Shown: positions 1 to 64,000 of the stretch, piece after piece | Numbering within the stretch: the first letter of the stretch is position 1 | Layout: each line of letters opens with the position of its first letter | Source: Paraspadella gotoi | Taxonomy: Eukaryota > Animalia > Chaetognatha | Assembly (NCBI GenBank): GCA_051294375.1 | Contig: CM119268.1 | Coordinates: 13,151,770-13,215,769, forward strand | Length of the DNA: 64,000 nt | Direction of reading: 5' to 3' | Made by a program: the position numbers and the translations under genes | Notes under the pieces: model-generated | Databases searched by the model: none | Told to the model about the DNA's origin: nothing | Seen by the model: the letters and a program-made list of their open reading frames with translations, nothing else

Positions 1-590
1 TTAATAATCATAATTAATCAGTAATTAATCAATTAGTAAATAAATTAAGTCAATAATTAATTAATTAGTCAATCATCCGTCCACGTCCATCTTACAAAAA
101 GCTCCAATAACTCGTGATTTGGCTGGTTGGATTGGAATTTAATTTTGGTGTGTGGGTGGAAGTGTGATGTGATAAAGCTGCGATATAAAATTGATGGAAT
201 CGTCGTGAGTGGAGAATTTAGTTTAATGGAAAAAACATAATGTCGAATTTACTAAAAGATTTTTTTACTTATTTTAACAATAAATACTCCAATTAACATA
301 ATTGGATGGATAGCCCATTGATGTTGAAATTTTGTGTGTGGTAGAAACGTATGGACGAAGCTTGATATAAAGGTTCAGGTGGAAACGTACCAAGTGGAAA
401 TGAGTTTAAATGAAAAAAAATATGAGTCACATTTACTTGAATCTTTTTATTTATTTTAACCCATGATAGATTTGAGATGAAATTTTGTGAGCCGGTGGGA
501 AAAGTAGTGAGAAGCTAGATATTAAAGTTTTTGACGGATGCATTGAAAAATTATGAATTGAAAAAAATGATGCAAGTTAAAAAAATCTTA
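1..590 (-). mobile_element. Degenerate copy of dispersed DINE-1/HINE-like (Helentron-associated) repeat
   Basis: Reverse complement of the family core (ccatttaaactcatttccactc...cacacacaaaatttcat...caatcacgagt) seen at 36830-37305 and 55540-56658. Confidence 0.6.
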
Positions 591-929
591 AAGGGCAAAA
601 GGTCGATCGCTATGCATAAAAAGAGAGAGAGAGAGAGAGAGACGAGAGAGAAGTGAGAGAGAGAGAGAGAGTGATGAGAGAAAGAGAGAGAAGGAGACAT
701 AAAATAAAAAAATTCATTAAAAAAGACTCGAAGATCGGAGCCAGGAGCCCACTATCATTAGAAAATTAAGAAAAAAACCGGGAAAAAAACGAATGATCAT
801 GCGAAACGAATTTGTTTGATGACTAGTAATTGATGAGGTAATACTATGATTGTGATGTAAGTTAGTAATTTATTTGATTGTAAGTAGGAATTGATTATGA
901 TTCGATGATAATCCAATTATTGATGCGAT

Positions 930-1032
930 GATAGGTCATTCCAACTGGCTGTGATGATAGTCATTCAGTGATGCGATGATTGTCATTCATTGATGCGATT
1001 GATTGTCATTCATTGATGCGATGATAGTCAAT
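930..1032. repeat. Degenerate ~21-bp tandem repeat (tgatgcgatgattgtcattca)
   Basis: About 4-5 imperfect units visible. Confidence 0.6.
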
Positions 1033-1058
1033 AAAAAAACAAATGCGTGTATGAGTGA

Positions 1059-1108
<50 letters not shown>

Positions 1109-1121
1109 AGAGAGAGAAGAG

Positions 1122-1153
<32 letters not shown>

Positions 1154-2514
1154 CAGAGAGAAGAAAGAGAATAAATCCAAAATCTCGGCATGAAATATGG
1201 GATTTTGTATTTGAAAATAAAGCGCGAATAAATGGCAATAATAAAAAGTTTTAAAGGGAAAAAATAATCAGAATTTTTCAAAAAACAAACGATACGCAAA
1301 AGATCGGACAGATAGGACAGACACACACATGAGAGACAGAGTAGACAGAGAGGAGAGAGAAAAGAGAGAAGAGAGAGACAGCCGCTGCAGTAGAAAAGAG
1401 AAAGAGCGAATATATAATAATTAAACGAGAGAGAGAGAAGAAGCTCTTAAGTCCCCTTTTACTCGTTAAAAGAAGTCAGCAGGTACTTTATTGGCGCGCA
1501 CGTTTGGTGAGCTATGTCTCTACCCAAAGGACCGGTTCGCGCCTTGTCGCGGGCATCGGTTTTTTACGAATTTAGTTGAACCACATTATATTAAAAATTT
1601 TTTGTGTAAAAAAAGACGAGAGAGAGGAGGAGAGAGACGGGGAGAGAGAAGAAGATCTGGACAGACGCTGCAGAGCCGGAACTCGTTTTTTAGAAGAAGC
1701 GTGACGGAGAAAAAGAGAGAGGAGAGAGAAGCGAACATATTAAATTAAAACGTTTTTTGTTTTGTAAATAAACATAAACAAATACCAATATTGATATGAA
1801 ACATGAGAATTTTAAAGATCTTGATGATTAGAAGCCAATATATTAGGAAAAATTCAACTCCTATGATATACACACTCAGAAGCCATGATTTGCAAAAAAG
1901 CCCGAGACCGAAGCTAAACCCGAAAAAATCTTAGGAACAGGACAGGCATTTGCCCGCACTGGCCCAGATAAGTAGAGGATATGTTGTATTTTTTTTGATA
2001 AATAGCTTAAACAAAAATTTAATAACTGTCTGACTCAATTTAAGGACATCTGAGACTACGTGAATCAAATGTATAAACTATATTAATTAATAATTAACTT
2101 AATTAATTAATTAAGTTATTAATTAAGTTAATTAAGAATCAATTAATTAATTAATTATCGGTAGCAGATCCGACATGGTTTGCTCAAACTTGTTTCTCTT
2201 CGACTTTCCAGTTACGTTGAATCTTCACCAACGAAAGTTCGACGTGGGAAGCGACCACGGTACGACTCACTCCTGGTCGACCCTCACGACGTTCAACGCG
2301 CGTGAGAAAAAAACTATCCCGGCGGTTGTTAGGGGACGTGGAGAAGAAGAGGGCGGGGATAAGGGTTGTTGGAATCGTTGGACTCTGGGAGTCCGTGAAG
2401 AAAGTTTCTGAGTCGAGGCGAGAATTGTTGTAGAGTTGTAGTCTTAAAGGACGAGCCAAAACTGGACAATAAGGTTCCTTAGGGGAAAAGGGTTTTGAGA
2501 TTCTAAAAAAAATG

Positions 2515-2714
2515 TGCGGTAATGTCGTTGCGGCAATTCGTTGCGGCATTGTCGTGTTCGGTGTAATTCGTTGCGCAATTCGTTGCGGCAATTCGTGTTC
2601 GGTAAGTTCGTTGCGGCTATTCGTTGCGGCAATTTCGTTCGGTAATGTCGGTTTCGGCTAATTCGTTGCGGCAATTCGTTGCCGGCAATTTCGTTTTCGG
2701 CAATTCGTTGCGGT
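2515..2714. repeat. Tandem ~13-bp repeat (gcaattcgttgcg) with variants
   Basis: More than 10 imperfect units; it generates the spurious PQRIA ORFs. Confidence 0.8.
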
Positions 2715-4931
2715 AAATCCGATCTGTCGAAGATCGAGGCGTGAAAACGGTTTCCTCGAGGAGCTCAAATGTCATACCTCCAGTTAAACAGGTTGAAAGA
2801 GGAGAAGGAAAGCGACGGCCCGCGTCGTGAATGACGTTAGTGAATTGACGCCGTCGTTTTGTGAGGTTAGTCTTAATTTTAAATCATCCAAATCGATTCT
2901 TATCTCGCTCAAGATTATTTTTAAGAATCTCATTTCTTTTGTTACGCGAACGTTAGAAACAAAGAGAGAAACTTATGTGTCACCATTAAAGTTACAAAGA
3001 AAACAGGGTTTTGCATTTGTATTACAACGATGTATTTGTAAATGTTCCCGCGTGTTTTCGGTTCTTGCTTTTTCGAACCTGTCTTCATTCATCGTTGTAA
3101 TAACAAATAAAAACTTATGTTTCTTTGTTAATTGCCTTAAACAAACGCAAGAAAGGAATATACACAATCACGTAAAGTTAGAATTTGCTTCTTTACATTT
3201 TTTTCCTAATCGCATGTATTCTCCTAGTGACGTCCACTGGCTTCCGTCTTTGATCTACCAAGTCTACAATCGCGCCAACGTGGGAATTTGTCACGCGTTT
3301 CAGGCTACTAAATTATCTATTTCGTCCGCCCCCCCAACAGATCGACGCGCATTACATTCACATTCCGTTCCTTTCAGTTGCTGTACATGATGTTTGCTGA
3401 GTGTTCTGTCTTCTGATCGTCGTTGACCTCGGGTCATTCGGACGCTACACTCAATACCGTTCATCTACGTCTTTCTCTGGCTCGCCGGGTCAAGATCTTC
3501 GGGTCACACTATCCGTCGCCCGTCTGCGCTCTCTCAAGTCCTGGAGGAGTCTACAGCCGTATCTACAACGATTGTGATAACGAAGAAAAATAAGTGTTGT
3601 CAAGGGCTTTATTCGAGTAAATAATGTTAGATAACAAACATTCTAAATCGGACAAGTTTATCAATAACGAGCATTTACACGAAAAATCAACCCTCAACAA
3701 CCTTGGGCCCAAACAGCTGGGGTCTTACTCGGCCATCATCCCCATGGCCGCCCACCTTCTCTTTACATCAAAGCCCACCGGCTGACCGTGGACGAGCTGC
3801 TTGGGAACGGAGCAAAGTGCTGCGCCTCGCGTGCTGCGGCGGAGCGGAGAGAAGCAGCGACCGCTGCGGGACGTGAGCTCGCTCGTTTCCGTTCGTCGTC
3901 TCCAGGCATCTGTTGGCGTTCGTCAGGTAGTGCTGGCAATGATGACAAGTTCATGATCAAGGCCGGCGGAGAACCGGTCGACGGTGAGGATTTAGGATTT
4001 AGACGCGAATCCAGATTTTAGATGTTGTTGGAATGTTAAGTTCGTAAAAAGGCGAATCTTTCTTTTCAGTGACCGGCGACCGGATCGAAACTCGCGACTC
4101 AACGACTTCGAGGTCTGCCACCGACCAGTTGGAGGCGTTGAGGACGAGGAATTGCCTCTTCTTAGAGGAAAAAATCCCTCCATCGCAGGGAGATTGCATC
4201 GGTGAGGGCCTGGGGAAAGGATCGGGAAGGATGAAAAGTGCGGAATGATTTTAATAGTCTCTCTCTTCGAGTAATTTTCTTCCCCGATTAGACTTTGAGG
4301 AGATTCGTCCAACGGGCGATTTGAAAGAAATCCGAGACTTTCGATGAAACCCTTTTAATCTTTTTCTCCGGAGAAAATAAGTTCTGCGGGTTTTCATTCG
4401 TTCATTCATTCCCTCATTCGATGACGAATAAAAACCAGAACGACGACAAACAACTCGCTCAGAGCTCCCGGTCTGATTTTATTTTTCTCGAAGCTTTAAA
4501 GGGAAGTCGGGGCGACTCGGAGCCCGGCGACTTAATTGACGACTGCAGTCGATCGGGATTCGTCTCAAGTCGGGCTCGGGATTATCCGGTCCTTTGTCGG
4601 AATGGATTGACCGCCTTTCTATCTCGACTCGAGGTTTAATTGTAACCTGATATTCTGCCAAAACTAAATAGTTTGATCCTCGCTCGTCCCAGCTCTATTC
4701 TGTTCAATTGTGTTCCTTATGCAATAATCAAACGCCTGACTTTTCTGTCCCTGCCTACTTGCATATAGACTGACTGGATTGCCGGACAAACTGCCGAGGC
4801 CAAATAGCCCGCCTTTTTTGTCGCCGCCGAACGGCTTTTCCCGCCCACTCTGGAGTCATCGTTGGCTGAAAGGGATAGATGCTCGAAGTCTATGGAGGCG
4901 GAGATTTTAAATTGCATTTCATAGAGAGAAA

Positions 4932-4975
<44 letters not shown>

Positions 4976-5919
4976 ATTTGAAATTCTTTTTTTTAAATGG
5001 ATGGTTTTATTAGATCCGGTGTCAATAGTCAATATGTTTTATATTTTGTACACTCTCTTTTAATGATAAGCAGTTTACAAGAATAGCGTGACAGAAAACC
5101 ACAGCTTTTTATAAATAAATATTTAAAAATAAATACATATATAATTATATATTTGTAAACGCTCTGAGAACAGTGATCTAAATTTCAAATTAATTAGTTT
5201 GTCAAATGTTCCGCTCCTTTCGTTTTACTGTCGTTCCGCTTCCGAAGTAAATTGAAGAAATTTTTCTCAATTTACCAGAAAATTATTGCGTTTCGTCATG
5301 GAGGTCGTCGTCGTCAGCATGGACGTCGTTGTCGTCGTCGTGCTTCATTAGTCAGCTTCGTCTTACGCTGTTTCGATTTCTTTTTGTAAGCCCGCAGTTC
5401 TATTAACAGTTATTTACTCGAGTAAGGAAATGAGGGTAAGAAGGAGGAGAGAGACGAGAAGAAGAGAGGAAGAGAACCGAGAGAGAGATCGAGAAGAGAG
5501 AGAGAGAAGAGAGAAGAGAGAGAGAGGAAGTGAGAGAGGAAGAGGCCCCGAGAGACACAGAGAGACCTTTAGTTCCCTTTAGCCCCGCCATTTCTTATTA
5601 AACCAGTTATTTACTCGAGTAAGGAACATGGTAAGAGACGGAGAGAGATCAAACCGCTGCGGAGACCGAGAGAGAGAGAGGAGAGAGAACCTTTAGTTCT
5701 TTTTGTACTATATAGCGAGTAAATATTTCTGTTTTAAATTCCTGTAATGGTATTTCGACGACTGTTTTAAAATGACGCATGCATGATTTGCACTAATGGA
5801 TAAATAAAATTGCGAATATTCTTTGTTTCGACTCATTTCACAAAAATTTCCTTTCCGAATGAGCATAAATGTTTATAAAAGTCATCAAAATTTAGCTTTG
5901 TTATTGTATCGGAAGATGA

Positions 5920-6026
<107 letters not shown>

Positions 6027-6474
6027 TGAATAGACATTATACATTAGACATTAGACACTACTTAATTTATTGCGGCTTTAGGTTTTTACAGGGCCTTTAA
6101 AGGCTGCTTAATTTTATAAACGAGGTTTAAAGTTATGTATAACCCTTCCTACACGATGCCACAAAGGACAATTTCCATCTCGATCGACGAGGACGACGAA
6201 CAAAAGGCTAACGATGTTTTCTGTCATCACCGACGGTCAACAATCGTCGTCATGATTTTCACGGTTTGTTTTTGTCGACGTCGCCATCTTGCGATCCTCA
6301 TCATCATCATTATTTTATTCGAGCGATCGTCGTCAAAGTAATTTTTTCTTAGGCCGGCTTTCTTTTTTTACTTTGGTTTTTTTCTTCGATGTTAACCTTT
6401 GGATTTGTTGTGTTGTGAATTAGCAAAGAGAATTTGTTTTTATTTCTACAATGATTTTATTTTTAATAGGAACA

Positions 6475-6514
6475 GACATGTTTCGACTCTAATACGAGTC
6501 TTCATCGGCGCATT
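6475..6514 (-). ncRNA. Minimal hammerhead ribozyme relic (Penelope-like)
   Basis: Minus strand reads tgcg-CCGATGA-a-gactc-gtatta-gagtc-GAAAC-at-GTC; one mismatch in CUGANGA. Confidence 0.55.
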
Positions 6515-6622
6515 TTGATTTTCTTTATTTTTTCACGATTGTTTAGTTTATCTTTTTGTTTGTTTTTGTTTTGTTGTGTTTGTATGGTCTCTGCTCTCTC
6601 TCTCTCTCTCTCTTCTTCTCTC

Positions 6623-6680
<58 letters not shown>

Positions 6681-8419
6681 CTCTCTCCTTTATTCTCCAT
6701 CGTAAATTGCCCGGCCATTCTACGATCTCGGTGACTGCGACGGCGACGTTGGAATTCTTCAATTATAGTGAGGGCCGCGAGAATGGAGGGCAAGGAGAAT
6801 GGAGAGAGAGGGAGATAGAGAGAGAGAGAGAGGAGAGAGAAGAAGAGAGGAGAGGAGAGATAGAGAGGGAGAGAGAGAGAGAAGAGATGAGAGAGAGTGA
6901 GTGGTGAGTGTGTAAGTAGTAGATTTTAAGTACCCGGGGGAAAAAAGGCAAAAGAAAATTTAAAAAAAAAAAAATTACGAATCTTTAAGTCCTGCATACG
7001 AAATACAATAATGAGTAGTCACACATTACTATACTCTTACAGCTAAACGCACATCGTTCAAATTTCTTACGTCGAATAAAAACTAACTTCCGCTCATAAT
7101 TCTTCCAACTCAAGTTTGGAACAATATTTTTTTCTTCTCGCATTCATCGAGTTTTTAACCTTCGTCTCACCGCGAAAATACTCGTTACAAATGATGGTAA
7201 TTTATTCGGAAGTAATTGATGGCTGAGTCGCTCTCTTGGGCGCGGCGGGTAGGCCGTGGGGGGCGGGCGGAACGGACTGTGGAAGAAGATGGGGGGGGGG
7301 TGGAAGAAGGGGAGGTAATTTATTAGCACCGTGGGTGACGTTTGAAGAGGGAATTCCTTTTTTTTTTATTCTTTTCGAATAAAATGAGGAAAAAATACAA
7401 AAATTCCCGACTCGATGGAAAAGGAGGGAGAAAAAAAAACTGGAATAAAAAAACAAAAAAACAAAAAAACAGAAAAGATGAAAAGGGAGAGAAAAAAAAA
7501 CAAGAGAGGAAACGATGGGGAGTTGGAACTGAAGAGAAGATTCGAAAAGTATGAGAGAAGAAAGAAATCGGATGGACGCGGAGGAAAAAAGAAAATGGAG
7601 AGAAAAAAAAAATTAAGGAAAAAACAAATAGAGAAAAAAACTGGGGAAAAGAAAAATGTTATAAGGGGGAAAAAAAGGAGAGAAAATTTGTTTTAGTTTT
7701 TGTTTCAACGACGAAACGACAAAGTCTTTCGCGAATGGATGAAAGGAAATGGAAAAAAAAGGGAAAGGCGACAAGTCGTCAACAAAAAAGAAAAGAAAAC
7801 AAACAAACATCGGGGATTCTTCCTGACTTTTCCCCGGAGAAAGAGACGCGGAGAGAGAGAGAGAGAGAGAGAGTCTTGAGAACTGAAGCTTTTGCCTTTT
7901 CTACTTAAATCCTCTTATTAAAGGGGATTTGTTTTTTGTATTTGTCTCCTCATATCATATTTATGTTTCGAGTGGAAACAGATAAAATCTTCAAAACTAT
8001 TTCCGCCTTTTACGGTTTTCTTAATGTGAGTTGTATCGTTTTGAGAAGCTCGAGTGACTTATGAAATTGGTACAACCAATACACTTTATAATATATATTA
8101 TATTTTTCAATAACAAATTGTTAATTGTTTGTGCGATTATTTTTTTATTAACAATATTGAAGGCCTGCTAGAAACGTAGCCCCATAAAAAAGAAAGGAAC
8201 GCAGAGAGACTTTTGACGTCAAACAACCGATTGGCTCAAGATTGACCACCGGGCGACATGACCCAACCACAACAAAACCTTCCCGGCTCCATAGAATCGA
8301 CCTCGAAAATGAGTCATTCTGACCACAACAGCAGCGCCCTCCATCGTTTCCACCAGCGGCTGTTCACCATCCTCGTTCGTTTCCACAATATCCGTCGACC
8401 TCACCCGAACTGAACTTAC

Positions 8420-8835
8420 CTTTTTCGGCGAAATCGTGGAACCGAAATAATCCTTCCCCTCTTCCTTTTTTCGTCGTCGTCGTCGTCGCGGCGTCGGCGT
8501 CGGCGTCCCTTTTGTCTCTCCTCGCCAGCGCCACCATCAACAAGATGGAACCGAACAAAAGAGCAATCCGAATCGGGACGGCGGGGAGACGACGACGTCG
8601 AGACCGACTAGGAGGTTGCTGGAGATGATGATGATGATGATGATGAAGATGATGATGATGAAGATGATGATCGTCAGGACGAAGTCGAAAACGATGACGC
8701 TCGATATTTTTGTTGTCGTCGACGTGAAGGTCGTTGTTGTCGTCGTTGTTTCGACGCCGGCCGAGCAGCGACGCCACCGACGACGACCACCAAGACGTCA
8801 CTCGTGACGTCATCGAAGCCTTCGATTCGGGAGAG

Positions 8836-8868
<33 letters not shown>

Positions 8869-8897
8869 AATGACGCTAACGACGATGACGATCTCAT
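8420..8897 (-). CDS. Putative first coding exon of a type II membrane protein (Ser- and His-rich N-terminus, one TM helix)
   Basis: ATG at 8897, open frame, hydrophobic IRIALLFGSILLMVALA after RRRR, strong donor AAAG|gtaagt at 8420/8419. A phase-compatible candidate exon lies at ~4759-4889; family unknown. Confidence 0.4.
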
Positions 8898-8967
8898 GAT
8901 GACGTTGTTCGTCCTCTTGGCGGCGACTCCCCGAGGAGGCAACAGAGTGAGTGAGTCGAATCAAATG

Positions 8968-9077
<110 letters not shown>

Positions 9078-11634
9078 CTAGATTTTGGCAATCGCCTATA
9101 TTTTTCCGACGGACCGATTTCCACTCCTTAATTTTTTTTTTCTGATTGCTCTTTTTTTTTATTTCTTCGTTATCCGTTGACGTCGTCCTATTAGGGGTCG
9201 AGCCTCGTTCTCGGTACCTTTTGTTTTTCCCCAGTTTCCCTCATCTCCATTTTATTTATTTTTCTTCCTTCCTTTTTTCCCCTTTTCTTTCCTTCCTTCA
9301 CCCGCCCGTCAGCACTCGGTCACGGCGGACCGGAGGAAACCCGCATGACGAACAGGGATTTCTTGCTTGTTTATTTTTATTCGGCGAAGTTTAACAAAGG
9401 ATTAGTTTCTTAATTTAGCGTCGTTTTTTAGTTTTTTATCCGTCGCGCACAGAAAATATATGAAAAATTACAAAATTGCGTGAAGAAACCTGAAAAGACA
9501 ATTTTTTCAAAGTAAACAAATCATAAGAAAAAGGAAAATAGGCAAAAAACTTTAAAATAAAGAGGCAAACATATCGATGCCAAAATATTTTTTTATTTGT
9601 TTTTTTTTTTTTTGGTTGCAGCGGATTGATTTCTGTTGATGCCAGATGGCGATGAAGACAGAAACAAGGATTACGCAAATATATCAGAGGTGCACTTTAC
9701 ATATTTCCCCAGGAAATGTTTTATAATATGTCAGATTCGTAATAGTAATACGGCGATAACTGCGCAAAAATATTTTGTACGAACGTATTTATGTAGTTTA
9801 CCATTAACCTTTGAGTTATGAAAATACATTTATAAGCAGCTATAGACAGACAAGATGGCGGACCTTATTGGTCTTCATCAAAAGGTTAAACCGAAGGTCA
9901 CTCAGAAGAATTACCCTCGGGCCCGAGGGTCAACCAAAAGTCGCATTGTCTGTAGAATATCTAACTTTCCGATGACGTCAAAGGGACGTCTGGAAGAATG
10001 GACATAGGGACGATGGATATGGGACAAAGTGCAGACTGTGCAGAGTGATGTATGCTCTTTGCAGAGGAAAATGAAAAACAAAAGCAAAACTCTGAGCGAA
10101 GGATGTATTAGAATAATAAATTGGTTGGCGCAATGACGTAAACGGAGAACAAATTAGTAAATGGGAGTAGAAGCGAACAATGAAAAGTGAACGCTGAATA
10201 CTGTGCCATCTGGAAAAGTGGATAAACGCCATCCGAAAAGAAAGAAAGAATATTCATTCATTTTTGTTCCCAGTTCTTGTCGAATCCTTATTTTTCTTCT
10301 TTTATTTTCGTTGTCCCTTTTAGTAAATGTTGTTGTCGTCGTTTTCGTCTTTTTTCGCTTTCGACTCGTGACGTCATCCACGTCACTTTTGTGGCTTTTG
10401 TTGTCAACATCGCATCTTTTCTGTCAGCTTTTCCCATTTTCTTTTTTTTTTCGTAAAGAGAGGCCATCAACTGGAGGGTTTTTTTTTTTTCGTAAAACTT
10501 AATCCGGCGATCGCGTTTCCTGACTGAAAGAGGGGGAAGGGAGCTTGTCAACTCGGCCGGAAAAAATGTCCACGGAGAATGGGTCAATGACCGATTCTCT
10601 CCGACGGTCGCAGGAATCGCTCGACAGGTGGAACGACTGTCGCGTCCAAACTGACCAATTCTCTGCTGATTCGGCGAAAGTGTTCGGCGTTGGGATCCAA
10701 TTATAAATATTAAACTGTGGATCGGCGAAGATTTTTTTATTTAAAAAAAAAAAACGAAAACAGACGAGAACGCGTTTTAGGAATAATTCAAAGAACGTAG
10801 AAATGAGACAAAGGGAGAGAGGAAGTGGTTTCCGGGACAAAGGGAATCTAGGACAAAGGAAGACAATAAATATCCGGAACAGTAAACAAACGGGGACAAG
10901 GAAGATGCGATGGTTTCTAAAAGGCAGAAACTGTTTGCGCGCCTTTGTCAAAGACTCTGAGATTGTTATTTAAATTCGTTGTTGTTATTTATTTTCGTAG
11001 CTGATTTTCGCTGACGAGGAATCACTAATAATCTTGTCGGTGAATCTTATTCGAGTGATTTTTTTAACTTTTTGAGATTTTGTGCAAAAAAACACACACA
11101 CAAAAAACAAAACGATTTCCTGTGAATCTGCAGAAAAAAAGCCATACGAGTTGATTGGTGAATTTGTGAACGAAGAAGCACCTCAAGGCGAGTTAAATTT
11201 GCAATAATGAAAAAAAAATGATAATGATAAAAAAAGAAAAAAATTTAGAAATAAAAAAATAGAAGAGAGAAGAGAGAGAGAGAGAAGAGAGAGAGAGGAG
11301 AGAGAGAAGAGAGAGAGAGAGAGAGAAGCAAGAGAGACAGAGAGAGGAGAGAGAGAGAAATTCAAAAAACTTTTATCGATGAAAAAAATAGAGGAGAGAT
11401 TCAAACCCATGGATGAGCTGCAGAAACACTGGGCACGCCTCGTCTTCGTTTCGGAGAAAAGAGGAAGAGCTGGAGGAGGAGGAAGAGGAGGAGGAAGTGG
11501 AAGGAGGAAAAGCAGGAGGAAGGGGAGGAGGAGGAAGTGAAAGAAGGAAGAAAAAGAAAGCCGGTAAGTACGTCGGGGAAAAGGATGGAGAACTGAAGGA
11601 AAGAAGAGGCGACTAAAAAGGAGGAAAGAAAGTA

Positions 11635-11699
<65 letters not shown>

Positions 11700-14010
11700 C
11701 AATTCAGTCAGATTTCGTGCTAGAATCGGAACTTCAAATTAGAATCGTTCGTCCGGCAAAAAACTTCACTTTTTTTTTCTTTAGCGATGGAATTGAATAG
11801 GATTTGAGGTTTGCAAGAAGGGTGCGGGGCCGGGCGACGTCGGGCCGCGGGGGCCCCGTGCCGCAGAGCCGCCCGGGCTAAAAAAAAAAGAGGGAAAAAG
11901 AAATGAGACACAACGAAGGGAAAATAGATTGAGACTCGCGTCTCGATTCTTTCTTCGTCGCTAGAAATAATTTCGAGAAGATAAATCTACAATGTATTAT
12001 GTTGTGGACGCGGTCTTTATTTCAAACTTTGAAATTGCAATTACGCATTTATTTTCGCGTGTAAATTTTTGGAATATTTAGGAAGTAATTTATTTTTTGT
12101 TTTGTTTTTCGTCGTTGACCGTCGTTTTGACTCTTGATTCCTTCGCTTTTTAAATTTTTGTTTCGTTGATTTTTGTTATTGAATTTCGCCCCTTTTGCGG
12201 TTTTTCAACATTGGGTTTTTTTTTCTCTTTTCACGGCCACGCTCATTTGATTCAAAGTCATTTCGCCGAGAGAAATGGAAATTTCTAGTTAAAAGAAAAT
12301 CTGGCGGTTTTTAAAGCTCCGCCTCGTGGAATCTCTGCGGCGGCCACCGTCGGCGTGGCGCTGCGATTGAATGAGGAAACTAAACAAGAAACTCGAGAAA
12401 CCAAAAAAAGGGAAAACAAAAGACAAACAGGAGAGAAGCAATAAAAACAAGGAATCCCCCTCACGGCGACTTTGGGAATTGCGTTCTGTCGAAACCCAGG
12501 TTGTAACGAGCCGATCACGCTTCTCCTCGGTTCCGTTGGATCGCGTTAAGACGGTTGCCACTGGCATCGCATCACAACATCAGTTCGAATTGCTGTTCCA
12601 TATTTTGGCAACGATTCGCAAGGCCGGGTACAAATCTTGTCCACTTTGATCTTCAGTTAGTCGAAACGAATCGGGAAATGTCGTCGTTGCTTTCGTCGTC
12701 GATTTTTACGTAGTTTAATCATTTAATCATCTCGAATTGAGGCATTTAAGTAAGAAGACAGAGATTTCAGCATGAAACCAAAGTTGAATTTATTTACAGA
12801 AAATAAGCGAGAAGACGATGTCAATATTTGGACAGAATGAATTGGTACAAAAACCGGTGCTTTTTATACAATGCAAGTGGATCAGAGACGTGGGAAGATT
12901 TTCCCGGCGGATGGAGACCCATCCGTCTATTGGCTGGTTCCATCTCGAGTCTCGACCAATCAGAGAGCTTGATTCCATTTCGGTGATTTCTTCCATCTTC
13001 TGGGTAACTAGATATTCCTAGAATGTTAGTTTAATTTTTGTTTAATCATTAGGGAATCTCGAAATGTATTTTAATTGTAGTTTAATCATTTAAGAAATCT
13101 CGAATTGTAGTTTAATTGAAGTTTAATCGTTTTAAAAATCTCGAATTGTAGTTTAATTGAAGTTTTAATCTAGAAATCTCGAATTCTTGTCTCATTTCCT
13201 ACTGAATTTTTCTACTACATTTCTAACTACATTATGAGCGCCACAACGTGATCGTTTCGATCTTTCTCATCTTTTCTCCAATTTCCTCTTCGATCAAGTT
13301 GGTCACCCGTATCCCTGTCGTCGTCTTCCTCTTCCTCCTCTTCCTCCTCCCGCTTCCGGTTTCACGCGAATAGAATTTACCATAAAATGTCGTTGATTAT
13401 CGGAAAAGGTCTTCGAGGAGCGGCGGAGCATGAGGAGTTCGATGACGATGATGATGATGATGATGATGACGGTGACGAGGGAATGACATTTATGGCGACG
13501 ATGACTGTTAACCGAATGCGGAAGACTTTGATGATGGTAAAATTGATGGTACCAAGGTTAAAATGGATATTGGATTTTGTGATGATGTTAACATTTAAAT
13601 TATGAGGAAGATGAATAAAATGACAAAAAGGTCAGTGATAAAAAATTTTTTTCCTAATCATGAGCTCAATTAAATCAATGTTGCATTTCAACGGTTTAAC
13701 TTCGCCATTGGCTTGCGTGTATCAAAGTCATAACTAGAGCGTTATAAGTTATAAGAGCGTTATAAGACGAAAAAAATCATCAACGAATTTATTTATAAAG
13801 AATACTGATACAATGATACAATACTTATACAATGATACAATGAAAGTGCTCGCGAGCCGAAGACAAAGCCATTCCATGAATTGCCTGGCGGAAAATCTAG
13901 AACGTGAAGAATCTGGAACAGGGAAATAACACAAATGAGTCGAAACGATGGGTGTCCTCCGAGAGACGAGAACTAATAGAGAGCGAGACGGAGCAGAATG
14001 AGCCAAGGAG

Positions 14011-14146
<136 letters not shown>

Positions 14147-14941
14147 CTTATCAATTTCGAAAAAAATAATTTAAAGATGTAAATGTTTTAAAACCTTGCT
14201 TGTTGTTTTGTTTGTTTATTTTGTTTTGTTTCTCCTTCAAAAAGAGTGTATCAACTGCTATACAAACTTCCCAAACATAATGAACTAAATGGCTTTTAAT
14301 TATTAAAACCTTCTAAAATCTAATACTTGAAAAAAAGGCTTTTGTATGATTATATTGTATGATTATATGATTAACTGGAAAAGCTTTTCTTTACGTTTTA
14401 ATAACAACGGCGTCCATTGACCTCGTTTCCTTGAATCATTCATCGTCTCAGCATTCCCACGACAATTTTTTTTCATTCGTTTATTTCCTCCCACACGAAA
14501 AAACATATTTTCTGAAACCATTCCACAGTTCCCGGTTGGCCCCGTTTCCCATTTCTCACTCGAATGACGTCAATTTTTGACTTTCTTTCCAGGCGCTTAA
14601 GCTACGCCGTCTCTGATTGGTCGGAGGAGTCGGCTCTCATTAAATCTTTCGCTTTCGCCAGGGCGTCTCCGATTGGCTGAATGAGTGAAAGCGCATCGGC
14701 CCTCATTAGTAGCAATATGGAGTTACGCGCGGAATAATTGGACAAGCGAATCTACTATTGTTAATGCTATATTCGGGTTGTAAAAAAACGATCTTTTAAT
14801 TTTAGAGAATATTCAATATTTGCGATTTGACGGATTCTGCGTGACGTGGTTGGTCGTATCCTGAGTAGCGAATGCCGATTGGTTGAATTTTAACTCGGAA
14901 TCTGAAGCGTCGCCTCACGATTGAACAGTTCGGTTTCTTAG

Positions 14942-14986
<45 letters not shown>

Positions 14987-16112
14987 TCTCCCACGCGCTC
15001 TATCTCCTCGGCAGCGTGGCCTTTCACGCCGTCACCGGTGCTGCAGCAGTCGTCGGTGAACTTGCTGCGGATCAGCTTCTGCTGCAGCTGCTGATTCAAG
15101 AGATGCAGTGGCGTTAATAGCATCCTTTAACTATTTCGCAAACAAATCATCGGAATCACGCTCATAAGCTGATTCAAGGATAGTTCAGAAAACGCAACGT
15201 TCTCAGTACGACATGTATAACTAAATTTCCGTGACGCTAAGTAAAAATTCAGTATGAAAGTTTATTTTAGATCTGTTTTAAGAATTGGTTGTATTTCTAA
15301 TATCGCAAACATAGTCGAGTAACAAACCAGAAAGTTTAAAAAATTTCATTCATCAGGCTGAATTCCGTCTCGCATCTAAAATCAAAGAAAATTAATTTAA
15401 TTCAGAAAAATAATCATTTAGTTTATGTTAATTTATGAGTTACAACTAAAAAACAAAAGCGCAGTGAATTCTAGTGAATTCTAGAGAGCGTCTTGTTTCG
15501 ACCTTAGAAAAAAAAAAACAAAAGGTCGAAAACCATTGAGGGAAGGTAAAAGAACTTGTGACAAAAAAGAAAAAAAAAAAGAAAAATCAAATTAAAAAAT
15601 CAAAAATAAAAGAGATCTCAATTCGAAATAAGTCACAAGTTCCGGTAATTCTGGTAAAATTTGCGAAGATCAATTTATATTTATTATTTAACAGACGTAT
15701 TTAATATTTATATGATTTAGCTTAAAAATATATCCAAGTCCGTTATATTTTCTAAACGTCAGATAAGGAGACGGCTGCCCGGTTTCCCAAACTTCTTCTC
15801 AACCTCTCGGTCTCAATTGAGGTTTGTCTTCTTTACTTCCCTTCAACGTCATAATTAGCGTAATTCTCCTTTTTTTTTCATTCGCTCTTTAAGTGTCAAT
15901 CTCCCTTACTAAGAATCTTATTGTCATTATCTAATTTTAGAATTCAAGTTTGCTCACATGGAGGATCCTCGATGTTACTCACTCGGGACGAGAAGGCGAC
16001 GACACGGTTCTGATACTACTAACTTGCATCGGAGTGGATTGAGAGGATCTCCGTAATGAAGTGCGGAAAGTATCGTGTCATTTTACTTTTAATTATGAAT
16101 TGGACAGTATGA

Positions 16113-16718
16113 AAGTTTGAGCGAACAATGCCGGATCTGCCCACGATAATTAAGCGGTATCATCATCATATGTTATGATTAAACATAATATTTTTTTTTA
16201 TTAAATATGATTTATTATCGATATTTATAATAAATAGTTTTTTTCAATCTTAATTACCTTGTTCTCAAAAGAAAAAAAATCAAAAGTGTAATATTATTTT
16301 TATTTTTTTTAATTAAAACTTATTTATACTTGATTCCAGCGAAACTTGATTTCCAGCACAATAACACACTTCCTTAGGCACAGACGTAATTTTAAATGGA
16401 TTGCCCCATCTATTTATGCGTAATTGGCGTATAAAGCTAAGGGCGGACGGACAAAAAGATGGACAGACAGACAGATGAACGAACGGACTGACATATATTT
16501 TTTTGTATATTGTATCATAATTCGACGATCTGATATGATCTAAGTGATATGATCTAAGTGATATGATCTAAGTGATATGATCTAAGTGATATGATCTAAG
16601 TGATATGATCTAAGTGATATGATCTAAGTGACTTACCCACAAGATTTTGAGGTGGGAACGACGGAGAGACAGAGTGGATGGTAGAGCCGGAATCTGCTTC
16701 AAGCAGATCCGGCCTAAA
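16113..16718 (+). mobile_element. DINE-1/HINE-like non-autonomous rolling-circle element
   Basis: 5' agtttgagcgaacaatgcCGGATCTGC, (GGAC/AGAC)n tract, 3' hairpin ggaatctgc-ttcaa-GCAGATCCG matching the 5' sub-TIR. Confidence 0.65.
16532..16631. repeat. 14-bp tandem repeat (gatatgatctaagt) x7 inside the HINE-like copy
   Basis: Identical head-to-tail units without spacers. Confidence 0.95.
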
Positions 16719-17249
16719 GACAGAATCCATCTTAAAGAATAGATTTAATTTAATTAAACTTATTACTTGGGAGTTATTGCTATTTAATGTTTATTATATC
16801 CCTGCTAACGTTTTTTCTTTAGATTAACTTCCCTTTTTTTTATTATTTCTCTCCTTTATTTTATCTCGTCGGTTATCAAAACTTTTAACACTTTAGGTAA
16901 AGTTAAGAGTTCTTCTTGATCAGAAAGTCAGGGATATGTGTAAAGTAAGGCAACGCACAATTTGTTCATCCCCTCAAATAAAGCAACAACATGCTCTAAA
17001 AAGTTCAAATTAACTAGCATTTGCAAGATCCCTCTTTCTCTCTCCGTCTCGCTCTCGCTCATTTTCTCTCACATACTATCTTATATACTGTCATTCGGTC
17101 GATTAAAAAGAGATTTATAATGTTTAAAACTTACGATCCACTGACAAAAACCTGTCTTGACGACCGTCTCCGTGCTTCCGAGACGCTTCCTCGGTCGGGT
17201 TTCTTTTATTTCGTCGTTACTCTGGCGACGCAATAATTGAAGACACAAA

Positions 17250-17840
17250 CATAGCCGCAGTCAATGGGGTGAGTCACAAATTTAAAATGAGGACACGCTC
17301 AAGCAAAAATTTAGACATTTTTAAGTATACTTTCAATGGACAAACAATTTCTTATATGGCTCTATACCCTAGTAATTAATTTTTTAATATTTATTTATAG
17401 ATAGATAAGGCCAAAAATATTTTTAAGAAATTTGAAATTTTAAGACCAGATTCAGACAGCTCATAAAAAGTTGTCTACACAAAGTATAATTCTTTTTTAA
17501 ATATTTTTATGATAAGTAGGTCAAAAATAAAAAAAAAACTATAAAAAATTGTTATCACCATCTTTCGATGATTTTTTATGAAGAAAATGTAAGAATTTTT
17601 TAAAGCTGTAATTATATTTCTTGTTAAACTTTTTATGCTCTATAAGAATCCATTAAAAAAATTTAAGATTTAAAGAAAAAAATGTTTTTCTCTATATAGT
17701 AATATAATAATTTTAATTAGGCGAGTACCCCCAGAAAAAAATATTTTTGACAAAAAATATTTTAATACTATAATCTATGCTCATGATAGATTATTTTAAC
17801 GCTGTATACATTTGCATTTAAATTTCATCGGCTATGGCTA
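17250..17840 (+). mobile_element. AT-rich MITE-like dispersed repeat
   Basis: Similar to the reverse complement of ~36215-36828 (caatggggtgagtca vs tgacccaccccattg) and to 57205-57450. Confidence 0.5.
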
Positions 17841-18285
17841 ACACAGAAAAAAATAGAAGATACTACTTAGAAAATTTTTTATAAGATATGTCCTCCTCTT
17901 CTTCAGAGCCATCGTACGATAAAACTAGTGGCTGCCCTAATACTTGGAAATCGTTATCTTAGAATAAAAAAAATATTTTTATACTATTTTAAAATTTATA
18001 GATAAAAATAATTTTTTAATTTAATTTTTAAAAACTTCTTTTTTCAATATTAAAAAGTATAATAAAAAAAACGACAATTTTGTATTTATAAGGTATCGCT
18101 AAAGCTATTCATAATAAAGCGGAGATTTTCGACGGAATTCAGGAGAGAAACGTATAAAAAACATAACCTATATAAAATCGCCAACGGATAAAAATCATCA
18201 GAAACTTCGAAAGTAACATTGACGTGTTTGTAAAACGAGGAGAAAACAAAAATAAACATTTTTTCCCCGAAAATCAAACGCGACA

Positions 18286-21200
18286 ATGTCGGGGCCATTT
18301 CGTGGCGAAGACGACGATGCCGCCGGCGATCCCCGCGACGCCGTCAAACGAAAAGTGGGCAAGCGGCGCGTGAGTCTCACCCGTTGCAACAACATCGACC
18401 ACGGCGACGAAGACAACGAAGACAAGAGGGCAACGACGCGGCCATCTGAATGGGCCCGGTCGAACAGCCATAATAGAAACGTGAGCTGTGAGGGCTACGA
18501 CGGAGACGACGACGAAAGCGACATCGTTCGTGAGTACAGGGGTTTAGAGATGAAGCGGATTCTTGTTATAGTGACAATTAATTGTTTTATTTCCCTAAAA
18601 AAGGTCGTCCAACGGACAAAGTTGATTACGCGAAGACGCGCATCGAGGAAAGGAGCGACGGAAGCGATCGCGAGAAAGTGGGCGCTGCCAATCAGGTACA
18701 TCCCTCAGCGAATGTAATAATTTTAAATACATACTTAAATAATAAATAGTTTAGAAATACTTTCGGAATAACGCTCTCAAATTTTTGACTTTGGTTGTTT
18801 CTACCTTTCTATTTTTTTAAAAAATTCAGATATGAATACTAATTAAAGTATTTTACTAGAAAAAACTAAAACTAAAAGCATAAAAGTTCCTTTTTAAAAA
18901 ATCTGTAATTAGCATAACTTTTTGCCTTTTCTCCGATTCCGTCAACCGTCATCCCGTCAACCCTCTGCGCTAAAAAGACTTTACCCCCGAGCGGAAATAA
19001 GATCGAATGTCCCCGATTTGAATTTTTCGATGAAGAGGTAAAATTTTTTTTTTTTTTTCTGAAATAAAAAAGACAATTTGACAATTAAGACAATAAGAAG
19101 ATTAAACGATTAAACGATGAGTATTGAGCAAGAAAAAAATGAGGCTACTTTTTTTTAAAATAATTTTTATATTTTGACTTGCAGAATGTGAAACAAATAA
19201 AGGAAAAACACTTATAGATATAGAGAATTAGAGAAAAGCAAAGAAAGAGAGATTGAAAGAAAGACGGAAACAAAAGAGATAAGTTAAGGAAAAAATTATA
19301 ATTTTGATTATTTTTTTATAAATTATAAAAAAGTTTAGACATAAAACTGACCTACTTTCCACTTTTACTGGAGAGATTATTTTCATTTCTCGATCAAAAA
19401 TTCGCGAGAAATTTACAAAAACGTTTTTGGCTGTTCATAATAAAAGTCTCTTTTTAAAGCAGGGAAATTTTTCGAAAAAGAGTAAAATGCAGTTTTCGTG
19501 TAATGTTATATATCAACGTGAGGAGAGACAGATACAATTTTATTTTCTCAGCAACAGAAAGCTCTCCTCGGCAGCCGTCCAGCCTCCGTTCAAAGCCTAA
19601 ACCGGCTCGTGGGATGTGGTCGCATGTTCCGCGACTCGGGCTTTCACAGCCGAGGCGGCTCGACCAAGTCCAACCAATCGCGATGCTCCTACGAGACTCC
19701 GGGTCTGCTCAAGACTCATTCCAACCGAATGACCCGAGAGACGTCGACGGAAGTGGCAGATATCTTCGAGGACACGGGCGAAAGTTCCGAAGAGGAATCC
19801 TTTGACGAGCGAATTCCGGAAACGGCTGAGGATCAGGTGGGTTAATCGATGAATCACTCAATGAATGAATGATTGATTGGCTGAATCTAAGTGAAATGAA
19901 TGAATAAATCTATACGCTATGAATGAAGCACTGAATCAATCAATCAACTCATCAATAAAATATAATCTTTTAGTATAAAAAAAGAAAGAAATATATAAAT
20001 TGATTAATAATTCCAGGTTGACTGTGCCCCCACTTCGGAGATGAGCTTCGGCAACGCCATCGTCCGCGGCTTTGGCGACACCCCCTCCATGTTGGCCATG
20101 AAGTTGTCCGAGGCGCAGGCCAAATCCGGCGAGAACATCTCTCGCTTCCTCAACTTCGTCTTTAAAGAAGAGATCGTCGCTCTGGGAGTTTCTCATCCGC
20201 TGGTGGATCGCGGGTCTTTCTGCTCTCTGCATTGCCTCTGCGTCGAACCTCGGGCCAAGCTTCCCGATTACGAGCAGTTGTTAGTCAACGTGGAGAGCGG
20301 CAACGAGCGAGACGAGGACGGTCCCGTCAAGATGGCGCCCGTCGTCGTCGTCGACCGGGACGTATCGACGCGCCTCTTGCGCTACACCGAGCGGTGGCTG
20401 GAAGAATTGGCCAAAGAGGGCAGAATCTTGGAGCCGGTGAGAGTGGATCTTCTAGACGACGAGAGCGTCTCGCGAGCCCTGTGCCATCTGAAGGCCCTCT
20501 GCCCGTTCGCGCCGATCCCGGCCTCTCTGATTCCTTATTACTCGGGCATGGTCGACGTAGCGAGAATCAACGAACGCCGCTCGAAGCTGGAGGAATTTGA
20601 GAGAGAAAGATATGTGCTCCGGCTGAACCCGGACACCTTCTTCGTGAAACCTGACAAATTGGATCGAATCCTTATGTTGCCGAGAATTTACACGGAGCAG
20701 TACGTGGATGTCGTCGCCGCGTCCTATGCCGTGGACAGGGAGAGAGTTCACGACTGTCTCGATGACGGAATACTTTGCTCAGACGCGCTGGTGCAGCTAA
20801 TGAAGAACGACTTGCAATACGACGACGACGAAGTCAATGAAGACACCTTCAAATGCCTTCTCTCCTACTTCAATGTGGAGGGCTCGATCGTGAGAATCCC
20901 GCCGCCAAAAGTGTTCAAATCTGGTCGTCAGATGAAGCAGTGGTTTTTCAATCCCTTTCAAATGAAGAGTCGTGACGTATCGGTAGTACTTCCCGAAGTA
21001 GAGAAAGACTCTTTGCTTCTCAGCGTGCGAATCAAATTCGTCCGCTCGCAACCGTCCGATTGCTTCCATGTGCTCACGTCCGCGCTTCACGAGTTCTGCA
21101 CTCCCCACACCATCACCGTTAACGGAACAGTCTCGTGGGCCAGGTGCGGAAAAGTCAGAGCCATCATACAAAAATGTTGTCCGTCGTCCGAAATCAAACC

Positions 21201-22737
21201 TTTGATCTACGATAACGACGAAGAAGATCTACACGCCATCTACATTTCCGCTTTCGGTCCGCCGACGAAAGAGCTCGAGGTCTGGACCATGATCTCCGCC
21301 ATCAAAGAGTCCGTCGAGAATCTCCTCAAGCGTTGGGTCGGGCTCGAGCGATCGAGGGATTACGACGTCGAAGTTTCGTGTCCCGAAGTCGTGACGGAAT
21401 CGAAAAACAAGTGGAAGACTCACGGCGCCAACTGGTTCAACGATTGCGCCGATTGCGGACGCGTCGCTGAGATTCCTAAAGTTTTGGCCGCCTACGACGA
21501 AAAGAACCAAGAATACCAGGAACAACAATCGCGAGCGCGAGGTAAGGGCGGCGCTTTTGGGCTTGGAGACGGTAGAAAATGTCCGACCGGCCATGGCTCC
21601 GAATCAGACACGGATTCCGATATGCTGAACACCGGGCGTCGAGAGTCGGGATACTCGACTCTTGAGCGATGCGCATTCCCCCCTTCTCTAGAAGATTCGC
21701 CCGAGGAGAATGTGTCAGATTCTGAGAGAAACAAGAAGACGGTGCCCGACTCTAGAATGGGCATTCAAGAGCTGCAGCTTTGCTTTAAGTACATGTCCAT
21801 GAACAGCATCTGTTGCTTGGGAAGAATGAGTATGAATAAGAATTCGGGTGAGACGGAGCTGAGCCACGTCGGCACCGGCATTCTTGTAGATTACGACGAT
21901 CAAACGGGTGTCGGTCTCGTCCTGACCGCCAACCACGTCGTAGAGGTTCTTTATGAGACCAACAGGACCATCAACGCTTTCCTAAGTTTTGATTATAAGG
22001 ACTCCTCGAGCCGTCCGAGTCATACCGTGGAACACGTGATTTATCAGAACGAAGATCTCGACTACGCCTTCTTAGAAATCCAACGATGCTCCCTCAACTC
22101 GTCCGACGAAGACTTGGAACTGTCTCCGCTCGGTTCCATGATGCCCGATCCGTGCCCTTACAACGACAAATGGGGCAGCTACTGGAAAGAGGAGCATAAA
22201 CTCATTCAGATCGGTCACTCGTGCGGTTCCGCCAACGCGGCGGAAATGTGTCTCACTGAGAACCGATTGTCCTACAAGCTGAGCCGGGCCATTCACTCTC
22301 TGGACCACTTCAACGCTCCCAAGTTTCCCTACTACGAGGAGCTCCAGAAAAAATTGACCCGGAGGGACAAGGAGGAACTTAAAAAAATCGCCTTCACCAA
22401 TCTCTTCAACTTTGGCAATAAAGACTTCGAGGCATATTCCAACTCGGACCGGGATTTCGAGGAGGAGACTGACAATCTCTTGAACCTCATTTGCCAACAT
22501 CGTCATCCTTTTTTCGAGCTGCGGCTTTTGCTACAGTCGGAGCGGTTCCTCCTGACATCAGTAGCCCGATGGGGCGCCTCCGGCTCGCCAATCATCGACG
22601 CCGCGCATCGAGGCGGCGTCGTCGTCGGCATGTTCCTCGGCGGCTTTCCGGATTCGGCGACAAGAGGTAAAGACTTTCTCGTGGAACAGGCGCTCAAATT
22701 GCAGCACGTGTCAAGAAAGCCGGAACGGATCGATTAA
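18286..22737 (+). CDS. Multi-exon ~1,110-aa protein: degenerate Roc/COR-like region plus C-terminal FAM111-like trypsin serine protease
   Basis: In-phase GT-AG exons 18286-18529, 18604-18695 (or 18713), 19552-19836, 20017-22737. Protease motifs GTGILV, LTANHVV (H 21934), DLDYAFL (D 22060), IGH, GASGSPIID (S 22579). COR-like motifs GILCSDALVQLM, PSDCFHVLTSAL, VENLLKRWVGL..VEVSCPE. Confidence 0.8.
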
Positions 22738-23878
22738 ATGTTTACTGTTAATTGTTTTATTGTATACTTACGGAAAAAGAACTATTAAAATTCGTTTTAC
22801 GTAATGATATTAAAGGAATAGCTTAATAGTTTTGACTGCTTGTACTATACTGTTATTGAATATTTCAATTTATGATGGAATAAAAACCACCAACCGTTCA
22901 TCAGCGGCCATTGGTGCCGAAGGCAAGTCATTCGCCTCCCAACCCAAAGGTCCGGGGTTCTTGCCCGGTGGTCGTCTGGCAGTTTAGAGGGACGGGGCGC
23001 TTAACCCGCCTGTAACATGATGTTACAGCCTGATCCGAAGCTCAGGGACTGCTTATATTGAACGGTTCTATCACTTACTCATAACAATAATTACTGTCTC
23101 TTCATTGGTGAGCCCGACTTCCGAACACAACAGCAACAACAACAATTTCAGGCGACATGCCTCAACCTGGCGATGCACTTTCCGCCCACAACACATCAGG
23201 CGACATGCCTCAACTTGGTGATGCACTTTCCACCAACAACAATTCACTGAAGAGACGCAACAGACATCTTCCTACGGGAGGGGGGGATGTATGGTGGAAT
23301 AAAACCCACCAACCGTTCATCAGCGGCCATTGGTGCGCGAGGCAAGTCATTCGCCTCCCAACCCAAAGGTCCGGGGTTCTAGCCCGGTGGTCGTCTGGCA
23401 GTTTAGAGGGACGGGGCGCTTAACCCGCCTGTAACATGGTGTTACAGCCTGATCCGAAGCTCAGGGACTGCTTATATTGAACAGTTCTATCACTAACTCA
23501 TAACAATAATTACTGTCTCTTCAAATTTAAGTTTTCATAAATATATGTCAAGTTTAAATGGGCACAAATTGTATTTTTCAATCACAAAAATTAGGATGCC
23601 GAGTATTGAATTTTAACACTTTTTTTATTGAGATCTACATGAACGGTGTCTAGAACATTTGAATTAAATTTCTGAGAGAAAATAAACTTTTATAGAAACA
23701 GCCTGGGATGGTGCGTTCCCCCTCTAAGCCAATAGGATTGGCGGAACGATGATGGACGTGAGGCCGTGTGAATATTCCGCCACAGTTTGTAATTTTTATT
23801 ACAGCAACGATTTTTTTGTTGGGATAAAAAAAACAACGGACAAAACGCTAATGAAGGCTCGCAAAAAAATCGTTGCTA
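18378..23878 (+). repeat. Left arm of ~5.5-kb inverted duplication
   Basis: Near-identical to the reverse complement of 25303-30778; ends at the N gap. Confidence 0.95.
22869..23523 (+). mobile_element. TRIM (miniature LTR retrotransposon) with tRNA-like LTRs
   Basis: Two ~236-bp direct repeats (22869-23104, 23288-23523; the second is TG...CA). PBS TGGTGAGCCCGAC at 23106-23118, polypurine tract 23276-23287, AATT on both flanks, ~183-bp non-coding interior. Confidence 0.9.
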
Positions 23879-23903
23879 NNNNNNNNNNNNNNNNNNNNNN
23901 NNN
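23879..23903. other. Assembly gap (25 N)
   Basis: Run of n in the sequence. Confidence 1.
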
Positions 23904-25103
23904 ACGGTTAAAAATAATTTTAACTTAACCGTTAATATATTTATTTAACGGTTAAATTCGGTTAATTTTCAAGTATGATTTTTGTTATGAAAACTTTGAT
24001 TTTTTAAGAAAAAATTTTTTTCCCTTATTCTCCTCTTCCTTTCTCACTATATTTTTCCCCTCTCTCTGTTCTACATTTTCCCCTTTTTTTTCTTTGTTAT
24101 TTCAACCCTTTAATCTTTTTCTATCCTAATCTATTATCATTTTTTCTGTCCTTTCGTTTTTTTTTACTTACTTTCTCTCAATTGTTTTCGTTTTTCTTTC
24201 AGCTAATTTTATACATTTACATCAAAGAATATTTTGAAATATAATATGCATCTGCATATATTTTTTTGCAAATCAATTTTACATGCAATAATGCTCTATT
24301 TTGCTAATACAAAAATAAATAATCTTTCTTATTTTACTTTTTTTAGCTTTTTCTTTCAATTTTTCGATCATTCAACCATTCAATTAATAAATTGATATTC
24401 GTAATTAAGAGAAAAAGTTTATTTGTTTACAAACAACGGGTTTTTATTCCAAAAAACGGACATGTTTCGACTCTAGTTTTTCCGAGTCTACATCAGCACG
24501 TGAGAGTCGAAACATGTCCTTTTTTTTTAAATAAAAACCTGTTGTTTGTAAACAAATAAACTTTGCTTTCACTTAACTATAAACGCAACGAAAAGAAAGT
24601 CTTAACACAATATTCATAATTATATTTATATTTATGGTCATGGTTTATGAAAGACTAACAACAGAAAACGTGCTTTCAAGAAACTAACAACTATAAAAAT
24701 AATGAGGAAGAGAAATAAAAAAAGAAAAAGCGAAAACGAAAGAAAGAAAGAAAAGAGAGAAAGAGAAAACAAAATATACAGAATTAAAATTACATTGTGC
24801 TTTTTCTTATTTTTATTATGCTATGAGGCAAAAGAAAAATTTATTATAATGCTGTTTTTTCAAACCAATTTTCTCATTTATCAACTATAATGTGTACCTC
24901 ATCTATCTGAAATAAAAGATAAAGACGATTCAGTAGCCGGAGTTAAGGAGAAAATACCATTAAATACTTTAGTTGTTTCGAATATTAATATTTTAAATTT
25001 AAAATTAAATTATAAAATTAACCGATTTTAACGGTTAACCGTTAAAACGTTAGTTTTAACGGTTAAGCGAAGTTCCTCAAAAATTAACGTTAACGGAACC
25101 CTA
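23904..25103 (-). mobile_element. Non-autonomous hAT-like DNA transposon body with one TIR
   Basis: On the minus strand it begins TAGGGTTCCGTTAAC at 25103, preceded by ATAGGCAC (plus gtgcctat, 25104-25111). Clustered aaccgtt/aacggtt subterminal repeats at both ends. Confidence 0.75.
24412..24564. repeat. Inverted repeat of Penelope-like ends with a hammerhead-like core
   Basis: aaagtttatttgtttacaaacaac...gttgtttgtaaacaaataaacttt. Minus core CTGATGTA-gactc...gagtc-GAAAC-at-GTC at 24459-24496. Confidence 0.6.
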
Positions 25104-25658
25104 GTGCCTATCCTTCTCTTTTTCGCTCTCGCTCTCACTCTTTATCTCTGTCTCTATAAAATATACATGTTTATCTCACTTGCCCCGTCTCTCCTTTTCT
25201 TCCTTTCTTCTTTTGTTTTTCTTCAAGAATTGAATTCATGGTATTTTGCTTTCTTTTCGTTGCTTTTCGATTGAGAGAAAACGAAGTTTGTAATTATTAT
25301 TATAGCAACGATTTTTTTGCGAGCCTTCATTAGCGTTTTGTCCGTTGTTTTTTTTATCCCAACAAAAAATCGTTGCTGTAATAAAAAATTACAAACTGTG
25401 GCGGAATATTCACACGGCCTCACGTCCATCATCGTTCCGCCAATCCTATTGGCTTAGAGGGGGAACGCACCATCCCAGGCTGTTTTCTATAAAAGTTTAT
25501 TTTCTCTCAGAAATTTAATTCAAATGTTCTAGACACCGTTCATGTAGATCTCAATAAAAAAAGTGTTAAAATTCAATACTCGGCATCCTAATTTTTGTGA
25601 TTGAAAAATACAATTTGTGCCCATTTAAACTTGACATATATTTATGAAAACTTAAATT

Positions 25659-26306
25659 TGAAGAGACAGTAATTATTGTTATGAGTTAGTGATAGAACTG
25701 TTCAATATAAGCAGTCCCTGAGCTTCGGATCAGGCTGTAACACCATGTTACAGGCGGGTTAAGCGCCCCGTCCCTCTAAACTGCCAGACGACCACCGGGC
25801 TAGAACCCCGGACCTTTGGGTTGGGAGGCGAATGACTTGCCTCCGGCACCAATGGCGCTGATGAACGGTTGGTGGTTTTATTCCACCATACATCCCCCTC
25901 CCTAGGAAGATGTCTGTTGCGTCTCTTCAGTGAATTGTTGTTGGTGGAAAGTGCATCACCAAGTTGAGGCATGTCGCCTGATGTGTTGTGGGCGGAAAGT
26001 GCATCGCCAGGTTGAGGCATGTCGCCTGAAATTGTTGTTGTTGCTGTTGTGTTCGGAAGTCGGGCTCACCAATGAAGAGACAGTAATTATTGTTATGAGT
26101 AAAGTGATAGAACCGTTCAAATATAAGCAGTCCCTGAGCTTCGGATCAGGCTGTAACATCATGTTACAGGCGGGTTAAGCGCCCCGTCCCTCTAAACTGC
26201 CAGACGACCACCGGGCAAGAACCCGGACCTTTGGTTGGGAGGCGAATGACTTGCCTTCGGCACCAATGGCCGCTGATGAACGGTTGGTGGTTTTTATTCC
26301 ATCATA
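25659..26306 (-). mobile_element. Duplicate TRIM copy in the right arm
   Basis: Reverse complement of 22871-23523. Confidence 0.85.
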
Positions 26307-26439
26307 AATTGAAATATTCAATAACAGTATAGTACAAGCAGTCAAAACTATTAAGCTATTCCTTTAATATCATTACGTAAAACGAATTTTAATAGTTCTT
26401 TTTCCGTAAGTTATCAATAAAACAATTAACAGTAAACAT

Positions 26440-29400
26440 TTAATCGATCCGTTCCGGCTTTCTTGACACGTGCTGCAATTTGAGCGCCTGTTCCACGAGA
26501 AAGTCTTTACCTCTTGTCGCCGAATCCGGAAAGCCGCCGAGGAACATGCCGACGACGACGCCGCCTCGATGCGCGGCGTCGATGATTGGCGAGCCGGAGG
26601 CGCCCCATCGGGCTACTGATGTCAGGAGGAACCGCTCCGACTGTAGCAAAAGCCGCAGCTCGAAAAAAGGATGACGATGTTGGCAAATGAGGTTCAAGAG
26701 ATTGTCAGTCTCCTCCTCGAAATCCCGGTCCGAGTTGGAATATGCCTCGAAGTCTTTATTTGCCAAAGTTGAAGAGATTGGTGAAGGCGATTTTTTTAAG
26801 TTCCTCCTTGTCCTCCGGGTCAATTTTTTCTGGAGCTCCTCGTAGTAGGGAAACTTGGGAGCGTTGAAGTGGTCCAGAGAGTGAATGGCCCGGCTCAGCT
26901 TGTAGGACAATCGGTTCTCAGTGAGACACATTTCCGCCGCGTTGGCGGAACCGCACGAGTGACCGATCTGAATGAGTTTATGCTCCTCTTTCCAGTAGCT
27001 GCCCCATTTGTCGTTGTAAGGGCACGGATCGGGCATCATGGAACCGAGCGGAGACAGTTCCAAGTCTTCGTCGGACGAGTTGAGGGAGCATCGTTGGATT
27101 TCTAAAGAAGGCGTAGTCGAGATCTTCGTTCTGATAAATCACGTGTTCCACGGTATGACTCGGACGGCTCGAGGAGTCCTTATAATCAAAACTTAGGAAA
27201 GCGTTGATGGTCCTGTTGGTCTCATAAAGAACCTCTACGACGTGGTTGGCGGTCAGGACGAGACCGACACCCGTTTGATCGTCGTAATCTACAAGAATGC
27301 CGGTGCCGACGTGGCTCAGCTCCGTCTCACCCGAATTCTTATTCATACTCATTCTTCCCAAGCAACAGATGCTGTTCATGGACATGTACTTAAAGCAAGC
27401 TGCAGCTCTTGAATGCCCATTCTAGAGTCGGCACCGTCTTCTTGTTTCTCTCAGAATCTGACACATTCTCCTCGGGCGAATCTTCTAGAGAAGGGGGAAT
27501 GCGCATCGCTCAAGAGTCGAGTATCCCGACTCTCGACGCCCGGTGTTCAGCATATCGGAATCCGTGTCTGATTCGGAGCCATGGCCGGTCGGACATTTTC
27601 TACGTCTCCAAGCCCAAAAGCGCCGCCCTTACCTCGCGCTCGCGATTGTTGTTCTGGTATTCTTGGTTCTTTTCGTCGTAGGCGGCCAAAACTTTAGGAA
27701 TCTCAGCGACGCGTCCGCAATCGGCGCAATCGTTGAACCAGTTGGCGCCGTGAGTCTTCCACTTGTTTTTCGATTCCGTCACGACTTCGGGACACGAAAC
27801 TTCGACGTCGTAATCCCTCGATCGCTCGAGCCCGACCCAACGCTTGAGGAGATTCTCGACGGACTTTGATGGCGGAGATCATGGTCCAGACCTCGAGCTC
27901 TTTCGTCGGCGGACGAGAAGCGGAAATGTAGATGGCGTGTAGATCTTCTTCGTCGTTATCGTAGATCAAAGGTTTGATTTCGGACGACGGACAACATTTT
28001 TGTATGATGGCTCTGACTTTTCCGCACCTGGCCCACGAGACTGTTCCGTTAACGGTGATGGTGTGGGGAGTGCAGAACTCGTGAAGCGCGGACGTGAGCA
28101 CATGGAAGCAATCGGACGGTTGCGAGCGGACGAATTTGATTCGCACGCTGAGAAGCAAAGAGTCTTTCTCTACTTCGGGAAGTACTACCGATACGTCACG
28201 ACTCTTCATTTGAAAGGGATTGAAAAACCACTGCTTCATCTGACGACCAGATTTGAACACTTTTGGCGGCGGGATTCTCACGATCGAGCCCTCCACATTG
28301 AAGTAGGAGAGAAGGCATTTGAAGGTGTCTTCATTGACTTCGTCGTCGTCGTATTGCAAGTCGTTCTTCATTAGCTGCACCAGCGCGTCTGAGCAAAGTA
28401 TTCCGTCATCGAGACAGTCGTGAACTCTCTCCCTGTCCACGGCATAGGACGCGGCGACGACATCCACGTACTGCTCCGTGTAAATTCTCGGCAACATAAG
28501 GATTCGATCCAATTTGTCAGGTTTCACGAAGAAGGTGTCCGGGTTCAGCCGGAGCACATATCTTTCTCTCTCAAATTCCTCCAGCTTCGAGCGGCGTTCG
28601 TTGATTCTCGCTACGTCGACCATGCCCGAGTAATAAGGAATCAGAGAGGCCGGGATCGGCGCGAACGGGCAGAGGGCCTTCAGATGGCACAGGGCTCGCG
28701 AGACGCTCTCGTCGTCTAGAAGATCCACTCTCACCGCTCCAAGATTCTGCCCTCTTTGGCCAATTCTTCCAGCCACCGCTCGGTGTAGCGCAAGAGGCGC
28801 GTCGATACGTCCCGGTCGACGACGACGACGGGCGCCATCTTGACGGACCGTCCTCGTCTCGCTCGTTGCCGCTCTCCACGTTGACTAACAACTGCTCGTA
28901 ATCGGGAAGCTTGGCCCGAGGTTCGACGCAGAGGCAATGCAGAGAGCAGAAAGACCCGCGATCCACCAGCGGATGAGAAACTCCCAGAGCGACGATCTCT
29001 TCTTTAAAGACGAAGTTGAGGAAGCGAGAGATGTTCTCGCCGGATTTGGCCTGCGCCTCGGACAACTTCATGGCCAACATGGAGGGGGTGTCGCCAAAGC
29101 CGCGGACGATGGCGTTGCCGAAGCTCATCTCCGAAGTGGGGGCACAGTCAACCTGGAATTATTAATCAATTTATATATTTCTTCTTTTTTATACTAAAAG
29201 ATTATATTTTATTGATGAGTTGATTGATTGATTCAGTGCTTCATTCATAGCGTATAGATTTATTCATTCATTTCACTTAGATTCAAGCCAATCAATCATT
29301 CATTCATTGAGTGATTCATCGATTAACCCACCTGATCCTCAGCCGTTTCCGGAATTCGCTCGTCAAAGGATTCCTCTTCGGAACTTTCGCCCGTGTCCTC

Positions 29401-30778
29401 GAAGATATCTGCCACTTCCGTCGACGTCTCTCGGGTCATTCGGTTGGAATGAGTCTTGAGCAGACCCGGAGTCTCGTAGGAGCATCGCGATTGGTTGGAC
29501 TTGGTCGAGCCGCCTCGGCTGTGAAAGCCCGAGTCGCGGAACATGCGACCACATCCCACGAGCCGGTTTAGGCTTGAACGGAGGCTGGACGGCTGCCGAG
29601 GAGAGCTTTCTGTTGCTGAGAAAATAAAATTGTATCTGTCTCTCCTCACGTTGATATATAACATTACACGAAAACTGCATTTTACTCTTTTTCGAAAAAT
29701 TTCCCTGCTTTAAAAAAGAGACTTTTATTATGAACACCAAAAACGTTTTTGTAAATTTCTCGCGAATTTTTGATCGAGAAATGAAAATAATCTCTCCAGT
29801 AAAAGTGGAAAGTAGGTCAGTTTTATGTCTAAACTTTTTTATAATTATAAAAAAATAATCAAAATTATAATTTTTCTCTTAACTTATCTCTTTTGTTTCC
29901 GTCTTTCTTTCAATCTCTCTTCTTTGCTTTTCTCTAATTCTCTATATCTATAAGTGTTTTTCCTTTATTTGTTTCACATTCTGCAAGTCAAAATATAAAA
30001 ATTATTTAAAAAAAAAGTAGCCTCATTTTTTCTTGCTCAATACTCATCGTTTAATCGTTTAATCTTCTTATTGTCTTAATTGTCAAATTGTCTTTTTTAT
30101 TTCAGAAAAAAAAAAAAAAATTTTACCTCTTCATCGAAAAATTCAAATCGGGACATTCGATCTTATTTCCGCTCGGGGTAAAGTCTTTTTAGCGCAGAGG
30201 GTTGACGGGATGACGGTTGACGGAATCGGAGAAAAGGCAAAAAGTTATGCTAATTACAGATTTTTTAAAAAGGAACTTTTATGCTTTTAGTTTTAGTTTT
30301 TTCTAGTAAAATACTTTAATTAGTATTCATATCTGAATTTTTTAAAAAAATAGAAAGGTAGAAACAACAAAGTCAAAAATTTGAGAGCGTTATTCCGAAA
30401 GTATTTCTAAACTATTTATTATTAAGTATGTATTTAAAATTATTACATTCGCTGAGGGATGTACCTGATTGGCAGCGCCCACTTTCTCGCGATCGCTTCC
30501 GTCGCTCCTTTCCTCGATGCGCGTCTTCGCGTAATCAACTTTGTCCGTTGGACGACCTTTTTTAGGGAAATAAAACAATTAATTGTCACTATAACAAGAA
30601 TCCGCTTCATCTCTAAACCCCTGTACTCACGAACGATGTCGCTTTCGTCGTCGTCTCCGTCGTAGCCCTCACAGCTCACGTTTCTATTATGGCTGTTCGA
30701 CCGGGCCCATTCAGATGGCCGCGTCGTTGCCCTCTTGTCTTCGTTGTCTTCGTCGCCGTGGTCATGTTGTGCACGGTG
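26440..30778 (-). pseudogene. Frameshifted, 5'-truncated copy of the COR-like/protease gene (possibly an assembly artefact)
   Basis: The same peptides are split over ORFs 28571-29128, 27703-28776, 26978-27385 and 26440-27063; it lacks the first ~92 nt of exon 1. Confidence 0.7.
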
Positions 30779-30780
30779 TA

Positions 30781-30815
30781 ATAACCGTTAACTGTTAACG
30801 GTTATCGGAACTCTA
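30781..30815 (+). mobile_element. Second hAT-like TIR end
   Basis: gttatCGGAACTCTA followed by ATAGGCAC (30816-30823), the same 8-mer that flanks the other end. Confidence 0.75.
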
Positions 30816-30951
30816 ATAGGCACATCTTCATTCTCTTATATTGATAAAAAGAACGGAACGAAATTATTAGGCTCTGGGAAAATTTTTTATTTGGTCCTTC
30901 ATTCTTGTCATTACATGACTCATTTCAACCTACGCGTTTTTCCTCTTCGAA

Positions 30952-33900
30952 TCAAAGCCAGGATCGAAGGTAATCGGAAATCTTCGTTCCGACCGGACAA
31001 TCCTGCTTCGTGCAGAGAGAACGAGTACAGTTGCGGCATTGCTTGGAATCCTGATAGCGAAGGCGATGTTTTTGCCCGCAACAATTCGTCTGAAAAAAAA
31101 AACCAAAAAACAAACATGTTTTTAAATTTTGGTGGAAATATAAAACCCTGCGCTGACATTAGAAGAAAAGAACTAAGTCGGAAAACGAAATTAAAAATGA
31201 AAAATTGCAAGCTTACTTGTTTTACTATATTAGACTAAATTGGATTAAATTTAAAAATAAATGTAAAAATTTAATATATTTTACTATATATTAGATTTAA
31301 TTATATTCATTATATTAAGTATATTTTTTATAATGTAATGGGGAGAGGGATGTTAGTGTTGTCTTTTAAAATAGAAGGAGCATCCATACAACACAAGGTT
31401 AAAAGTTACTTTCTGCCCTAGTTTTCTAATAAGATATTAGCCATCATTCTTGTTAAGAAGTCATATATTGAAAATTCAAAATATTTAAAAGTCTGAACAG
31501 GAAAGGAAATTTAAGACTCTCTATCCTGTAAGGCGAAGCGAATCGCATTGCGATGCAATCACATCCCGGGGTGATCTCATCAATGTCAATTATGATTTCA
31601 ATCAATGAAATCAGTTCTTGAAACTTTTTTTTTATATTGATACCAATGCTTATGAAAAAAATGTCAGTTTTACTACTTGAAATAAATTTTGGAATATAGT
31701 CCTGAAAGAGCCCGAAAACCCCATCTCTGCCAAACATAATTATTAAGGCGTAGTGAAAGTTACATACAAAAATTCTAAAAGTCAATTATGAACAACAAAC
31801 CATCAGTGAATATTAATTTGTAAAAAAATTAATTTATGTTTTTTTAATTTTCGCAGCAGGCTATATTTATATATAGTACTATCCTTATAAAATCGAAAAT
31901 TTCAAAATAAGCTTTTCTTAATTTTGATTGCAGATTTGAATTCCTCGTCAAAAGTTGATAAAAGAAAATATAAATCATTTTTAATTTTTTTCATTAAGTG
32001 GGTTAAAAATTAAAAAACTATATTTAATATATAAAAAGTTAATTTTCAGCTTAAAATATAGCTTTTTCTTATTTTTGACCCACTTAATGAAGGAATTTTT
32101 CAAAAAGAGTTATATTTCTTTTTAACAACTTTTTATGAGGAATCCAAATCTGCAAAAAAAATCTTAGAAAAAACTGTTTTGAAATTTTAACATTTTTAGT
32201 ACTTTAGTACCTGTATAAATATGGCCTACTGCGTAAATTGTAAAATTTATTATAAATTTTTTTATTACATAAATGTTCATTAATATAATGTTGTTCGTTC
32301 CTCACTTTTAGAATTTTAATTAAAGTTAAATTTAGAAATTTTACTACGCCTTAATAATTATATAAAACTCAGTTTTACAAGAGGATAAAAGTATAGGATT
32401 AAAGAGGGACCGACTGAGGGACAGAGCGACCGACAAACATCTAATAGACTTGCTTCGCGAATACTCTCCAAACCGCGTAAATAAACCGGTCCCGTCTCGT
32501 TCATCAAGAGAAACAGGGTCCTCGGGGCTGGGCATTGTTCCTCGAACACTTGGCGGGTGACGAAACAAGGGAGTGAGAAATCTTCCCCTTTTCTCTCTAA
32601 TCTCACCTCCTTTTCTCTCTAACCTCACCTCCTTTTCTCTCTAATCTCACCTCATTTTCTCTCTAATCTCACCTCATTTTCTCTCTAATCTCACCTCCTT
32701 TTCTCTCTAATCTCACCTCCTTTTCTCTCTAATCTCACCTCCTTTACTCTCTTATCTCACCTCCTTTACTCTCTTATCTCACCTCCTTTTTCCCGACGCA
32801 TGAGTCGAAACTCTGCTCATAGATTTTGCATTTCTTCTCATCCATGTCCTCTTCCTCTCGGCATCCGCAGACTTCAGTGGTCGTTCTCATGTGGTCGATG
32901 GGAGTCCAATGACCGTCGCGCTCTTTCACGTGGCACGTGGAGAAACAACCGTCGCAACAAAGTCCGCCACCGCTGCAAAGCCTCTCGTTTTAGTTTTGGA
33001 TAACGCTAGATAATATAAGTAAAAAAAAAAAAAATCCTCACTTGCAGCAATCTTCCCCGGTGCAGCACCCATCGCCCCTGCAGCATTTATCGCCAACGAC
33101 GCGAATCCGACCTTCCTTCTCGCAACATGATTTTCCTTCGGGGCAACAGTCTCCGCCGATGCAGCACTTCGATCCCGTGCAGCACTCTCCCATGCCGCCG
33201 CGACTCGGAATTTTGGAAAGAGCGTCGCAAGGCGGTACGGGAGGTGTGACCGGTGTGACTTGAGGTGAGAGAGTCAACATCGAGCAATTATCGACCCTTA
33301 ACGATCCGTCGGTCAGGAGACAGCAACATTCTCCTTTCGGGCAGCACTTTCCTCGTGAGCCGCTCCCGTCCGACGCGCAACACTTGTCACCCATGCAAGT
33401 TCTGTTCTTGTCGCAAGACGGTGCGCAGTCGCCTTGTCGCAACCACATTTTCTCGTTCATGTTGTATACCCAGCAGCAACCCTTCAGGCAGCAACTTTCT
33501 GCCGTTCTGCAGCAACCCTTGGTCTTACAACATCCATTTCCATGGCAACAAAGGGGATTAGGAATTGAGTCGTGGTAAGGCGCCGGGCATTGATCTGTCA
33601 TTGTTCTTTCGCAAGCACCGTGGACCTGAGATCGGAGGAAAATTATATAAAATACCATAAATTAAAAAAAAAAAATTTCTTCCCCTCCCACAGTGATCCA
33701 AATGGACTAAATTTCCGGATAAACCTCTCTTTTTTGGCAAAAATAACCTTTTCTCGTATGCTGATTATCAAAAGAAATTAACCTAACTTAATATTTTTTT
33801 TATATTTATATTATAAGTAATAGGTGTATGTTTGCTAAATATAAAATCTTTAATTTAATCTTTTTAAAAGTGCGCTAAGCAAATTAAAATCGGAAAATCG

Positions 33901-36900
33901 ACCAAAGAAAAGAATCATATGGTAATTTCTGAAGAATATCGAATTCTTTTTTGTTATTTTTTGAATGAAAAGCATTTTTGGATTTCTCAAAAGGGCGGAC
34001 AAATGCGGATGAGATTTAATTAATAACTGATGAGTGATAAGATGTATCATTAGAAACTAAATCTGGTTGATTGAAATTGGCTGAAATTCTATGAGTTTTT
34101 ACTATGTTTTTTATATCATACATAGTGACATATTATGAAAATATTTTTTTTATTTGTTAACAAACTAGACAAAGTGCTGATACCATAACAAAGTCAAATA
34201 ATTTTTCTCTTCCACCCATGTGGGTGAAAAAACCTCCCAAAGACTCACCCGAAATAGAGATTTGCTTATAACTTGAGAAAGAATAATTTTTGGAAACTGT
34301 TATCTTACCTAAGACTTCGTAGCATTCCTATGGAAAGACTGAATAAGTATTTATGCCCGTATGTTCAAGTGGCTTTTATCCGGTTTTATTTTTTTTTTTG
34401 GGATCACTGTGCCTCCCATTGTAATCGAACCGTGTGACGTGTTCCATTCTTGTCGATCCAAACGCAGCTCTCCCCGCAGGATATTTTATCTTTCGGGCAA
34501 CAGCTTTTTTCGTCTTTGCAGCAACCGGGTTCTTCGCAGCATCCAGTCCCACTACAACATAATAATCCCGGGCCGTTGCGGCAGACGCAATCGTCATCTA
34601 ATTCGCAATCGCAAGCATAGTTTCGGACGGATTTCTGAAAAAAATCGATTGATCAATAAAATGAAAAAAAAAAGGAAAAACCATTAAAAATAAAGATGAA
34701 ACTACATCATACTTTTACTATTTTAATATTTATAAATAAAATAATAATTAAATCAGATAATTAAATCAGATAAATAAATCAGATAAATAAATCAGTTAAA
34801 TAAATCAGATAAATAAATCAAATAAATTAATCATATAAATAAAAAAGTAAATAAATAAATAAAAAAGTAAATAAATAAAAAAGTAAATAAATAAATAAAT
34901 AAAAAAGTAAATAAATAAATGAAAAAGTAAATAAATAAATCCATCAATAAATTAAACTACAAAACAATTAAATCTTTACTTACGATGGCCTGCATATGTT
35001 CGGGACAAATGGCGCCTTTCTGGCAGGGGCTGCGATCGGGACCGCATACCACTTTACGGCAACCGCAATTATCAACCGGTTCGTATCTGCAATCAAAAAA
35101 CAAGGGTACGACAAAATTATATTTATCTAGTAAAATTTAAATCACTCACACCTGGTACTCGGTCTTCGCTAAGATCTGCGACTCACCTCAGGATTTTATT
35201 GTAGCAAGCACCCTGGCCAGGCTGTGGACACTCCGTTTTGGGACAGATGTCATCCGGGATTTCGCACGTCACGTTGAGGGCGCAATTCACGCCGTCGATT
35301 TCGTGTACGACCGGACGTTTGCATTCGTCTTTGCATCTTGCGAGTTAAGTGGAGAAATAAGAAGTTAGTGTGGCAGCAAGACTTAAAGCTGCCTCACTGC
35401 TGTCCGTCCTCAGCCTCGTCTCAATGGCTGAGCAGGCTATCCCGGTTCTGGCTTAAATGTGACGGTGCCGGTATAAACATGCCAGTGACAGGAGGCGGTC
35501 ACTGAGGGTCCGCAGCCCCTACGCCAGTTGGTGAGATACCCCGCGCCCCGGGTATCACAGGCTATCCTCCCGTTGCCATATTAGAAATGAAAAATGTAAT
35601 ATGAGAAACGTGAAATCTCACGAGAATCCTTTAAATTTATAATCACAAACCCAAAAAAGAAAAAATATTGATTTTCACTATTGCAGACAAGTTTCGAATA
35701 GATTTGCTATTCATCTTTTCGAAACATGTCTCCAATTAAAAACAAATAATTCGTTGTGAAAATCAATCTTTTCTCTTGTTAAAAAATTAAACCAATGAAA
35801 CGAAAGGAAAATAACAAATCACAAACTTAAATATTTGAATCGCAGGTAACGTGATACAATACAAAACAATAACCAGCAACAACAATCGGCGAATACAAGT
35901 TACATGTTCCAGTGCATATAAGTTGCCAAGAACAGCAAAGTCTGCAACGAAAATCTACATCGACTCGCAATTACTTGATGACGCGATTCTCCTCGATGCA
36001 ATCGTCGCATAGATTCTTCAAAGGCTGGACCGGCATGCAGGATTCGTTGCCGCATTCGTCGCGGGAGACTCGACGGCAGAATTGAGTAGCAACTTCGTCG
36101 ATGCGGTAGTTGTAGCAGTGATCCACTTTCTGGACGGGGGCGAGATAGAAGTGGGGGGTGAGTAGTAGCTCAGAACGGAAATGAAGCAATTTGTTGAATA
36201 AAATAATCAATTAGTGATAGCGGTAGCCGACCAAATTCAAATTTTAATGGGAACAGCATTAAACTAATCCATATTGGTATTAATTATTGTGTTAAAATAT
36301 TTTTTTGCAAAAATGTTCCGAACCATGAGTAATTCGCTAATTAATATTATTATATTGCTATATAATGTCAAAATTTTTTTGTGGATATTTTAAGTTTTTT
36401 TAATTGATTCTGATAGAGCTTAAAAAGTTAAGCAAAAAATATAATTACAACTTTTTAAAATTTTGATGTTTTATTACTAAAAATTAGTAAAAACTGCTAA
36501 AATCATCGGATGATGATGATGATGATGATTTTTTAAGGTTTTTCTCAATTTAAACCCACTTATCATCAAAATATTTAAAAAAGAATTATACTTTGTGTAG
36601 ATAACTTTTTATAAGCTATTTGAATCTGCTTTTAAAAATAAAAAATTCAAAAAAAATTTTTTGACATTTCCTATCTATAAATAAATATTAAAAAATTAAT
36701 TACTAATGCTTCTTGCCATTTTAGAATATTTTGCTCCATTGAAAGTTTTCTCAGAAATGTATGAAGTTTCATTTGGAAAGGTTCCCAAATCAAACTTCTG
36801 ACCCACCCCATTGACGAAGTTTGGCTCTATTAGTGAAACAGGTTTTTTTTTCATTTAAACTCATTTCCACTCAAACGATTCCATCAAAACTTGATTTCCA

Positions 36901-38581
36901 GTTTAATCACACACTTTCATACCCACATACAAAATTTCAGGTCAATCGCCCAATACACTCATAATTGGCGTTCAAATAGTGAAATATATTTTTTTGTTTT
37001 TTCCATTTAAACTCATTTCCACTCGGACAATTCCATCGAAACTTCATATCCAGCTCAATCACACACTTCCCTACGCACACACAAAATTACATTCTAATCC
37101 ATCCATCCAATCACGAGTAATTAGTGTTTTTTGCTAAGGTGGGACAGACGGACAGACAGACGGACATCATTTTTTTGCATAATTCATCGTAATTCAATGT
37201 TCTGACATGATATAAGTGAGTGCCCGACAATATTGAGGGGGCGGACCGACGGACCGACAAAGTGAATTATCGAGTCGGGATCTGCAGATGAGCAGATCCG
37301 ACTAAAAAGAAAAGAAATATACTTTGTAAAACCGAAACACGGCTCGGAAAAAAACTAAAATAGACAAATGAGCAAAGTTTTCGCACTTTTATATCTTTCT
37401 TGACGCAAGACCACACGTCGCACACGCCCCCGCAAGCTTTAACGTCGTCAGGTTGGACGGCGTCTGTTAAGAAAAAAACAAACAAACAAAGGAACAATGA
37501 ACAACATTGAATAATCTTCTTTTCTTTCGGCGACCGTCCAGGCATCGAGCACTCACAGCATTTGGCGTGTCTTTCGGAGCAATCTGCGCCACCCCTGAAC
37601 TTTTCGCACGCTTCCTCGGCGCAGTCTAGGGGCGTCAACTTACTCCAACCGGCTTCTTCGCAATCCCTCGCTCCTTTCGGCTTCTCGCACGTCGTAAGAG
37701 TGCAAGTGTGGCTTCCGTCCACGGCGGTCAGGCTTTTTGACTGTGCGCTGTAGCACCGCTCGTCTCCGAATTCGTCGTAGGATTTGTTCTGAAGAATTGG
37801 TTGTTAATGGATACATTGAATAGGGAATTTGATTGTTAAATGTTTATAAAGCCACGATTCAACATTTCAGAAAAAAATAAAATAAAATAAAGAGTAAGAG
37901 TTTATAAGTTAGAAATAAATCCGTTGTCTTGATAAACAAAAGATATTATTTACCACAACTGCCGTTCACGTCATCGTAGTTTTAAAAAAATGTTTAATCA
38001 ATGAAAATGATCCAAAAGTGGTATATTAGATATAAATGAGACAATCTCTATTAGATTTTTTTTAGACTAAAAAGCAGCCATCACATCATTTTTAATTAAG
38101 TATTAAATCCCCTCATATTATTTACCGCGCATCTTTTCTCGACTTCCTCGATATTCTCGGGAAATGGAACGCATTCTTTTCCGGTGACGAAGCCGCACGA
38201 ATCGTATACCGCAACTACCTTCTCGCAGGGGAGACACTTGCGGCAATTAACGAACCCGTAGACGACCTTGTCGCAGTCAGATTCCATGTCAGGATCTTTA
38301 GGAGGCGCGACTAGGTGAGGCGACAAAGAAAGCTCAAGCGATGTCAATGATTCATTCAAGAGCGATCGTTTTTAAAAACGATACTGGTTACCATTATCGC
38401 TGACAACCGAAAGCGAGTAATCGTTTTTGTAGGCGGGATCGACCGACCAAGATTCGAGCTTATCCACGTCAAAGTAACCGCGAAGCTCTTTCTCGGTCAT
38501 CGCGTTCACCGACGCCGGGTCGAAGACGGACACCGCGCTCGCCAGCGCCAAAAATGTCAGAAGACCGGACCTCCCAGACAT
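30952..38581 (-). CDS. Secreted multi-exon cysteine-rich protein
   Basis: ATG 38581 with signal-like MSGRSGLLTFLALASAVS. Approximate Cys-rich exons 38390-38581, 38124-38312, 37515-37789, 37390-37464, 35975-36137, 35188-35336, 34983-35086, 34410-34634, 33042-33626 (CC pairs), 32782-32982, and 30952-31089 ending DYLRSWL*. Some boundaries are uncertain. Confidence 0.7.
31770..32318. mobile_element. Degenerate palindromic MITE in an intron
   Basis: Mirror motifs aaaattctaaaagt/acttttagaatttt, cgcagcaggctatattt/aaatatggcctactgcg, cattaagtgggt/acccacttaatg. Confidence 0.6.
32579..32790. repeat. 22-bp minisatellite (tctcacctccttttctctctaa), ~9-10 copies
   Basis: Direct tandem units at an exon-intron junction of the Cys-rich gene. 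Confidence 0.9.
34750..34940. repeat. (aaatcagata)n then (taaa)n simple repeats
   Basis: Visible tandem units in an intron. Confidence 0.8.
36830..37305 (+). mobile_element. DINE-1/HINE-like repeat, 3' portion
   Basis: ggacagacggacagacagacggac tract and terminal hairpin gtcgggatctgc-agatga-gcagatccgac; highly similar to 56161-56658. Confidence 0.7.
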
Positions 38582-39261
38582 TAGAAACGAATTTAAAAAA
38601 AACAATGGGAAAAAATAAAAAAATGGGAATAAAAAAAGAAAAAAAAAAGAAACCCCTGAGTAACCTAGATCGGAATTACGCGGAAAACTAGGCAAGTATG
38701 ACTTTTTTTTAAGGAAGTATTTGTATTAAACGTAGGTTATTAAAAGAATGGTTTATTTGAAAAGGGATCCACGCAGGGATAAGAGATAAACTTTATTTGT
38801 TTCAGTCAAGATTTAGTAGTTAATAGTTTGATTTGGTCTTTTCATGCCAATAATATAAAATAAAACAAATTATTTCTGGAAGTAACATAATATTTATTTT
38901 TAAAATAAGCACTGATCTTCAGAGACTTCTGTCTCCCTCAAAGGTGCATAACAAAATGAGACACAAAATTTACAAAACATTTGGCTGAAAATCCATTCTC
39001 CTCACTCTGGCCATTTCTTCTCTTCTCTGTCTTTGAATTCTATAGTCTTGAGATGACCTTGAACCAAATGGTTTCTGTCTTTTATTTTCAAAGGTGACCT
39101 TAAGAGACTTATCCCATATATAAACTTTAATAAACATTTACAATACATGAAACAAAATTCCGCAAATCGTTACAAGGAAAATCGAGGGGCGTTTTGCGCC
39201 TAAAATAGAAAAAGGGCCTTCGATTTGGTACATTATTGTAAGTTAAAAACCATTTATACTG

Positions 39262-39663
39262 TCAACCTGCTCCCCCGAAAGGGAAAAATCCGTAAATAGT
39301 TGGCTTCCTCGTCGTCGTCGTCGTAGTTTGCGAAGCGTTGACGCTATACAGCGATTGGATTTCCCGGATGTCGTCGTCGTGAAGCTGAAATTCTGAAGCG
39401 AAATTGAAATAGAAATTGAATTGATATGAAACACTTAGAAGGTTATCTATCCTATGAATTGCTAACGTGTTTTATCGCGGACTCTCTAGCTCAGTCAGCC
39501 ACCTTTCAACCGATATTTCATATAAAATTTTAACAACTAGAAAATCCTCAACGCCGATATATATCTGTTTGAGGTTTCTTTGGTGTTGGCGGTTGCCACG
39601 AATTTCGTATTGCGAAACCCTCCGACAACGAGTGACATGAAACAACTCGTCTTCATGTGACTA

Positions 39664-39696
<33 letters not shown>

Positions 39697-42600
39697 AGGA
39701 GCGAGAGACCGGGAGGAAGAGCGAACGCTCTTTTTAAGAAAGGGGAAGAAGGAAGAGTGATTGGCTGGATAATGGATAGTGGATATTCTAGAAATTACTC
39801 AGAGGTTTTAGTACTTCAGCTTGGAGCTCTTCAAATGTAAAACTTGTTATCGGTAAATATTTTAAATAAAATTCAGTGAAATAAATCAAAATAAAACGAT
39901 AACCAAGGACGAACAAAATGACGCGTTTCGGACTTCGTTCCAAGGAAAAGCAGCTCATTCCGCTCAAGAAAATCGATAACAAGTAAGTGGGAGTGGCTTT
40001 GTAACCGGGCTTAGTGAAATTTGCGGTATAAATGGTGGTGTAAGTTTTTTCGGTAACTTTATTCTATATAGTGGATATTCGTTATCCTTTGTGTGATGTT
40101 CCATGGTTCATGGTTCATGGTTCATGCTTGAAAAAAAAAAAAAAAAAAAAAACTTCTTCAAATGTGCCTAGGGTGACGGTTAAAGGATTGCACGCGGAAG
40201 TCTGCAGTCAACTTTACTACAAAAATGAAGATTCGAAATCAATGGAAGCCACGTTTACATTTCCCCTTGATGACGATAGGTAATTCCGGTAACCTACGTA
40301 GAAAATAGACTTACGTCAACCTTTACTCGAGATGTCTCAAGATAGCCTCGGCGCGAACACATCTTTCGCGTAGGGATCGATTAAGAATTAATTATTAAAG
40401 ATGTTTTAAAATTTGGAAGTTGGAAGACTGCATGTCTTGCAAATTATGGCGAGACTTAAAAGACTCGCGATCTTTTGTTTCTTTCTTCTCATTTGTAATG
40501 AGATATCTCTACAGTCAGTCCTTAAAACTATTTCGATATGTAACTTAACACGGACAAAAGGCATTTTACTAAAAAAGATAAGAAAAAGAAGGCAGCAACT
40601 TTAACCGAAGGAAATTATCCTTACTTGGGAACCCACTTCCAACAATCCCCCTCAACCCCGCCAGCGCCGTCTACTCTTTCAAAGCCCTCGTCGACGACGT
40701 TGAAACCGTGGCCGAGATTCAAGAGAAGGAGACGGCGAAAGAGACCTACGACGCGGCCGTCGCCGCCGGAGAGACGGCGTTCCTGGCGGAAGAGTCCGAG
40801 ACGAGCGGCGACATTTTCCGGTGCCGGATCGGCAACATCCCGCCGGGGTCGGCGGCGACACTCACTCTCGCCTACGTCGTCGATCTGCCCGTCGACGAAG
40901 AGGGCGCCGTTACGTTCACTCTGCCAACTGTCTTGAACCCGCGGTTGGTGTTGTTGTCGTCGTTATATCTTGCCAAAGAATGGGTATATACAGTAATGAG
41001 TACATATAATATAATTCATATACATATAATTAGTAACTAACTAAAAAAATCAGACCAAATTTACTTAAAACAATAAAATAAACAGTAGTAATAATATTCA
41101 ATTCTTCCCATTTCCTCTTTCAAGCTACTGCCCCCCTGATTTCACGGGTCCAAATCCCTCCGTAGAGTCTCCAGTCGTCGTCATGGAAACCAAACAGGAC
41201 ACGCCCTACGAATTCGGCTTTCGTCTTGTCGTCGACAACGTCTTCCCGGTCAAATCCGTCTCAGCGTTCGGAGACGAAGTTGAGGTGCGTCTCGTTCTTT
41301 TTGTCATCCTCGTTGACGTCATCCACTTTATTTTTTTTTATTTTTTTCATCAAATCGTTAGCTCCAAATTTTAACCAAAAGTAATGTTTGATAGCGTAAG
41401 TTAAATTATATGCATAGAGGTTAAAAAATATTAAAACATCTTTGATGTGCGGGGTTTTCCGTCTCGCTCACCTTCTGAGAACATCAATATCGCTGGTGGC
41501 TAATTAATATTAATAGAATCAGTTTGAAAAGAAATCATGATTACTACAGAATAATCAAATAATAACAAACGGCAATGTTTGTAAACAAATATTGATTGTT
41601 TATAAAAATTATTATAAATTAAAAGTGATAAAGTCTAACGAGAGTTTGTGTCCAACATCTTATCAAAGACTTGATTATTTTTCTTCAAACTTTTTTCTCT
41701 CCTTAGTGCTTCTCCGAGTCCTTCGGGTCACGAAGGAGCGAAGGTTGAGATTTGACGTCCGAAATTTGGTCATTTCGTAAACAGATTTTTTAATACTTCG
41801 CAACAGAGCTTGAAAAATTTACCGTCGCTTTTAATTTAAACTATTTCCCGTCTTTTCCCCCCCCCCCACAGATCGGCACCACCGACTGCAATGATCCGCA
41901 AGGATCTCCCCGCAAGACTGTCACCATCTCCGGCAACGCCTTCGACCACGACCTTCGAGTCCGCGTCGCCTACGACCGCGGGATGGCGCCAGTGGCGATG
42001 TTCCAGGCGGGGCGCGCCGACAAGCCTGGCTTTCTGAAGAACCACGTGGCGGCGCTTAACTTCTTCCCGGATTTGGCGTCGTTGAAGGAGGCGCGGCTCA
42101 AGGAGGCCGAGTTCGTCTTCATCATCGACAGATCCGGTTCGTCGTTTTTGTTAAAAATTTTGTTGTAGTTTTGAATTTGATTTAGGTATTGCTATCGTTC
42201 GTATGTGTAGAGAAGTCGTTCCTTAAATAAATGAGGAACATAAACTACTAAATCTACTTGTACGAGTTACGATAGCGAAAAATCTTCCAACTACATTTAA
42301 GTTTGATGCTTGGGAGAAGGAGAAATTATAAAAAGAATTGCCCAGTGCCAACACTAAATGGTTCAACATGGAAAGATAAAATAATTCTAGCCCTTCTCTC
42401 GCTCTTTCCTTTCTCCAGGCAGCATGCAGGGCGACCGCATCACAGCGGCAAAAGAGGCACTGCTGCTGCTGCTCAAGAGTCTCCCCGTCGGCTGCAGCTT
42501 CAACGTCGTCTCCTTCGGATCAAGTTTCGAGATGCTCTTTTCGGGCGGTAGCAAGGAATACTCGGAGAAGTCCCTCGGCGAGGCCTTGCGGCTGCAGAAG

Positions 42601-45600
42601 GGCATGGAGGCAAACATGGGTGGGACAGAGATCTTGAAGCCGCTGCAGGAGGTTTTCAAGTCGAAGCCGAAGACCTCGAGGCAGATCTTCCTGCTCACCG
42701 ACGGAGGAGTGGGTAACACGGATCAGGTGGATTTCAATTAAATTAGTCTCAAACCGTGAAATATATACAAAGTGGGTGGTTCTAATGACAGGGAGGGTGA
42801 TTTTTAATTTCAGGTGATCAAGTTGGTGGCGTCAAACGCGAAGACATCTCGTGTCTTTTCCGTCGGAATCGGGGAGGGCGCCTCGACCTCCTTGATCAAG
42901 GTGGGTCGTCTAAAGCCCGTAGGATATACTATTACAAGATAGAGGCTCACCTTACCGCCAGAACCTCTCTCTCCCCCGGGCCTTCTCTTCCCCCTCTCAA
43001 CGCCTCCTCCTCCCCTCGTCGTCCCCTCCTCTAACTATTCTTTTTATTAAAAATTCTCTCAAATAATTTTCGAGTTGCCCCATTTTAATCGCTAAACCCC
43101 GATGATCTTTAAGGGCGTGGCTAGAGCCGGCGGCGGGAGAGCCATCTTCGTCACTACTTCCGGTCAGAACCGCCTGCAGACTCAACTTTTGACTCTGCTA
43201 CGTCAGGCGACCCAGGCTTTCGTCGAGGAAGTCACCATCACGTGGTCGCGACTTCCGACAGGCGTTGAATGCGTCACTCAGGCAATTTAATTTTCGATTT
43301 CGTAGTTTCTGCCCTTGATTTGGTCTATGAATTTTTTTCTTCTTCTTCTTTTTCTCTATTTCGAGTTACTTAAACGTAAAGTGTACCGAAACACCAACAC
43401 TGAATTAAAAATGCAAAAGATAAAAGGTGAATTCACTCGTCAATGACCTTAAGAGATCAGAAGCAAATTTGATTAAATGGTGCCCGAGACTGACCCGACT
43501 TCGACATCCTCATCAACGCCTTTCCTTCTCACAGATCCCGGAGACGCCTCCACCCGTCTACAGCGGGGAACGGCTCGTCAGCTACGCCGTGTTGACCGGC
43601 GACTTTCCGAAGAAGGCAGCGGGGAACCGCTCGTCGGCCCTGGCGGTGTTGACGGGAAAGATCGGTGGGGAGACAATCCGTCACGAGTTGGTCGTCGAAT
43701 TCGCTACCGAAGACGACGACCCATCCATGACGCTTCACCGCCTCGCCGCCAAAACGCTCGTCAAACAACTGGAGACAAAGATGGAAGAAGAATTGGAAGG
43801 GAATTACAGCAGGAGATATCGCGCCCTCGACGATGACGACGACGACGCGGACGATGCCGAATCATCGCCCGAAGCGAAAGAGCGCCGGGAGCGCCGTCGT
43901 CGACAGAAACGCGAAATCGTCGCCGTCTCGACTTCGGCCAACGTCGTCTCCAGATTTACGGCCTTTGTCGGCGTCGATCCTTCGACCAAAGATCGAAACA
44001 CCGAGGAGAAGGTCAAAGTCAAAGTCCCTCGACCAGCTCGACCAGAATACTGCATGCCCGCCGGTGGGATGATGCAACGTAGCTCCATGTTGAGCAACGC
44101 AATTCAAATGCCAATGCCAATGTCAAGCATGGGGATGAAGAAGAAAAGGTAAAGCGACAATGAATTAATGAAGCAAACAATAATCAATATATCAATGAAT
44201 TAAGGGATGAATCAATCAATCCAATCATTCATTTAATCAATCTATTAATTAATCCATCCTGTCATCAATTTCAATCAACAAATCAATCCCGTCATCGAAT
44301 TCAATCGGTCATTACTTTAACAATAAAAAATCATTCGGACAATAAATTGACCGGTGACCATATTCAGTAGGTCCAAAATGTCGGCCCCCTCGCCCGTCAA
44401 AAGTGGAGGAATATTTTCTGGTTTGTTTGGCGGCCGTGGCGGAGGTGGCGGCGGCGGCGGCGAAAGCGACCGGGCAGAGTCCGCAAAAGAACGGAGGAAA
44501 GAAAGAGAAATGGTGAGCGACATCTGTCTCTCCGGATTCGATTGCTGTGAGGTTGAGGGATCATCCGCCGCCGCCGCCTCCCCGATCGGCGACGCCCTCC
44601 TTCGCCTCATCGATCTCCAGCGTTTCGGCGGATCCTGGCCGGCGTCGTCGTCGCTGTACGAGGCCGTCGGCGCCGGTGACGCCGCGCGGGCGTTTTGCGG
44701 CACCGGCTCAGACGCGGAGCGACGCGCGACGGCGCTGGCGATCGCGTGGCTCAGGACGAAGATGTCCCATCGACGAGACGAGTGGAGGATGATCGAAGAG
44801 AAAGCGCTGGAGTGGCTGAAGGGTGGAGCGAAGGGGGATGGAGAAGTGGAGGAATTGGTTGAGCAGGCGCGGAAGGAGTTGGGATGAAGATTGCGCGGCT
44901 GACGACCAGTTAAATGTTTTTTTTTGGTGTCGATGGTGTAATGACGGAGATGGCTTATTACTAGTCGTAGATTAGTTTTTCGCATTAGCTCTGTTTTATT
45001 GGTGTTTTATTCTTTTATTCTTTTATTCTCTGTCTGTATTATTTAAATATTTTCGTCCCTTTTTACAAAAAGAAAAAAAAATTAAATACCTTTTTTGTCT
45101 AAACGTATTTATAATAAACTGACCTCTACCAGCTACATTCAACGCTACATATTTCAAAAACATAGAAACGAAATACAAGATAGATATTTAGAAACTGAGA
45201 AGACTAAACCCTAGAGGGCGAGATGCCTCACCAAGCTAGACATTACAGGCAACCTCAAACTAGACTCTATAATCTTTTTTTTTATCGCATCCTTACTTGG
45301 TCGATATCCCTGGTAAAATGCGAACATGATGGCGTCGGGATGTAGAGAATGACGAAGACCAAGACTGTGGCCAATCTCGTGGACGAGGACTTGCAAGAGG
45401 TTCACCCCCATGGGAGAGTCGATTGTCCACAGTTCTGCAAAACGAGAATTGAGGGTTGATTAGTTTCGCATAAATCTATTTTCTTGACGACGTCAATTCT
45501 TAACCGAAAATTATACGAGAAAAAAAATGTGGATGTTGTACCTTCAAGATCGAGAGAAGTTGTGCATTGATATTTTGCTTCGAATGCACGCACGAGTTTT

Positions 45601-48034
45601 ATTCTTCCCGAAAATTCGGAAGGGAAATTCGATCATGGAAACTAAAAACCTTTATTTGTTTATTCATTATCTCGTCACGACATTCCCTTTCAATTTGTTT
45701 TGAATAAAAAAATAAAAGATAAAAAAAAAATTCCGTTCTTGCTTAATTTGATCGATTTACCCTCTAAAAAACACTTCGCAAAAAATTATATGCCGAACTG
45801 AAAAAGATATTCTTTAAAAGTACAGATCTTAGCTCCAACATCACTCAGATGGAAATCCTTTTAAACGGCGTCACGTCTCGACGCGTGCACGCCAGAAAAT
45901 TTTTTTGCGGCAGGGTCATCTCGTCGCCCGCCGAGTCAAAGTCTCCGGACGCCACCTGCGACCCATCGAGCGGGCGTCAGTGTCCCACCTGCGCCACGGT
46001 CCCGCCCTACCCCGTCGTCTGCCCTCGTAAGCACCTCGTCTTCGAGCTCCGAGACTCTTCGACGTCGGCGACGACGCCGGTTCGAACTTGCGATGGATGC
46101 GGCGACGTGGATCCTCGCTTCGGCTGCGACGCCGACGATTTCCGGTTGTGCGAAAAATGTTTTCATCGTCGGCGCCGGAAAATCTTTCGGCGTCTTAAAA
46201 AGATGGAACGAGAGGCGGAAGAAATTCCGGACAAGGGTGCGAAGGAGAAAGGCGCCGGGAAAAAAGAAGTCGTTGACTCCTTATCCGTCATGAACGAGCC
46301 AGAAAGCGATGATGGGGGACAATGTCTCAACATCCAAAAAAACCAGACGGAAAAAGATAAACAAAGATCTTGTCTAGACGAGATAGTGAACCAATGCTGT
46401 GAAGGACGAAACGAACTGAGATACGACAAATTCGACTACAGTGGGAAAGACGAAGATAATTTTAAAGAAAATTCTTGCCTAGAATCGGCCGAGGATAAAA
46501 AACAATACAAAAGGAATGAGGATTCTTTCAACAAGGACGACGAATATAAAGACGCGCTCGTTAATAACGGACCCGGAGACAATCCCGACTATAACGGTTT
46601 GGACGTTCAGGAGAAAGTGGATCGTTTTGGTACCGAAGAAAATCGCAGCGCGGAAAACGAAAGTAATTGTTCAAAGAATGACTGTTCGCAATTCAACTCT
46701 CATCCGGTTAACTGCCAGAGTGCGGAGGATCATTTGCAATATCACGACGTCAATAGCGATAAAGCTCGTAACTTCGTCAATAGGAGATTCGATCATGACA
46801 GCTCTGACAACCTCGCCGGTCATGGTCAGCAAAAAGAACTTTTTCTCTCGGAAGAAAACTACGATGACGACGAAAACAACGACGACAACTTCGATGACAT
46901 CGAATCGTCAAAGTTTTGTGGCTTATTCAAAGAAAGCGACGCGCCGGACGACGACCAGTTTATGAATTCCAACTTGGAAATCCTCAATCGAAACCAATTT
47001 GATGAGATAAATCAAATGAACGATATCAATCAAATCGAGCGTTGTGATCCTGTAGAGGTATTGAACGATTCCAAAGGACAACACCAAACAGCTGGACAAC
47101 CAAATATTATCTCAAGTGAGATCGAGAACTCTCTAGAAAATCATCGACCCAGAAGCGAAGCGGCTCGTCGACTCGACTCGTTTGATGGAAACGCGCATGC
47201 GCGCGGAAATGGCGAAGAGATAGAGAACGACGACGACGACGACGTGGGCGACGCGTTGGGGGTTATGCAGAAAGCCATTCGTGACTTAACCGACTCGCTG
47301 GAGGTCGTCACGAGGATCGCCGAAACTTCCGGCGGCTTCGGCGAAGACTGCGTCAACAGTCGAAACAACCTCGTCGATGCCTCCGTCTCCACGCGCGACG
47401 ACGACGACGACGAACGACAACGACGCCTTGTTGAGGAAAACCACGAACTCCTCGACCGGATCGACCGACTAGAGATCCTCAAAGACTTTCTCAAGAGGGA
47501 GTCGCGCGCGCGGAAGGAGCGCGTCCAACAGCTCGACGCCGACGCCGCAAATCTCCGCCGCAACAAGGCGTTGCTGGAAGCAGAGTTGGTGGCCGGGAGG
47601 AGGGAGGCCTGGCGCGTGGGGCGAAAGGCCAGGAGAAAAGAGGAAGAAAACGAGTGGCTGCGTGACAAAGAGGCGAGGTTGGTTTCCGGGAGTGCTTTGT
47701 ATGTGTGGATTCATCTGTGAGGCACAAACGAGAGCATAACTGAATTCGAATGATTAGTGAATTGTAAAAGTAAAAAAAAAAATATATATTAAATAAATAG
47801 GCTAAATTTTACTTTCGCCGACCGCGGTTTTGGCGGCTTTTGAAAAACCATTGAAAAATACTTATTTTAAAAAAAAGATTTAAAAAAATATTACCTAATT
47901 ACCCTAACCCTTAATCCTTTTAACCCTAACCCTAATCTACCCCTAAACCACCCTTAACCCTAGCCCTTCCCTTACCCCTCCCTAACCTCGGTCAGCGAAA
48001 GTAAAAGTAACCAAATAAATAAATAAATAAAAAA

Positions 48035-48073
<39 letters not shown>

Positions 48074-48205
48074 AAATAATAAATAAATAAAAATAATAGA
48101 TAAATAAATATAAATAAATAAATAAATAAAAATAATAAATAAATAAAAAAAATAAATAAATAAATTAAAAAAATAAATAAACAAATAAATAAATAAATAA
48201 ACAAA

Positions 48206-48260
<55 letters not shown>

Positions 48261-49256
48261 AAATAATTAAATAAAAAAATAAATAAATACCCAACGATCC
48301 TCAAGGTTGGAGAACGACCTGGACGTGGTCAGGGAAGAGGCTCGTCGAGCGATGCTTCGAGCGGCGCGACTCGAAGAGGAGTCGGAGGCGACGAAGGTCG
48401 AGCTGAGGAGAATGACGAGGAGAGAGAGCGAGACGAGGAGACGCGTTGAGACCATGGAGGAAGGGAGGAGAAAGAGAGAGGAGGAGATGAAAGAAGAGAG
48501 AAGGAATTGGGAGAGGGAGATGGAGAAGGCGAGGAGGAGATTCCGCGAGCTCGAGGACGAGAACGACGAGCTAAGGGTTCGTAGAAAGGCTGGGGGGGGA
48601 GTGGAAAGAATGTGAGGGGGAGTGGAAAGGTTGGAGGGGATAGTGAAAAAATTGTGGGGGGGAGTGTAAAGGTTGGAGAGGATAGTGGAAAGAATGGGTA
48701 TCGGTGTTTAGATGAGACGTGAGGGACCACGATAGAGTTGGGGCTCGGAGGCAGAGAAGACAAAGGTTAGCGGTTGAAATAATAATAAAAAAAAAGTTTC
48801 ATAAGCATGTTAGGTATAAGGTATAGAACAAATATTGTCCAAATATTGTCCAAATATTGTCCATCCCTCCAATTAATCAGGACGGAAAGACCCGGTGCTG
48901 GGAGGAGCGGCTCTGCGCGGTCTGCCTTGAGCGGGAGAAAGATACGGTCTTTCTGGACTGCGGTCACGTGGGCTGCGGAGTCTGCGCTGCGCTGCTCGAC
49001 TCCTGCCACATTTGTCGCCGAACGATCGGGAAGAGGATGAGAATTTTCTTCAGCTAGAAGCATCGTCCGAGTTACGACGACGGCTCTCTGTCTCTCTATC
49101 TCTCTATCACACCAACAAACCTCACCGTCATCATCCAAGTGAATGTCGCCGCCGATAAGGTTGAGCGGATTCGGATAGAAGGCGTGGGCCAAGACGCCGC
49201 CCCTGCCGCGGAATGGTTTACAAGCTTCATGATGACTTCCGCCCTTGAAGACGATC
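39262..49256 (-). CDS. Matrix metalloproteinase (peptidase M10A) catalytic-domain exons, partial gene
   Basis: Exon 49126-49256 (PFRGRGGVLAHAFYP..GGDIHLDDD), exon 45297-45434 (ELWT..NLLQVLVHEIGHSLGLRHS..DAIMFAFY) and exon from 39392 (KFQLHDDDIREIQSLY, reading to TGA at 39262-39264 unless spliced at 39267) join through phase-1 GT-AG introns. HExxHxxGxxH and Met-turn are intact; 5' exons not seen. Confidence 0.9.
39918..44887 (+). CDS. VWA5A: von Willebrand factor A domain-containing 5A-like protein (VIT + vWA)
   Basis: Ten exons: 39918-39982, 40172-40279, 40665-40943, 41125-41284, 41872-42135, 42419-42726, 42814-42900, 43114-43281, 43535-44148, 44370-44887. VIT motifs EATFTFPLD, IQEKETAKETYDAAV, GNIPPG; MIDAS FIIDRSGSM; LLTDG; HRLAAK; SRFTAFVGVD; LQRFGGSW. 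Confidence 0.9.
45849..49057 (+). CDS. Putative E3 ubiquitin ligase: ZZ-like zinc finger, acidic linker, coiled coil, C-terminal C3HC4 RING
   Basis: In-phase exons 45849-47677, 48306-48576, 48881-49057. CDGC..FGCDADDFRLCEKCF near the N-terminus; CAVCLEREKDTVFLDCGHVGCGVCAALLDSCHICR at the C-terminus (IAP/Mind-bomb-type RING). Confidence 0.8.
47800..48012. mobile_element. Mutator-like MITE with internal degenerate (CCCTAA)n
   Basis: ~30-bp TIRs ggctaaattttactttcgccgaccgcggtt / aacctcggtcagcgaaagtaaaagtaacc; 9-bp AAATAAATA on both flanks. Confidence 0.65.
48013..48289. repeat. (AAAT)n microsatellite
   Basis: Direct observation. Confidence 0.95.
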
Positions 49257-49372
49257 CTGTGAATAAAAATTGATTTTTTAAAATTAATTCTGTGAAATTA
49301 AAATAATTAATTCCTGTTGGTGCAATCTGATATTCAAGTATACAAAAATAGTCAATATTTCTCATGCGGTAA

Positions 49373-49445
49373 GCCCGGTTAGCTCAGTCGGTAGAGCACG
49401 GGACTCTTAATCCCGGGGTCGTGGGTTCGAGCCCCACATTGGGCG
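49373..49445 (+). tRNA. tRNA-Lys(CTT)
   Basis: GCCCGGTTAGCTCAGTCGG...gggact-CTT-aatccc...GTTCGA; 73 nt. Confidence 0.95.
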
Positions 49446-49615
49446 GACTCACTGTTTTGGTAAACTAAGAATGTTTTATATAATTACTGGTAATTGATGG
49501 TAAGAGATCGATTAATTTAAAATTTTGTATGTTATTTTAAAGAATGAAAACTAAATTGAAATAACTTTTGAAACCTGTTAGTTTAACTATAATTATAAAA
49601 GAAATGAAAAAAACA

Positions 49616-49687
49616 TTCCCATGCGGGGAATCGAACCCCGGCCGCGGCGGTGAGAGCGCCGAATCCTAACCACTAGACCACATGGGA
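49616..49687 (-). tRNA. tRNA-Glu(CTC)
   Basis: TCCCATGTGGTCTAGTGG...cggcgct-CTC-accgccg; 72 nt. Confidence 0.95.
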
Positions 49688-49807
49688 AGACGTTGTTTAC
49701 GAATTTGTTTATATTATTTAACATTATTCATTATGACAATAAGACATCATTATTCAATATTCATATTCTTGTTTAAATTCCTGTTGAAATCCACCAATAC
49801 GTTCTCT

Positions 49808-49846
49808 GCAGAAATAGCTCTGCTGGGAGAGCGTTAGACTGAAAAT
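49808..49846 (+). pseudogene. Truncated tRNA-Phe(GAA), 5' half
   Basis: gcagaaatagctctgctgggagagcgttagact-GAA resembles the eukaryotic Phe 5' half; a HINE-like fragment follows instead of the 3' half. Confidence 0.8.
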
Positions 49847-50030
49847 GATTAAAATATTTTTGTAATGTAATTTGATGTTCTAAAATGTGACTGACCGACG
49901 AAACTTTAAGGGTCGACTGACAAACTGACGTGAGTGAATTATAAGCACGGGACTTCTGAAGCAGATCCGACTAAAAACATTCCCAAACAAAATAAAAAAG
50001 AAATAAGTACTTTTAAACAAAAGATAACTA

Positions 50031-50112
50031 TGGCAGCGGTGGGATTCGAACCCACGCCTCCGAAGAGACTGGTGCCTTAAACCAGCGCCTTAGACCACTC
50101 GGCCACGCTACC
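50031..50112 (-). tRNA. tRNA-Leu(AAG)
   Basis: GGTAGCGTGGCCGAGTGG...ctggttt-AAG-gcaccag, long variable arm; 82 nt. Confidence 0.95.
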
Positions 50113-51064
50113 AGATCTACGTAATGCAGTATGTGTAATATTGTGTAAGGAAAAATACAAATTGGAGCAAAGAATGCCGGATCTGCTAACCGCTAAATAG
50201 AGGTGCAAGCAGCTTCTCGGATGAAAAGTTAATTTTCGTATATTCTTTCGGTTGTGGGAATTATGGTGGTTTTCTTAGTGGTTGTGGTATTTGTTTTGGT
50301 GATTATTTAATTTTTATAATGGATATGGGGAAGCTGGTTAAGAAAATTAATGGAGACATACACTAAGTCATAAACATTATAATTATTACAATTTCCTCCA
50401 CATTGTTATGGTCGTTGAGGTCATTGTATAGTTTTGGTGGTAGTTGGATTGTGGTGATTATTTTATCTATTATTAGCATTTAAATTTAATATGAATGGGA
50501 AAAAAAGCACAATTAAACAGAGAAAACGTGCTTTTTGTTTTTTCCATGACTGAAAACTCATTTCCAATTGAACGATTCCATCAAAACTTGTTTTCCAGCT
50601 CAATCACACACTTCTTTACCCTCTCGAGTAATTGGCGTACGGACGGAGGGATAGATGCATAAACGGACGGACATCGATATTTTTGCCTAATTTATCAAAT
50701 TTGATGTTCTAAGTGAATGACCGACAACATTGTGGGGGTGGACCAAGGGACCGACTTATTTTAAGTAGAGAAAAATCATCAATGAAAATGCATTAAACGA
50801 AATGAATAAAATGAATTTCGGTCGACTAATAAAGAAGTTTCCTACATATAAAAGAAGAATCTATATCTATCTAAGTTTAGAAAGATATAAATATTATGAC
50901 GCGATTAAAGTTAATCAAAGTAGTTACTCTCAAATTTAATTAAAAAAAAGAAGAAAAATAGGAGGTTTGTAACGTGGTAATACACATAGATGTAAAGATG
51001 AGTGGTGCGCTCTCTCCAGTATTCTTTTTACCGACACTCGGACCGACTCATGGCCAAGCAGCCA

Positions 51065-51136
51065 GGTTCCATGGTGTAACGGTTAGCACCCAGGACTCTG
51101 AATCCTGTAATCCGAGTTCGAATCTCGGTGGAACCT
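51065..51136 (+). tRNA. tRNA-Gln(CTG)
   Basis: GGTTCCATGGTGTAACGG...caggact-CTG-aatcctg. Confidence 0.95.
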
Positions 51137-51304
51137 CTTTTATTAAGGCCGAGTTAGAATTGATGATCGCAAGATTTTTACATACGTCGGCGAGAATTAT
51201 AGTATGTAAACATCTGGCCTGAATGATTAAAACGTTTAATCTCATAATGGAGTGCAAAGCCGTACAAGAAAAAAAAAATAGTTTACATAAGTGTAAAAAA
51301 TAAC

Positions 51305-51377
51305 CGACCTTGCCAGGATTCGAACCTGGAATCTTCTGATCCGTAGTCAGACGCGTTATCCATTGCGCCACAAGGCC
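51305..51377 (-). tRNA. tRNA-Arg(ACG)
   Basis: GGCCTTGTGGCGCAATGG...tctgact-ACG-gatcaga. Confidence 0.95.
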
Positions 51378-51901
51378 CTGCTATAAAATTGATAACACAT
51401 AACATAGGCTATCCTTGGACCTCAAGTTTTAAACTTTGAAAACCTTGGTCTTTTTTATTATTAAAAAATAACTTCTTTCAATATGGTACTAAGCTTTTCA
51501 ATAAGGTGCTTTGCTTACGCTATCTTTCGGACACGCTCACTCGCTCAGTGCGCCACGTTGTAGCCCTCTCTGGGCGGTAGGAACTTTCCAATTTCATGTT
51601 ATACATACTATTTTAAAACTAGAATAATGCGAGAATTGACGTAATAATTTGATTTTTCGATGAGGAATGAAAAGAGGGGAGAGAGGAAAGAGGGACCGAG
51701 GAGATAGGAAAAAAAAAAGTATAGGGAAGAGATAAACAAGAGGAAGATGAAGGGAAAGGAGAAGATTCCAATAATACATAACTTTTCAAGAGGAATTTAT
51801 ATTAACTGTAAGTTTAATTACAAAAAAGTTTTAACTAATGAACCCAAAAAGACGTCTTATTTTTATAACTAGTCCAAATGACTCCTTAACATGCACAGTG
51901 C

Positions 51902-51974
51902 GCCCGGTTAGCTCAGTCGGTAGAGCATCAGACTTTTAATCTGAGGGTCAAGGGTTCAAGTCCCTTATTGGGCG
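51902..51974 (+). tRNA. tRNA-Lys(TTT)
   Basis: GCCCGGTTAGCTCAG...tcagact-TTT-aatctga. Confidence 0.95.
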
Positions 51975-52418
51975 ATTGTATTTTTATGTCGCTCGTTAAC
52001 GAAAAGCTACTGGTATATGCGCTATACTGATTAATATCGTTCTAAAATATTTTTCTGTTATGTGGTTTAAAGTATAATTTCTAATTTATGCTCATAATGC
52101 TTTTATTACACTCCTTAGGCTTAAATTTATAACTTGTACGTCTTTGAATTTCGTCAACGTTTAACCTGGAACGAGTGTATATATATACATAATATTTAAA
52201 GTCAGAAAAATAAAGAAAATGAAAGATTGACTTAACAAGAATAATAATCCAAGATCATTAATAATTGTTATTTCAAATAGCTACGTTGAACTAAATGAAT
52301 AAATAAAAATATTATTCAAATATAGTTCCTTTGTGGGATTTACAAGTGTATTTTTAATATCTTTTTTAGCTACATTAACAAACAAGTGTATGAAATCTAG
52401 ATCTGTCAGTAAAAAAAT

Positions 52419-52508
52419 TGCCCCGGGTGAGGATCGAACTCACGACCTTCAGATTACCCAAGAGTATTCATTATGAGACTGACGCGCTGCCTACTGCGCT
52501 ACCGAGGC
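52419..52508 (-). tRNA. Elongator tRNA-Met(CAT) with a 17-nt intron (52455-52471)
   Basis: GCCTCGGTAGCGCAGTAGG...tcagtct-CAT-a[atgaatactcttgggta]atctga; 73+17 nt. Confidence 0.9.
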
Positions 52509-52576
52509 TACGAAGATTCACAAAAGTGTTTCATTTTAAAAACCTCTCATTACGAGTCACATTGTTGTTAAAAGGA

Positions 52577-52650
52577 AGGCACCACCGAGATTCGAACTCG
52601 GGATCTCCTGTTTACTAGACAGGCGCTTTAACCAACTAAGCCATGGCGCC
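52577..52650 (-). tRNA. tRNA-Thr(AGT)
   Basis: GGCGCCATGGCTTAGTTGG...cctgtct-AGT-aaacagg. Confidence 0.95.
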
Positions 52651-52961
52651 ATATACAGTTAAAATCTAACTTTAAACGATAAAAAATGGACGGATTTGAC
52701 TTTTGATATGTATCAAAATATAAAAAGAACCTTGAAAAAGTAAAAAACTTATTCCATTTTCTTTTACTATTTTCATTTTTAAATCTAATTTTTAGGGGTC
52801 ATACAAATTTTAAATTATTAGCTCTCATTAATGAACTTGCACTCGTGGCCTAACAGATGAGCCAAGGATTTGGGGAACTAGTACTGCAGTCCATTTAAAA
52901 AAAAATTGGCTTTTCATAACAGTTATCAAGTAAATGCCCTTTGGGTCTGGGAAGACTATAG

Positions 52962-53032
52962 GCATCGGTGGTTCAGTGGTAGAATGCTCGCCTGCCACGC
53001 GGGCGGCCCGGGTTCGATTCCCGGCCGATGCA
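52962..53032 (+). tRNA. tRNA-Gly(GCC)
   Basis: GCATCGGTGGTTCAGTGG...ctcgcct-GCC-acgcggg; T-run terminator follows. Confidence 0.95.
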
Positions 53033-53199
53033 GGTAATTTTTTTTAAATTTAATACAATATGATAACATCTTTTTAAATGACGCGACATAACAGAATTTT
53101 AACTTTCATACTTTCATACTATGTGCATATTAACTACCAACAGAATAAAAAGAAAAGCAAGTTGAGTACTTTTAGTAGAATTACGGACCAATTAACAAT

Positions 53200-53281
53200 G
53201 ACGAGGTGGCCGAGTGGTTAAGGCGTTGGACTGCTAATCCAATGTGCTCTGCACGCGTGGGTTCGAATCCCATCCTCGTCG
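53200..53281 (+). tRNA. tRNA-Ser(GCT)
   Basis: GACGAGGTGGCCGAGTGG...ttggact-GCT-aatccaa; 82 nt. Confidence 0.95.
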
Positions 53282-53342
53282 AAATAAATTTTTTTTTATA
53301 GGCTTTAAACGTGACTTTGACAGTCTAACTCTAAGTAACAGA

Positions 53343-53768
53343 CAGTGGAGTGATGAAAAGACTGAGCCATGGAACAATGTTTTTTGCAAACTGAAAAACT
53401 TTTGTAACATATGTTTCATGATATTTTTAGGTTAAAGCTGCGAAAAATGACCAAAACATTTTATCATATAATAGTTTCTACTACAGAGTTGAAAGTTTTG
53501 ATGCTGAAGACCATGAAATTTTTATTAACATATTTTATATTTTTGATCTAACTTTTTATGAAGAATCTGAACCTTTAATAAAAAATTTTTTTAAAAATTT
53601 ATAAATTTGTTATTTTATAAGGATATTACAATAATGTTACTGATACTGTTCCCCAAACAATATTGGCAAAATATTTTTGATACTCCTTAGCTTAATCATA
53701 CTATCTCACGGCTAAATATCCTTGTTTGTTCACTCAAATAAAAGTTATGTTCCCCAGTGCTCCACTTT
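53343..53768. mobile_element. MITE (gtggag...ctccac termini)
   Basis: Shorter relative of 58380-59007 (gtggagtgatgaaaaga...gtgctccact). Confidence 0.55.
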
Positions 53769-53902
53769 AATAGCCAATTTCATGACAGGATATTAAATTT
53801 TTATGCTTTTAATTCTATACATCGTGAAAGGACGTCATCTTATCTGTGAGAAGCCACTAAAGTATCACTAATACTATCAGGGAATCGTCTTTTTCCACAA
53901 AA

Positions 53903-53974
53903 TGCCGTGACCAGGATTCGAACCTGGGTTGTCGCGGCCACAACGCGAAGTACTAACCACTATACTATCACGGC
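53903..53974 (-). tRNA. tRNA-His(GTG)
   Basis: GCCGTGATAGTATAGTGG...tcgcgtt-GTG-gccgcga. Confidence 0.95.
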
Positions 53975-54634
53975 TATGAAGATAGGGATAGATATATATA
54001 TATTCTAGTAATGACCATTTACCTAATGTTGTTGGCACACTAACTGTACAGACTAACCACGCTGTCAGCAATGTCTACTTAAAGTGTACATAATAATTTT
54101 TTAAAGATTTTGATAAAAGGGAGTAAAAGATTTGAAGAAAATTTTTTTCATTATCATACAATGATTTTGCTGTGGTTGGATTTAAAAAAAACTTCAAAAT
54201 CGAAAAGGCAGTTGCATTGCAAAATAATATTTTCCCAGTAATTATCCCTATCAGAAGAGACAATTCTAATCTTTCGACTTATCGTATAACAGTAACGAAT
54301 CATGCATAACTATAAAAAAAAAAATTGAAGAAGAATTAAAAATGACTATAAATTCAATTAGAAACTTAGCTTAGGAGAATGTACCTAAGACGAAGTGACA
54401 ATAACCGAGACATTCGCCAATTTAATTTTTTCTAACAACTGAAAATAGATTATAATATGTTGAGCAATAGAATTTAAATTATTTCTTTGTTTTTCTTAGT
54501 ATTAATTGAAAACGGCTAATAGAAAGTGTCTGTAGCAAAATAAGTCAATTTTATATATATGGCGATAAATATTAGAATTATTGGAATGCAGAACGAATTA
54601 CTTATACAATTCCGAAAAAAATGAAGAAAATTTA

Positions 54635-54707
54635 AGGTACTGCCCGGTTTCGAACCGGGGACCTTCTGCGTGTTAGGCAGATGTGATAACCACTACACCA
54701 CAGCACC
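54635..54707 (-). tRNA. tRNA-Val(AAC)
   Basis: GGTGCTGTGGTGTAGTGG...tctgcct-AAC-acgcaga. Confidence 0.93.
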
Positions 54708-55423
54708 AGTAGTGTCTTTAATTTATGCGAAATTATGTCAATTCGTCTATGGGAAGCCTAAGATGTAAGTTTAAATGATAGTTTAAATGACAGTTATAAT
54801 GATAATAAGTATTTAAATAATTTAGGTATTAAACCTACTACTTCTCCTTCTACTTGTTGTACATAATGGCTAATATACTCTGTTGATCGTAGTAAAGTGG
54901 TTGTCGCTGATAGGACGCACAGGAGAGTACCCATTACTAAGTTGATAACACTTTTAAGTAGGGGCCCAAAACAATTACATCTAAAAAAAAAAACGGCAAA
55001 ATTTCTTATCCTTAACCTTAATAGTTAATACAATGTAAAAATCTCTTCTTTAAGGTATGAATTAAGGATTCGGGTAGAATTATTAATTATTTAATAGATA
55101 CCAATCGAACCTATCAAGCAAATTAGGATATAACCAGCTACAACCTCTCATGCAAAACCTCTCATGTAAAACGAAAATGATTAAGAGAGCCGAAAGACAG
55201 AAAAACTGAGAAAACTCAATAACACAACAAATCAGTGTCAATAGGATTTGACAGAAAATATAATAAAGGGAAACTCATGCCTACCTGAAAGAACATCCTT
55301 CTTTGAGACAGTAGAGACGAGAGAAGAATGTCGAGATAGAGAGAGAGAGAGTGTGTCACCAAAAATTGACAATTCTTTAAATATTTTTTGAAAACAACTG
55401 AGCAACATAAAGTATTAGTTAAA

Positions 55424-56658
55424 CAAGTTTGAGCAAACAATTGATCGATTAATTAATTAATTAACTAATTTTAATATTTAATAATTAATTATAAATTTAT
55501 ATACAGCTTATCATCATCGATGTCCTTAAAATAAAGTAAATGTGACTTATATTTTTTTCATTTAAACTCATTTTCACTGGCACAATTCCGTCAAAACTTT
55601 ATATCTCGCTTCTTCACAAACTTTCCTTCCCGCTCACAAAATTTCATTTCAATCTATTATGGGTTAAAATAAGTAAAAAGAGTCAAGTAAATGTGACTCA
55701 TATTTTTTTCATTTAAACTCATTTCCACTCGTACCGAAACTTTACATCAAGCTTCGTCACACATTTCCCTACCCACACACAAAATTTGAACTCAATCTAT
55801 CCATCCAATTATGATTAATTAGAGTATTTATTGGTTAAAATAAATAAAAAGATTTTAGTAGATGCCACTTATGTTTTTTCCATTTAAACTCATATCCACT
55901 CACACGATTCCGTCGAAACTTTATATCAAGCTTCATCACACATGTTCCTACCCATACACAAAATTTCATTCCGATCCAACCAGCCAATCACGAGTTATTG
56001 GGGCTTTTTGCTAAGGTGGGACGGATGGACGGATTGATTGACTGATTAATTAATTAATGATTAATTAATTGACTAATTGATTAATTAACTGATTAATTAT
56101 TTGATTTATTAATACATCCTGCATATACATTTAATATAAAAGGAAAAAAAATCATAATCAATTAGTGAAACAGGTTTTTTTTTCCATTTAAACTCATTTC
56201 CACTCAAGCGATTCCATCGAAACTTGGTTTCCTGTTCAATCACACACTTTCCTACTCACATACAAAATTCCAGGTCAATCGCCCCATCCACTCATGAGCA
56301 ATTGGTGTTCAAATAGTGAATTATATTTTTTTTGGGGTTTTTTTCCATTTAAACTCATTTCCACTCGGACGATTCCATCGAAACTTTATATCCAGCTCAA
56401 TCACACACTTCCCTACCCACACACAAAATTTCATTCAAATCCATCCATCCAATCACGAGTAATTGGTGTTTTTTGCTAAGGTGGGACGGACGGACGGAGA
56501 CGGACGGACGGACGGACATCATTTTTTTTGCATAATTTATCATAATTCGATGTTCTGACATGATATAAGTTAGTGCCCGACAATATTGAGGGGGCGGACC
56601 GACGGACCGACAAAGTGATTTAGAGTCGGGATCTGCTGATAAGCAGATCCGACTAAAA
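55424..56658 (+). mobile_element. Two adjacent DINE-1/HINE-like copies
   Basis: Repeated internal modules (tttaaactcatttccact...cacaaaattt), (GGAC)n tracts and 3' hairpin ggatctgc-tgataa-gcagatcc. Confidence 0.7.
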
Positions 56659-56743
56659 ATCACACGTTGATTATAAAAGAGGGCCCATTTTTTCCAGTCT
56701 TTGGCTATCTTTCATTAGTAAAGTGAAACACAGAAGAAGTCAT

Positions 56744-56817
56744 GGCCGGTTAGCTCAGCTGGTTAGAGCGTGGTGCTAATAACGCCAAGGTCGCGGGTTC
56801 GATCCCCACACTGGCCA
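56744..56817 (+). tRNA. tRNA-Ile(AAT)
   Basis: GGCCGGTTAGCTCAGCTGG...tggtgct-AAT-aacgcca; one T-stem mismatch. Confidence 0.9.
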
Positions 56818-57094
56818 AATCTTTTGTGAAAACATGATTTCTTTTCCAGTAGCTTTATCTTGGGGTAGACTGACTGTGTAAGGTGGTAAGAAATTTGGAT
56901 TAAGCACCCGTTCAGACAAAAATTTAAACGTTTAAAAAAAATTTTAAGAGACAAAGAAATTTTAATATTAGTCTATAGCCCACATATTAATTTTTAATTA
57001 TTAATTTATTTGGTTACAAAGTAGCAGAGTAATTCATTTGCATTAAACATTATTAACATTATTAACATTATTAAACATTATTCACAATTATTTG

Positions 57095-57135
57095 GACATG
57101 TTTCGGTCCTTGATTCGGACCTTCGTCAGCGCATT
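57095..57135 (-). ncRNA. Minimal hammerhead ribozyme core (Penelope-like)
   Basis: Minus strand: tgcg-CTGACGA-a-ggtcc-gaatcaa-ggacc-GAAAC-at-GTC. Intact CUGANGA/GAAA core and 5-bp stem II; weak stem I. Confidence 0.65.
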
Positions 57136-57680
57136 TGACAAATTTGGGATTGTGAAAAGTTTAGAAATATTGAGAGAGAGAGAGTGAGAGAGAGAAAGAT
57201 CAGATTCAGATAGCTTGCAAAAAGTTGTCTAAACAAAGTATAATTCTTTTCTCGATATTTTGATCATAAGTGAGTGAAAAATTTGAAAAAACTATTAATA
57301 ATCATCATTGTTATTATATTTTGATAATTTTATTTTAACCACGAAAACTTAATAATTTTTAAAAGTTGTAATTATTTTTTTTATTTAACTTTTTATGCTC
57401 TATCAGAATCCATCAAAAAAGTTACGATTGATTAAAAAAAAATTTATCATTATATATTGGTTGTACCAATTTCATAGTAATATTATAATTTTGATAGCAA
57501 CAATATAAGCATTAAAACCGAACTTTTTTAAAAAAATATTTTTTTGCCTGAAAATAGACTTCAAGACTAAAGTTTTGAACCCCCACCACTATTGAATTTA
57601 ATTTCATACGTTAACCTTAGTGATGATGATCGAATAATAATAATCGAATTTAAGCCGACTCACACCTCCAAATGCACATC

Positions 57681-57753
57681 GGGGGATTAGCTCAAATGGT
57701 AGAGCGCTCGCTTAGCATGCGAGAGGTACCGGGATCGATACCCGGATCCTCCA
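57681..57753 (+). tRNA. tRNA-Ala(AGC)
   Basis: GGGGGATTAGCTCAAATGG...ctcgctt-AGC-atgcgag; G3:U70 present. Confidence 0.95.
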
Positions 57754-58004
57754 ACTATGGCTATCTCTTTTTAAGCCTGATTTTTAATACAAATTTAAGG
57801 TGAAACGAAAATCCGAAGCTCTTACACCGTATTTTTTATTGACTTAATCTTATGTTCATGAACCCATGACATTGAACAAAATGCTTTCCACGGTAAATCA
57901 TATATTTGCAAAATATTAACTAAAACAGGATTTACAGTAATTTTTCGGACAGTTCCAACAACTAATACCTAACTTAATAGACTCATTCATCTCTCAATTA
58001 TCAG

Positions 58005-58076
58005 TCCTCGGTAGTATAGTGGTGAGTATCCTCGCCTGTCACGCGAGAGACCGGGGTTCGATTCCCCGCCGGGGAG
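58005..58076 (+). tRNA. tRNA-Asp(GTC)
   Basis: TCCTCGGTAGTATAGTGG...ctcgcct-GTC-acgcgag; T-run follows. Confidence 0.95.
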
Positions 58077-58229
58077 GTTTTTTTTGTAACTTCAATAAAG
58101 TTTTTTCTCTCATTATTGAAGAAATTACAAATCGACATATAAAGTGAATTATATTATTAAAGTCGAAAAGATCAATTGATTGTTTCTATAGGTTTATGTT
58201 TAACAAATTTAAGAGCAGTAAAAAAAGAC

Positions 58230-58301
58230 TGAGCCCGACGTGATTCGAACACGCAACCTTCTGATCTGGAGTCAGACGCGCTACCGTTGCGCCACAGGCC
58301 C
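58230..58301 (-). tRNA. tRNA-Trp(CCA)
   Basis: GGGCCTGTGGCGCAACGG...tctgact-CCA-gatcaga...GTCGGGCTCA. Confidence 0.95.
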
Positions 58302-58333
58302 AAACATGCTTATGAACAAATCTAAACTAGTTT

Positions 58334-60170
58334 TTAGTCGGATCTGCTTATCAGCAGATTACGACTCTATAAAGTATAATAGGGTGGAGTGATGAAAAGA
58401 TTGAGTGATTGAACATTATTTTTTTGCTGCCTATGGACATATAATTAATGAATTTTAAATCCTTTTAAAAAAAATTTTAGCATAACAGTATAGCAAATTC
58501 AATTATTTATGTAGTAATATCCTTATAAAATCGTCAAATTTCAAAATAATTTTTTTATATTTTTAAGAACTGATTTGGATTCGCTGTAAAAAACTAAGAA
58601 ACTTTTATAAAATATGTTATATGATATTTTAATGTTTAGATGACAAAAAATGACTAAAAAGTTTTAACATATATAAGTTTTTATTACAGAGAATAAAAAA
58701 GTGAGGAATTTTCACCTTTTTTCTTATTTTAAACATTGAAGATGACAGAATTTTTGATAACATGTTTTATATTTTTGATTCAACTTTTAAGAAGAATCTG
58801 AATCTTTAATAAAAGTTTTATAAAACTTATTTTTAAAATTTACTATTTTATAAGGATATTACTACAAATATATTATATTTTACTATTCTGTTCCCGAGAT
58901 AATATAAACAAAATATTTTTTGTACTAGTTACTCATACTATCTCACATCTAAATATCATTGTTCGATCATTCAAATAATTTTTTTGTTCTTGAGTGCTCC
59001 ACTCTACTATATAATTCACTTTGTTGGTCCGACGGTCCACCCCCTCAATCTTATCGGGCATTAATTTAAATCATGTCAGAACATCGGATTATGATAAATA
59101 ATGCAAAAAAAAAAGATGTCCGTCCGTCTGTCTGTCTGTCCGTCCCCCCCTTATGGTTGGATTGAAATGAAATTTTGTGTGTGGGTAGGAAAGTGTGTGA
59201 TTGAGCTAGATATAAAGTTTCAATGGAATCGTACGAGTGGAAATGAGTTTAAATGGAAAAAACATAAGTCATATCTTTTAACTAATTTTAACCCACAATT
59301 ACACTAACTAATAATAATTGGATGGATAGATTAAAATAAAATTTTGTGTGTGGGTGGGAAAGTGTGTGACGAACCTGGTTATAAAGTTTCGATGGAATGG
59401 TGCGAGTGGAAATTAGTTTAAATGGAAAAAAAATATGTCACATTTACTTGAATCTTTTTACTTATTTTTTAACCCATAATTACTTAAATAATTCATAATT
59501 GGATGGAAAGAATGAGATAAAATTTTGTGTGTGGATAGGAAAGTGTGTGATTGAGCAGAATATAGTTTTGATGGAATCGCGGAGTGGAAAAAAACTAAAG
59601 TCAAGTTGACTTGAAATTTTATTCTTTATGGTTACTCATAAATGTTTTAATTAGTTAATTAATTAAAAAAATGATGCAAGTTAAAAAAATGATATAAGTT
59701 GAAAAAATGATGCAAGTTGAAAAAATGATGCAAGTTGAAAAAATAATGCAAGTTGAAAAAATAATGCAAGTTGAAAAAATGATGCAAGTTAAAAAAATGA
59801 TGATAGTTGAAAAAATGGTGTGAGTTAAAAAAAAGATGCCAGTTGAAAAAAAGTGCGAATTGAAAAAATGATGCAAATTGAAAAGTGCGAATTGAAAAAA
59901 TGGGGCAAGTTAAAAAAAAGAGGCCTGTTGAAAAAATGTTTCAAGTTGAAAAAAAAAGTTGAAAAAATAATAATAATTTTAAAAAATATTTGTTTGTACG
60001 TAAAAATTAATCCCTTGCAAACTATTTACATGTATATGCGCAGCCATTGATTTAGTATGGTACAATCTGTTATGATCACAAATTGAAAGAATTAACGTCA
60101 TTTATCATCTGATTAGCTGATTTCCGCTTAATTATCGTAGGCAGAGCCGACATTGTTTGCTCAAACTTGT
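58334..60170 (-). mobile_element. Long DINE-1/HINE-like copy interrupted by a MITE (58380-59007), with an 18-bp tandem array (59668-59960)
   Basis: 3' hairpin at 58336-58360, 5' motif gcagagccgacattgtttgctcaaactt near 60141-60168, array of gaaaaaatgatgcaagtt; the inner MITE has tagggtggag...ctccactcta ends. Confidence 0.65.
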
Positions 60171-60237
60171 TCAATATCAATTATCATATGTTACACGATT
60201 TTCTCATTTTATTCTGATCAACATATTCACTTTATAT

Positions 60238-60309
60238 GGCTCGTTGGTCTAGGGGTATGATTCTCGCTTAGGGTGCGAGAGGTCCCGGGTTCAAATCCCG
60301 GACGAGCCC
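60238..60309 (+). tRNA. tRNA-Pro(AGG)
   Basis: GGCTCGTTGGTCTAGGGG...ctcgctt-AGG-gtgcgag. Confidence 0.95.
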
Positions 60310-60956
60310 TCGAATTTTTTTCAAGCTGACGAAAGAATGTCCGTCACCAGCTTCTCGTAGGAGAATAGGTGACATTATTTTTGAAAGGGGAAAAGCAGGT
60401 GACGTCGCAGAGAGGGCCAAATGTGAAATAGATAAGGATGAAAGACAAAAAAATATCGGAGGGCGTGTCAAGAGTGACTCCCATTAACCTAATCGAGAAC
60501 GAGATATAAATCGACATACGTAAGAGAAGATTTAATGTGAACTCGACATGGAGACCCGCGACGAACGAGGAAGTCGGCGCGACCGCCTCCACGAATGCTT
60601 CGGTATCAAGCAGTGGGTCTGGCTCACGAAGGTCGACGACCTCGGATTCGACGTTTGCGAAGCACAGGAAGGAAATGCTAAGGACGATGTTCGACCATGG
60701 TTTTAAACTTAACTCTGTCGAAAATTAAGTTAAGTTAAATTAAAATTAAATTAAAATTAATAAAAAAAAAATTAACATAAAAATTCTTAAACAATAATCG
60801 ACTTGGTTATTTATGATAGTTAATATTGATAAAAAAAAAAGACAGAGATAACTGAAGTCAAATATTTATATACATTTCGGAATGATAAGTTTAAAATTAG
60901 TGTATTTTTCCTTTCTTTTCGAATAAATAAATAAAAATATCTACTCTGACAACAGT

Positions 60957-61028
60957 TCCCATGTGGTCTAGTGGTTAGGATTCGGCGCTCTCACCGCCGC
61001 GGCCGGGGTTCGATTCCCCGCATGGGAA
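60957..61028 (+). tRNA. tRNA-Glu(CTC), second copy
   Basis: Same sequence as 49616-49687, opposite orientation. Confidence 0.95.
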
Positions 61029-61228
61029 TTCTTTTATATTTTTTGATATTCATGCCAAATTAATTTTCTTTTTTTTTAATCATCCGAATTTAAATATGAA
61101 GTTAATAGTTAAAAACAAAATTTAAACTCTCCTTTTATCATTTCACGTGTCGTATATTCTATTCTAATCTCTGCAACCTTACAATCAATAGGTAAAATAT
61201 AATTAAAACATTTTAACATACTCCATTA

Positions 61229-63790
61229 CAGGCTTCCCTAGACACCCGAAAAAGAAAATAGAAATAAACCCATTTCTGAAAACACAAAAAATGAAAAATA
61301 TAATGTTATTTACTACATCGTAGTGAAGTCAAAAAATTCTGATCCAAGCCAAGTTTTTTTTTTAATTGAATTTTTAAAGTTTTGTTATAATTTTTCATAC
61401 AAAATAATGAGAAACTAATCAACGAACTTTGTCATTCTTTGTCAAATTATTACTTTCTTTATACTCAATCATTATCTACTGAAAGAGAGCTTTTTTAATT
61501 TGAACTCACTTTCATGAGCCTACGATAATTCGTTCTTAAAGTTAATATTTTAAAAATAACTCAATTTATTACAAAAATAGTAACCATTTTGTAATTACTA
61601 CATGAAAGATTTAATCAATTTCTTATTTAATAAAAAACTATAGAAATGTAACATACAATTGCTTAGCTTCAAAATTAACCTAATTTTAAATTTTTCTTCA
61701 ACCATAACTACTATGAAATGCTATGTATAAAATTGTTAAATTTTATATATATATTTTTAAATAATTTAACATCAAGCAAGAGCATATTAGTAATATTATA
61801 CATCCAAAAGAATCCTCATTTTATGATCTTTCTTTTGAGTCTAATCTCAGTTCTCTGTGATAATTCGTTTTTGAGAGTATTGACAAAACAATTCCACAAA
61901 ATGCTTAAAAAGTAAAAAAAATATTCAAAAATATTTAATATTTGAGTCAATTTTTGATATATTTTATCATAAAAGGTTTTAATTGATAGGAAATATGCCA
62001 ATAATAAATTAAATTTCATATTTAAAGATTTTTTAATCAAACATGACTTGTGATCGCCTTTTTCTCCAAATAAATACAAATAAAATTGTGATTTGTCTAT
62101 TTTTGCTAATATTTTAAGCTTTTAATATTAGAATTCTTACTGAAAAATGATATAATAAAAAAATATGGCTATTTCTGCATTCTAACGAGCTATCATACTT
62201 TAAAATATCATAAAAAATAAGTATTTATGAAGTCAAAATGAAAAAAAAATGTCAGTACCAAAATCGATTTTTAGTAATTTCTTAGAGAGAGAGAGAGAGA
62301 GAGAAGAGAGAGAGAGAAAGAGAGAGAGAAAGGGAGAGAGAGAGAAGGGGGAGGGAGATAAAAAGATAGAAAGCCTTATTATATATTATTATATTATATT
62401 ACTATATTATATTATATTATACTATATTATATTATTATATTATATTACTAAATTATATTATACTATAGTATATTAATTACTATATTATATTATTACTTAT
62501 AATTATCACAAGTAGGAGAGTAAAAAAACGGTTAATATTAAAAATTTTGTCTTTTATATTATATAGTTATAATATAATATATAGTAATATAATATAATAA
62601 TATAATATAGTATAATATAATATAGTAATATAAATATAATAATATAATAATAAGGCTTTCTATCTTTATCTCCCTCCCCCTCTCTCTCTCTCCCTTTCTC
62701 TCTCTTCTTTCTCTCTCTCTCTCTCTCTCTCTCCTCCTCTCTCTCTCTCTAAGAAATTACTAAAAATCGATTTCGGTACTGACATTTTTTCATTTTTGAC
62801 TTCATAATACTTATTTTTTTATGATATTTTAAAGTATGATAGCTCGTTAGAATCAGAAATAGCCATTATTTATTATATCATTTTTCAGTAAGAATTCTAA
62901 TATTAAAAGCTTAAAATATTAGCAAAAAATAGACAAACATCCAATTTATTTGTATATATTTGGAGAAAAAAGGCGATCACAAGTCATGTTTGATTTAAAA
63001 AATCTTTAAATATGAAATTTAATTTATTATTGCATATTTTCCTATCAATTAAAACCTTTTATTAGAAAAATCTATCGAAAATTGACTCAAATATTAATAT
63101 TAATGATTATTTTTTTACTTTTTAAGCATTTTGTGGAATTGTTTTTGTCAATATCTCAAAAACGAATTATCACAGAGAACTGAGATTAGACTCAAAAGAT
63201 CATCATAAAATGAGGATTCTTTTGGATGTAACAATATTACATAATTATGCTCTTGCTTGATGTTAAATTATTTAAAAATATATATATAAAATTTAACAAT
63301 TTATACATAGCATTTCATAGTAGTTATTGGTTAAGAAAAATTTAAAATTAGGTTAATTTTGAAGCTAAGCAATTGTATGTTACATTTCTATAGTTTTTTA
63401 TTAAATAAGAATTATGATAAGTTTTTCATGTAGTAATTACAAAATGGTTACTATTTTTGTAATAATATGAGTTATTTTCAATAATAACTTGAGAACGAAT
63501 AATCGTAGGCTTATGAAAGGGAGTTCAAATTAAAGCTCTCTTTCAGTAGATAATGATTGATATAAAGAAAGTAAAATTTGACAAAGAATGACAAAGTTGT
63601 TGATTAGTTTCTCATTATTTTGTATGAAAAATTATAACAAAACTTTAAAATTCAATTAAAAAAAAACTTGCTTGGATCAGAAATTTTTTGACTTCACTAC
63701 GATGTAGTAAAGACATTATATTTTTCATTTTTTTGTGTTCAGAAATGGGTTATTTCTATTTTCTTTTTCGCGGGTGTCTAGGGAACCGTG
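61229..63790. mobile_element. ~2.56-kb foldback element (near-complete palindrome)
   Basis: Arms ~61229-62500 and ~62565-63790 are reverse complements, including GA and TA microsatellites. Termini caggcttccctagacaccc / gggtgtctagggaaccgtg; no ORF. Confidence 0.8.
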
Positions 63791-63806
63791 CATATGCGAA
63801 TAGCAA

Positions 63807-63812
63807 GTCTCT

Positions 63813-63853
<41 letters not shown>

Positions 63854-63880
63854 GTGGTGGTTCGAGCCCACCCGAGGACG
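63807..63880 (+). tRNA. tRNA-Asn(GTT)
   Basis: GTCTCTGTGGCGCAATCGG...ttcggct-GTT-aaccgaa; imperfect acceptor stem (cgaggac). Confidence 0.85.
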
Positions 63881-64000
63881 CATTAATAAATAATTTTCTA
63901 CTTTCCTGACGAATAATTTTTTGTAATAAGTTTTGAGCAAACGAAGTGCCGGATCTGCCCACGATCATTAGCGGTAAGTTGCTGATTAATTTAATAATTA

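Follow-up and report, generated by a model that had tools for sequence, protein, structure and literature searches.

The locus raises the question of whether a trypsin-type protease of the chaetognath Paraspadella gotoi is joined to a Roco-derived module, and of what such a module could do without GTP-binding motifs. A preliminary description of the window, the whole stretch of 64,000 nucleotides analysed here, had placed a degenerate Roc-COR-like module and a FAM111-like protease in one open frame.

Gene structure and the protease domain

The frame was open as described and was preceded by an AG acceptor, but it proved to be the last exon of a spliced five-exon gene encoding 1133 amino acids, not the whole gene. 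The four exons upstream of 20017 contribute 227 low-complexity residues, and an in-frame stop lies 10 codons 5' of the ATG. One transcript contig (run X1) joined exon 4 to exon 5 with 0 differences. As modelled, the domain order is a disordered N-terminus, a predicted Roc-COR-like module, a phospho-type linker and a trypsin-like protease. Domain and catalytic residue numbers are counted within exon 5.

18286..18529, forward strand: coding part of exon 1, with ATG at 18286; low-complexity and charged; GT-AG joint 18529/18604 in transcript contigs (run X1)
18604..18695, forward strand: exon 2, from transcript joints and the spliced frame
18978..19037, forward strand: exon 3, from transcript joints and the spliced frame
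19552..19836, forward strand: exon 4, end of the predicted disordered N-terminus
20017..22737, forward strand: exon 5 (906 codons plus stop), with the Roc-like, COR, linker and protease parts
21751..22734, forward strand: trypsin-like (clan PA) serine protease domain, from Pfam Trypsin_2 (PF13365), Atlas clusters and motifs
25303..30776, reverse strand: inverted copy of 18381-23878 (99.1%), frameshifted and without the start

The Pfam search of the exon 1 and exon 4 parts gave no match, and a pattern scan of the N-terminal 227 residues for LRRs found none; no LRR or other sensor domain was seen in the protein. A transposon or viral origin was considered, and nothing supported it: the gene has introns, and the scan of viral contigs for related loci was empty.

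The inverted copy is likely an assembly artefact. The copies differ by 44 indel columns, for the most part single bases within short runs, versus 5 substitutions, and in the coding part of exon 5 by 14 indel columns and 0 substitutions. The second copy lies beyond an N gap, and transcript contigs (run X1) matched the first copy with 0 differences over 19550-22514. Given the indel pattern, a genuine tandem duplicate, or a pseudogene, was judged unlikely at this place.

For the protease, Pfam Trypsin_2 scored 36.4 bits against a cut-off of 27.6 (E 1.1e-8 to 1.4e-7), and the Atlas Trypsin_2 clusters gave a score of 0.96. The triad, known from sequence motifs, was intact and in order where the preliminary description had placed it: His640 in LTANH (codon 21934-21936), Asp682 in DLDYA (codon 22060-22062) and Ser855 as the third letter of GASGSP (codon 22579-22581), the counterpart of the Gly539/Ser541 spacing in FAM111A. 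The Asp-Ser spacing was 173 here versus 102 in FAM111A, that is, about 70 additional residues, in an extended insert that precedes the Ser motif. Hydropathy revealed no signal peptide and no membrane helix, since the best 19-residue window reached 1.39 and the first 40 residues no more than -0.43; a secreted protease was rejected on this basis. Together with the profile and the Atlas clusters, this upholds the reading of an intracellular trypsin-like protease. NCBIfam yielded nothing below E 0.19.

The predicted Roc-COR module

An AlphaFold model of residues 1-498, made without templates, reached a pLDDT of 52.6 and a pTM of 0.38. Within it a predicted Roc fold is followed directly by COR, with a helical N-terminal and a sheet C-terminal subdomain, so that Roc, COR-A and COR-B stand in Roco order.

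20041..20505, forward strand: predicted pseudo-Roc with a small-GTPase fold, residues ~9-163, from the order of secondary structure in the model and comparison of G motifs
20506..20961, forward strand: predicted COR-A subdomain, residues ~164-315, from the Foldseek span to the isolated COR 3dpt and Atlas COR-A clusters
20977..21423, forward strand: predicted COR-B subdomain, residues ~321-469, from structure alignments to 3dpt_B and 8txz
21379..21456, forward strand: C-H-CxxC motif (Cys455, His469, Cys477, Cys480), present in 3/3 proteins (P0001, the protein here, and its relatives P0002 and P0006)
21637..21660, forward strand: linker motif RRESGYST, a basic kinase-type site followed by SGYxS/T resembling beta-TrCP degrons; a lead only

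Foldseek returned 25 matches at E<=0.001, and all 24 among the matches listed were Roco chains (C. tepidum Roco, LRRK1, LRRK2), with a best E of 2.1e-6 and the first non-Roco chain at E 4.5e-3. In VIA-align against 48161 chains, Roco accounted for 6 of the 7 rows with Z above 8, and LRRK2 was colinear with the model (10..490 to 1333..1865). Superposition of the whole chain gave an rmsd of about 10 A and a TM of 0.18-0.29.

At the level of subdomains, model residues 6-165 aligned to Rab28 and EF-Tu with Z 6.4-6.8. Foldseek alignments to the isolated COR 3dpt covered 323-344 columns. COR-A was the least well supported part of the model (pLDDT mostly 35-79), and the Atlas COR-A clusters, at 0.81-0.84, serve as a lead only. 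COR-B superposed on 3dpt_B with Z 9.8 and rmsd 2.7 A over 108 residues, and on LRRK2 (8txz) with Z 10.9 and rmsd 2.9 A over 125 residues; taken alone, it matched the N-terminal domain of spermine synthase equally well (Z 9.7-10.1). Atlas features from an independent language model also pointed, as a lead, to COR-A/COR-B clusters. The C-H-CxxC motif is likely a putative zinc site closing COR-B.

Sequence profiles did not detect this kinship. None of the 7 family members matched Pfam Roc, COR-A or COR-B at E<=10, while controls matched at E<1e-20. A PDB profile search likewise gave no Roc or COR signal. Bacterial Roco proteins were represented by 72 of 120 fetched loci, those of at least 430 residues; against them hhalign gave E 0.37 and a score of 16.6, with 19.1 for the reversed control and higher scores for 13 of 20 shuffles. 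Global mode gave nil, and piecewise HMMs did not rise above shuffles. The best local hhalign alignment, not significant, landed on COR-B, the same place as the structure match. A COR-A profile found no match in two cyanobacterial plasmids, and weak PDB sequence matches to RagC (E 0.04-0.6), which covered the linker and the start of the protease, were set aside as chance on low-complexity sequence.

The Roc-COR call therefore rests on predicted structure: Foldseek, VIA-align and subdomain superposition bear out the COR-like reading, but sequence profiles detect no COR. The Roco-like motifs quoted in the preliminary description were all found in place, although two of its readings had to be revised. 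The Roc-like fold begins at ~20041, about 300 bases upstream of the proposed start at ~20330, which makes the predicted G domain complete, though degenerate, where only a G4 remnant had been seen; and the WLEEL helix, taken for a COR element, falls within the Roc fold of the model.

The predicted Roc is probably a pseudo-GTPase, because G1 and G3 are replaced and switch I is shortened in P0001, P0002 and P0006. G4 is degenerate, and the absence of a P-loop held for the full 1133 residues, in which a scan for GxxxxGK[ST] was empty. The strand and helix register around G1 and G3 matched that of the 72 bacterial Roco proteins, with the key letters replaced. G1 was kept in 72/72 of these versus 0/5 family proteins tested (one of the five without the region), and the G1-to-G3 distance was 30-33 in the family versus 46-61 in bacterial Roco. 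PMC6337361 describes G3 as the Roco region of highest conservation.

Relatives and readings of the architecture

Three relatives, at 29-33% identity, were found among 1.84 billion representatives, and the fusion was kept in two of them, P0002 and P0006. Their identity to the protein here was 19-22% in Roc, 30-31% in COR and 38-39% in the protease's N-terminal half; between the two, the Roc-like domain was 61% identical. His and Asp motifs were kept in both, and all relatives' sequences stop before the Ser motif. A word-index homolog search with residues 1-500 found none, and one with the protease found only P0002; with a 4-row alignment the search found none and missed its own members too, which indicates low sensitivity. 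Scans for related loci in metagenome contigs, bacterial and archaeal genomes, viral contigs and plasmids gave none. There was no sign of an immune-type gene expansion, with one gene copy in the window and so few relatives.

The reading preferred here, at a probability of roughly 0.45, is that of an intracellular trypsin-type protease behind a predicted Roc-COR lacking GTP motifs, in which the module would turn the protease on by pairing chains, as a scaffold independent of nucleotide. The ancestor could have been a Roco GTPase that took up a protease in its variable C-terminal effector slot. COR-B, which mediates dimerisation of C. tepidum Roco (PMC6337361), would pair two chains and unite two protease domains. 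Active-site loops might be ordered upon pairing, as dimerisation does in FAM111A, whose activity needs it (PMC10920703). GTP control having been lost, the input would be post-translational; the most plausible form is that the disordered linker and N-terminus are phosphorylated or cleaved. A role in defence or programmed death may be proposed from the analogy of other Roco proteins, where TIR, caspase-like and trypsin effectors fill this slot.

According to PMC10920703, FAM111A dimerises via its own N-terminal helix, so COR may not be needed for dimerisation. The pseudo-Roc-COR could then be a brake or docking platform, released or destroyed on linker phosphorylation or cleavage, with the protease pairing through its own helix. 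Such a helix, just ahead of the first protease strand (583-591, low-confidence model), is conserved in P0002 and P0006. The pattern RR-x-S/T..GY-x-S/T occurs in 3/3 linkers and in 54-61 of 200000 shuffles each, and resembles the degrons listed for Bora and FBXO5 (PMC10317156); however, it was picked after inspection, a pattern-free test was not significant (466/5000), and the degron starts listed there do not include ESG. COR-B, the known Roco dimer surface, is also conserved as much as COR-A (30-31%). This reading is considered somewhat unlikely. It is improbable that the N-terminal module is not Roco-derived at all and that a weak model drew towards Roc-COR what is an alpha/beta domain of generic kind with a ferredoxin-like sheet, both accessory to a Trypsin_2 protease. 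The negative profile tests, the low model confidence and the spermine synthase tie speak for this, as does a single-sequence model with no Foldseek Roco match at E<=0.001, not meaningful at its pLDDT of 33.5. Against it stand the Roco order of three subdomains in a template-free model, the clean Foldseek separation from non-Roco chains, the Atlas lead and the hhalign placement on COR-B.

If the fold is right and the protease is weak or dead, the protein would be a non-catalytic scaffold or decoy. The Asp-Ser insert, the position of the Ser motif beyond the end of the relatives' sequences and the want of a usable protease model (single-sequence AlphaFold, pLDDT 33.5) fit this account; but all three catalytic motifs are intact, two are kept in both relatives reaching them, and conservation is highest in the protease half, which makes the account quite improbable. 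Least probable is a Roc-like domain that binds nucleotide or another ligand non-canonically and controls the protease in the manner of an ordinary Roco switch. In the prediction the G-domain fold survives in full, and it is well conserved between P0002 and P0006; yet in 3/3 proteins compared other residues stand in place of the lysine and serine/threonine of G1 and of the aspartate and glycine of G3, G3 being the part singled out for conservation in PMC6337361.

Beyond the pairing scaffold favoured above, the protein may, tentatively, represent an old animal family of small size. In it, a Roco that lost its GTP switch and LRR sensor would have turned into the pseudo-GTPase scaffold of a defence or death protease, one-chain and activated by proximity, paralleling bacterial Roc-COR-effector systems. 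For LRRK2, the way in which Roc-COR links nucleotide state and dimerisation to the output enzyme is a matter of continuing debate (PMC6337361). A conserved natural version without GTP motifs and with a protease read-out would allow what COR does as a scaffold to be told apart from what Roc does as a switch, offering, if true, a natural test of Roc-COR function without nucleotide. Invertebrate immunity or cell death would gain a candidate intracellular effector protease. Roco-derived proteins that can sit wholly below Pfam detection would also mean that profile-based surveys of Roco architectures undercount.

Comparison with known systems

FAM111A/FAM111B share with the protein here an intracellular Trypsin_2 protease, a G-x-S nucleophile motif and a helix ahead of the first barrel; they differ in Asp-Ser spacing and in their UBL or PIP domains. 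The two N-terminal ubiquitin-like domains of vertebrate FAM111 are absent here, where the region models as Roc-COR after 227 low-complexity residues. The protease gave no FAM111A match among PDB sequences and only one unrelated chain at E<=10, a search whose sensitivity is limited by the insert and a thin alignment. The label "FAM111-like" was therefore not sustained as a family assignment, only Trypsin_2 motifs being shared; kinship may still hold, because invertebrate FAM111-like proteins also lack UBLs (PMC9798293).

LRRK1, LRRK2 and C. tepidum Roco, by solved structures, and MFHAS1/DAPK1, by family, have the same order of Roc, COR-A and COR-B as predicted here. In contrast, the protein here shows 9-14% identity to them, has no LRR, kinase, WD40 or death domain, lacks GTP-binding motifs and has a protease as its output.

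Bacterial AP-GTPase(Roc)-COR-effector conflict proteins, for which PMC8195603 gives at least 24 types of effector, trypsin among them, share the trypsin-like protease in the slot after COR. The supplement of that paper lists a Roc-COR and trypsin-like fusion for one bacterium, as one fused row among 17 'trypsin' places. Among 63 bacterial Roco tails, 14 TIR, 3 CHAT, 5 EAD, 1 TCAD2 and 0 trypsin effectors were counted. Unlike the protein here, the bacterial Roco compared have a canonical G1 (72/72); their trypsin tails are rare, and sequence similarity was not detectable.

Literature searches found no Roc-COR-protease fusion in animals or with a dead Roc, in keeping with the preliminary claim that no characterised animal protein has this architecture. 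The novelty of the layout itself is narrower, since Roc-COR with a trypsin-clan protease was found in print, though only for bacteria and algae/SAR. Entry IPR009003 is presumably that of trypsin clan PA. A C-terminal peptidase of this entry follows Roc-COR in brown-algal group 3 and other SAR Roco proteins, as reported in PMC11378527. These too are eukaryotic proteins with Roc-COR followed by a peptidase domain, but they carry N-terminal LRRs and a profile-detectable Roc, and the animal protein described here has a disordered N-terminus and a Pfam-invisible Roc with G1 and G3 replaced.

Gene structure and surrounding sequence

The open frame at 20017–22737 (+) singled out in the preliminary description proved to be real: it runs through 906 codons from a splice acceptor and forms the last of five exons. 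This structure was derived from contigs of X1, the one public sequencing run found to contain the gene (library type not on record). Aligned to the window, the contigs skipped four introns, all GT-AG ended, and were identical to exons 4 and 5 across 19550–22514 (0 differences). The splice joints gave a protein of 1133 residues with its ATG at 18286; because these joints stem from separate contigs of one run, the full-length form was assembled by inference, and an additional exon may lie further upstream. Residues 1–227 are low-complexity and charged, with no LRR pattern or Pfam match. Neither a signal peptide, whose absence had been described earlier, nor a membrane helix was seen in the complete protein. 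The introns and a nearby MMP-like gene agree with an animal origin, which is likely rather than demonstrated.

Features around the gene
25303–30776: inverted copy of 18381–23878, 99.1% alike, beyond an N gap
22868–23104 and 23287–23523: two 237-base direct repeats, 96% alike, directly behind the stop codon, with copies in the inverted duplicate too
33041–33661 (−) and 37270–37803 (−): very cysteine-rich frames with repeated CC pairs and no Pfam match, possibly exons of one secreted protein
40582–44884 (+): exonic parts of a gene with a VIT domain (PF08487, E 1.1e-20), presumably VWA5A-like
45768–47717 (+): open frame of 650 codons whose Cys/His-rich motifs resemble zinc fingers, with an acidic midsection and an end resembling a coiled coil; nothing in Pfam at E ≤ 0.01
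48770–49297 (−): matrix metalloproteinase exon (PF00413, E 2.9e-7; best PDB match MMP-16, E 1.5e-6)
17260–17844 and 36214–36815: dispersed repeat, inverted, 75%
36826–37308 and 56158–56659: dispersed repeat, direct, 90%

Aligned with 18381–23878, the inverted copy showed 44 columns with indels and 5 substitutions; in its exon-5 coding part the figures were 14 and 0. An indel-rich, substitution-poor pattern is that of unpolished long-read sequence. The transcript contigs agreed with the copy at 18381–23878, and the two copies are counted as one gene. Contig depth in X1 reached 12,000–35,000 on the 237-base repeats versus 48 on the gene, and these are therefore likely a high-copy short interspersed repeat.

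The Roc-COR-like module and the protease

The N-terminal module was modeled with AlphaFold2 (no templates, 7-row alignment, pLDDT 52.6; domain orientations unreliable). In exon-5 numbering, residues 9–163 follow the strand-helix order of small GTPases, and beyond them lie a helical segment bearing a short sheet and then a sheet flanked by helices. Foldseek returned 25 PDB matches at E ≤ 0.001; all 24 listed were C. tepidum Roco (a Roc-COR protein), LRRK1 or LRRK2, the best of them at E 2.1e-6, and the first non-Roco protein followed at E 4.5e-3. With VIA-align (48161 chains), Roco chains made up six of the seven rows above Z 8, and LRRK2 aligned colinearly from Roc start to COR end (model 10–490 to 1333–1865; Z 10.8, rmsd 9.7 Å over 228). 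Residues 6–165 matched Rab28 and EF-Tu (Z 6.4–6.8). COR-B superposed on Roco chains at 2.7–2.9 Å over 108–125 residues, and taken alone it was matched equally well by spermine synthase. Atlas features for residues 90–490 pointed to COR-A/COR-B clusters at ≤0.84, a lead only. The degenerate Roc-COR proposed earlier found its support in predicted structure but not in profiles: no Roc/COR signal rose above controls in Pfam, in a profile search of the PDB, or in hhalign and piecewise HMMs based on 72 bacterial Roco. Judged by the model, the module is very probably homologous to Roc-COR.

The Roc-like domain is predicted from its motifs to be dead as a GTPase. The missing P-loop noted previously was confirmed: relative to the bacterial Roco consensus, the preceding strand and following helix are kept and the GK[ST] letters are replaced in the family, whereas the P-loop is intact in 72/72 bacterial Roco. 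In G3, the most conserved Roco region according to parts of PMC6337361, the 18-residue stretch from the strand keeps its length and a T/S-H/Y near its end, and other residues stand in for D and G in DxxG. With the register placed by eye and secondary structure, G1 and G3 lie 30–33 residues apart in the family versus 46–61 in bacterial Roco, so switch I is shortened. On the Roc HMM, residues 14–40 of P0002, a database relative, fell on profile positions 14–40, a match that was not significant (9/100 shuffles as high).

The protease domain matched Pfam Trypsin_2 above its cut-off and trypsin-clan Atlas clusters at 0.95–0.96. The triad described earlier is intact, with His640, Asp682 and Ser855 each within its usual motif. 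Asp and Ser are 173 residues apart, versus 102 in FAM111A (His385, Asp439, Ser541; parts of PMC10920703), indicating an insert of about 70 residues. PDB sequence searches with this domain matched no protease, FAM111A included. The label "FAM111-like" therefore holds for the type (intracellular Trypsin_2), and kinship with FAM111 would be putative.

Conservation of the fusion

When residues 1–498 were run with HMMER against all 1.84 billion representatives, three proteins emerged, P0002–P0004, at 29–33% identity (clusters of 2, 4 and 1 members); metagenome contigs, bacterial/archaeal genomes, viral contigs and plasmids yielded no further relatives. In P0002 and P0006 the module is followed by a linker and by this protease, in which His and Asp are retained, so the fusion is conserved and no quirk of the window assembly. 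All four relatives reaching the protease (P0002, P0005, P0006, P0008) end at one identical residue, midway and before Ser, likely because the gene caller met an intron absent from the window gene. Against P0002/P0006, identity was 19–22% in the Roc-like domain, 30–31% in COR-A and COR-B and 38–39% in the protease's N-terminal half; P0002 and P0006 share 61–66% across these domains. A C-H-CxxC motif closes COR-B in all three proteins tested. The linkers, otherwise divergent, share RR-x-S/T..GY-x-S/T (3/3), a post hoc lead whose sequence resembles beta-TrCP degrons (parts of PMC10317156; see also PMC2287288).

Possible control and known systems

The most economical reading, at a probability of about 0.45, is that the protease would be paired through COR, act independently of GTP and be controlled through disordered parts. 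The main rival, which we consider less likely, is that the protease pairs by itself and the pseudo-Roc-COR restrains it. In C. tepidum Roco, two chains pair through COR-B (parts of PMC6337361). In FAM111A, the oxyanion hole is ordered upon dimerisation via the protein's own N-terminal helix (parts of PMC10920703). An immune role would follow by analogy only; the protein lacks a sensor domain, and gene expansion was not apparent from the window and the database scan.

In bacteria, variable effectors occupy the slot after COR, with a trypsin-like protease listed there for one bacterium (parts of PMC8195603). Among 63 bacterial Roco tails, 14 carried TIR, 3 CHAT, 5 EAD, 1 TCAD2 and 0 trypsin, and 39 had no Pfam match; the CHAT (caspase-like) protease domains are C-terminal in the cyanobacterial proteins L007, L074 and L075. 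Literature searches covering few subscription papers found no COR with FAM111, metazoan Roc-COR with serine protease, diatom Roco with trypsin, or Roco or Roc as pseudoGTPase. COR, Roco and trypsin-like peptidase occurred together only in conflict-system work, including the searched parts of PMC7159879, and "protease" was absent from the searched text of PMC3341825 and the Roco reviews PMC4104024 and PMC6337361. According to parts of PMC11378527, one supplement of which gave no match, a peptidase lies C-terminal to Roc-COR in the products of three genes of brown algae, all of them with LRRs, and in some proteins from SAR. Of the preliminary interpretation, the predicted degenerate Roc-COR fused to an intracellular protease is supported, kinship with FAM111 is not supported, and the layout class is already known from bacteria and algae. 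Unlike the brown-algal proteins, the window protein lacks LRRs; what appears to be new, judged against the text of PMC11378527, whose Figure 2 shows some forty animal architectures that may bear on novelty, is an LRR-less, profile-invisible version, predicted to be GTPase-dead, conserved in a likely animal lineage.

What the first reader, a model, noticed from the sequence alone, without database searches (positions are those of the whole stretch)
39262..49256. Consecutive MMP introns each host a complete antisense gene
Seen: three minus-strand exons splice in phase (DDD-G|AA = E, RP-A|AA = K) into a continuous MMP catalytic domain. The 5.9-kb intron 39393-45296 contains the 10-exon VWA5A-like gene and the 3.7-kb intron 45435-49125 contains the 3-exon RING gene. 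With the tRNA cluster, three successive introns would carry cargo. Nested genes are known, but serial nesting within one catalytic domain is unusual.
Basis: partly seen in the sequence, partly recalled or inferred. Interest (0 to 1): 0.7.

Follow-up and report, generated by a model that had tools for sequence, protein, structure and literature searches.

The report
Metalloprotease gene hosting two backward genes
In an unidentified animal, four exons of a matrix-metalloprotease gene lie on one strand with two whole protein-coding genes between them on the other strand and 19 tRNA genes beyond; they likely form one long gene with cargo-filled introns, a real but known kind of nested arrangement, and one of its key splice joints is still unshown.

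Summary
The DNA observation holds. The minus-strand exons 49126-49256, 45297-45434 and 39267-39392 have GT-AG ends and join in phase into one Peptidase_M10 domain. A 10-exon VWA5A-like gene and a 3-exon RING gene lie between them on the plus strand. One contig leaves exon A at its acceptor for MMP-like letters absent from the window, so the 19 tRNA genes likely sit in an intron of over 14.7 kb. The limits: joint 45297>39392 follows only from depth arithmetic. The odder feature is the tRNA cluster, which serves 17 amino acids with 19 genes.

The parts
49126..49256 (-). MMP exon A (first part of the catalytic domain held in the window)
   Evidence: Pfam M10 54-93; AG/GT ends; an RNA contig leaves the genome exactly at its acceptor with 41 loose letters
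45297..45434 (-). MMP exon B with the zinc-binding HExGHxxGxxH motif and Met-turn
   Evidence: Pfam M10 96-137; PDB matrilysin and MMP-12 hits E about 1e-8; bin depth 4.42 equals 138 letters at depth 9.7
39267..39392 (-). MMP exon C: end of the catalytic domain and Thr-rich linker
   Evidence: covered with no other letters by the 551-nt contig
39138..39199 (-).
   Evidence: CT..AC 67-nt joint 39198>39266; translation and stop; mean hydropathy 2.4 over the last 15 aa
39393..45296 (-). MMP intron B/C, 5904 nt, 88% filled by the VWA5A-like gene
   Evidence: joint inferred from depth, not listed
39918..44887 (+). VWA5A-like gene (VIT + VWA domains), 10 exons, 856-857 aa; RNA cover to 45008, AATAAA at 45113
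   Evidence: 8 of 9 introns listed as joints; about 38% identity over nearly the whole length to named mollusc VWA5A-like proteins
45435..49125 (-). MMP intron A/B, 3691 nt, 87% filled by the RING gene's coding span
   Evidence: joint not seen in RNA contigs
45849..49057 (+). RING gene, exons 45849-47677, 48306-48576, 48881-49057: Cys-rich N-terminus (weak ZZ match), acidic middle, charged stretch that looks like a coiled coil, C-terminal C3HC4 RING
   Evidence: second intron seen as a GT..AG joint; first intron not spanned by either lay
49257..64000 (-). Start of the upstream MMP intron (likely over 14.7 kb; runs off the window)
   Evidence: loose-end letters absent from the window at up to 3 mismatches; no MMP-like exon found here by tblastn with 150 relatives
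49373..63881 (.). Cluster of 19 tRNA genes (11 plus, 8 minus), 18 anticodons, 17 amino acids
   Evidence: ARAGORN, Rfam; the gene at 52419-52508 reads as Met-CAT with a 17-nt intron

Best explanation
Four minus-strand exons of a matrix-metalloprotease gene flank two complete plus-strand protein-coding genes, and they likely belong to one long gene whose consecutive introns, spliced out whole, carry a VWA5A-like gene, a RING-finger gene and, likely, a 19-gene tRNA cluster. Shown: the exon structures and phases, the splicing of both nested genes (8 of 9 and 1 of 2 introns), the last MMP intron, and a departure from the genome at exon A's acceptor. Inferred mechanism: RNA polymerase II copies a pre-mRNA of at least 25 kb from a promoter beyond the window, and the spliceosome removes the 14.7+, 3.7 and 5.9 kb introns. 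The nested genes use their own promoters; because they are antisense, their own splice and poly(A) signals are not read on the host transcript. The product is predicted to be a zinc endopeptidase without a hemopexin domain, ending in a Thr-rich stalk and a hydrophobic tail that may be a GPI-anchor signal. The cargo most likely arrived by independent insertions or duplications into introns, with no shared function implied.
For: Adjacent Pfam positions and canonical in-phase junctions. Nearly gap-free alignment across both junctions. Only one copy of each exon in the window. RNA contigs splice the nested genes as modelled, and intronic bins have zero depth. The 551-nt contig joins exons D and C; bin 45163-45465 has depth 4.42, which is 138.07 letters at that contig's depth of 9.7, and exon B is 138 nt. 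The five hidden joints appear to be the least deep ones, since 9.7 is the lowest depth listed, so this joint may be among them. Read by hand, the loose end at 49256 is in frame and resembles the residues that precede this segment in relatives. An antisense bias is the rule in flies (PMC3814207).
Against: Joint 49126>45434 was not seen. In one search only 2 contigs were laid: one runs through exon A into the RING 3' end at depth 2.72, and the depth-9.7 contig is absent, so its last 164 letters are not exon A at 95% likeness or were filtered out. Joint 45297>39392 is not in the printed table. The evidence is one run, unstranded contigs, and RNA only by guess. No DNA run or genome was available to check the assembly, and the window holds a 12-kb inverted duplication around a gap. 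The 5' part of the gene is outside the window. Minus-strand AATAAA hexamers do occur in both introns (8 and 3).
Confidence: 0.68

Rival explanations
1. The gene is nested as drawn, but in this sample exons B-C-D are mostly joined to a different 5' exon. This would be either a short antisense first exon started near the RING gene's 5' end (a truncated host transcript, as in ceh-10/polq-1) or a diverged duplicate of exon A beyond the window. Exon A would then be a minor or alternative exon.
For: A strong minus-strand donor (GTAAAT) lies at 45761. Bins 45769-46374 have depth 9.87 and 8.72 and the next bin has 0. Precedent: PMC12274878 (passages).
Against: The donor at 45761 would give a bin depth of about 0.26 in 45466-45768, not the 0.49 seen (my arithmetic), and only 8 codons are open upstream of it. 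The depth near 45769-46374 can be the RING mRNA itself. No second exon-A-like sequence lies in the window. The tool warns that filters drop records and that contigs drop rare forms.
Confidence: 0.22
2. The exons are not one transcription unit. Exon A would be the end of a separate or decaying MMP paralog and B-C-D part of another, or the order would be an assembly error, so VWA5A and RING would only look serially nested.
For: No RNA joint from A to B. A depth-107 contig differs at 5 places in the 3' UTR region, so a second allele or paralog is in the run. An inverted duplication with frameshifts lies nearby.
Against: A and B abut in the profile with matching phase, no stops and canonical sites. 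Exon A keeps a clean donor and is spliced at its acceptor. Exons C and D match the RNA contig with no other letters, and nothing upstream of exon B other than A can complete the domain.
Confidence: 0.1

Closest known systems
Opposite-strand nested (intronic) genes of animals: Drosophila (PMC3814207), C. elegans (PMC12274878), Hormiphora (PMC8527503), human and mouse (PMC11694760)
   Same: Multi-exon genes antisense inside kilobase introns of a host; more than one per host is common (2357 nested genes in 1654 hosts in Hormiphora)
   Different: Here the cargo fills about 88% of two consecutive introns that split one catalytic domain, and the RING 3' UTR probably overlaps a host exon; I found no published count of this exact layout
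C. elegans ceh-10 nested in polq-1 (PMC12274878, passages)
   Same: Antisense nested gene; a short host transcript is one reading of the RNA contigs here
   Different: There it was shown by CRISPR and smFISH; here it is only a rival built on depth arithmetic
Intronic tRNA genes: Drosophila Mmp2 hosts tRNA:met3:46A (PMC1779558, passage); 264 of 608 C. elegans tRNA genes are nested (PMC3342880, table passage)
   Same: tRNA genes in an intron of a protein-coding gene, even of an MMP gene
   Different: 19 genes serving 17 amino acids in 14.5 kb; homology with the fly case not tested
Matrixins, MEROPS M10A / Pfam PF00413 (PDB matrilysin, MMP-12; named relatives from Physella, Macrobrachium, Branchiostoma, Octopus)
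   Same: Zinc-binding motif and Met-turn; about 45-56% identity over the domain part
   Different: No hemopexin domain; ends in a hydrophobic tail; the usual acidic residue of the FDG calcium loop (recalled label) is Arg in exon A; prodomain not in the window
VWA5A (VIT + VWA) family
   Same: Same domain order, about 38% identity over the full length to mollusc members
   Different: Nested position; no MMP-nested VWA5A was seen in 80 related loci, most of them short or intronless

Membership tests
Nested intronic gene pair (VWA5A in MMP) | Whole nested transcript lies inside one host intron | tested here: met
   ATG at 39918, RNA cover to 45008, AATAAA at 45113, all within 39393-45296; no depth in bin 39406-39708
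Nested intronic gene pair (VWA5A in MMP) | Host exons on either side are spliced together | tested here: inconclusive
   Implied by depth arithmetic (138.07 letters at depth 9.7); the joint row itself was not printed
Nested intronic gene pair (RING in MMP) | Nested coding sequence lies inside one host intron | tested here: met
   45849-49057 within 45435-49125
Nested intronic gene pair (RING in MMP) | Whole nested transcript, UTRs included, lies inside the intron | tested here: inconclusive
   First AATAAA is at 49262, past exon A, and a contig runs through exon A, but the contig is unstranded
Nested intronic gene pair (RING in MMP) | Host exons on either side are spliced together | tested here: inconclusive
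   Joint 49126>45434 not seen in the one run; contigs drop rare forms
Matrixin (M10A) | HExGHxxGxxH motif and Met-turn; Pfam PF00413 above cut-off | tested here: met
   31.2 and 51.7 bits against a cut-off of 24; motif in exon B
Matrixin (M10A) | Signal peptide and cysteine-switch prodomain | not testable with these tools
   5' exons lie outside the window; no genome is held
GPI-anchored MMP | C-terminal hydrophobic tail after a polar spacer, processed to a GPI anchor | tested here: inconclusive
   Tail present; no GPI predictor was run
VWA5A | VIT domain followed by a VWA domain, full-length similarity | tested here: met
C3HC4 RING protein | RING finger above the Pfam cut-off | tested here: met
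   48.7 bits against 27; ligase activity not tested

The most novel reading that the evidence does not exclude
One animal MMP gene uses three successive introns as a cargo hold, including a compact tRNA set with nearly one gene per amino acid, and the promoter region of its nested RING gene launches a truncated antisense MMP transcript that outnumbers the full-length one, so the cargo controls which host product is made.
Probability: 0.12. Interest if true: 0.6.

Novelty: new member of a known kind. Interest (0 to 1): 0.3.

Why it matters
If the joints hold, this is a compact test bed for transcriptional interference: three protein genes and 19 polymerase III genes share about 25 kb, with one probable sense-antisense exon overlap. 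It also warns annotators, since gene finders would likely split such a host into fragments. It does not change what is known about nested genes. The tRNA cluster is the part most worth a separate look.

Tried and rejected
No genome is held for this window, so the 5' exons and paralogs could not be sought. The word-index search with exon B found nothing. The HMMER search found 887 relatives; the 150 listed are at most 73% identical, so none comes from this genome. Only one sequencing run was listed, RNA by guess, and no DNA run. Uncovered stretches in the lays (46375-46677, 48511-48546) are not used as evidence. Joints between GAC-repeat stretches (20-letter sides) were rejected as chance. The scan of metagenome contigs covered 3 of 64 parts and kept 80 of 227 relatives, at most 70% identical; none of the 80 loci holds a VWA5A or RING match, but only 19 are 10 kb or longer and many are intronless, so this says nothing on conservation. 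Intron position: 2 of 150 relatives begin their match exactly at junction 1 and most exon-bounded ones begin 8-10 residues later, a weak hint only. Rejected: an upstream MMP exon inside 49.3-64 kb; the stop at 39262 as the spliced end; ARAGORN's Tyr or Thr label for 52419-52508. Paper searches with no useful hit: nested genes + intron + matrix metalloproteinase + opposite strand, 0 papers; dunce/NF1/several nested, 0; single cluster / nearly complete tRNA set, 6 papers, the 5 listed not relevant by title and abstract start. Earlier findings of the scan: none near or in relatives; the word look-ups returned unrelated cases.

Full report
Setting. The window is animal DNA with GC- and CpG-rich exons and AT-rich introns. 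No genome is held for it. Neither the MMP nor the VWA5A search returned this genome's own protein; the best-scoring named full-length single-copy relatives of the VWA5A-like gene are from molluscs, at 60-70% identity over the VWA exon. I did not identify the organism.

The observation. Exons 49126-49256 (A), 45297-45434 (B) and one starting at 39392 (C) have AG acceptors, A and B have GT donors, and both junctions are phase 1. Exon A matches Pfam Peptidase_M10 at positions 54-93 (E 2.4e-7) and exon B at 96-137 (E 1.1e-13); exon C alone has no hit. Against 150 relatives picked with exon B, 99 of 163 alignments span both junctions; gaps near junction 1 occur in 3 of 128 and near junction 2 in 24 of 158. 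The same 150 proteins hit the window only at these exons, and no second copy of A, B or C was found. Between C and B lies a 10-exon, 856-aa VIT + VWA gene, about 38% identical over nearly its whole length to named VWA5A-like proteins. Between B and A lies a 3-exon gene ending in a C3HC4 RING. The nested spans fill 88% and 87% of their introns.

RNA evidence for. One run was listed, RNA by guess, kept as contigs. Intronic bins have zero depth and 8 of 9 VWA5A introns appear as joints; the first intron is not listed. One RING intron appears as a joint; the other was not spanned. A 551-nt contig of depth 9.7 covers 39077-39198 and 39266-39392 across a CT..AC intron of 67 nt. This shows a fourth MMP exon, and the protein then ends at 39138 in a hydrophobic tail. 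The bin holding exon B has depth 4.42, which equals 138.07 letters at depth 9.7 (range 137.2-138.9), and exon B is 138 nt. I infer that this contig carries exon B next to exon C across the VWA5A gene. The joint row was not printed; five rows were hidden, and 9.7 is the lowest depth shown. A second contig leaves the genome exactly at exon A's acceptor with 41 loose letters. By hand these read in frame and resemble what precedes this segment in relatives. They are absent from the window at up to 3 mismatches. If that exon lies in cis, the intron above exon A exceeds 14.7 kb and holds all 19 tRNA genes.

RNA evidence against. Joint 49126>45434 was not seen. Only 2 contigs were laid on 48295-49365. 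The one on exon A has depth 2.72 and runs on from the last RING exon through the donor side without a break. The depth-9.7 contig is not there, so its last 164 letters are not exon A at 95% likeness, or the record was filtered. The length 164 would fit exon A plus 33 letters, so a diverged copy of A is possible. A short antisense first exon ending at the donor at 45761 is also possible, though the bin depths fit it only in part. A depth-107 contig with 5 differences near 39030-39075 shows a second allele or paralog in the run. The unbroken contig and the first AATAAA at 49262 suggest that the RING 3' UTR overlaps exon A; partly spliced MMP RNA would look the same in unstranded contigs.

Mechanism. 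Shown: gene structures, splicing of the nested genes, the last MMP intron, and use of exon A's acceptor. Inferred: one host pre-mRNA of at least 25 kb spliced across three cargo-bearing introns, tolerated because the protein-coding cargo is antisense. This is the missplicing argument of PMC3814207 (section 3 part 1 and passages read: 71.27% of fly nested genes are opposite-strand; introns with nested genes have a median of 4,826 nt). The product is predicted to be a hemopexin-less zinc protease with a possible GPI signal; no predictor was run. Insertion or duplication into introns is the stated origin of most fly cases (same section) and is assumed here, not tested.

Comparison. Hormiphora has 2357 nested genes in 1654 hosts, 484 of them doubly nested (PMC8527503, passages). 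Human has 13,088 pairs in 7661 hosts, and anticorrelated expression is rare (PMC11694760, section 4 and passages). C. elegans has 567 opposite nested pairs, and ceh-10 induces a short form of its host (PMC12274878, passages). Of 608 C. elegans tRNA genes, 264 are intronic (PMC3342880, one passage), and fly Mmp2 hosts a tRNA-Met gene (PMC1779558, passage). Several antisense genes per host is therefore a known kind. Searches for an MMP host of nested protein genes found none (0 papers, 9 papers seen as a listing, one read in passages). No supplements were read; their host lists could show how often consecutive introns are occupied.

The tRNA cluster. ARAGORN and Rfam agree on 19 genes in 49373-63881. 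With the gene at 52419-52508 read as Met-CAT with a 17-nt intron, they give 18 anticodons and 17 amino acids; Cys, Phe and Tyr are missing, and the window cuts the cluster. Nineteen random draws reached 17 amino acids in 414 of 400,000 trials (uniform) and 60 of 400,000 (codon-weighted). The test is after the fact and ignores the genome's real tRNA pool. PMC2888827 (section 6) reports that most clusters are small and that heterogeneous ones occur in several animals; that section describes no one-per-amino-acid set, and my searches found none (listings only).

Verdict. The feature is real and most likely serial antisense nesting (0.68), with one joint inferred and one unshown. It is a new member of a known kind; interest 0.3.

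Noticed in passing
window 49373-63881: 19 tRNA genes with 18 anticodons for 17 amino acids, in mixed orientation, in 14.5 kb; close to one gene per amino acid and cut by the window end. It deserves its own follow-up.
   Followed up: partly
window 52419-52508 (-): tRNA-Met(CAT) with a 17-nt intron at the usual position. From memory, animal tRNA introns are mostly in Tyr, Ile, Leu and Arg genes.
   Followed up: partly
window 18397-30763: Inverted duplication with arms 97-100% alike around the 25-N gap at 23879-23903. One arm holds an intact 908-codon frame with a trypsin-like domain (20011-22737, Pfam Trypsin_2 E 1.4e-7); the mirror copy is broken into several frames. It may be an assembly artefact.
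   Followed up: partly
window 43282-43534 (+): VWA5A intron 8 has a GC donor (GC-AG intron); the RNA joint fits it.
   Followed up: yes
window 33000-38600 (-): Several Cys-rich reading frames and a frame with a signal-peptide-like start near 38575, just downstream of the MMP gene; no Pfam hit for the 6 frames tested.
   Followed up: partly
window 60350-60730: GC- and CpG-rich island inside the AT-rich tRNA region, with short open frames on both strands and a strong minus-strand donor near 60520; no Pfam hit for the minus frame, no Rfam hit. Possibly another exon or a mobile-element remnant.
   Followed up: partly
window 47890-48290: RING intron 1 holds a degenerate TAACCC-like tract followed by about 280 nt of (ATAA)n repeat.
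   Followed up: no
window 39030-39075: A depth-107 contig differs from the window at 5 places in the MMP 3' UTR region, pointing to a second allele or paralog in the run.
   Followed up: no

Follow-up and report, generated by a model that had tools for sequence, protein, structure and literature searches.

A mixed-strand tRNA gene island with nearly one gene per amino acid, most likely within a metalloprotease intron

Tandem units of tRNA genes occur in Xenopus and at human 1q23, and the tRNA region of human chromosome 6 holds most anticodons on a megabase scale with high redundancy. Tandem tRNA arrays or heteroclusters are described from Entamoeba, zebrafish, and Nematostella (PMC2888827, section 6), and the Ser-Tyr-Tyr genes of Arabidopsis form a tandem unit (PMC13578239). 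Metazoan and Chlamydomonas tRNA gene islands are spatially extended, with many isotype families in mixed orientation, and at least five tRNA genes within 5 kb are taken as a cluster (PMC13578239, PMC13437025). Animal tRNA genes are usually described as having fast turnover and poor synteny (PMC2888827), and a 2026 review leaves unresolved whether clusters are adaptive hubs or by-products (PMC13578239). Nested intronic genes are a known arrangement (PMC8527503), and tRNA genes within protein-coding genes are on record (PMC13578239).

The locus in the window (the whole 64-kb stretch of DNA analyzed) belongs to the known tRNA gene islands: 11 tRNA genes fit within 5 kb, 17 amino acids are represented, orientation is variable, and no gene motif is repeated in the 14.5 kb. 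Its near one-per-amino-acid make-up is what sets it apart. We lean toward the view that the 19 intact tRNA genes of this island, which lie on both strands and most likely within a large intron of the gene for a matrix metalloprotease (MMP), likely descended from a lineage-wide habit of keeping a non-redundant tRNA block.

Gene content of the island

ARAGORN and Rfam alike identified 19 intact tRNA genes in 49373–63881 (Rfam scores of 53.9–72.2 bits) and none in 1–49372. Their order, from Lys(CTT) to Ser(GCT) and on from His(GTG) to Asn(GTT), is given in Table 1. With 11 genes on the plus strand and eight on the minus strand, the mixed orientation within 14.5 kb noted in the first-pass annotation is confirmed. 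That annotation counted 18 of 20 amino acids; the intact genes represent 17 (18 anticodons), and 18 is reached if the broken Phe gene is included, the 3' half of which is absent from the whole window. Glu(CTC) is indeed the sole repeated anticodon, but Lys is also present twice, with two anticodons. Genes for Cys and Tyr are missing up to the window end, as had been noted, and so is one for initiator Met. Rfam found no 5S rRNA gene in the window, and no repeated gene unit is present in the 14.5 kb of the cluster seen.

Table 1. Coordinates of features in the window
Feature	Position	Strand	Basis or remark
Probable further MMP exon, end of catalytic domain	39300..39400	-	55 tblastn hits, best E 1.8e-4; translation; ends approximate
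vWA5A-like gene (VIT, VWA domains), nested in MMP intron	40170..44887	+	Domain matches
Next MMP exon, zinc-binding motif	45295..45438	-	PF00413 positions 93-143; ends approximate
650-aa ORF and probable further coiled-coil exon, nested in next MMP intron	45768..48615	+	No Pfam family at cutoff
MMP exon bounding cluster	49126..49256	-	PF00413 positions 53-95; acceptor used in probable-RNA contig
tRNA-Lys(CTT)	49373..49445	+	ARAGORN, Rfam
tRNA-Glu(CTC) copy 1	49616..49687	-	ARAGORN, Rfam; identical to copy 2
Broken tRNA-Phe(GAA), 5' part only	49811..49843	+	33 nt, 94% to Phe gene of metagenome locus L017
tRNA-Leu(AAG)	50031..50112	-	ARAGORN, Rfam
tRNA-Gln(CTG)	51065..51136	+	ARAGORN, Rfam
tRNA-Arg(ACG)	51305..51377	-	ARAGORN, Rfam
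tRNA-Lys(TTT)	51902..51974	+	ARAGORN, Rfam
Elongator tRNA-Met(CAT), 17-nt intron	52419..52508	-	Rfam; sequence
tRNA-Thr(AGT)	52577..52650	-	ARAGORN, Rfam
tRNA-Gly(GCC), without intron	52962..53032	+	ARAGORN, Rfam
tRNA-Ser(GCT)	53200..53281	+	ARAGORN, Rfam
tRNA-His(GTG)	53903..53974	-	ARAGORN, Rfam
tRNA-Val(AAC)	54635..54707	-	ARAGORN, Rfam
Dispersed repeat family copy inside cluster	55526..56659		Repeat comparison
tRNA-Ile(AAT)	56744..56817	+	ARAGORN, Rfam
tRNA-Ala(AGC)	57681..57753	+	ARAGORN, Rfam
tRNA-Asp(GTC)	58005..58076	+	ARAGORN, Rfam
tRNA-Trp(CCA)	58230..58301	-	ARAGORN, Rfam
tRNA-Pro(AGG)	60238..60309	+	ARAGORN, Rfam
GC-rich coding-like island in cluster	60548..60703		Codon scores equal on both strands
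tRNA-Glu(CTC) copy 2	60957..61028	+	ARAGORN, Rfam; identical to copy 1
Foldback between Glu copy 2 and Asn	61234..63785		Inverted repeat, arms 90.7% alike
tRNA-Asn(GTT), one acceptor-stem mismatch by eye	63807..63880	+	ARAGORN, Rfam (61.9 bits)

A T4 run begins within 15 nt of all 19 tRNA genes, compared with 27% of random spacer positions that have one within 20 nt. The genes are intact, each with a T-run terminator, and are predicted from sequence to be functional polymerase III genes. The ARAGORN label of Tyr or Thr for the intron-bearing elongator Met gene is wrong. Minimum-energy folding did not reliably recover cloverleaves and was left out of the evidence.

Repeats make up 6,201 of the 14,509 bp of the cluster (43%). 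The dispersed repeat family in Table 1 has further copies near 50.5 and 58.3–59.6 kb, in the cluster, and at 16.3 and 36.8 kb, outside it. For the GC-rich island, minus-strand frames have no Pfam match and the plus-strand frame gave weak Atlas leads only. Elsewhere in the window, at about 18.4–30.8 kb, lies a palindrome. Over 5.5 kb its arms agree at 99.1%, their alignment has 35 gap openings, and one arm contains frameshifts.

Isotype diversity exceeds that of random draws, a comparison suggested in the first-pass annotation. In these post hoc tests, with nulls built without a genome-wide tRNA count, twenty draws would reach 18 or more amino acids with a probability of 2.4e-4 if every amino acid is equally likely, 1.5e-5 if draws are uniform across anticodons or follow amino-acid use, and 7.3e-4 if they are taken without replacement from a set with one gene per anticodon. 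For at least 17 amino acids in 19 draws, P ranges from 9e-5 to 3.2e-3 across nulls. Under the kindest null, in which each amino acid has two copies in the pool, P is 0.014 for at least 18 in 20 draws, and P stays at or below about 3e-3 in all nulls that give each amino acid three or more copies.

Between them, the intact genes can decode 37 of the 61 sense codons, which account for 62.5% of the 2,103 codons sampled. Because readers of the other 24 are missing, many other tRNA loci must exist. The earlier suggestion of a dosage-balanced set is not borne out, given this partial coverage, the missing initiator Met, the lost Phe, and the doubled Glu. In all nine amino acids with a choice, the A34/G34 isoacceptor is present (P = 4e-5 if evenly picked), a preference that skewed tRNA gene copy number would yield anyway.

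Metalloprotease gene around the island

The island is bounded by an MMP exon that matches PF00413 and, as first noted from the sequence, begins at a splice acceptor (AG). In a probable-RNA contig, the match to the window stops exactly at the acceptor at 49256, and the letters that follow continue the reading frame into what translates as the matrixin exon before it. That the contig stems from RNA is a guess to which two splice-like features lend support; none of the sequencing runs listed is recorded as RNA. Three DNA runs yielded no contig over 48310–49360, a negative that can be false and carries no weight here. The letters of the preceding exon have no match in the window with up to three mismatches allowed. 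Moreover, none of 142 minus-strand frames of at least 28 aa, screened within the cluster as candidate 5' exons of the MMP gene, match PF00413, and tblastn with 65 of the 150 metalloprotease matches (those of at least 240 aa) gave no hit cluster better than E 0.16 inside the tRNA cluster. In agreement with the first-pass annotation, 49257–64000 yielded no N-terminal exon of the MMP gene. The GC-rich island was considered as an MMP signal-peptide exon and rejected; the exon splicing to 49256 would fall between the two and is absent there.

Since the contig splices from 49256 to an exon absent from the window, the proposal of the first-pass annotation that the cluster lies in an MMP intron is supported. 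If the assembly is collinear, the cluster most likely lies inside one MMP intron, which would measure at least 14.7 kb. The choice of this site is probably incidental, because the next two MMP introns hold nested genes too (Table 1). One of these encodes a vWA5A-like protein. Its best matches, to unnamed proteins, sum to 781–786 bits; named bivalve proteins in single copy reach no more than 485, and a fish protein of 1,656 aa that contains two copies sums to 663. A spliced plus-strand transcript from the other, the gene with the 650-aa ORF, extends through the MMP exon. A further 149 frames gave no useful Pfam match.

A compact cassette in metagenome loci

Among 125 metagenome loci, 11 have the tRNA sequences and Met-intron signature of the window; a Met intron opening with ATGAA is found in the window and in exactly these 11. 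The same pattern has no match in viral contigs and is found in one short contig among prokaryote genomes. Joined, the cassette of these loci comprises 32 tRNA genes in about 5.2 kb, with 29 anticodons and 17 amino acids on both strands. Gene order and strand are identical in 11 of 11 loci, which fall into six types, and spacers of different types are about as dissimilar as shuffled sequence (e.g., 53% vs. 52%). A 5S rRNA gene lies beside the cassette in one (L017) of nine cassette loci scanned. Loci L113 and L114, two 657-bp stretches of identical sequence, lie on a single 7,204-bp contig at a distance of 5,443 bp; these two pieces suggest that the cassette is probably repeated as one block. 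Tandem copying of a multi-gene unit is likewise hinted at by locus L063.

Of the 15 anticodons that can be compared, nine have a window gene identical to a cassette gene, and at most four differences separate any window gene from its nearest; same-anticodon genes of the other, non-cassette loci have 2–16 differences. The cassette loci likely come from relatives of the window lineage, which may be close or distant given how conserved tRNAs are. The full gene orders of window and cassette share no adjacencies, and among shared genes only there are two signed adjacencies (P = 0.11; tests range from 0.11 to 1), so a common gene order was rejected. The first-pass annotation had suggested seeking other clusters with the gene order of the window; the cassette loci do not have that order. 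The annotation's idea of a set copied as a unit fits the likely relatives (L113/L114) but has no support at the window locus. Furthermore, window and cassette spacers show no similarity, tRNA-Gly has an intron in the cassette and none in the window, and the linked 5S gene seen in L017 is missing in the window.

Origin of the island and comparison with known systems

Descent from a non-redundant block is favored by diversity beyond chance, the shared tRNA signature, and the fixed cassette order, together with the A34/G34 preference, the terminators at all 19 genes, the repeat content, and the splice at 49256. Counted against it are the unshared order, the lack of spacer likeness and of 5S, the Gly intron difference, and the lack of a second unit within 14.5 kb. 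Under block descent, polymerase III would transcribe each tRNA gene separately, and the unit of duplication in the lineage would be the block rather than the single gene, which would keep isotypes near one-to-one. The window copy would since have been reshuffled and stretched by mobile repeats, with Phe lost and a second Glu gained, and the host intron is probably mere space, like other introns of the MMP gene. Selection for balanced tRNA supply may hold the block together. A bolder version, which we hold only tentatively, is that an animal lineage keeps most tRNAs, together with 5S rRNA, in a single cassette of fixed order and about 5.4 kb, tandemly amplified like ribosomal DNA so that tRNA dosage moves in step, and that the window is a rearranged, transposon-stretched descendant in a protease intron.

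Alternatively, the genomic tRNA repertoire may be small, with this locus holding a large share and neither block copying nor selected balance involved. The flanks and spacers of the locus are unique, and draws from a pool with each amino acid in duplicate would reach 18 amino acids with the probability given above (a smaller pool more often). However, the genes would still need gathering into one place, the missing codon readers demand many other loci, and the likely relatives have an ordered cassette, apparently in tandem; this explanation is unlikely. It is also quite unlikely that the locus is an ordinary animal island, built by stepwise single-gene insertion into open polymerase III chromatin, with its diversity a matter of luck seen afterwards. 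Large mixed-family, mixed-strand islands are the usual grouped form in metazoans (PMC13578239), the window order is unlike the cassette order, and the chance tests are post hoc; yet only one of 18 anticodons is repeated, such diversity is rare under nulls that allow at least three copies of each amino acid, and loci that share the tRNA signature are built to the same non-redundant design.

Finally, a partial assembly artifact, either a collapsed tandem array or a misjoin of the cluster to the MMP exon, is suggested by the error-prone look of the window, with its palindrome of many gap openings and one frameshifted arm. This is very unlikely, as the cluster genes and spacers all differ among themselves, repeats of the spacers recur at 16.3 and 36.8 kb, and the RNA contig reveals a real upstream exon missing from the window; nor would an artifact by itself produce non-redundancy.

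If block descent is correct, a lineage in which a nearly non-redundant set is kept together, with order kept across diverged spacers and reshuffled here, would make the question of hubs or by-products testable. Tandem amplification of the cassette would allow simple scaling of translation supply, for which our literature search found nothing in print for animals. No account of such a cassette in animals was found either, in a search with the metazoan 5S-linkage survey and bioRxiv supplements outside its scope; the word "tRNA" is absent from the main text of PMC12460157, PMC2481426, PMC8527503, and PMC8008620, and from three supplements of PMC12460157.

Among known systems, tRNA gene islands are closest to the locus, with many isotype families close together on mixed strands and no repeated motif. 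The passages describing such islands mention neither a near one-per-amino-acid make-up nor a fixed order (PMC13578239, PMC13437025), whereas the window has 17 amino acids in 14.5 kb with one anticodon repeated, and the relatives have 32 genes in about 5.2 kb. Tandem arrays resemble L113/L114, and as suggested L063, in that a multi-gene unit is copied in tandem. Known tandem units are limited in isotype number and mostly parallel; the unit of the relatives has 29 anticodons on both strands (with 5S in L017), 17 amino acids are represented in both window and joined cassette, and no unit is repeated head to tail within the window. Like this island, the human chromosome 6 region gathers most amino acids in one place, but the island occupies a stretch hundreds of times shorter and has almost no redundancy. 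As for nested intronic genes, this MMP gene apparently has them in three successive introns; in one, which would span at least 14.7 kb, the cargo is 19 predicted polymerase III genes.

Gene content and probable intronic setting of the cluster

Both ARAGORN and Rfam place 19 tRNA genes within 49373–63881 of the window (11 on the + strand, eight on the − strand) and none in its first 49,372 bases. These genes represent 17 amino acids and 18 anticodons. The first-pass annotation had described a near one-per-amino-acid set; the cluster is real and nearly non-redundant, but intact genes account for only 17 amino acids and Phe is reduced to a fragment. All 19 genes are followed by a run of at least four T that begins no more than 15 nt downstream, whereas 27% of positions picked at random in spacers have such a run within 20 nt. 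Judging by these terminators, the genes look like working polymerase III genes. Because its tRNAs can read 37 of 61 codons (62.5% of a 2,103-codon sample drawn from six ORFs of the window) and include no initiator Met tRNA, the set is not self-sufficient.

The cluster spans 14,509 bp, including 1,449 bp of tRNA and 6,201 bp of repeats. Its spacers have a median of 444 bp and are below 1 kb in 16 of 19 cases. One dispersed repeat family inside the cluster has further copies at 16.3 and 36.8 kb. Both strands of a GC-rich island (60330–60720) have open frames, which are in register; that on the − strand is signal-peptide-like, and that on the + strand lies 3' of a TATA-like motif. Cysteine-rich ORFs without a Pfam match are found on the − strand at 33000–34700 and 35900–38600. 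The window proteins are of animal type, and their nearest matches include no close named relative.

The cluster is bounded by an exon of a matrix metalloprotease (MMP) gene, and the parts of PF00413 matched by this exon and the next are consecutive. In X9, a sequencing run that is probably RNA, one of two contigs matches 48880–49256 with no differences; its loose end of 41 letters starts precisely at the MMP acceptor. Thirty of these letters, translated by hand, are in frame without a stop and resemble the stretch preceding this exon in the comparison protein P0125. These 30 letters have no match across the window at three mismatches. An N-terminal matrixin exon was sought in 142 minus-strand frames and by tblastn with 65 homologues, and none was detected. 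The splice at the acceptor, with the preceding exon outside the window, supports the intronic location proposed in the first-pass annotation: provided that the assembly is collinear, a single MMP intron of at least 14.7 kb would hold the entire cluster. A vWA5A-like gene and a 650-aa ORF, both on the + strand, are nested in the two downstream MMP introns, so the choice of this intron is probably incidental; the host appears to take nested passengers routinely. Within 48556–49256, a + strand transcript spliced from 48575 to 48880 (GT..AG) also seems to pass through the MMP exon in antisense, and two overlapping transcripts may have been joined as a chimera in this X9 contig.

Features of the window and of the metagenome loci
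Feature	Location	Strand	Remark
MMP exon	49126–49256	−	PF00413 match
MMP exon	~45295–45438	−	PF00413 match
Probable third MMP exon	near 39.3–39.4 kb	−	
Glu(CTC) tRNA genes	49616–49687; 60957–61028		identical pair
Elongator Met tRNA	52419–52508		17-nt intron
Phe tRNA remnant	window cluster		33 nt, 5' end only
Foldback	between Glu and Asn tRNA genes		2.55 kb
Cassette loci	L009, L014, L016, L017, L053, L068, L072, L077, L108, L113, L114		
Gly(GCC) tRNA	L017 2304–2388; L009 965–1055; L016 1617–1705; L072 1408–1498		14–18 nt intron

A fixed-order cassette in metagenome loci

Scanning metagenomes with the intron-bearing Met gene as query yielded at least 131 stretches, corresponding to 125 listed loci. 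Among these, 88 have one isotype and 18 have two. Eleven are parts of one dense cassette, in which tRNA order and strand are identical wherever the loci overlap. Locus L017 (1–4340) packs 25 tRNA genes into 4,340 bp and has a 5S rRNA gene at its edge. When its order is joined to that of L009, the result holds 32 genes with 29 anticodons for 17 amino acids, and no gene for Trp, Asn, or Cys was among them. The 11 loci form six types, and spacers compared between types are mostly at shuffle-level likeness (for example, 53% versus 52% shuffled over 16 spacers; maximum 62% versus 54%). Two loci on one 7,204-bp contig, L113 and L114, consist of the same 657-bp sequence in one orientation and lie 5,443 bp apart; summing the coordinates of L017 and L009 gives the joined order a length of about 5.2 kb, near this period. 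The repeat, from one short-read contig, together with this span suggests that the cassette is a tandem unit of about 5.4 kb. The coverage values in the contig names, which are not normalized, are 78 for L113/L114 and 2.0 for L104 of the same assembly.

The Met intron begins with ATGAA in the window and in exactly the 11 cassette loci of the 125 listed. For nine of 15 comparable anticodons, window and cassette genes have no differences, and the nearest never differ by more than four; same-anticodon genes of other loci have 2–16 differences from the window genes (Gly compared without its intron; three larger counts from mislabelled or degenerate genes excluded). The window Glu(CTC) gene scores 98.6% against cassette Glu(TTC) and 95.8% against cassette Glu(CTC), hinting at an anticodon switch or homogenization. 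In the alignments only tRNAs match, with no spacer match; the full gene orders share no adjacencies (two signed among shared genes, P 0.11), and the window lacks a 5S rRNA gene as well as the intron that Gly has in the cassette loci. The window is therefore not a cassette copy, and the two have a common design and probably a common lineage. As for the earlier suggestion of copying as a unit, a tandem unit is suggested in the likely relatives, but the window order differs and no repeated gene unit is visible in its 14,509 bp.

Other loci gave side observations. The contig L063 (1–2998) has identical 123-bp ends and another Met-intron type, and its 2,875-bp unit holds eight different tRNA genes; similar genes occur in L093 and L094, and L063 may come from a second lineage in which a non-redundant unit is repeated in tandem. 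Elongator Met introns of 13–36 nt occur in the window animal and, for the same type of gene, in many of the 125 listed loci, whereas PMC13578239 raises the possibility that animals have lost this intron. An intron-bearing Lys(CTT) tRNA, wrongly called Thr by ARAGORN, lies in a five-different-tRNA cluster (L052 921–1023; L026 1114–1216). The animal-type, intron-bearing Met tRNA at L126 804–857 is probably contamination; the contig, of 1,007 bp and low coverage, comes from the assembly of a bacterial genome.

Origin of the non-redundant set

Starting from the observed gene content, terminators, splice, and fixed cassette order, we lean toward a lineage that keeps its tRNA genes as a near non-redundant block, duplicated whole, in which polymerase III would transcribe every gene as a separate unit. 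The window copy would have been reshuffled and stretched by mobile repeats, losing Phe and doubling Glu, and placed in a roomy intron. Its descent from a cassette and the duplication of blocks are what we infer here, as would be any selection that favours balance.

An ordinary tRNA island that owes its diversity to luck seems unlikely. Under null models with assumed tRNA repertoires rather than a genome-wide count, post hoc probabilities that 20 draws would yield 18 or more amino acids were 2.4e-4 (amino acids uniform), 1.5e-5 (anticodons uniform or draws amino-acid-weighted), and 7.3e-4 (one gene per anticodon, no replacement). Thus, the diversity noted in the first-pass annotation is above chance, with P from 1.5e-5 to 0.014 by null. 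A small tRNA repertoire gathered at one locus is a somewhat better candidate, though still a doubtful one; pools of 2, 3, 5, and 10 copies per amino acid gave P = 0.014, 0.003, 0.0009, and 0.0004, respectively. The window set has an A34/G34 reader for all nine amino acids that offer a choice. An assembly artefact, the least probable explanation, is entertained on account of a palindrome of about 12 kb in the window (18390–30771), with arms 99.1% alike over 5.5 kb and 35 gap openings. Either the assembly folded back on itself here or an inverted duplication took place recently; the palindrome duplicates a 908-aa ORF with a trypsin-like domain, with frameshifts in one arm.

Comparison with known systems

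Comparison systems include the human chromosome 6 tRNA region and the tRNA tandem units of Xenopus and human. In the full texts covered, which include few subscription papers, no near one-per-amino-acid animal tRNA cluster and no 5S-linked whole-set cassette was found; an earlier description may exist. Keyword searches turned up nothing on such clusters in PMC12460157 (main text and three supplements), PMC2481426, PMC8527503, PMC8008620, PMC12704002, or bioRxiv 10.1101/2025.01.31.635879. PMC2888827 describes tRNA clusters as mostly small, with mostly parallel pairs and poor synteny. The window feature is real and, by itself, an unusually non-redundant intronic tRNA island; the order-fixed cassette of its likely relatives is the more surprising result. 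The window locus fits every tested tRNA gene island feature from PMC13578239 and PMC13437025; it fails the few-isotype feature of tandem heteroclusters.
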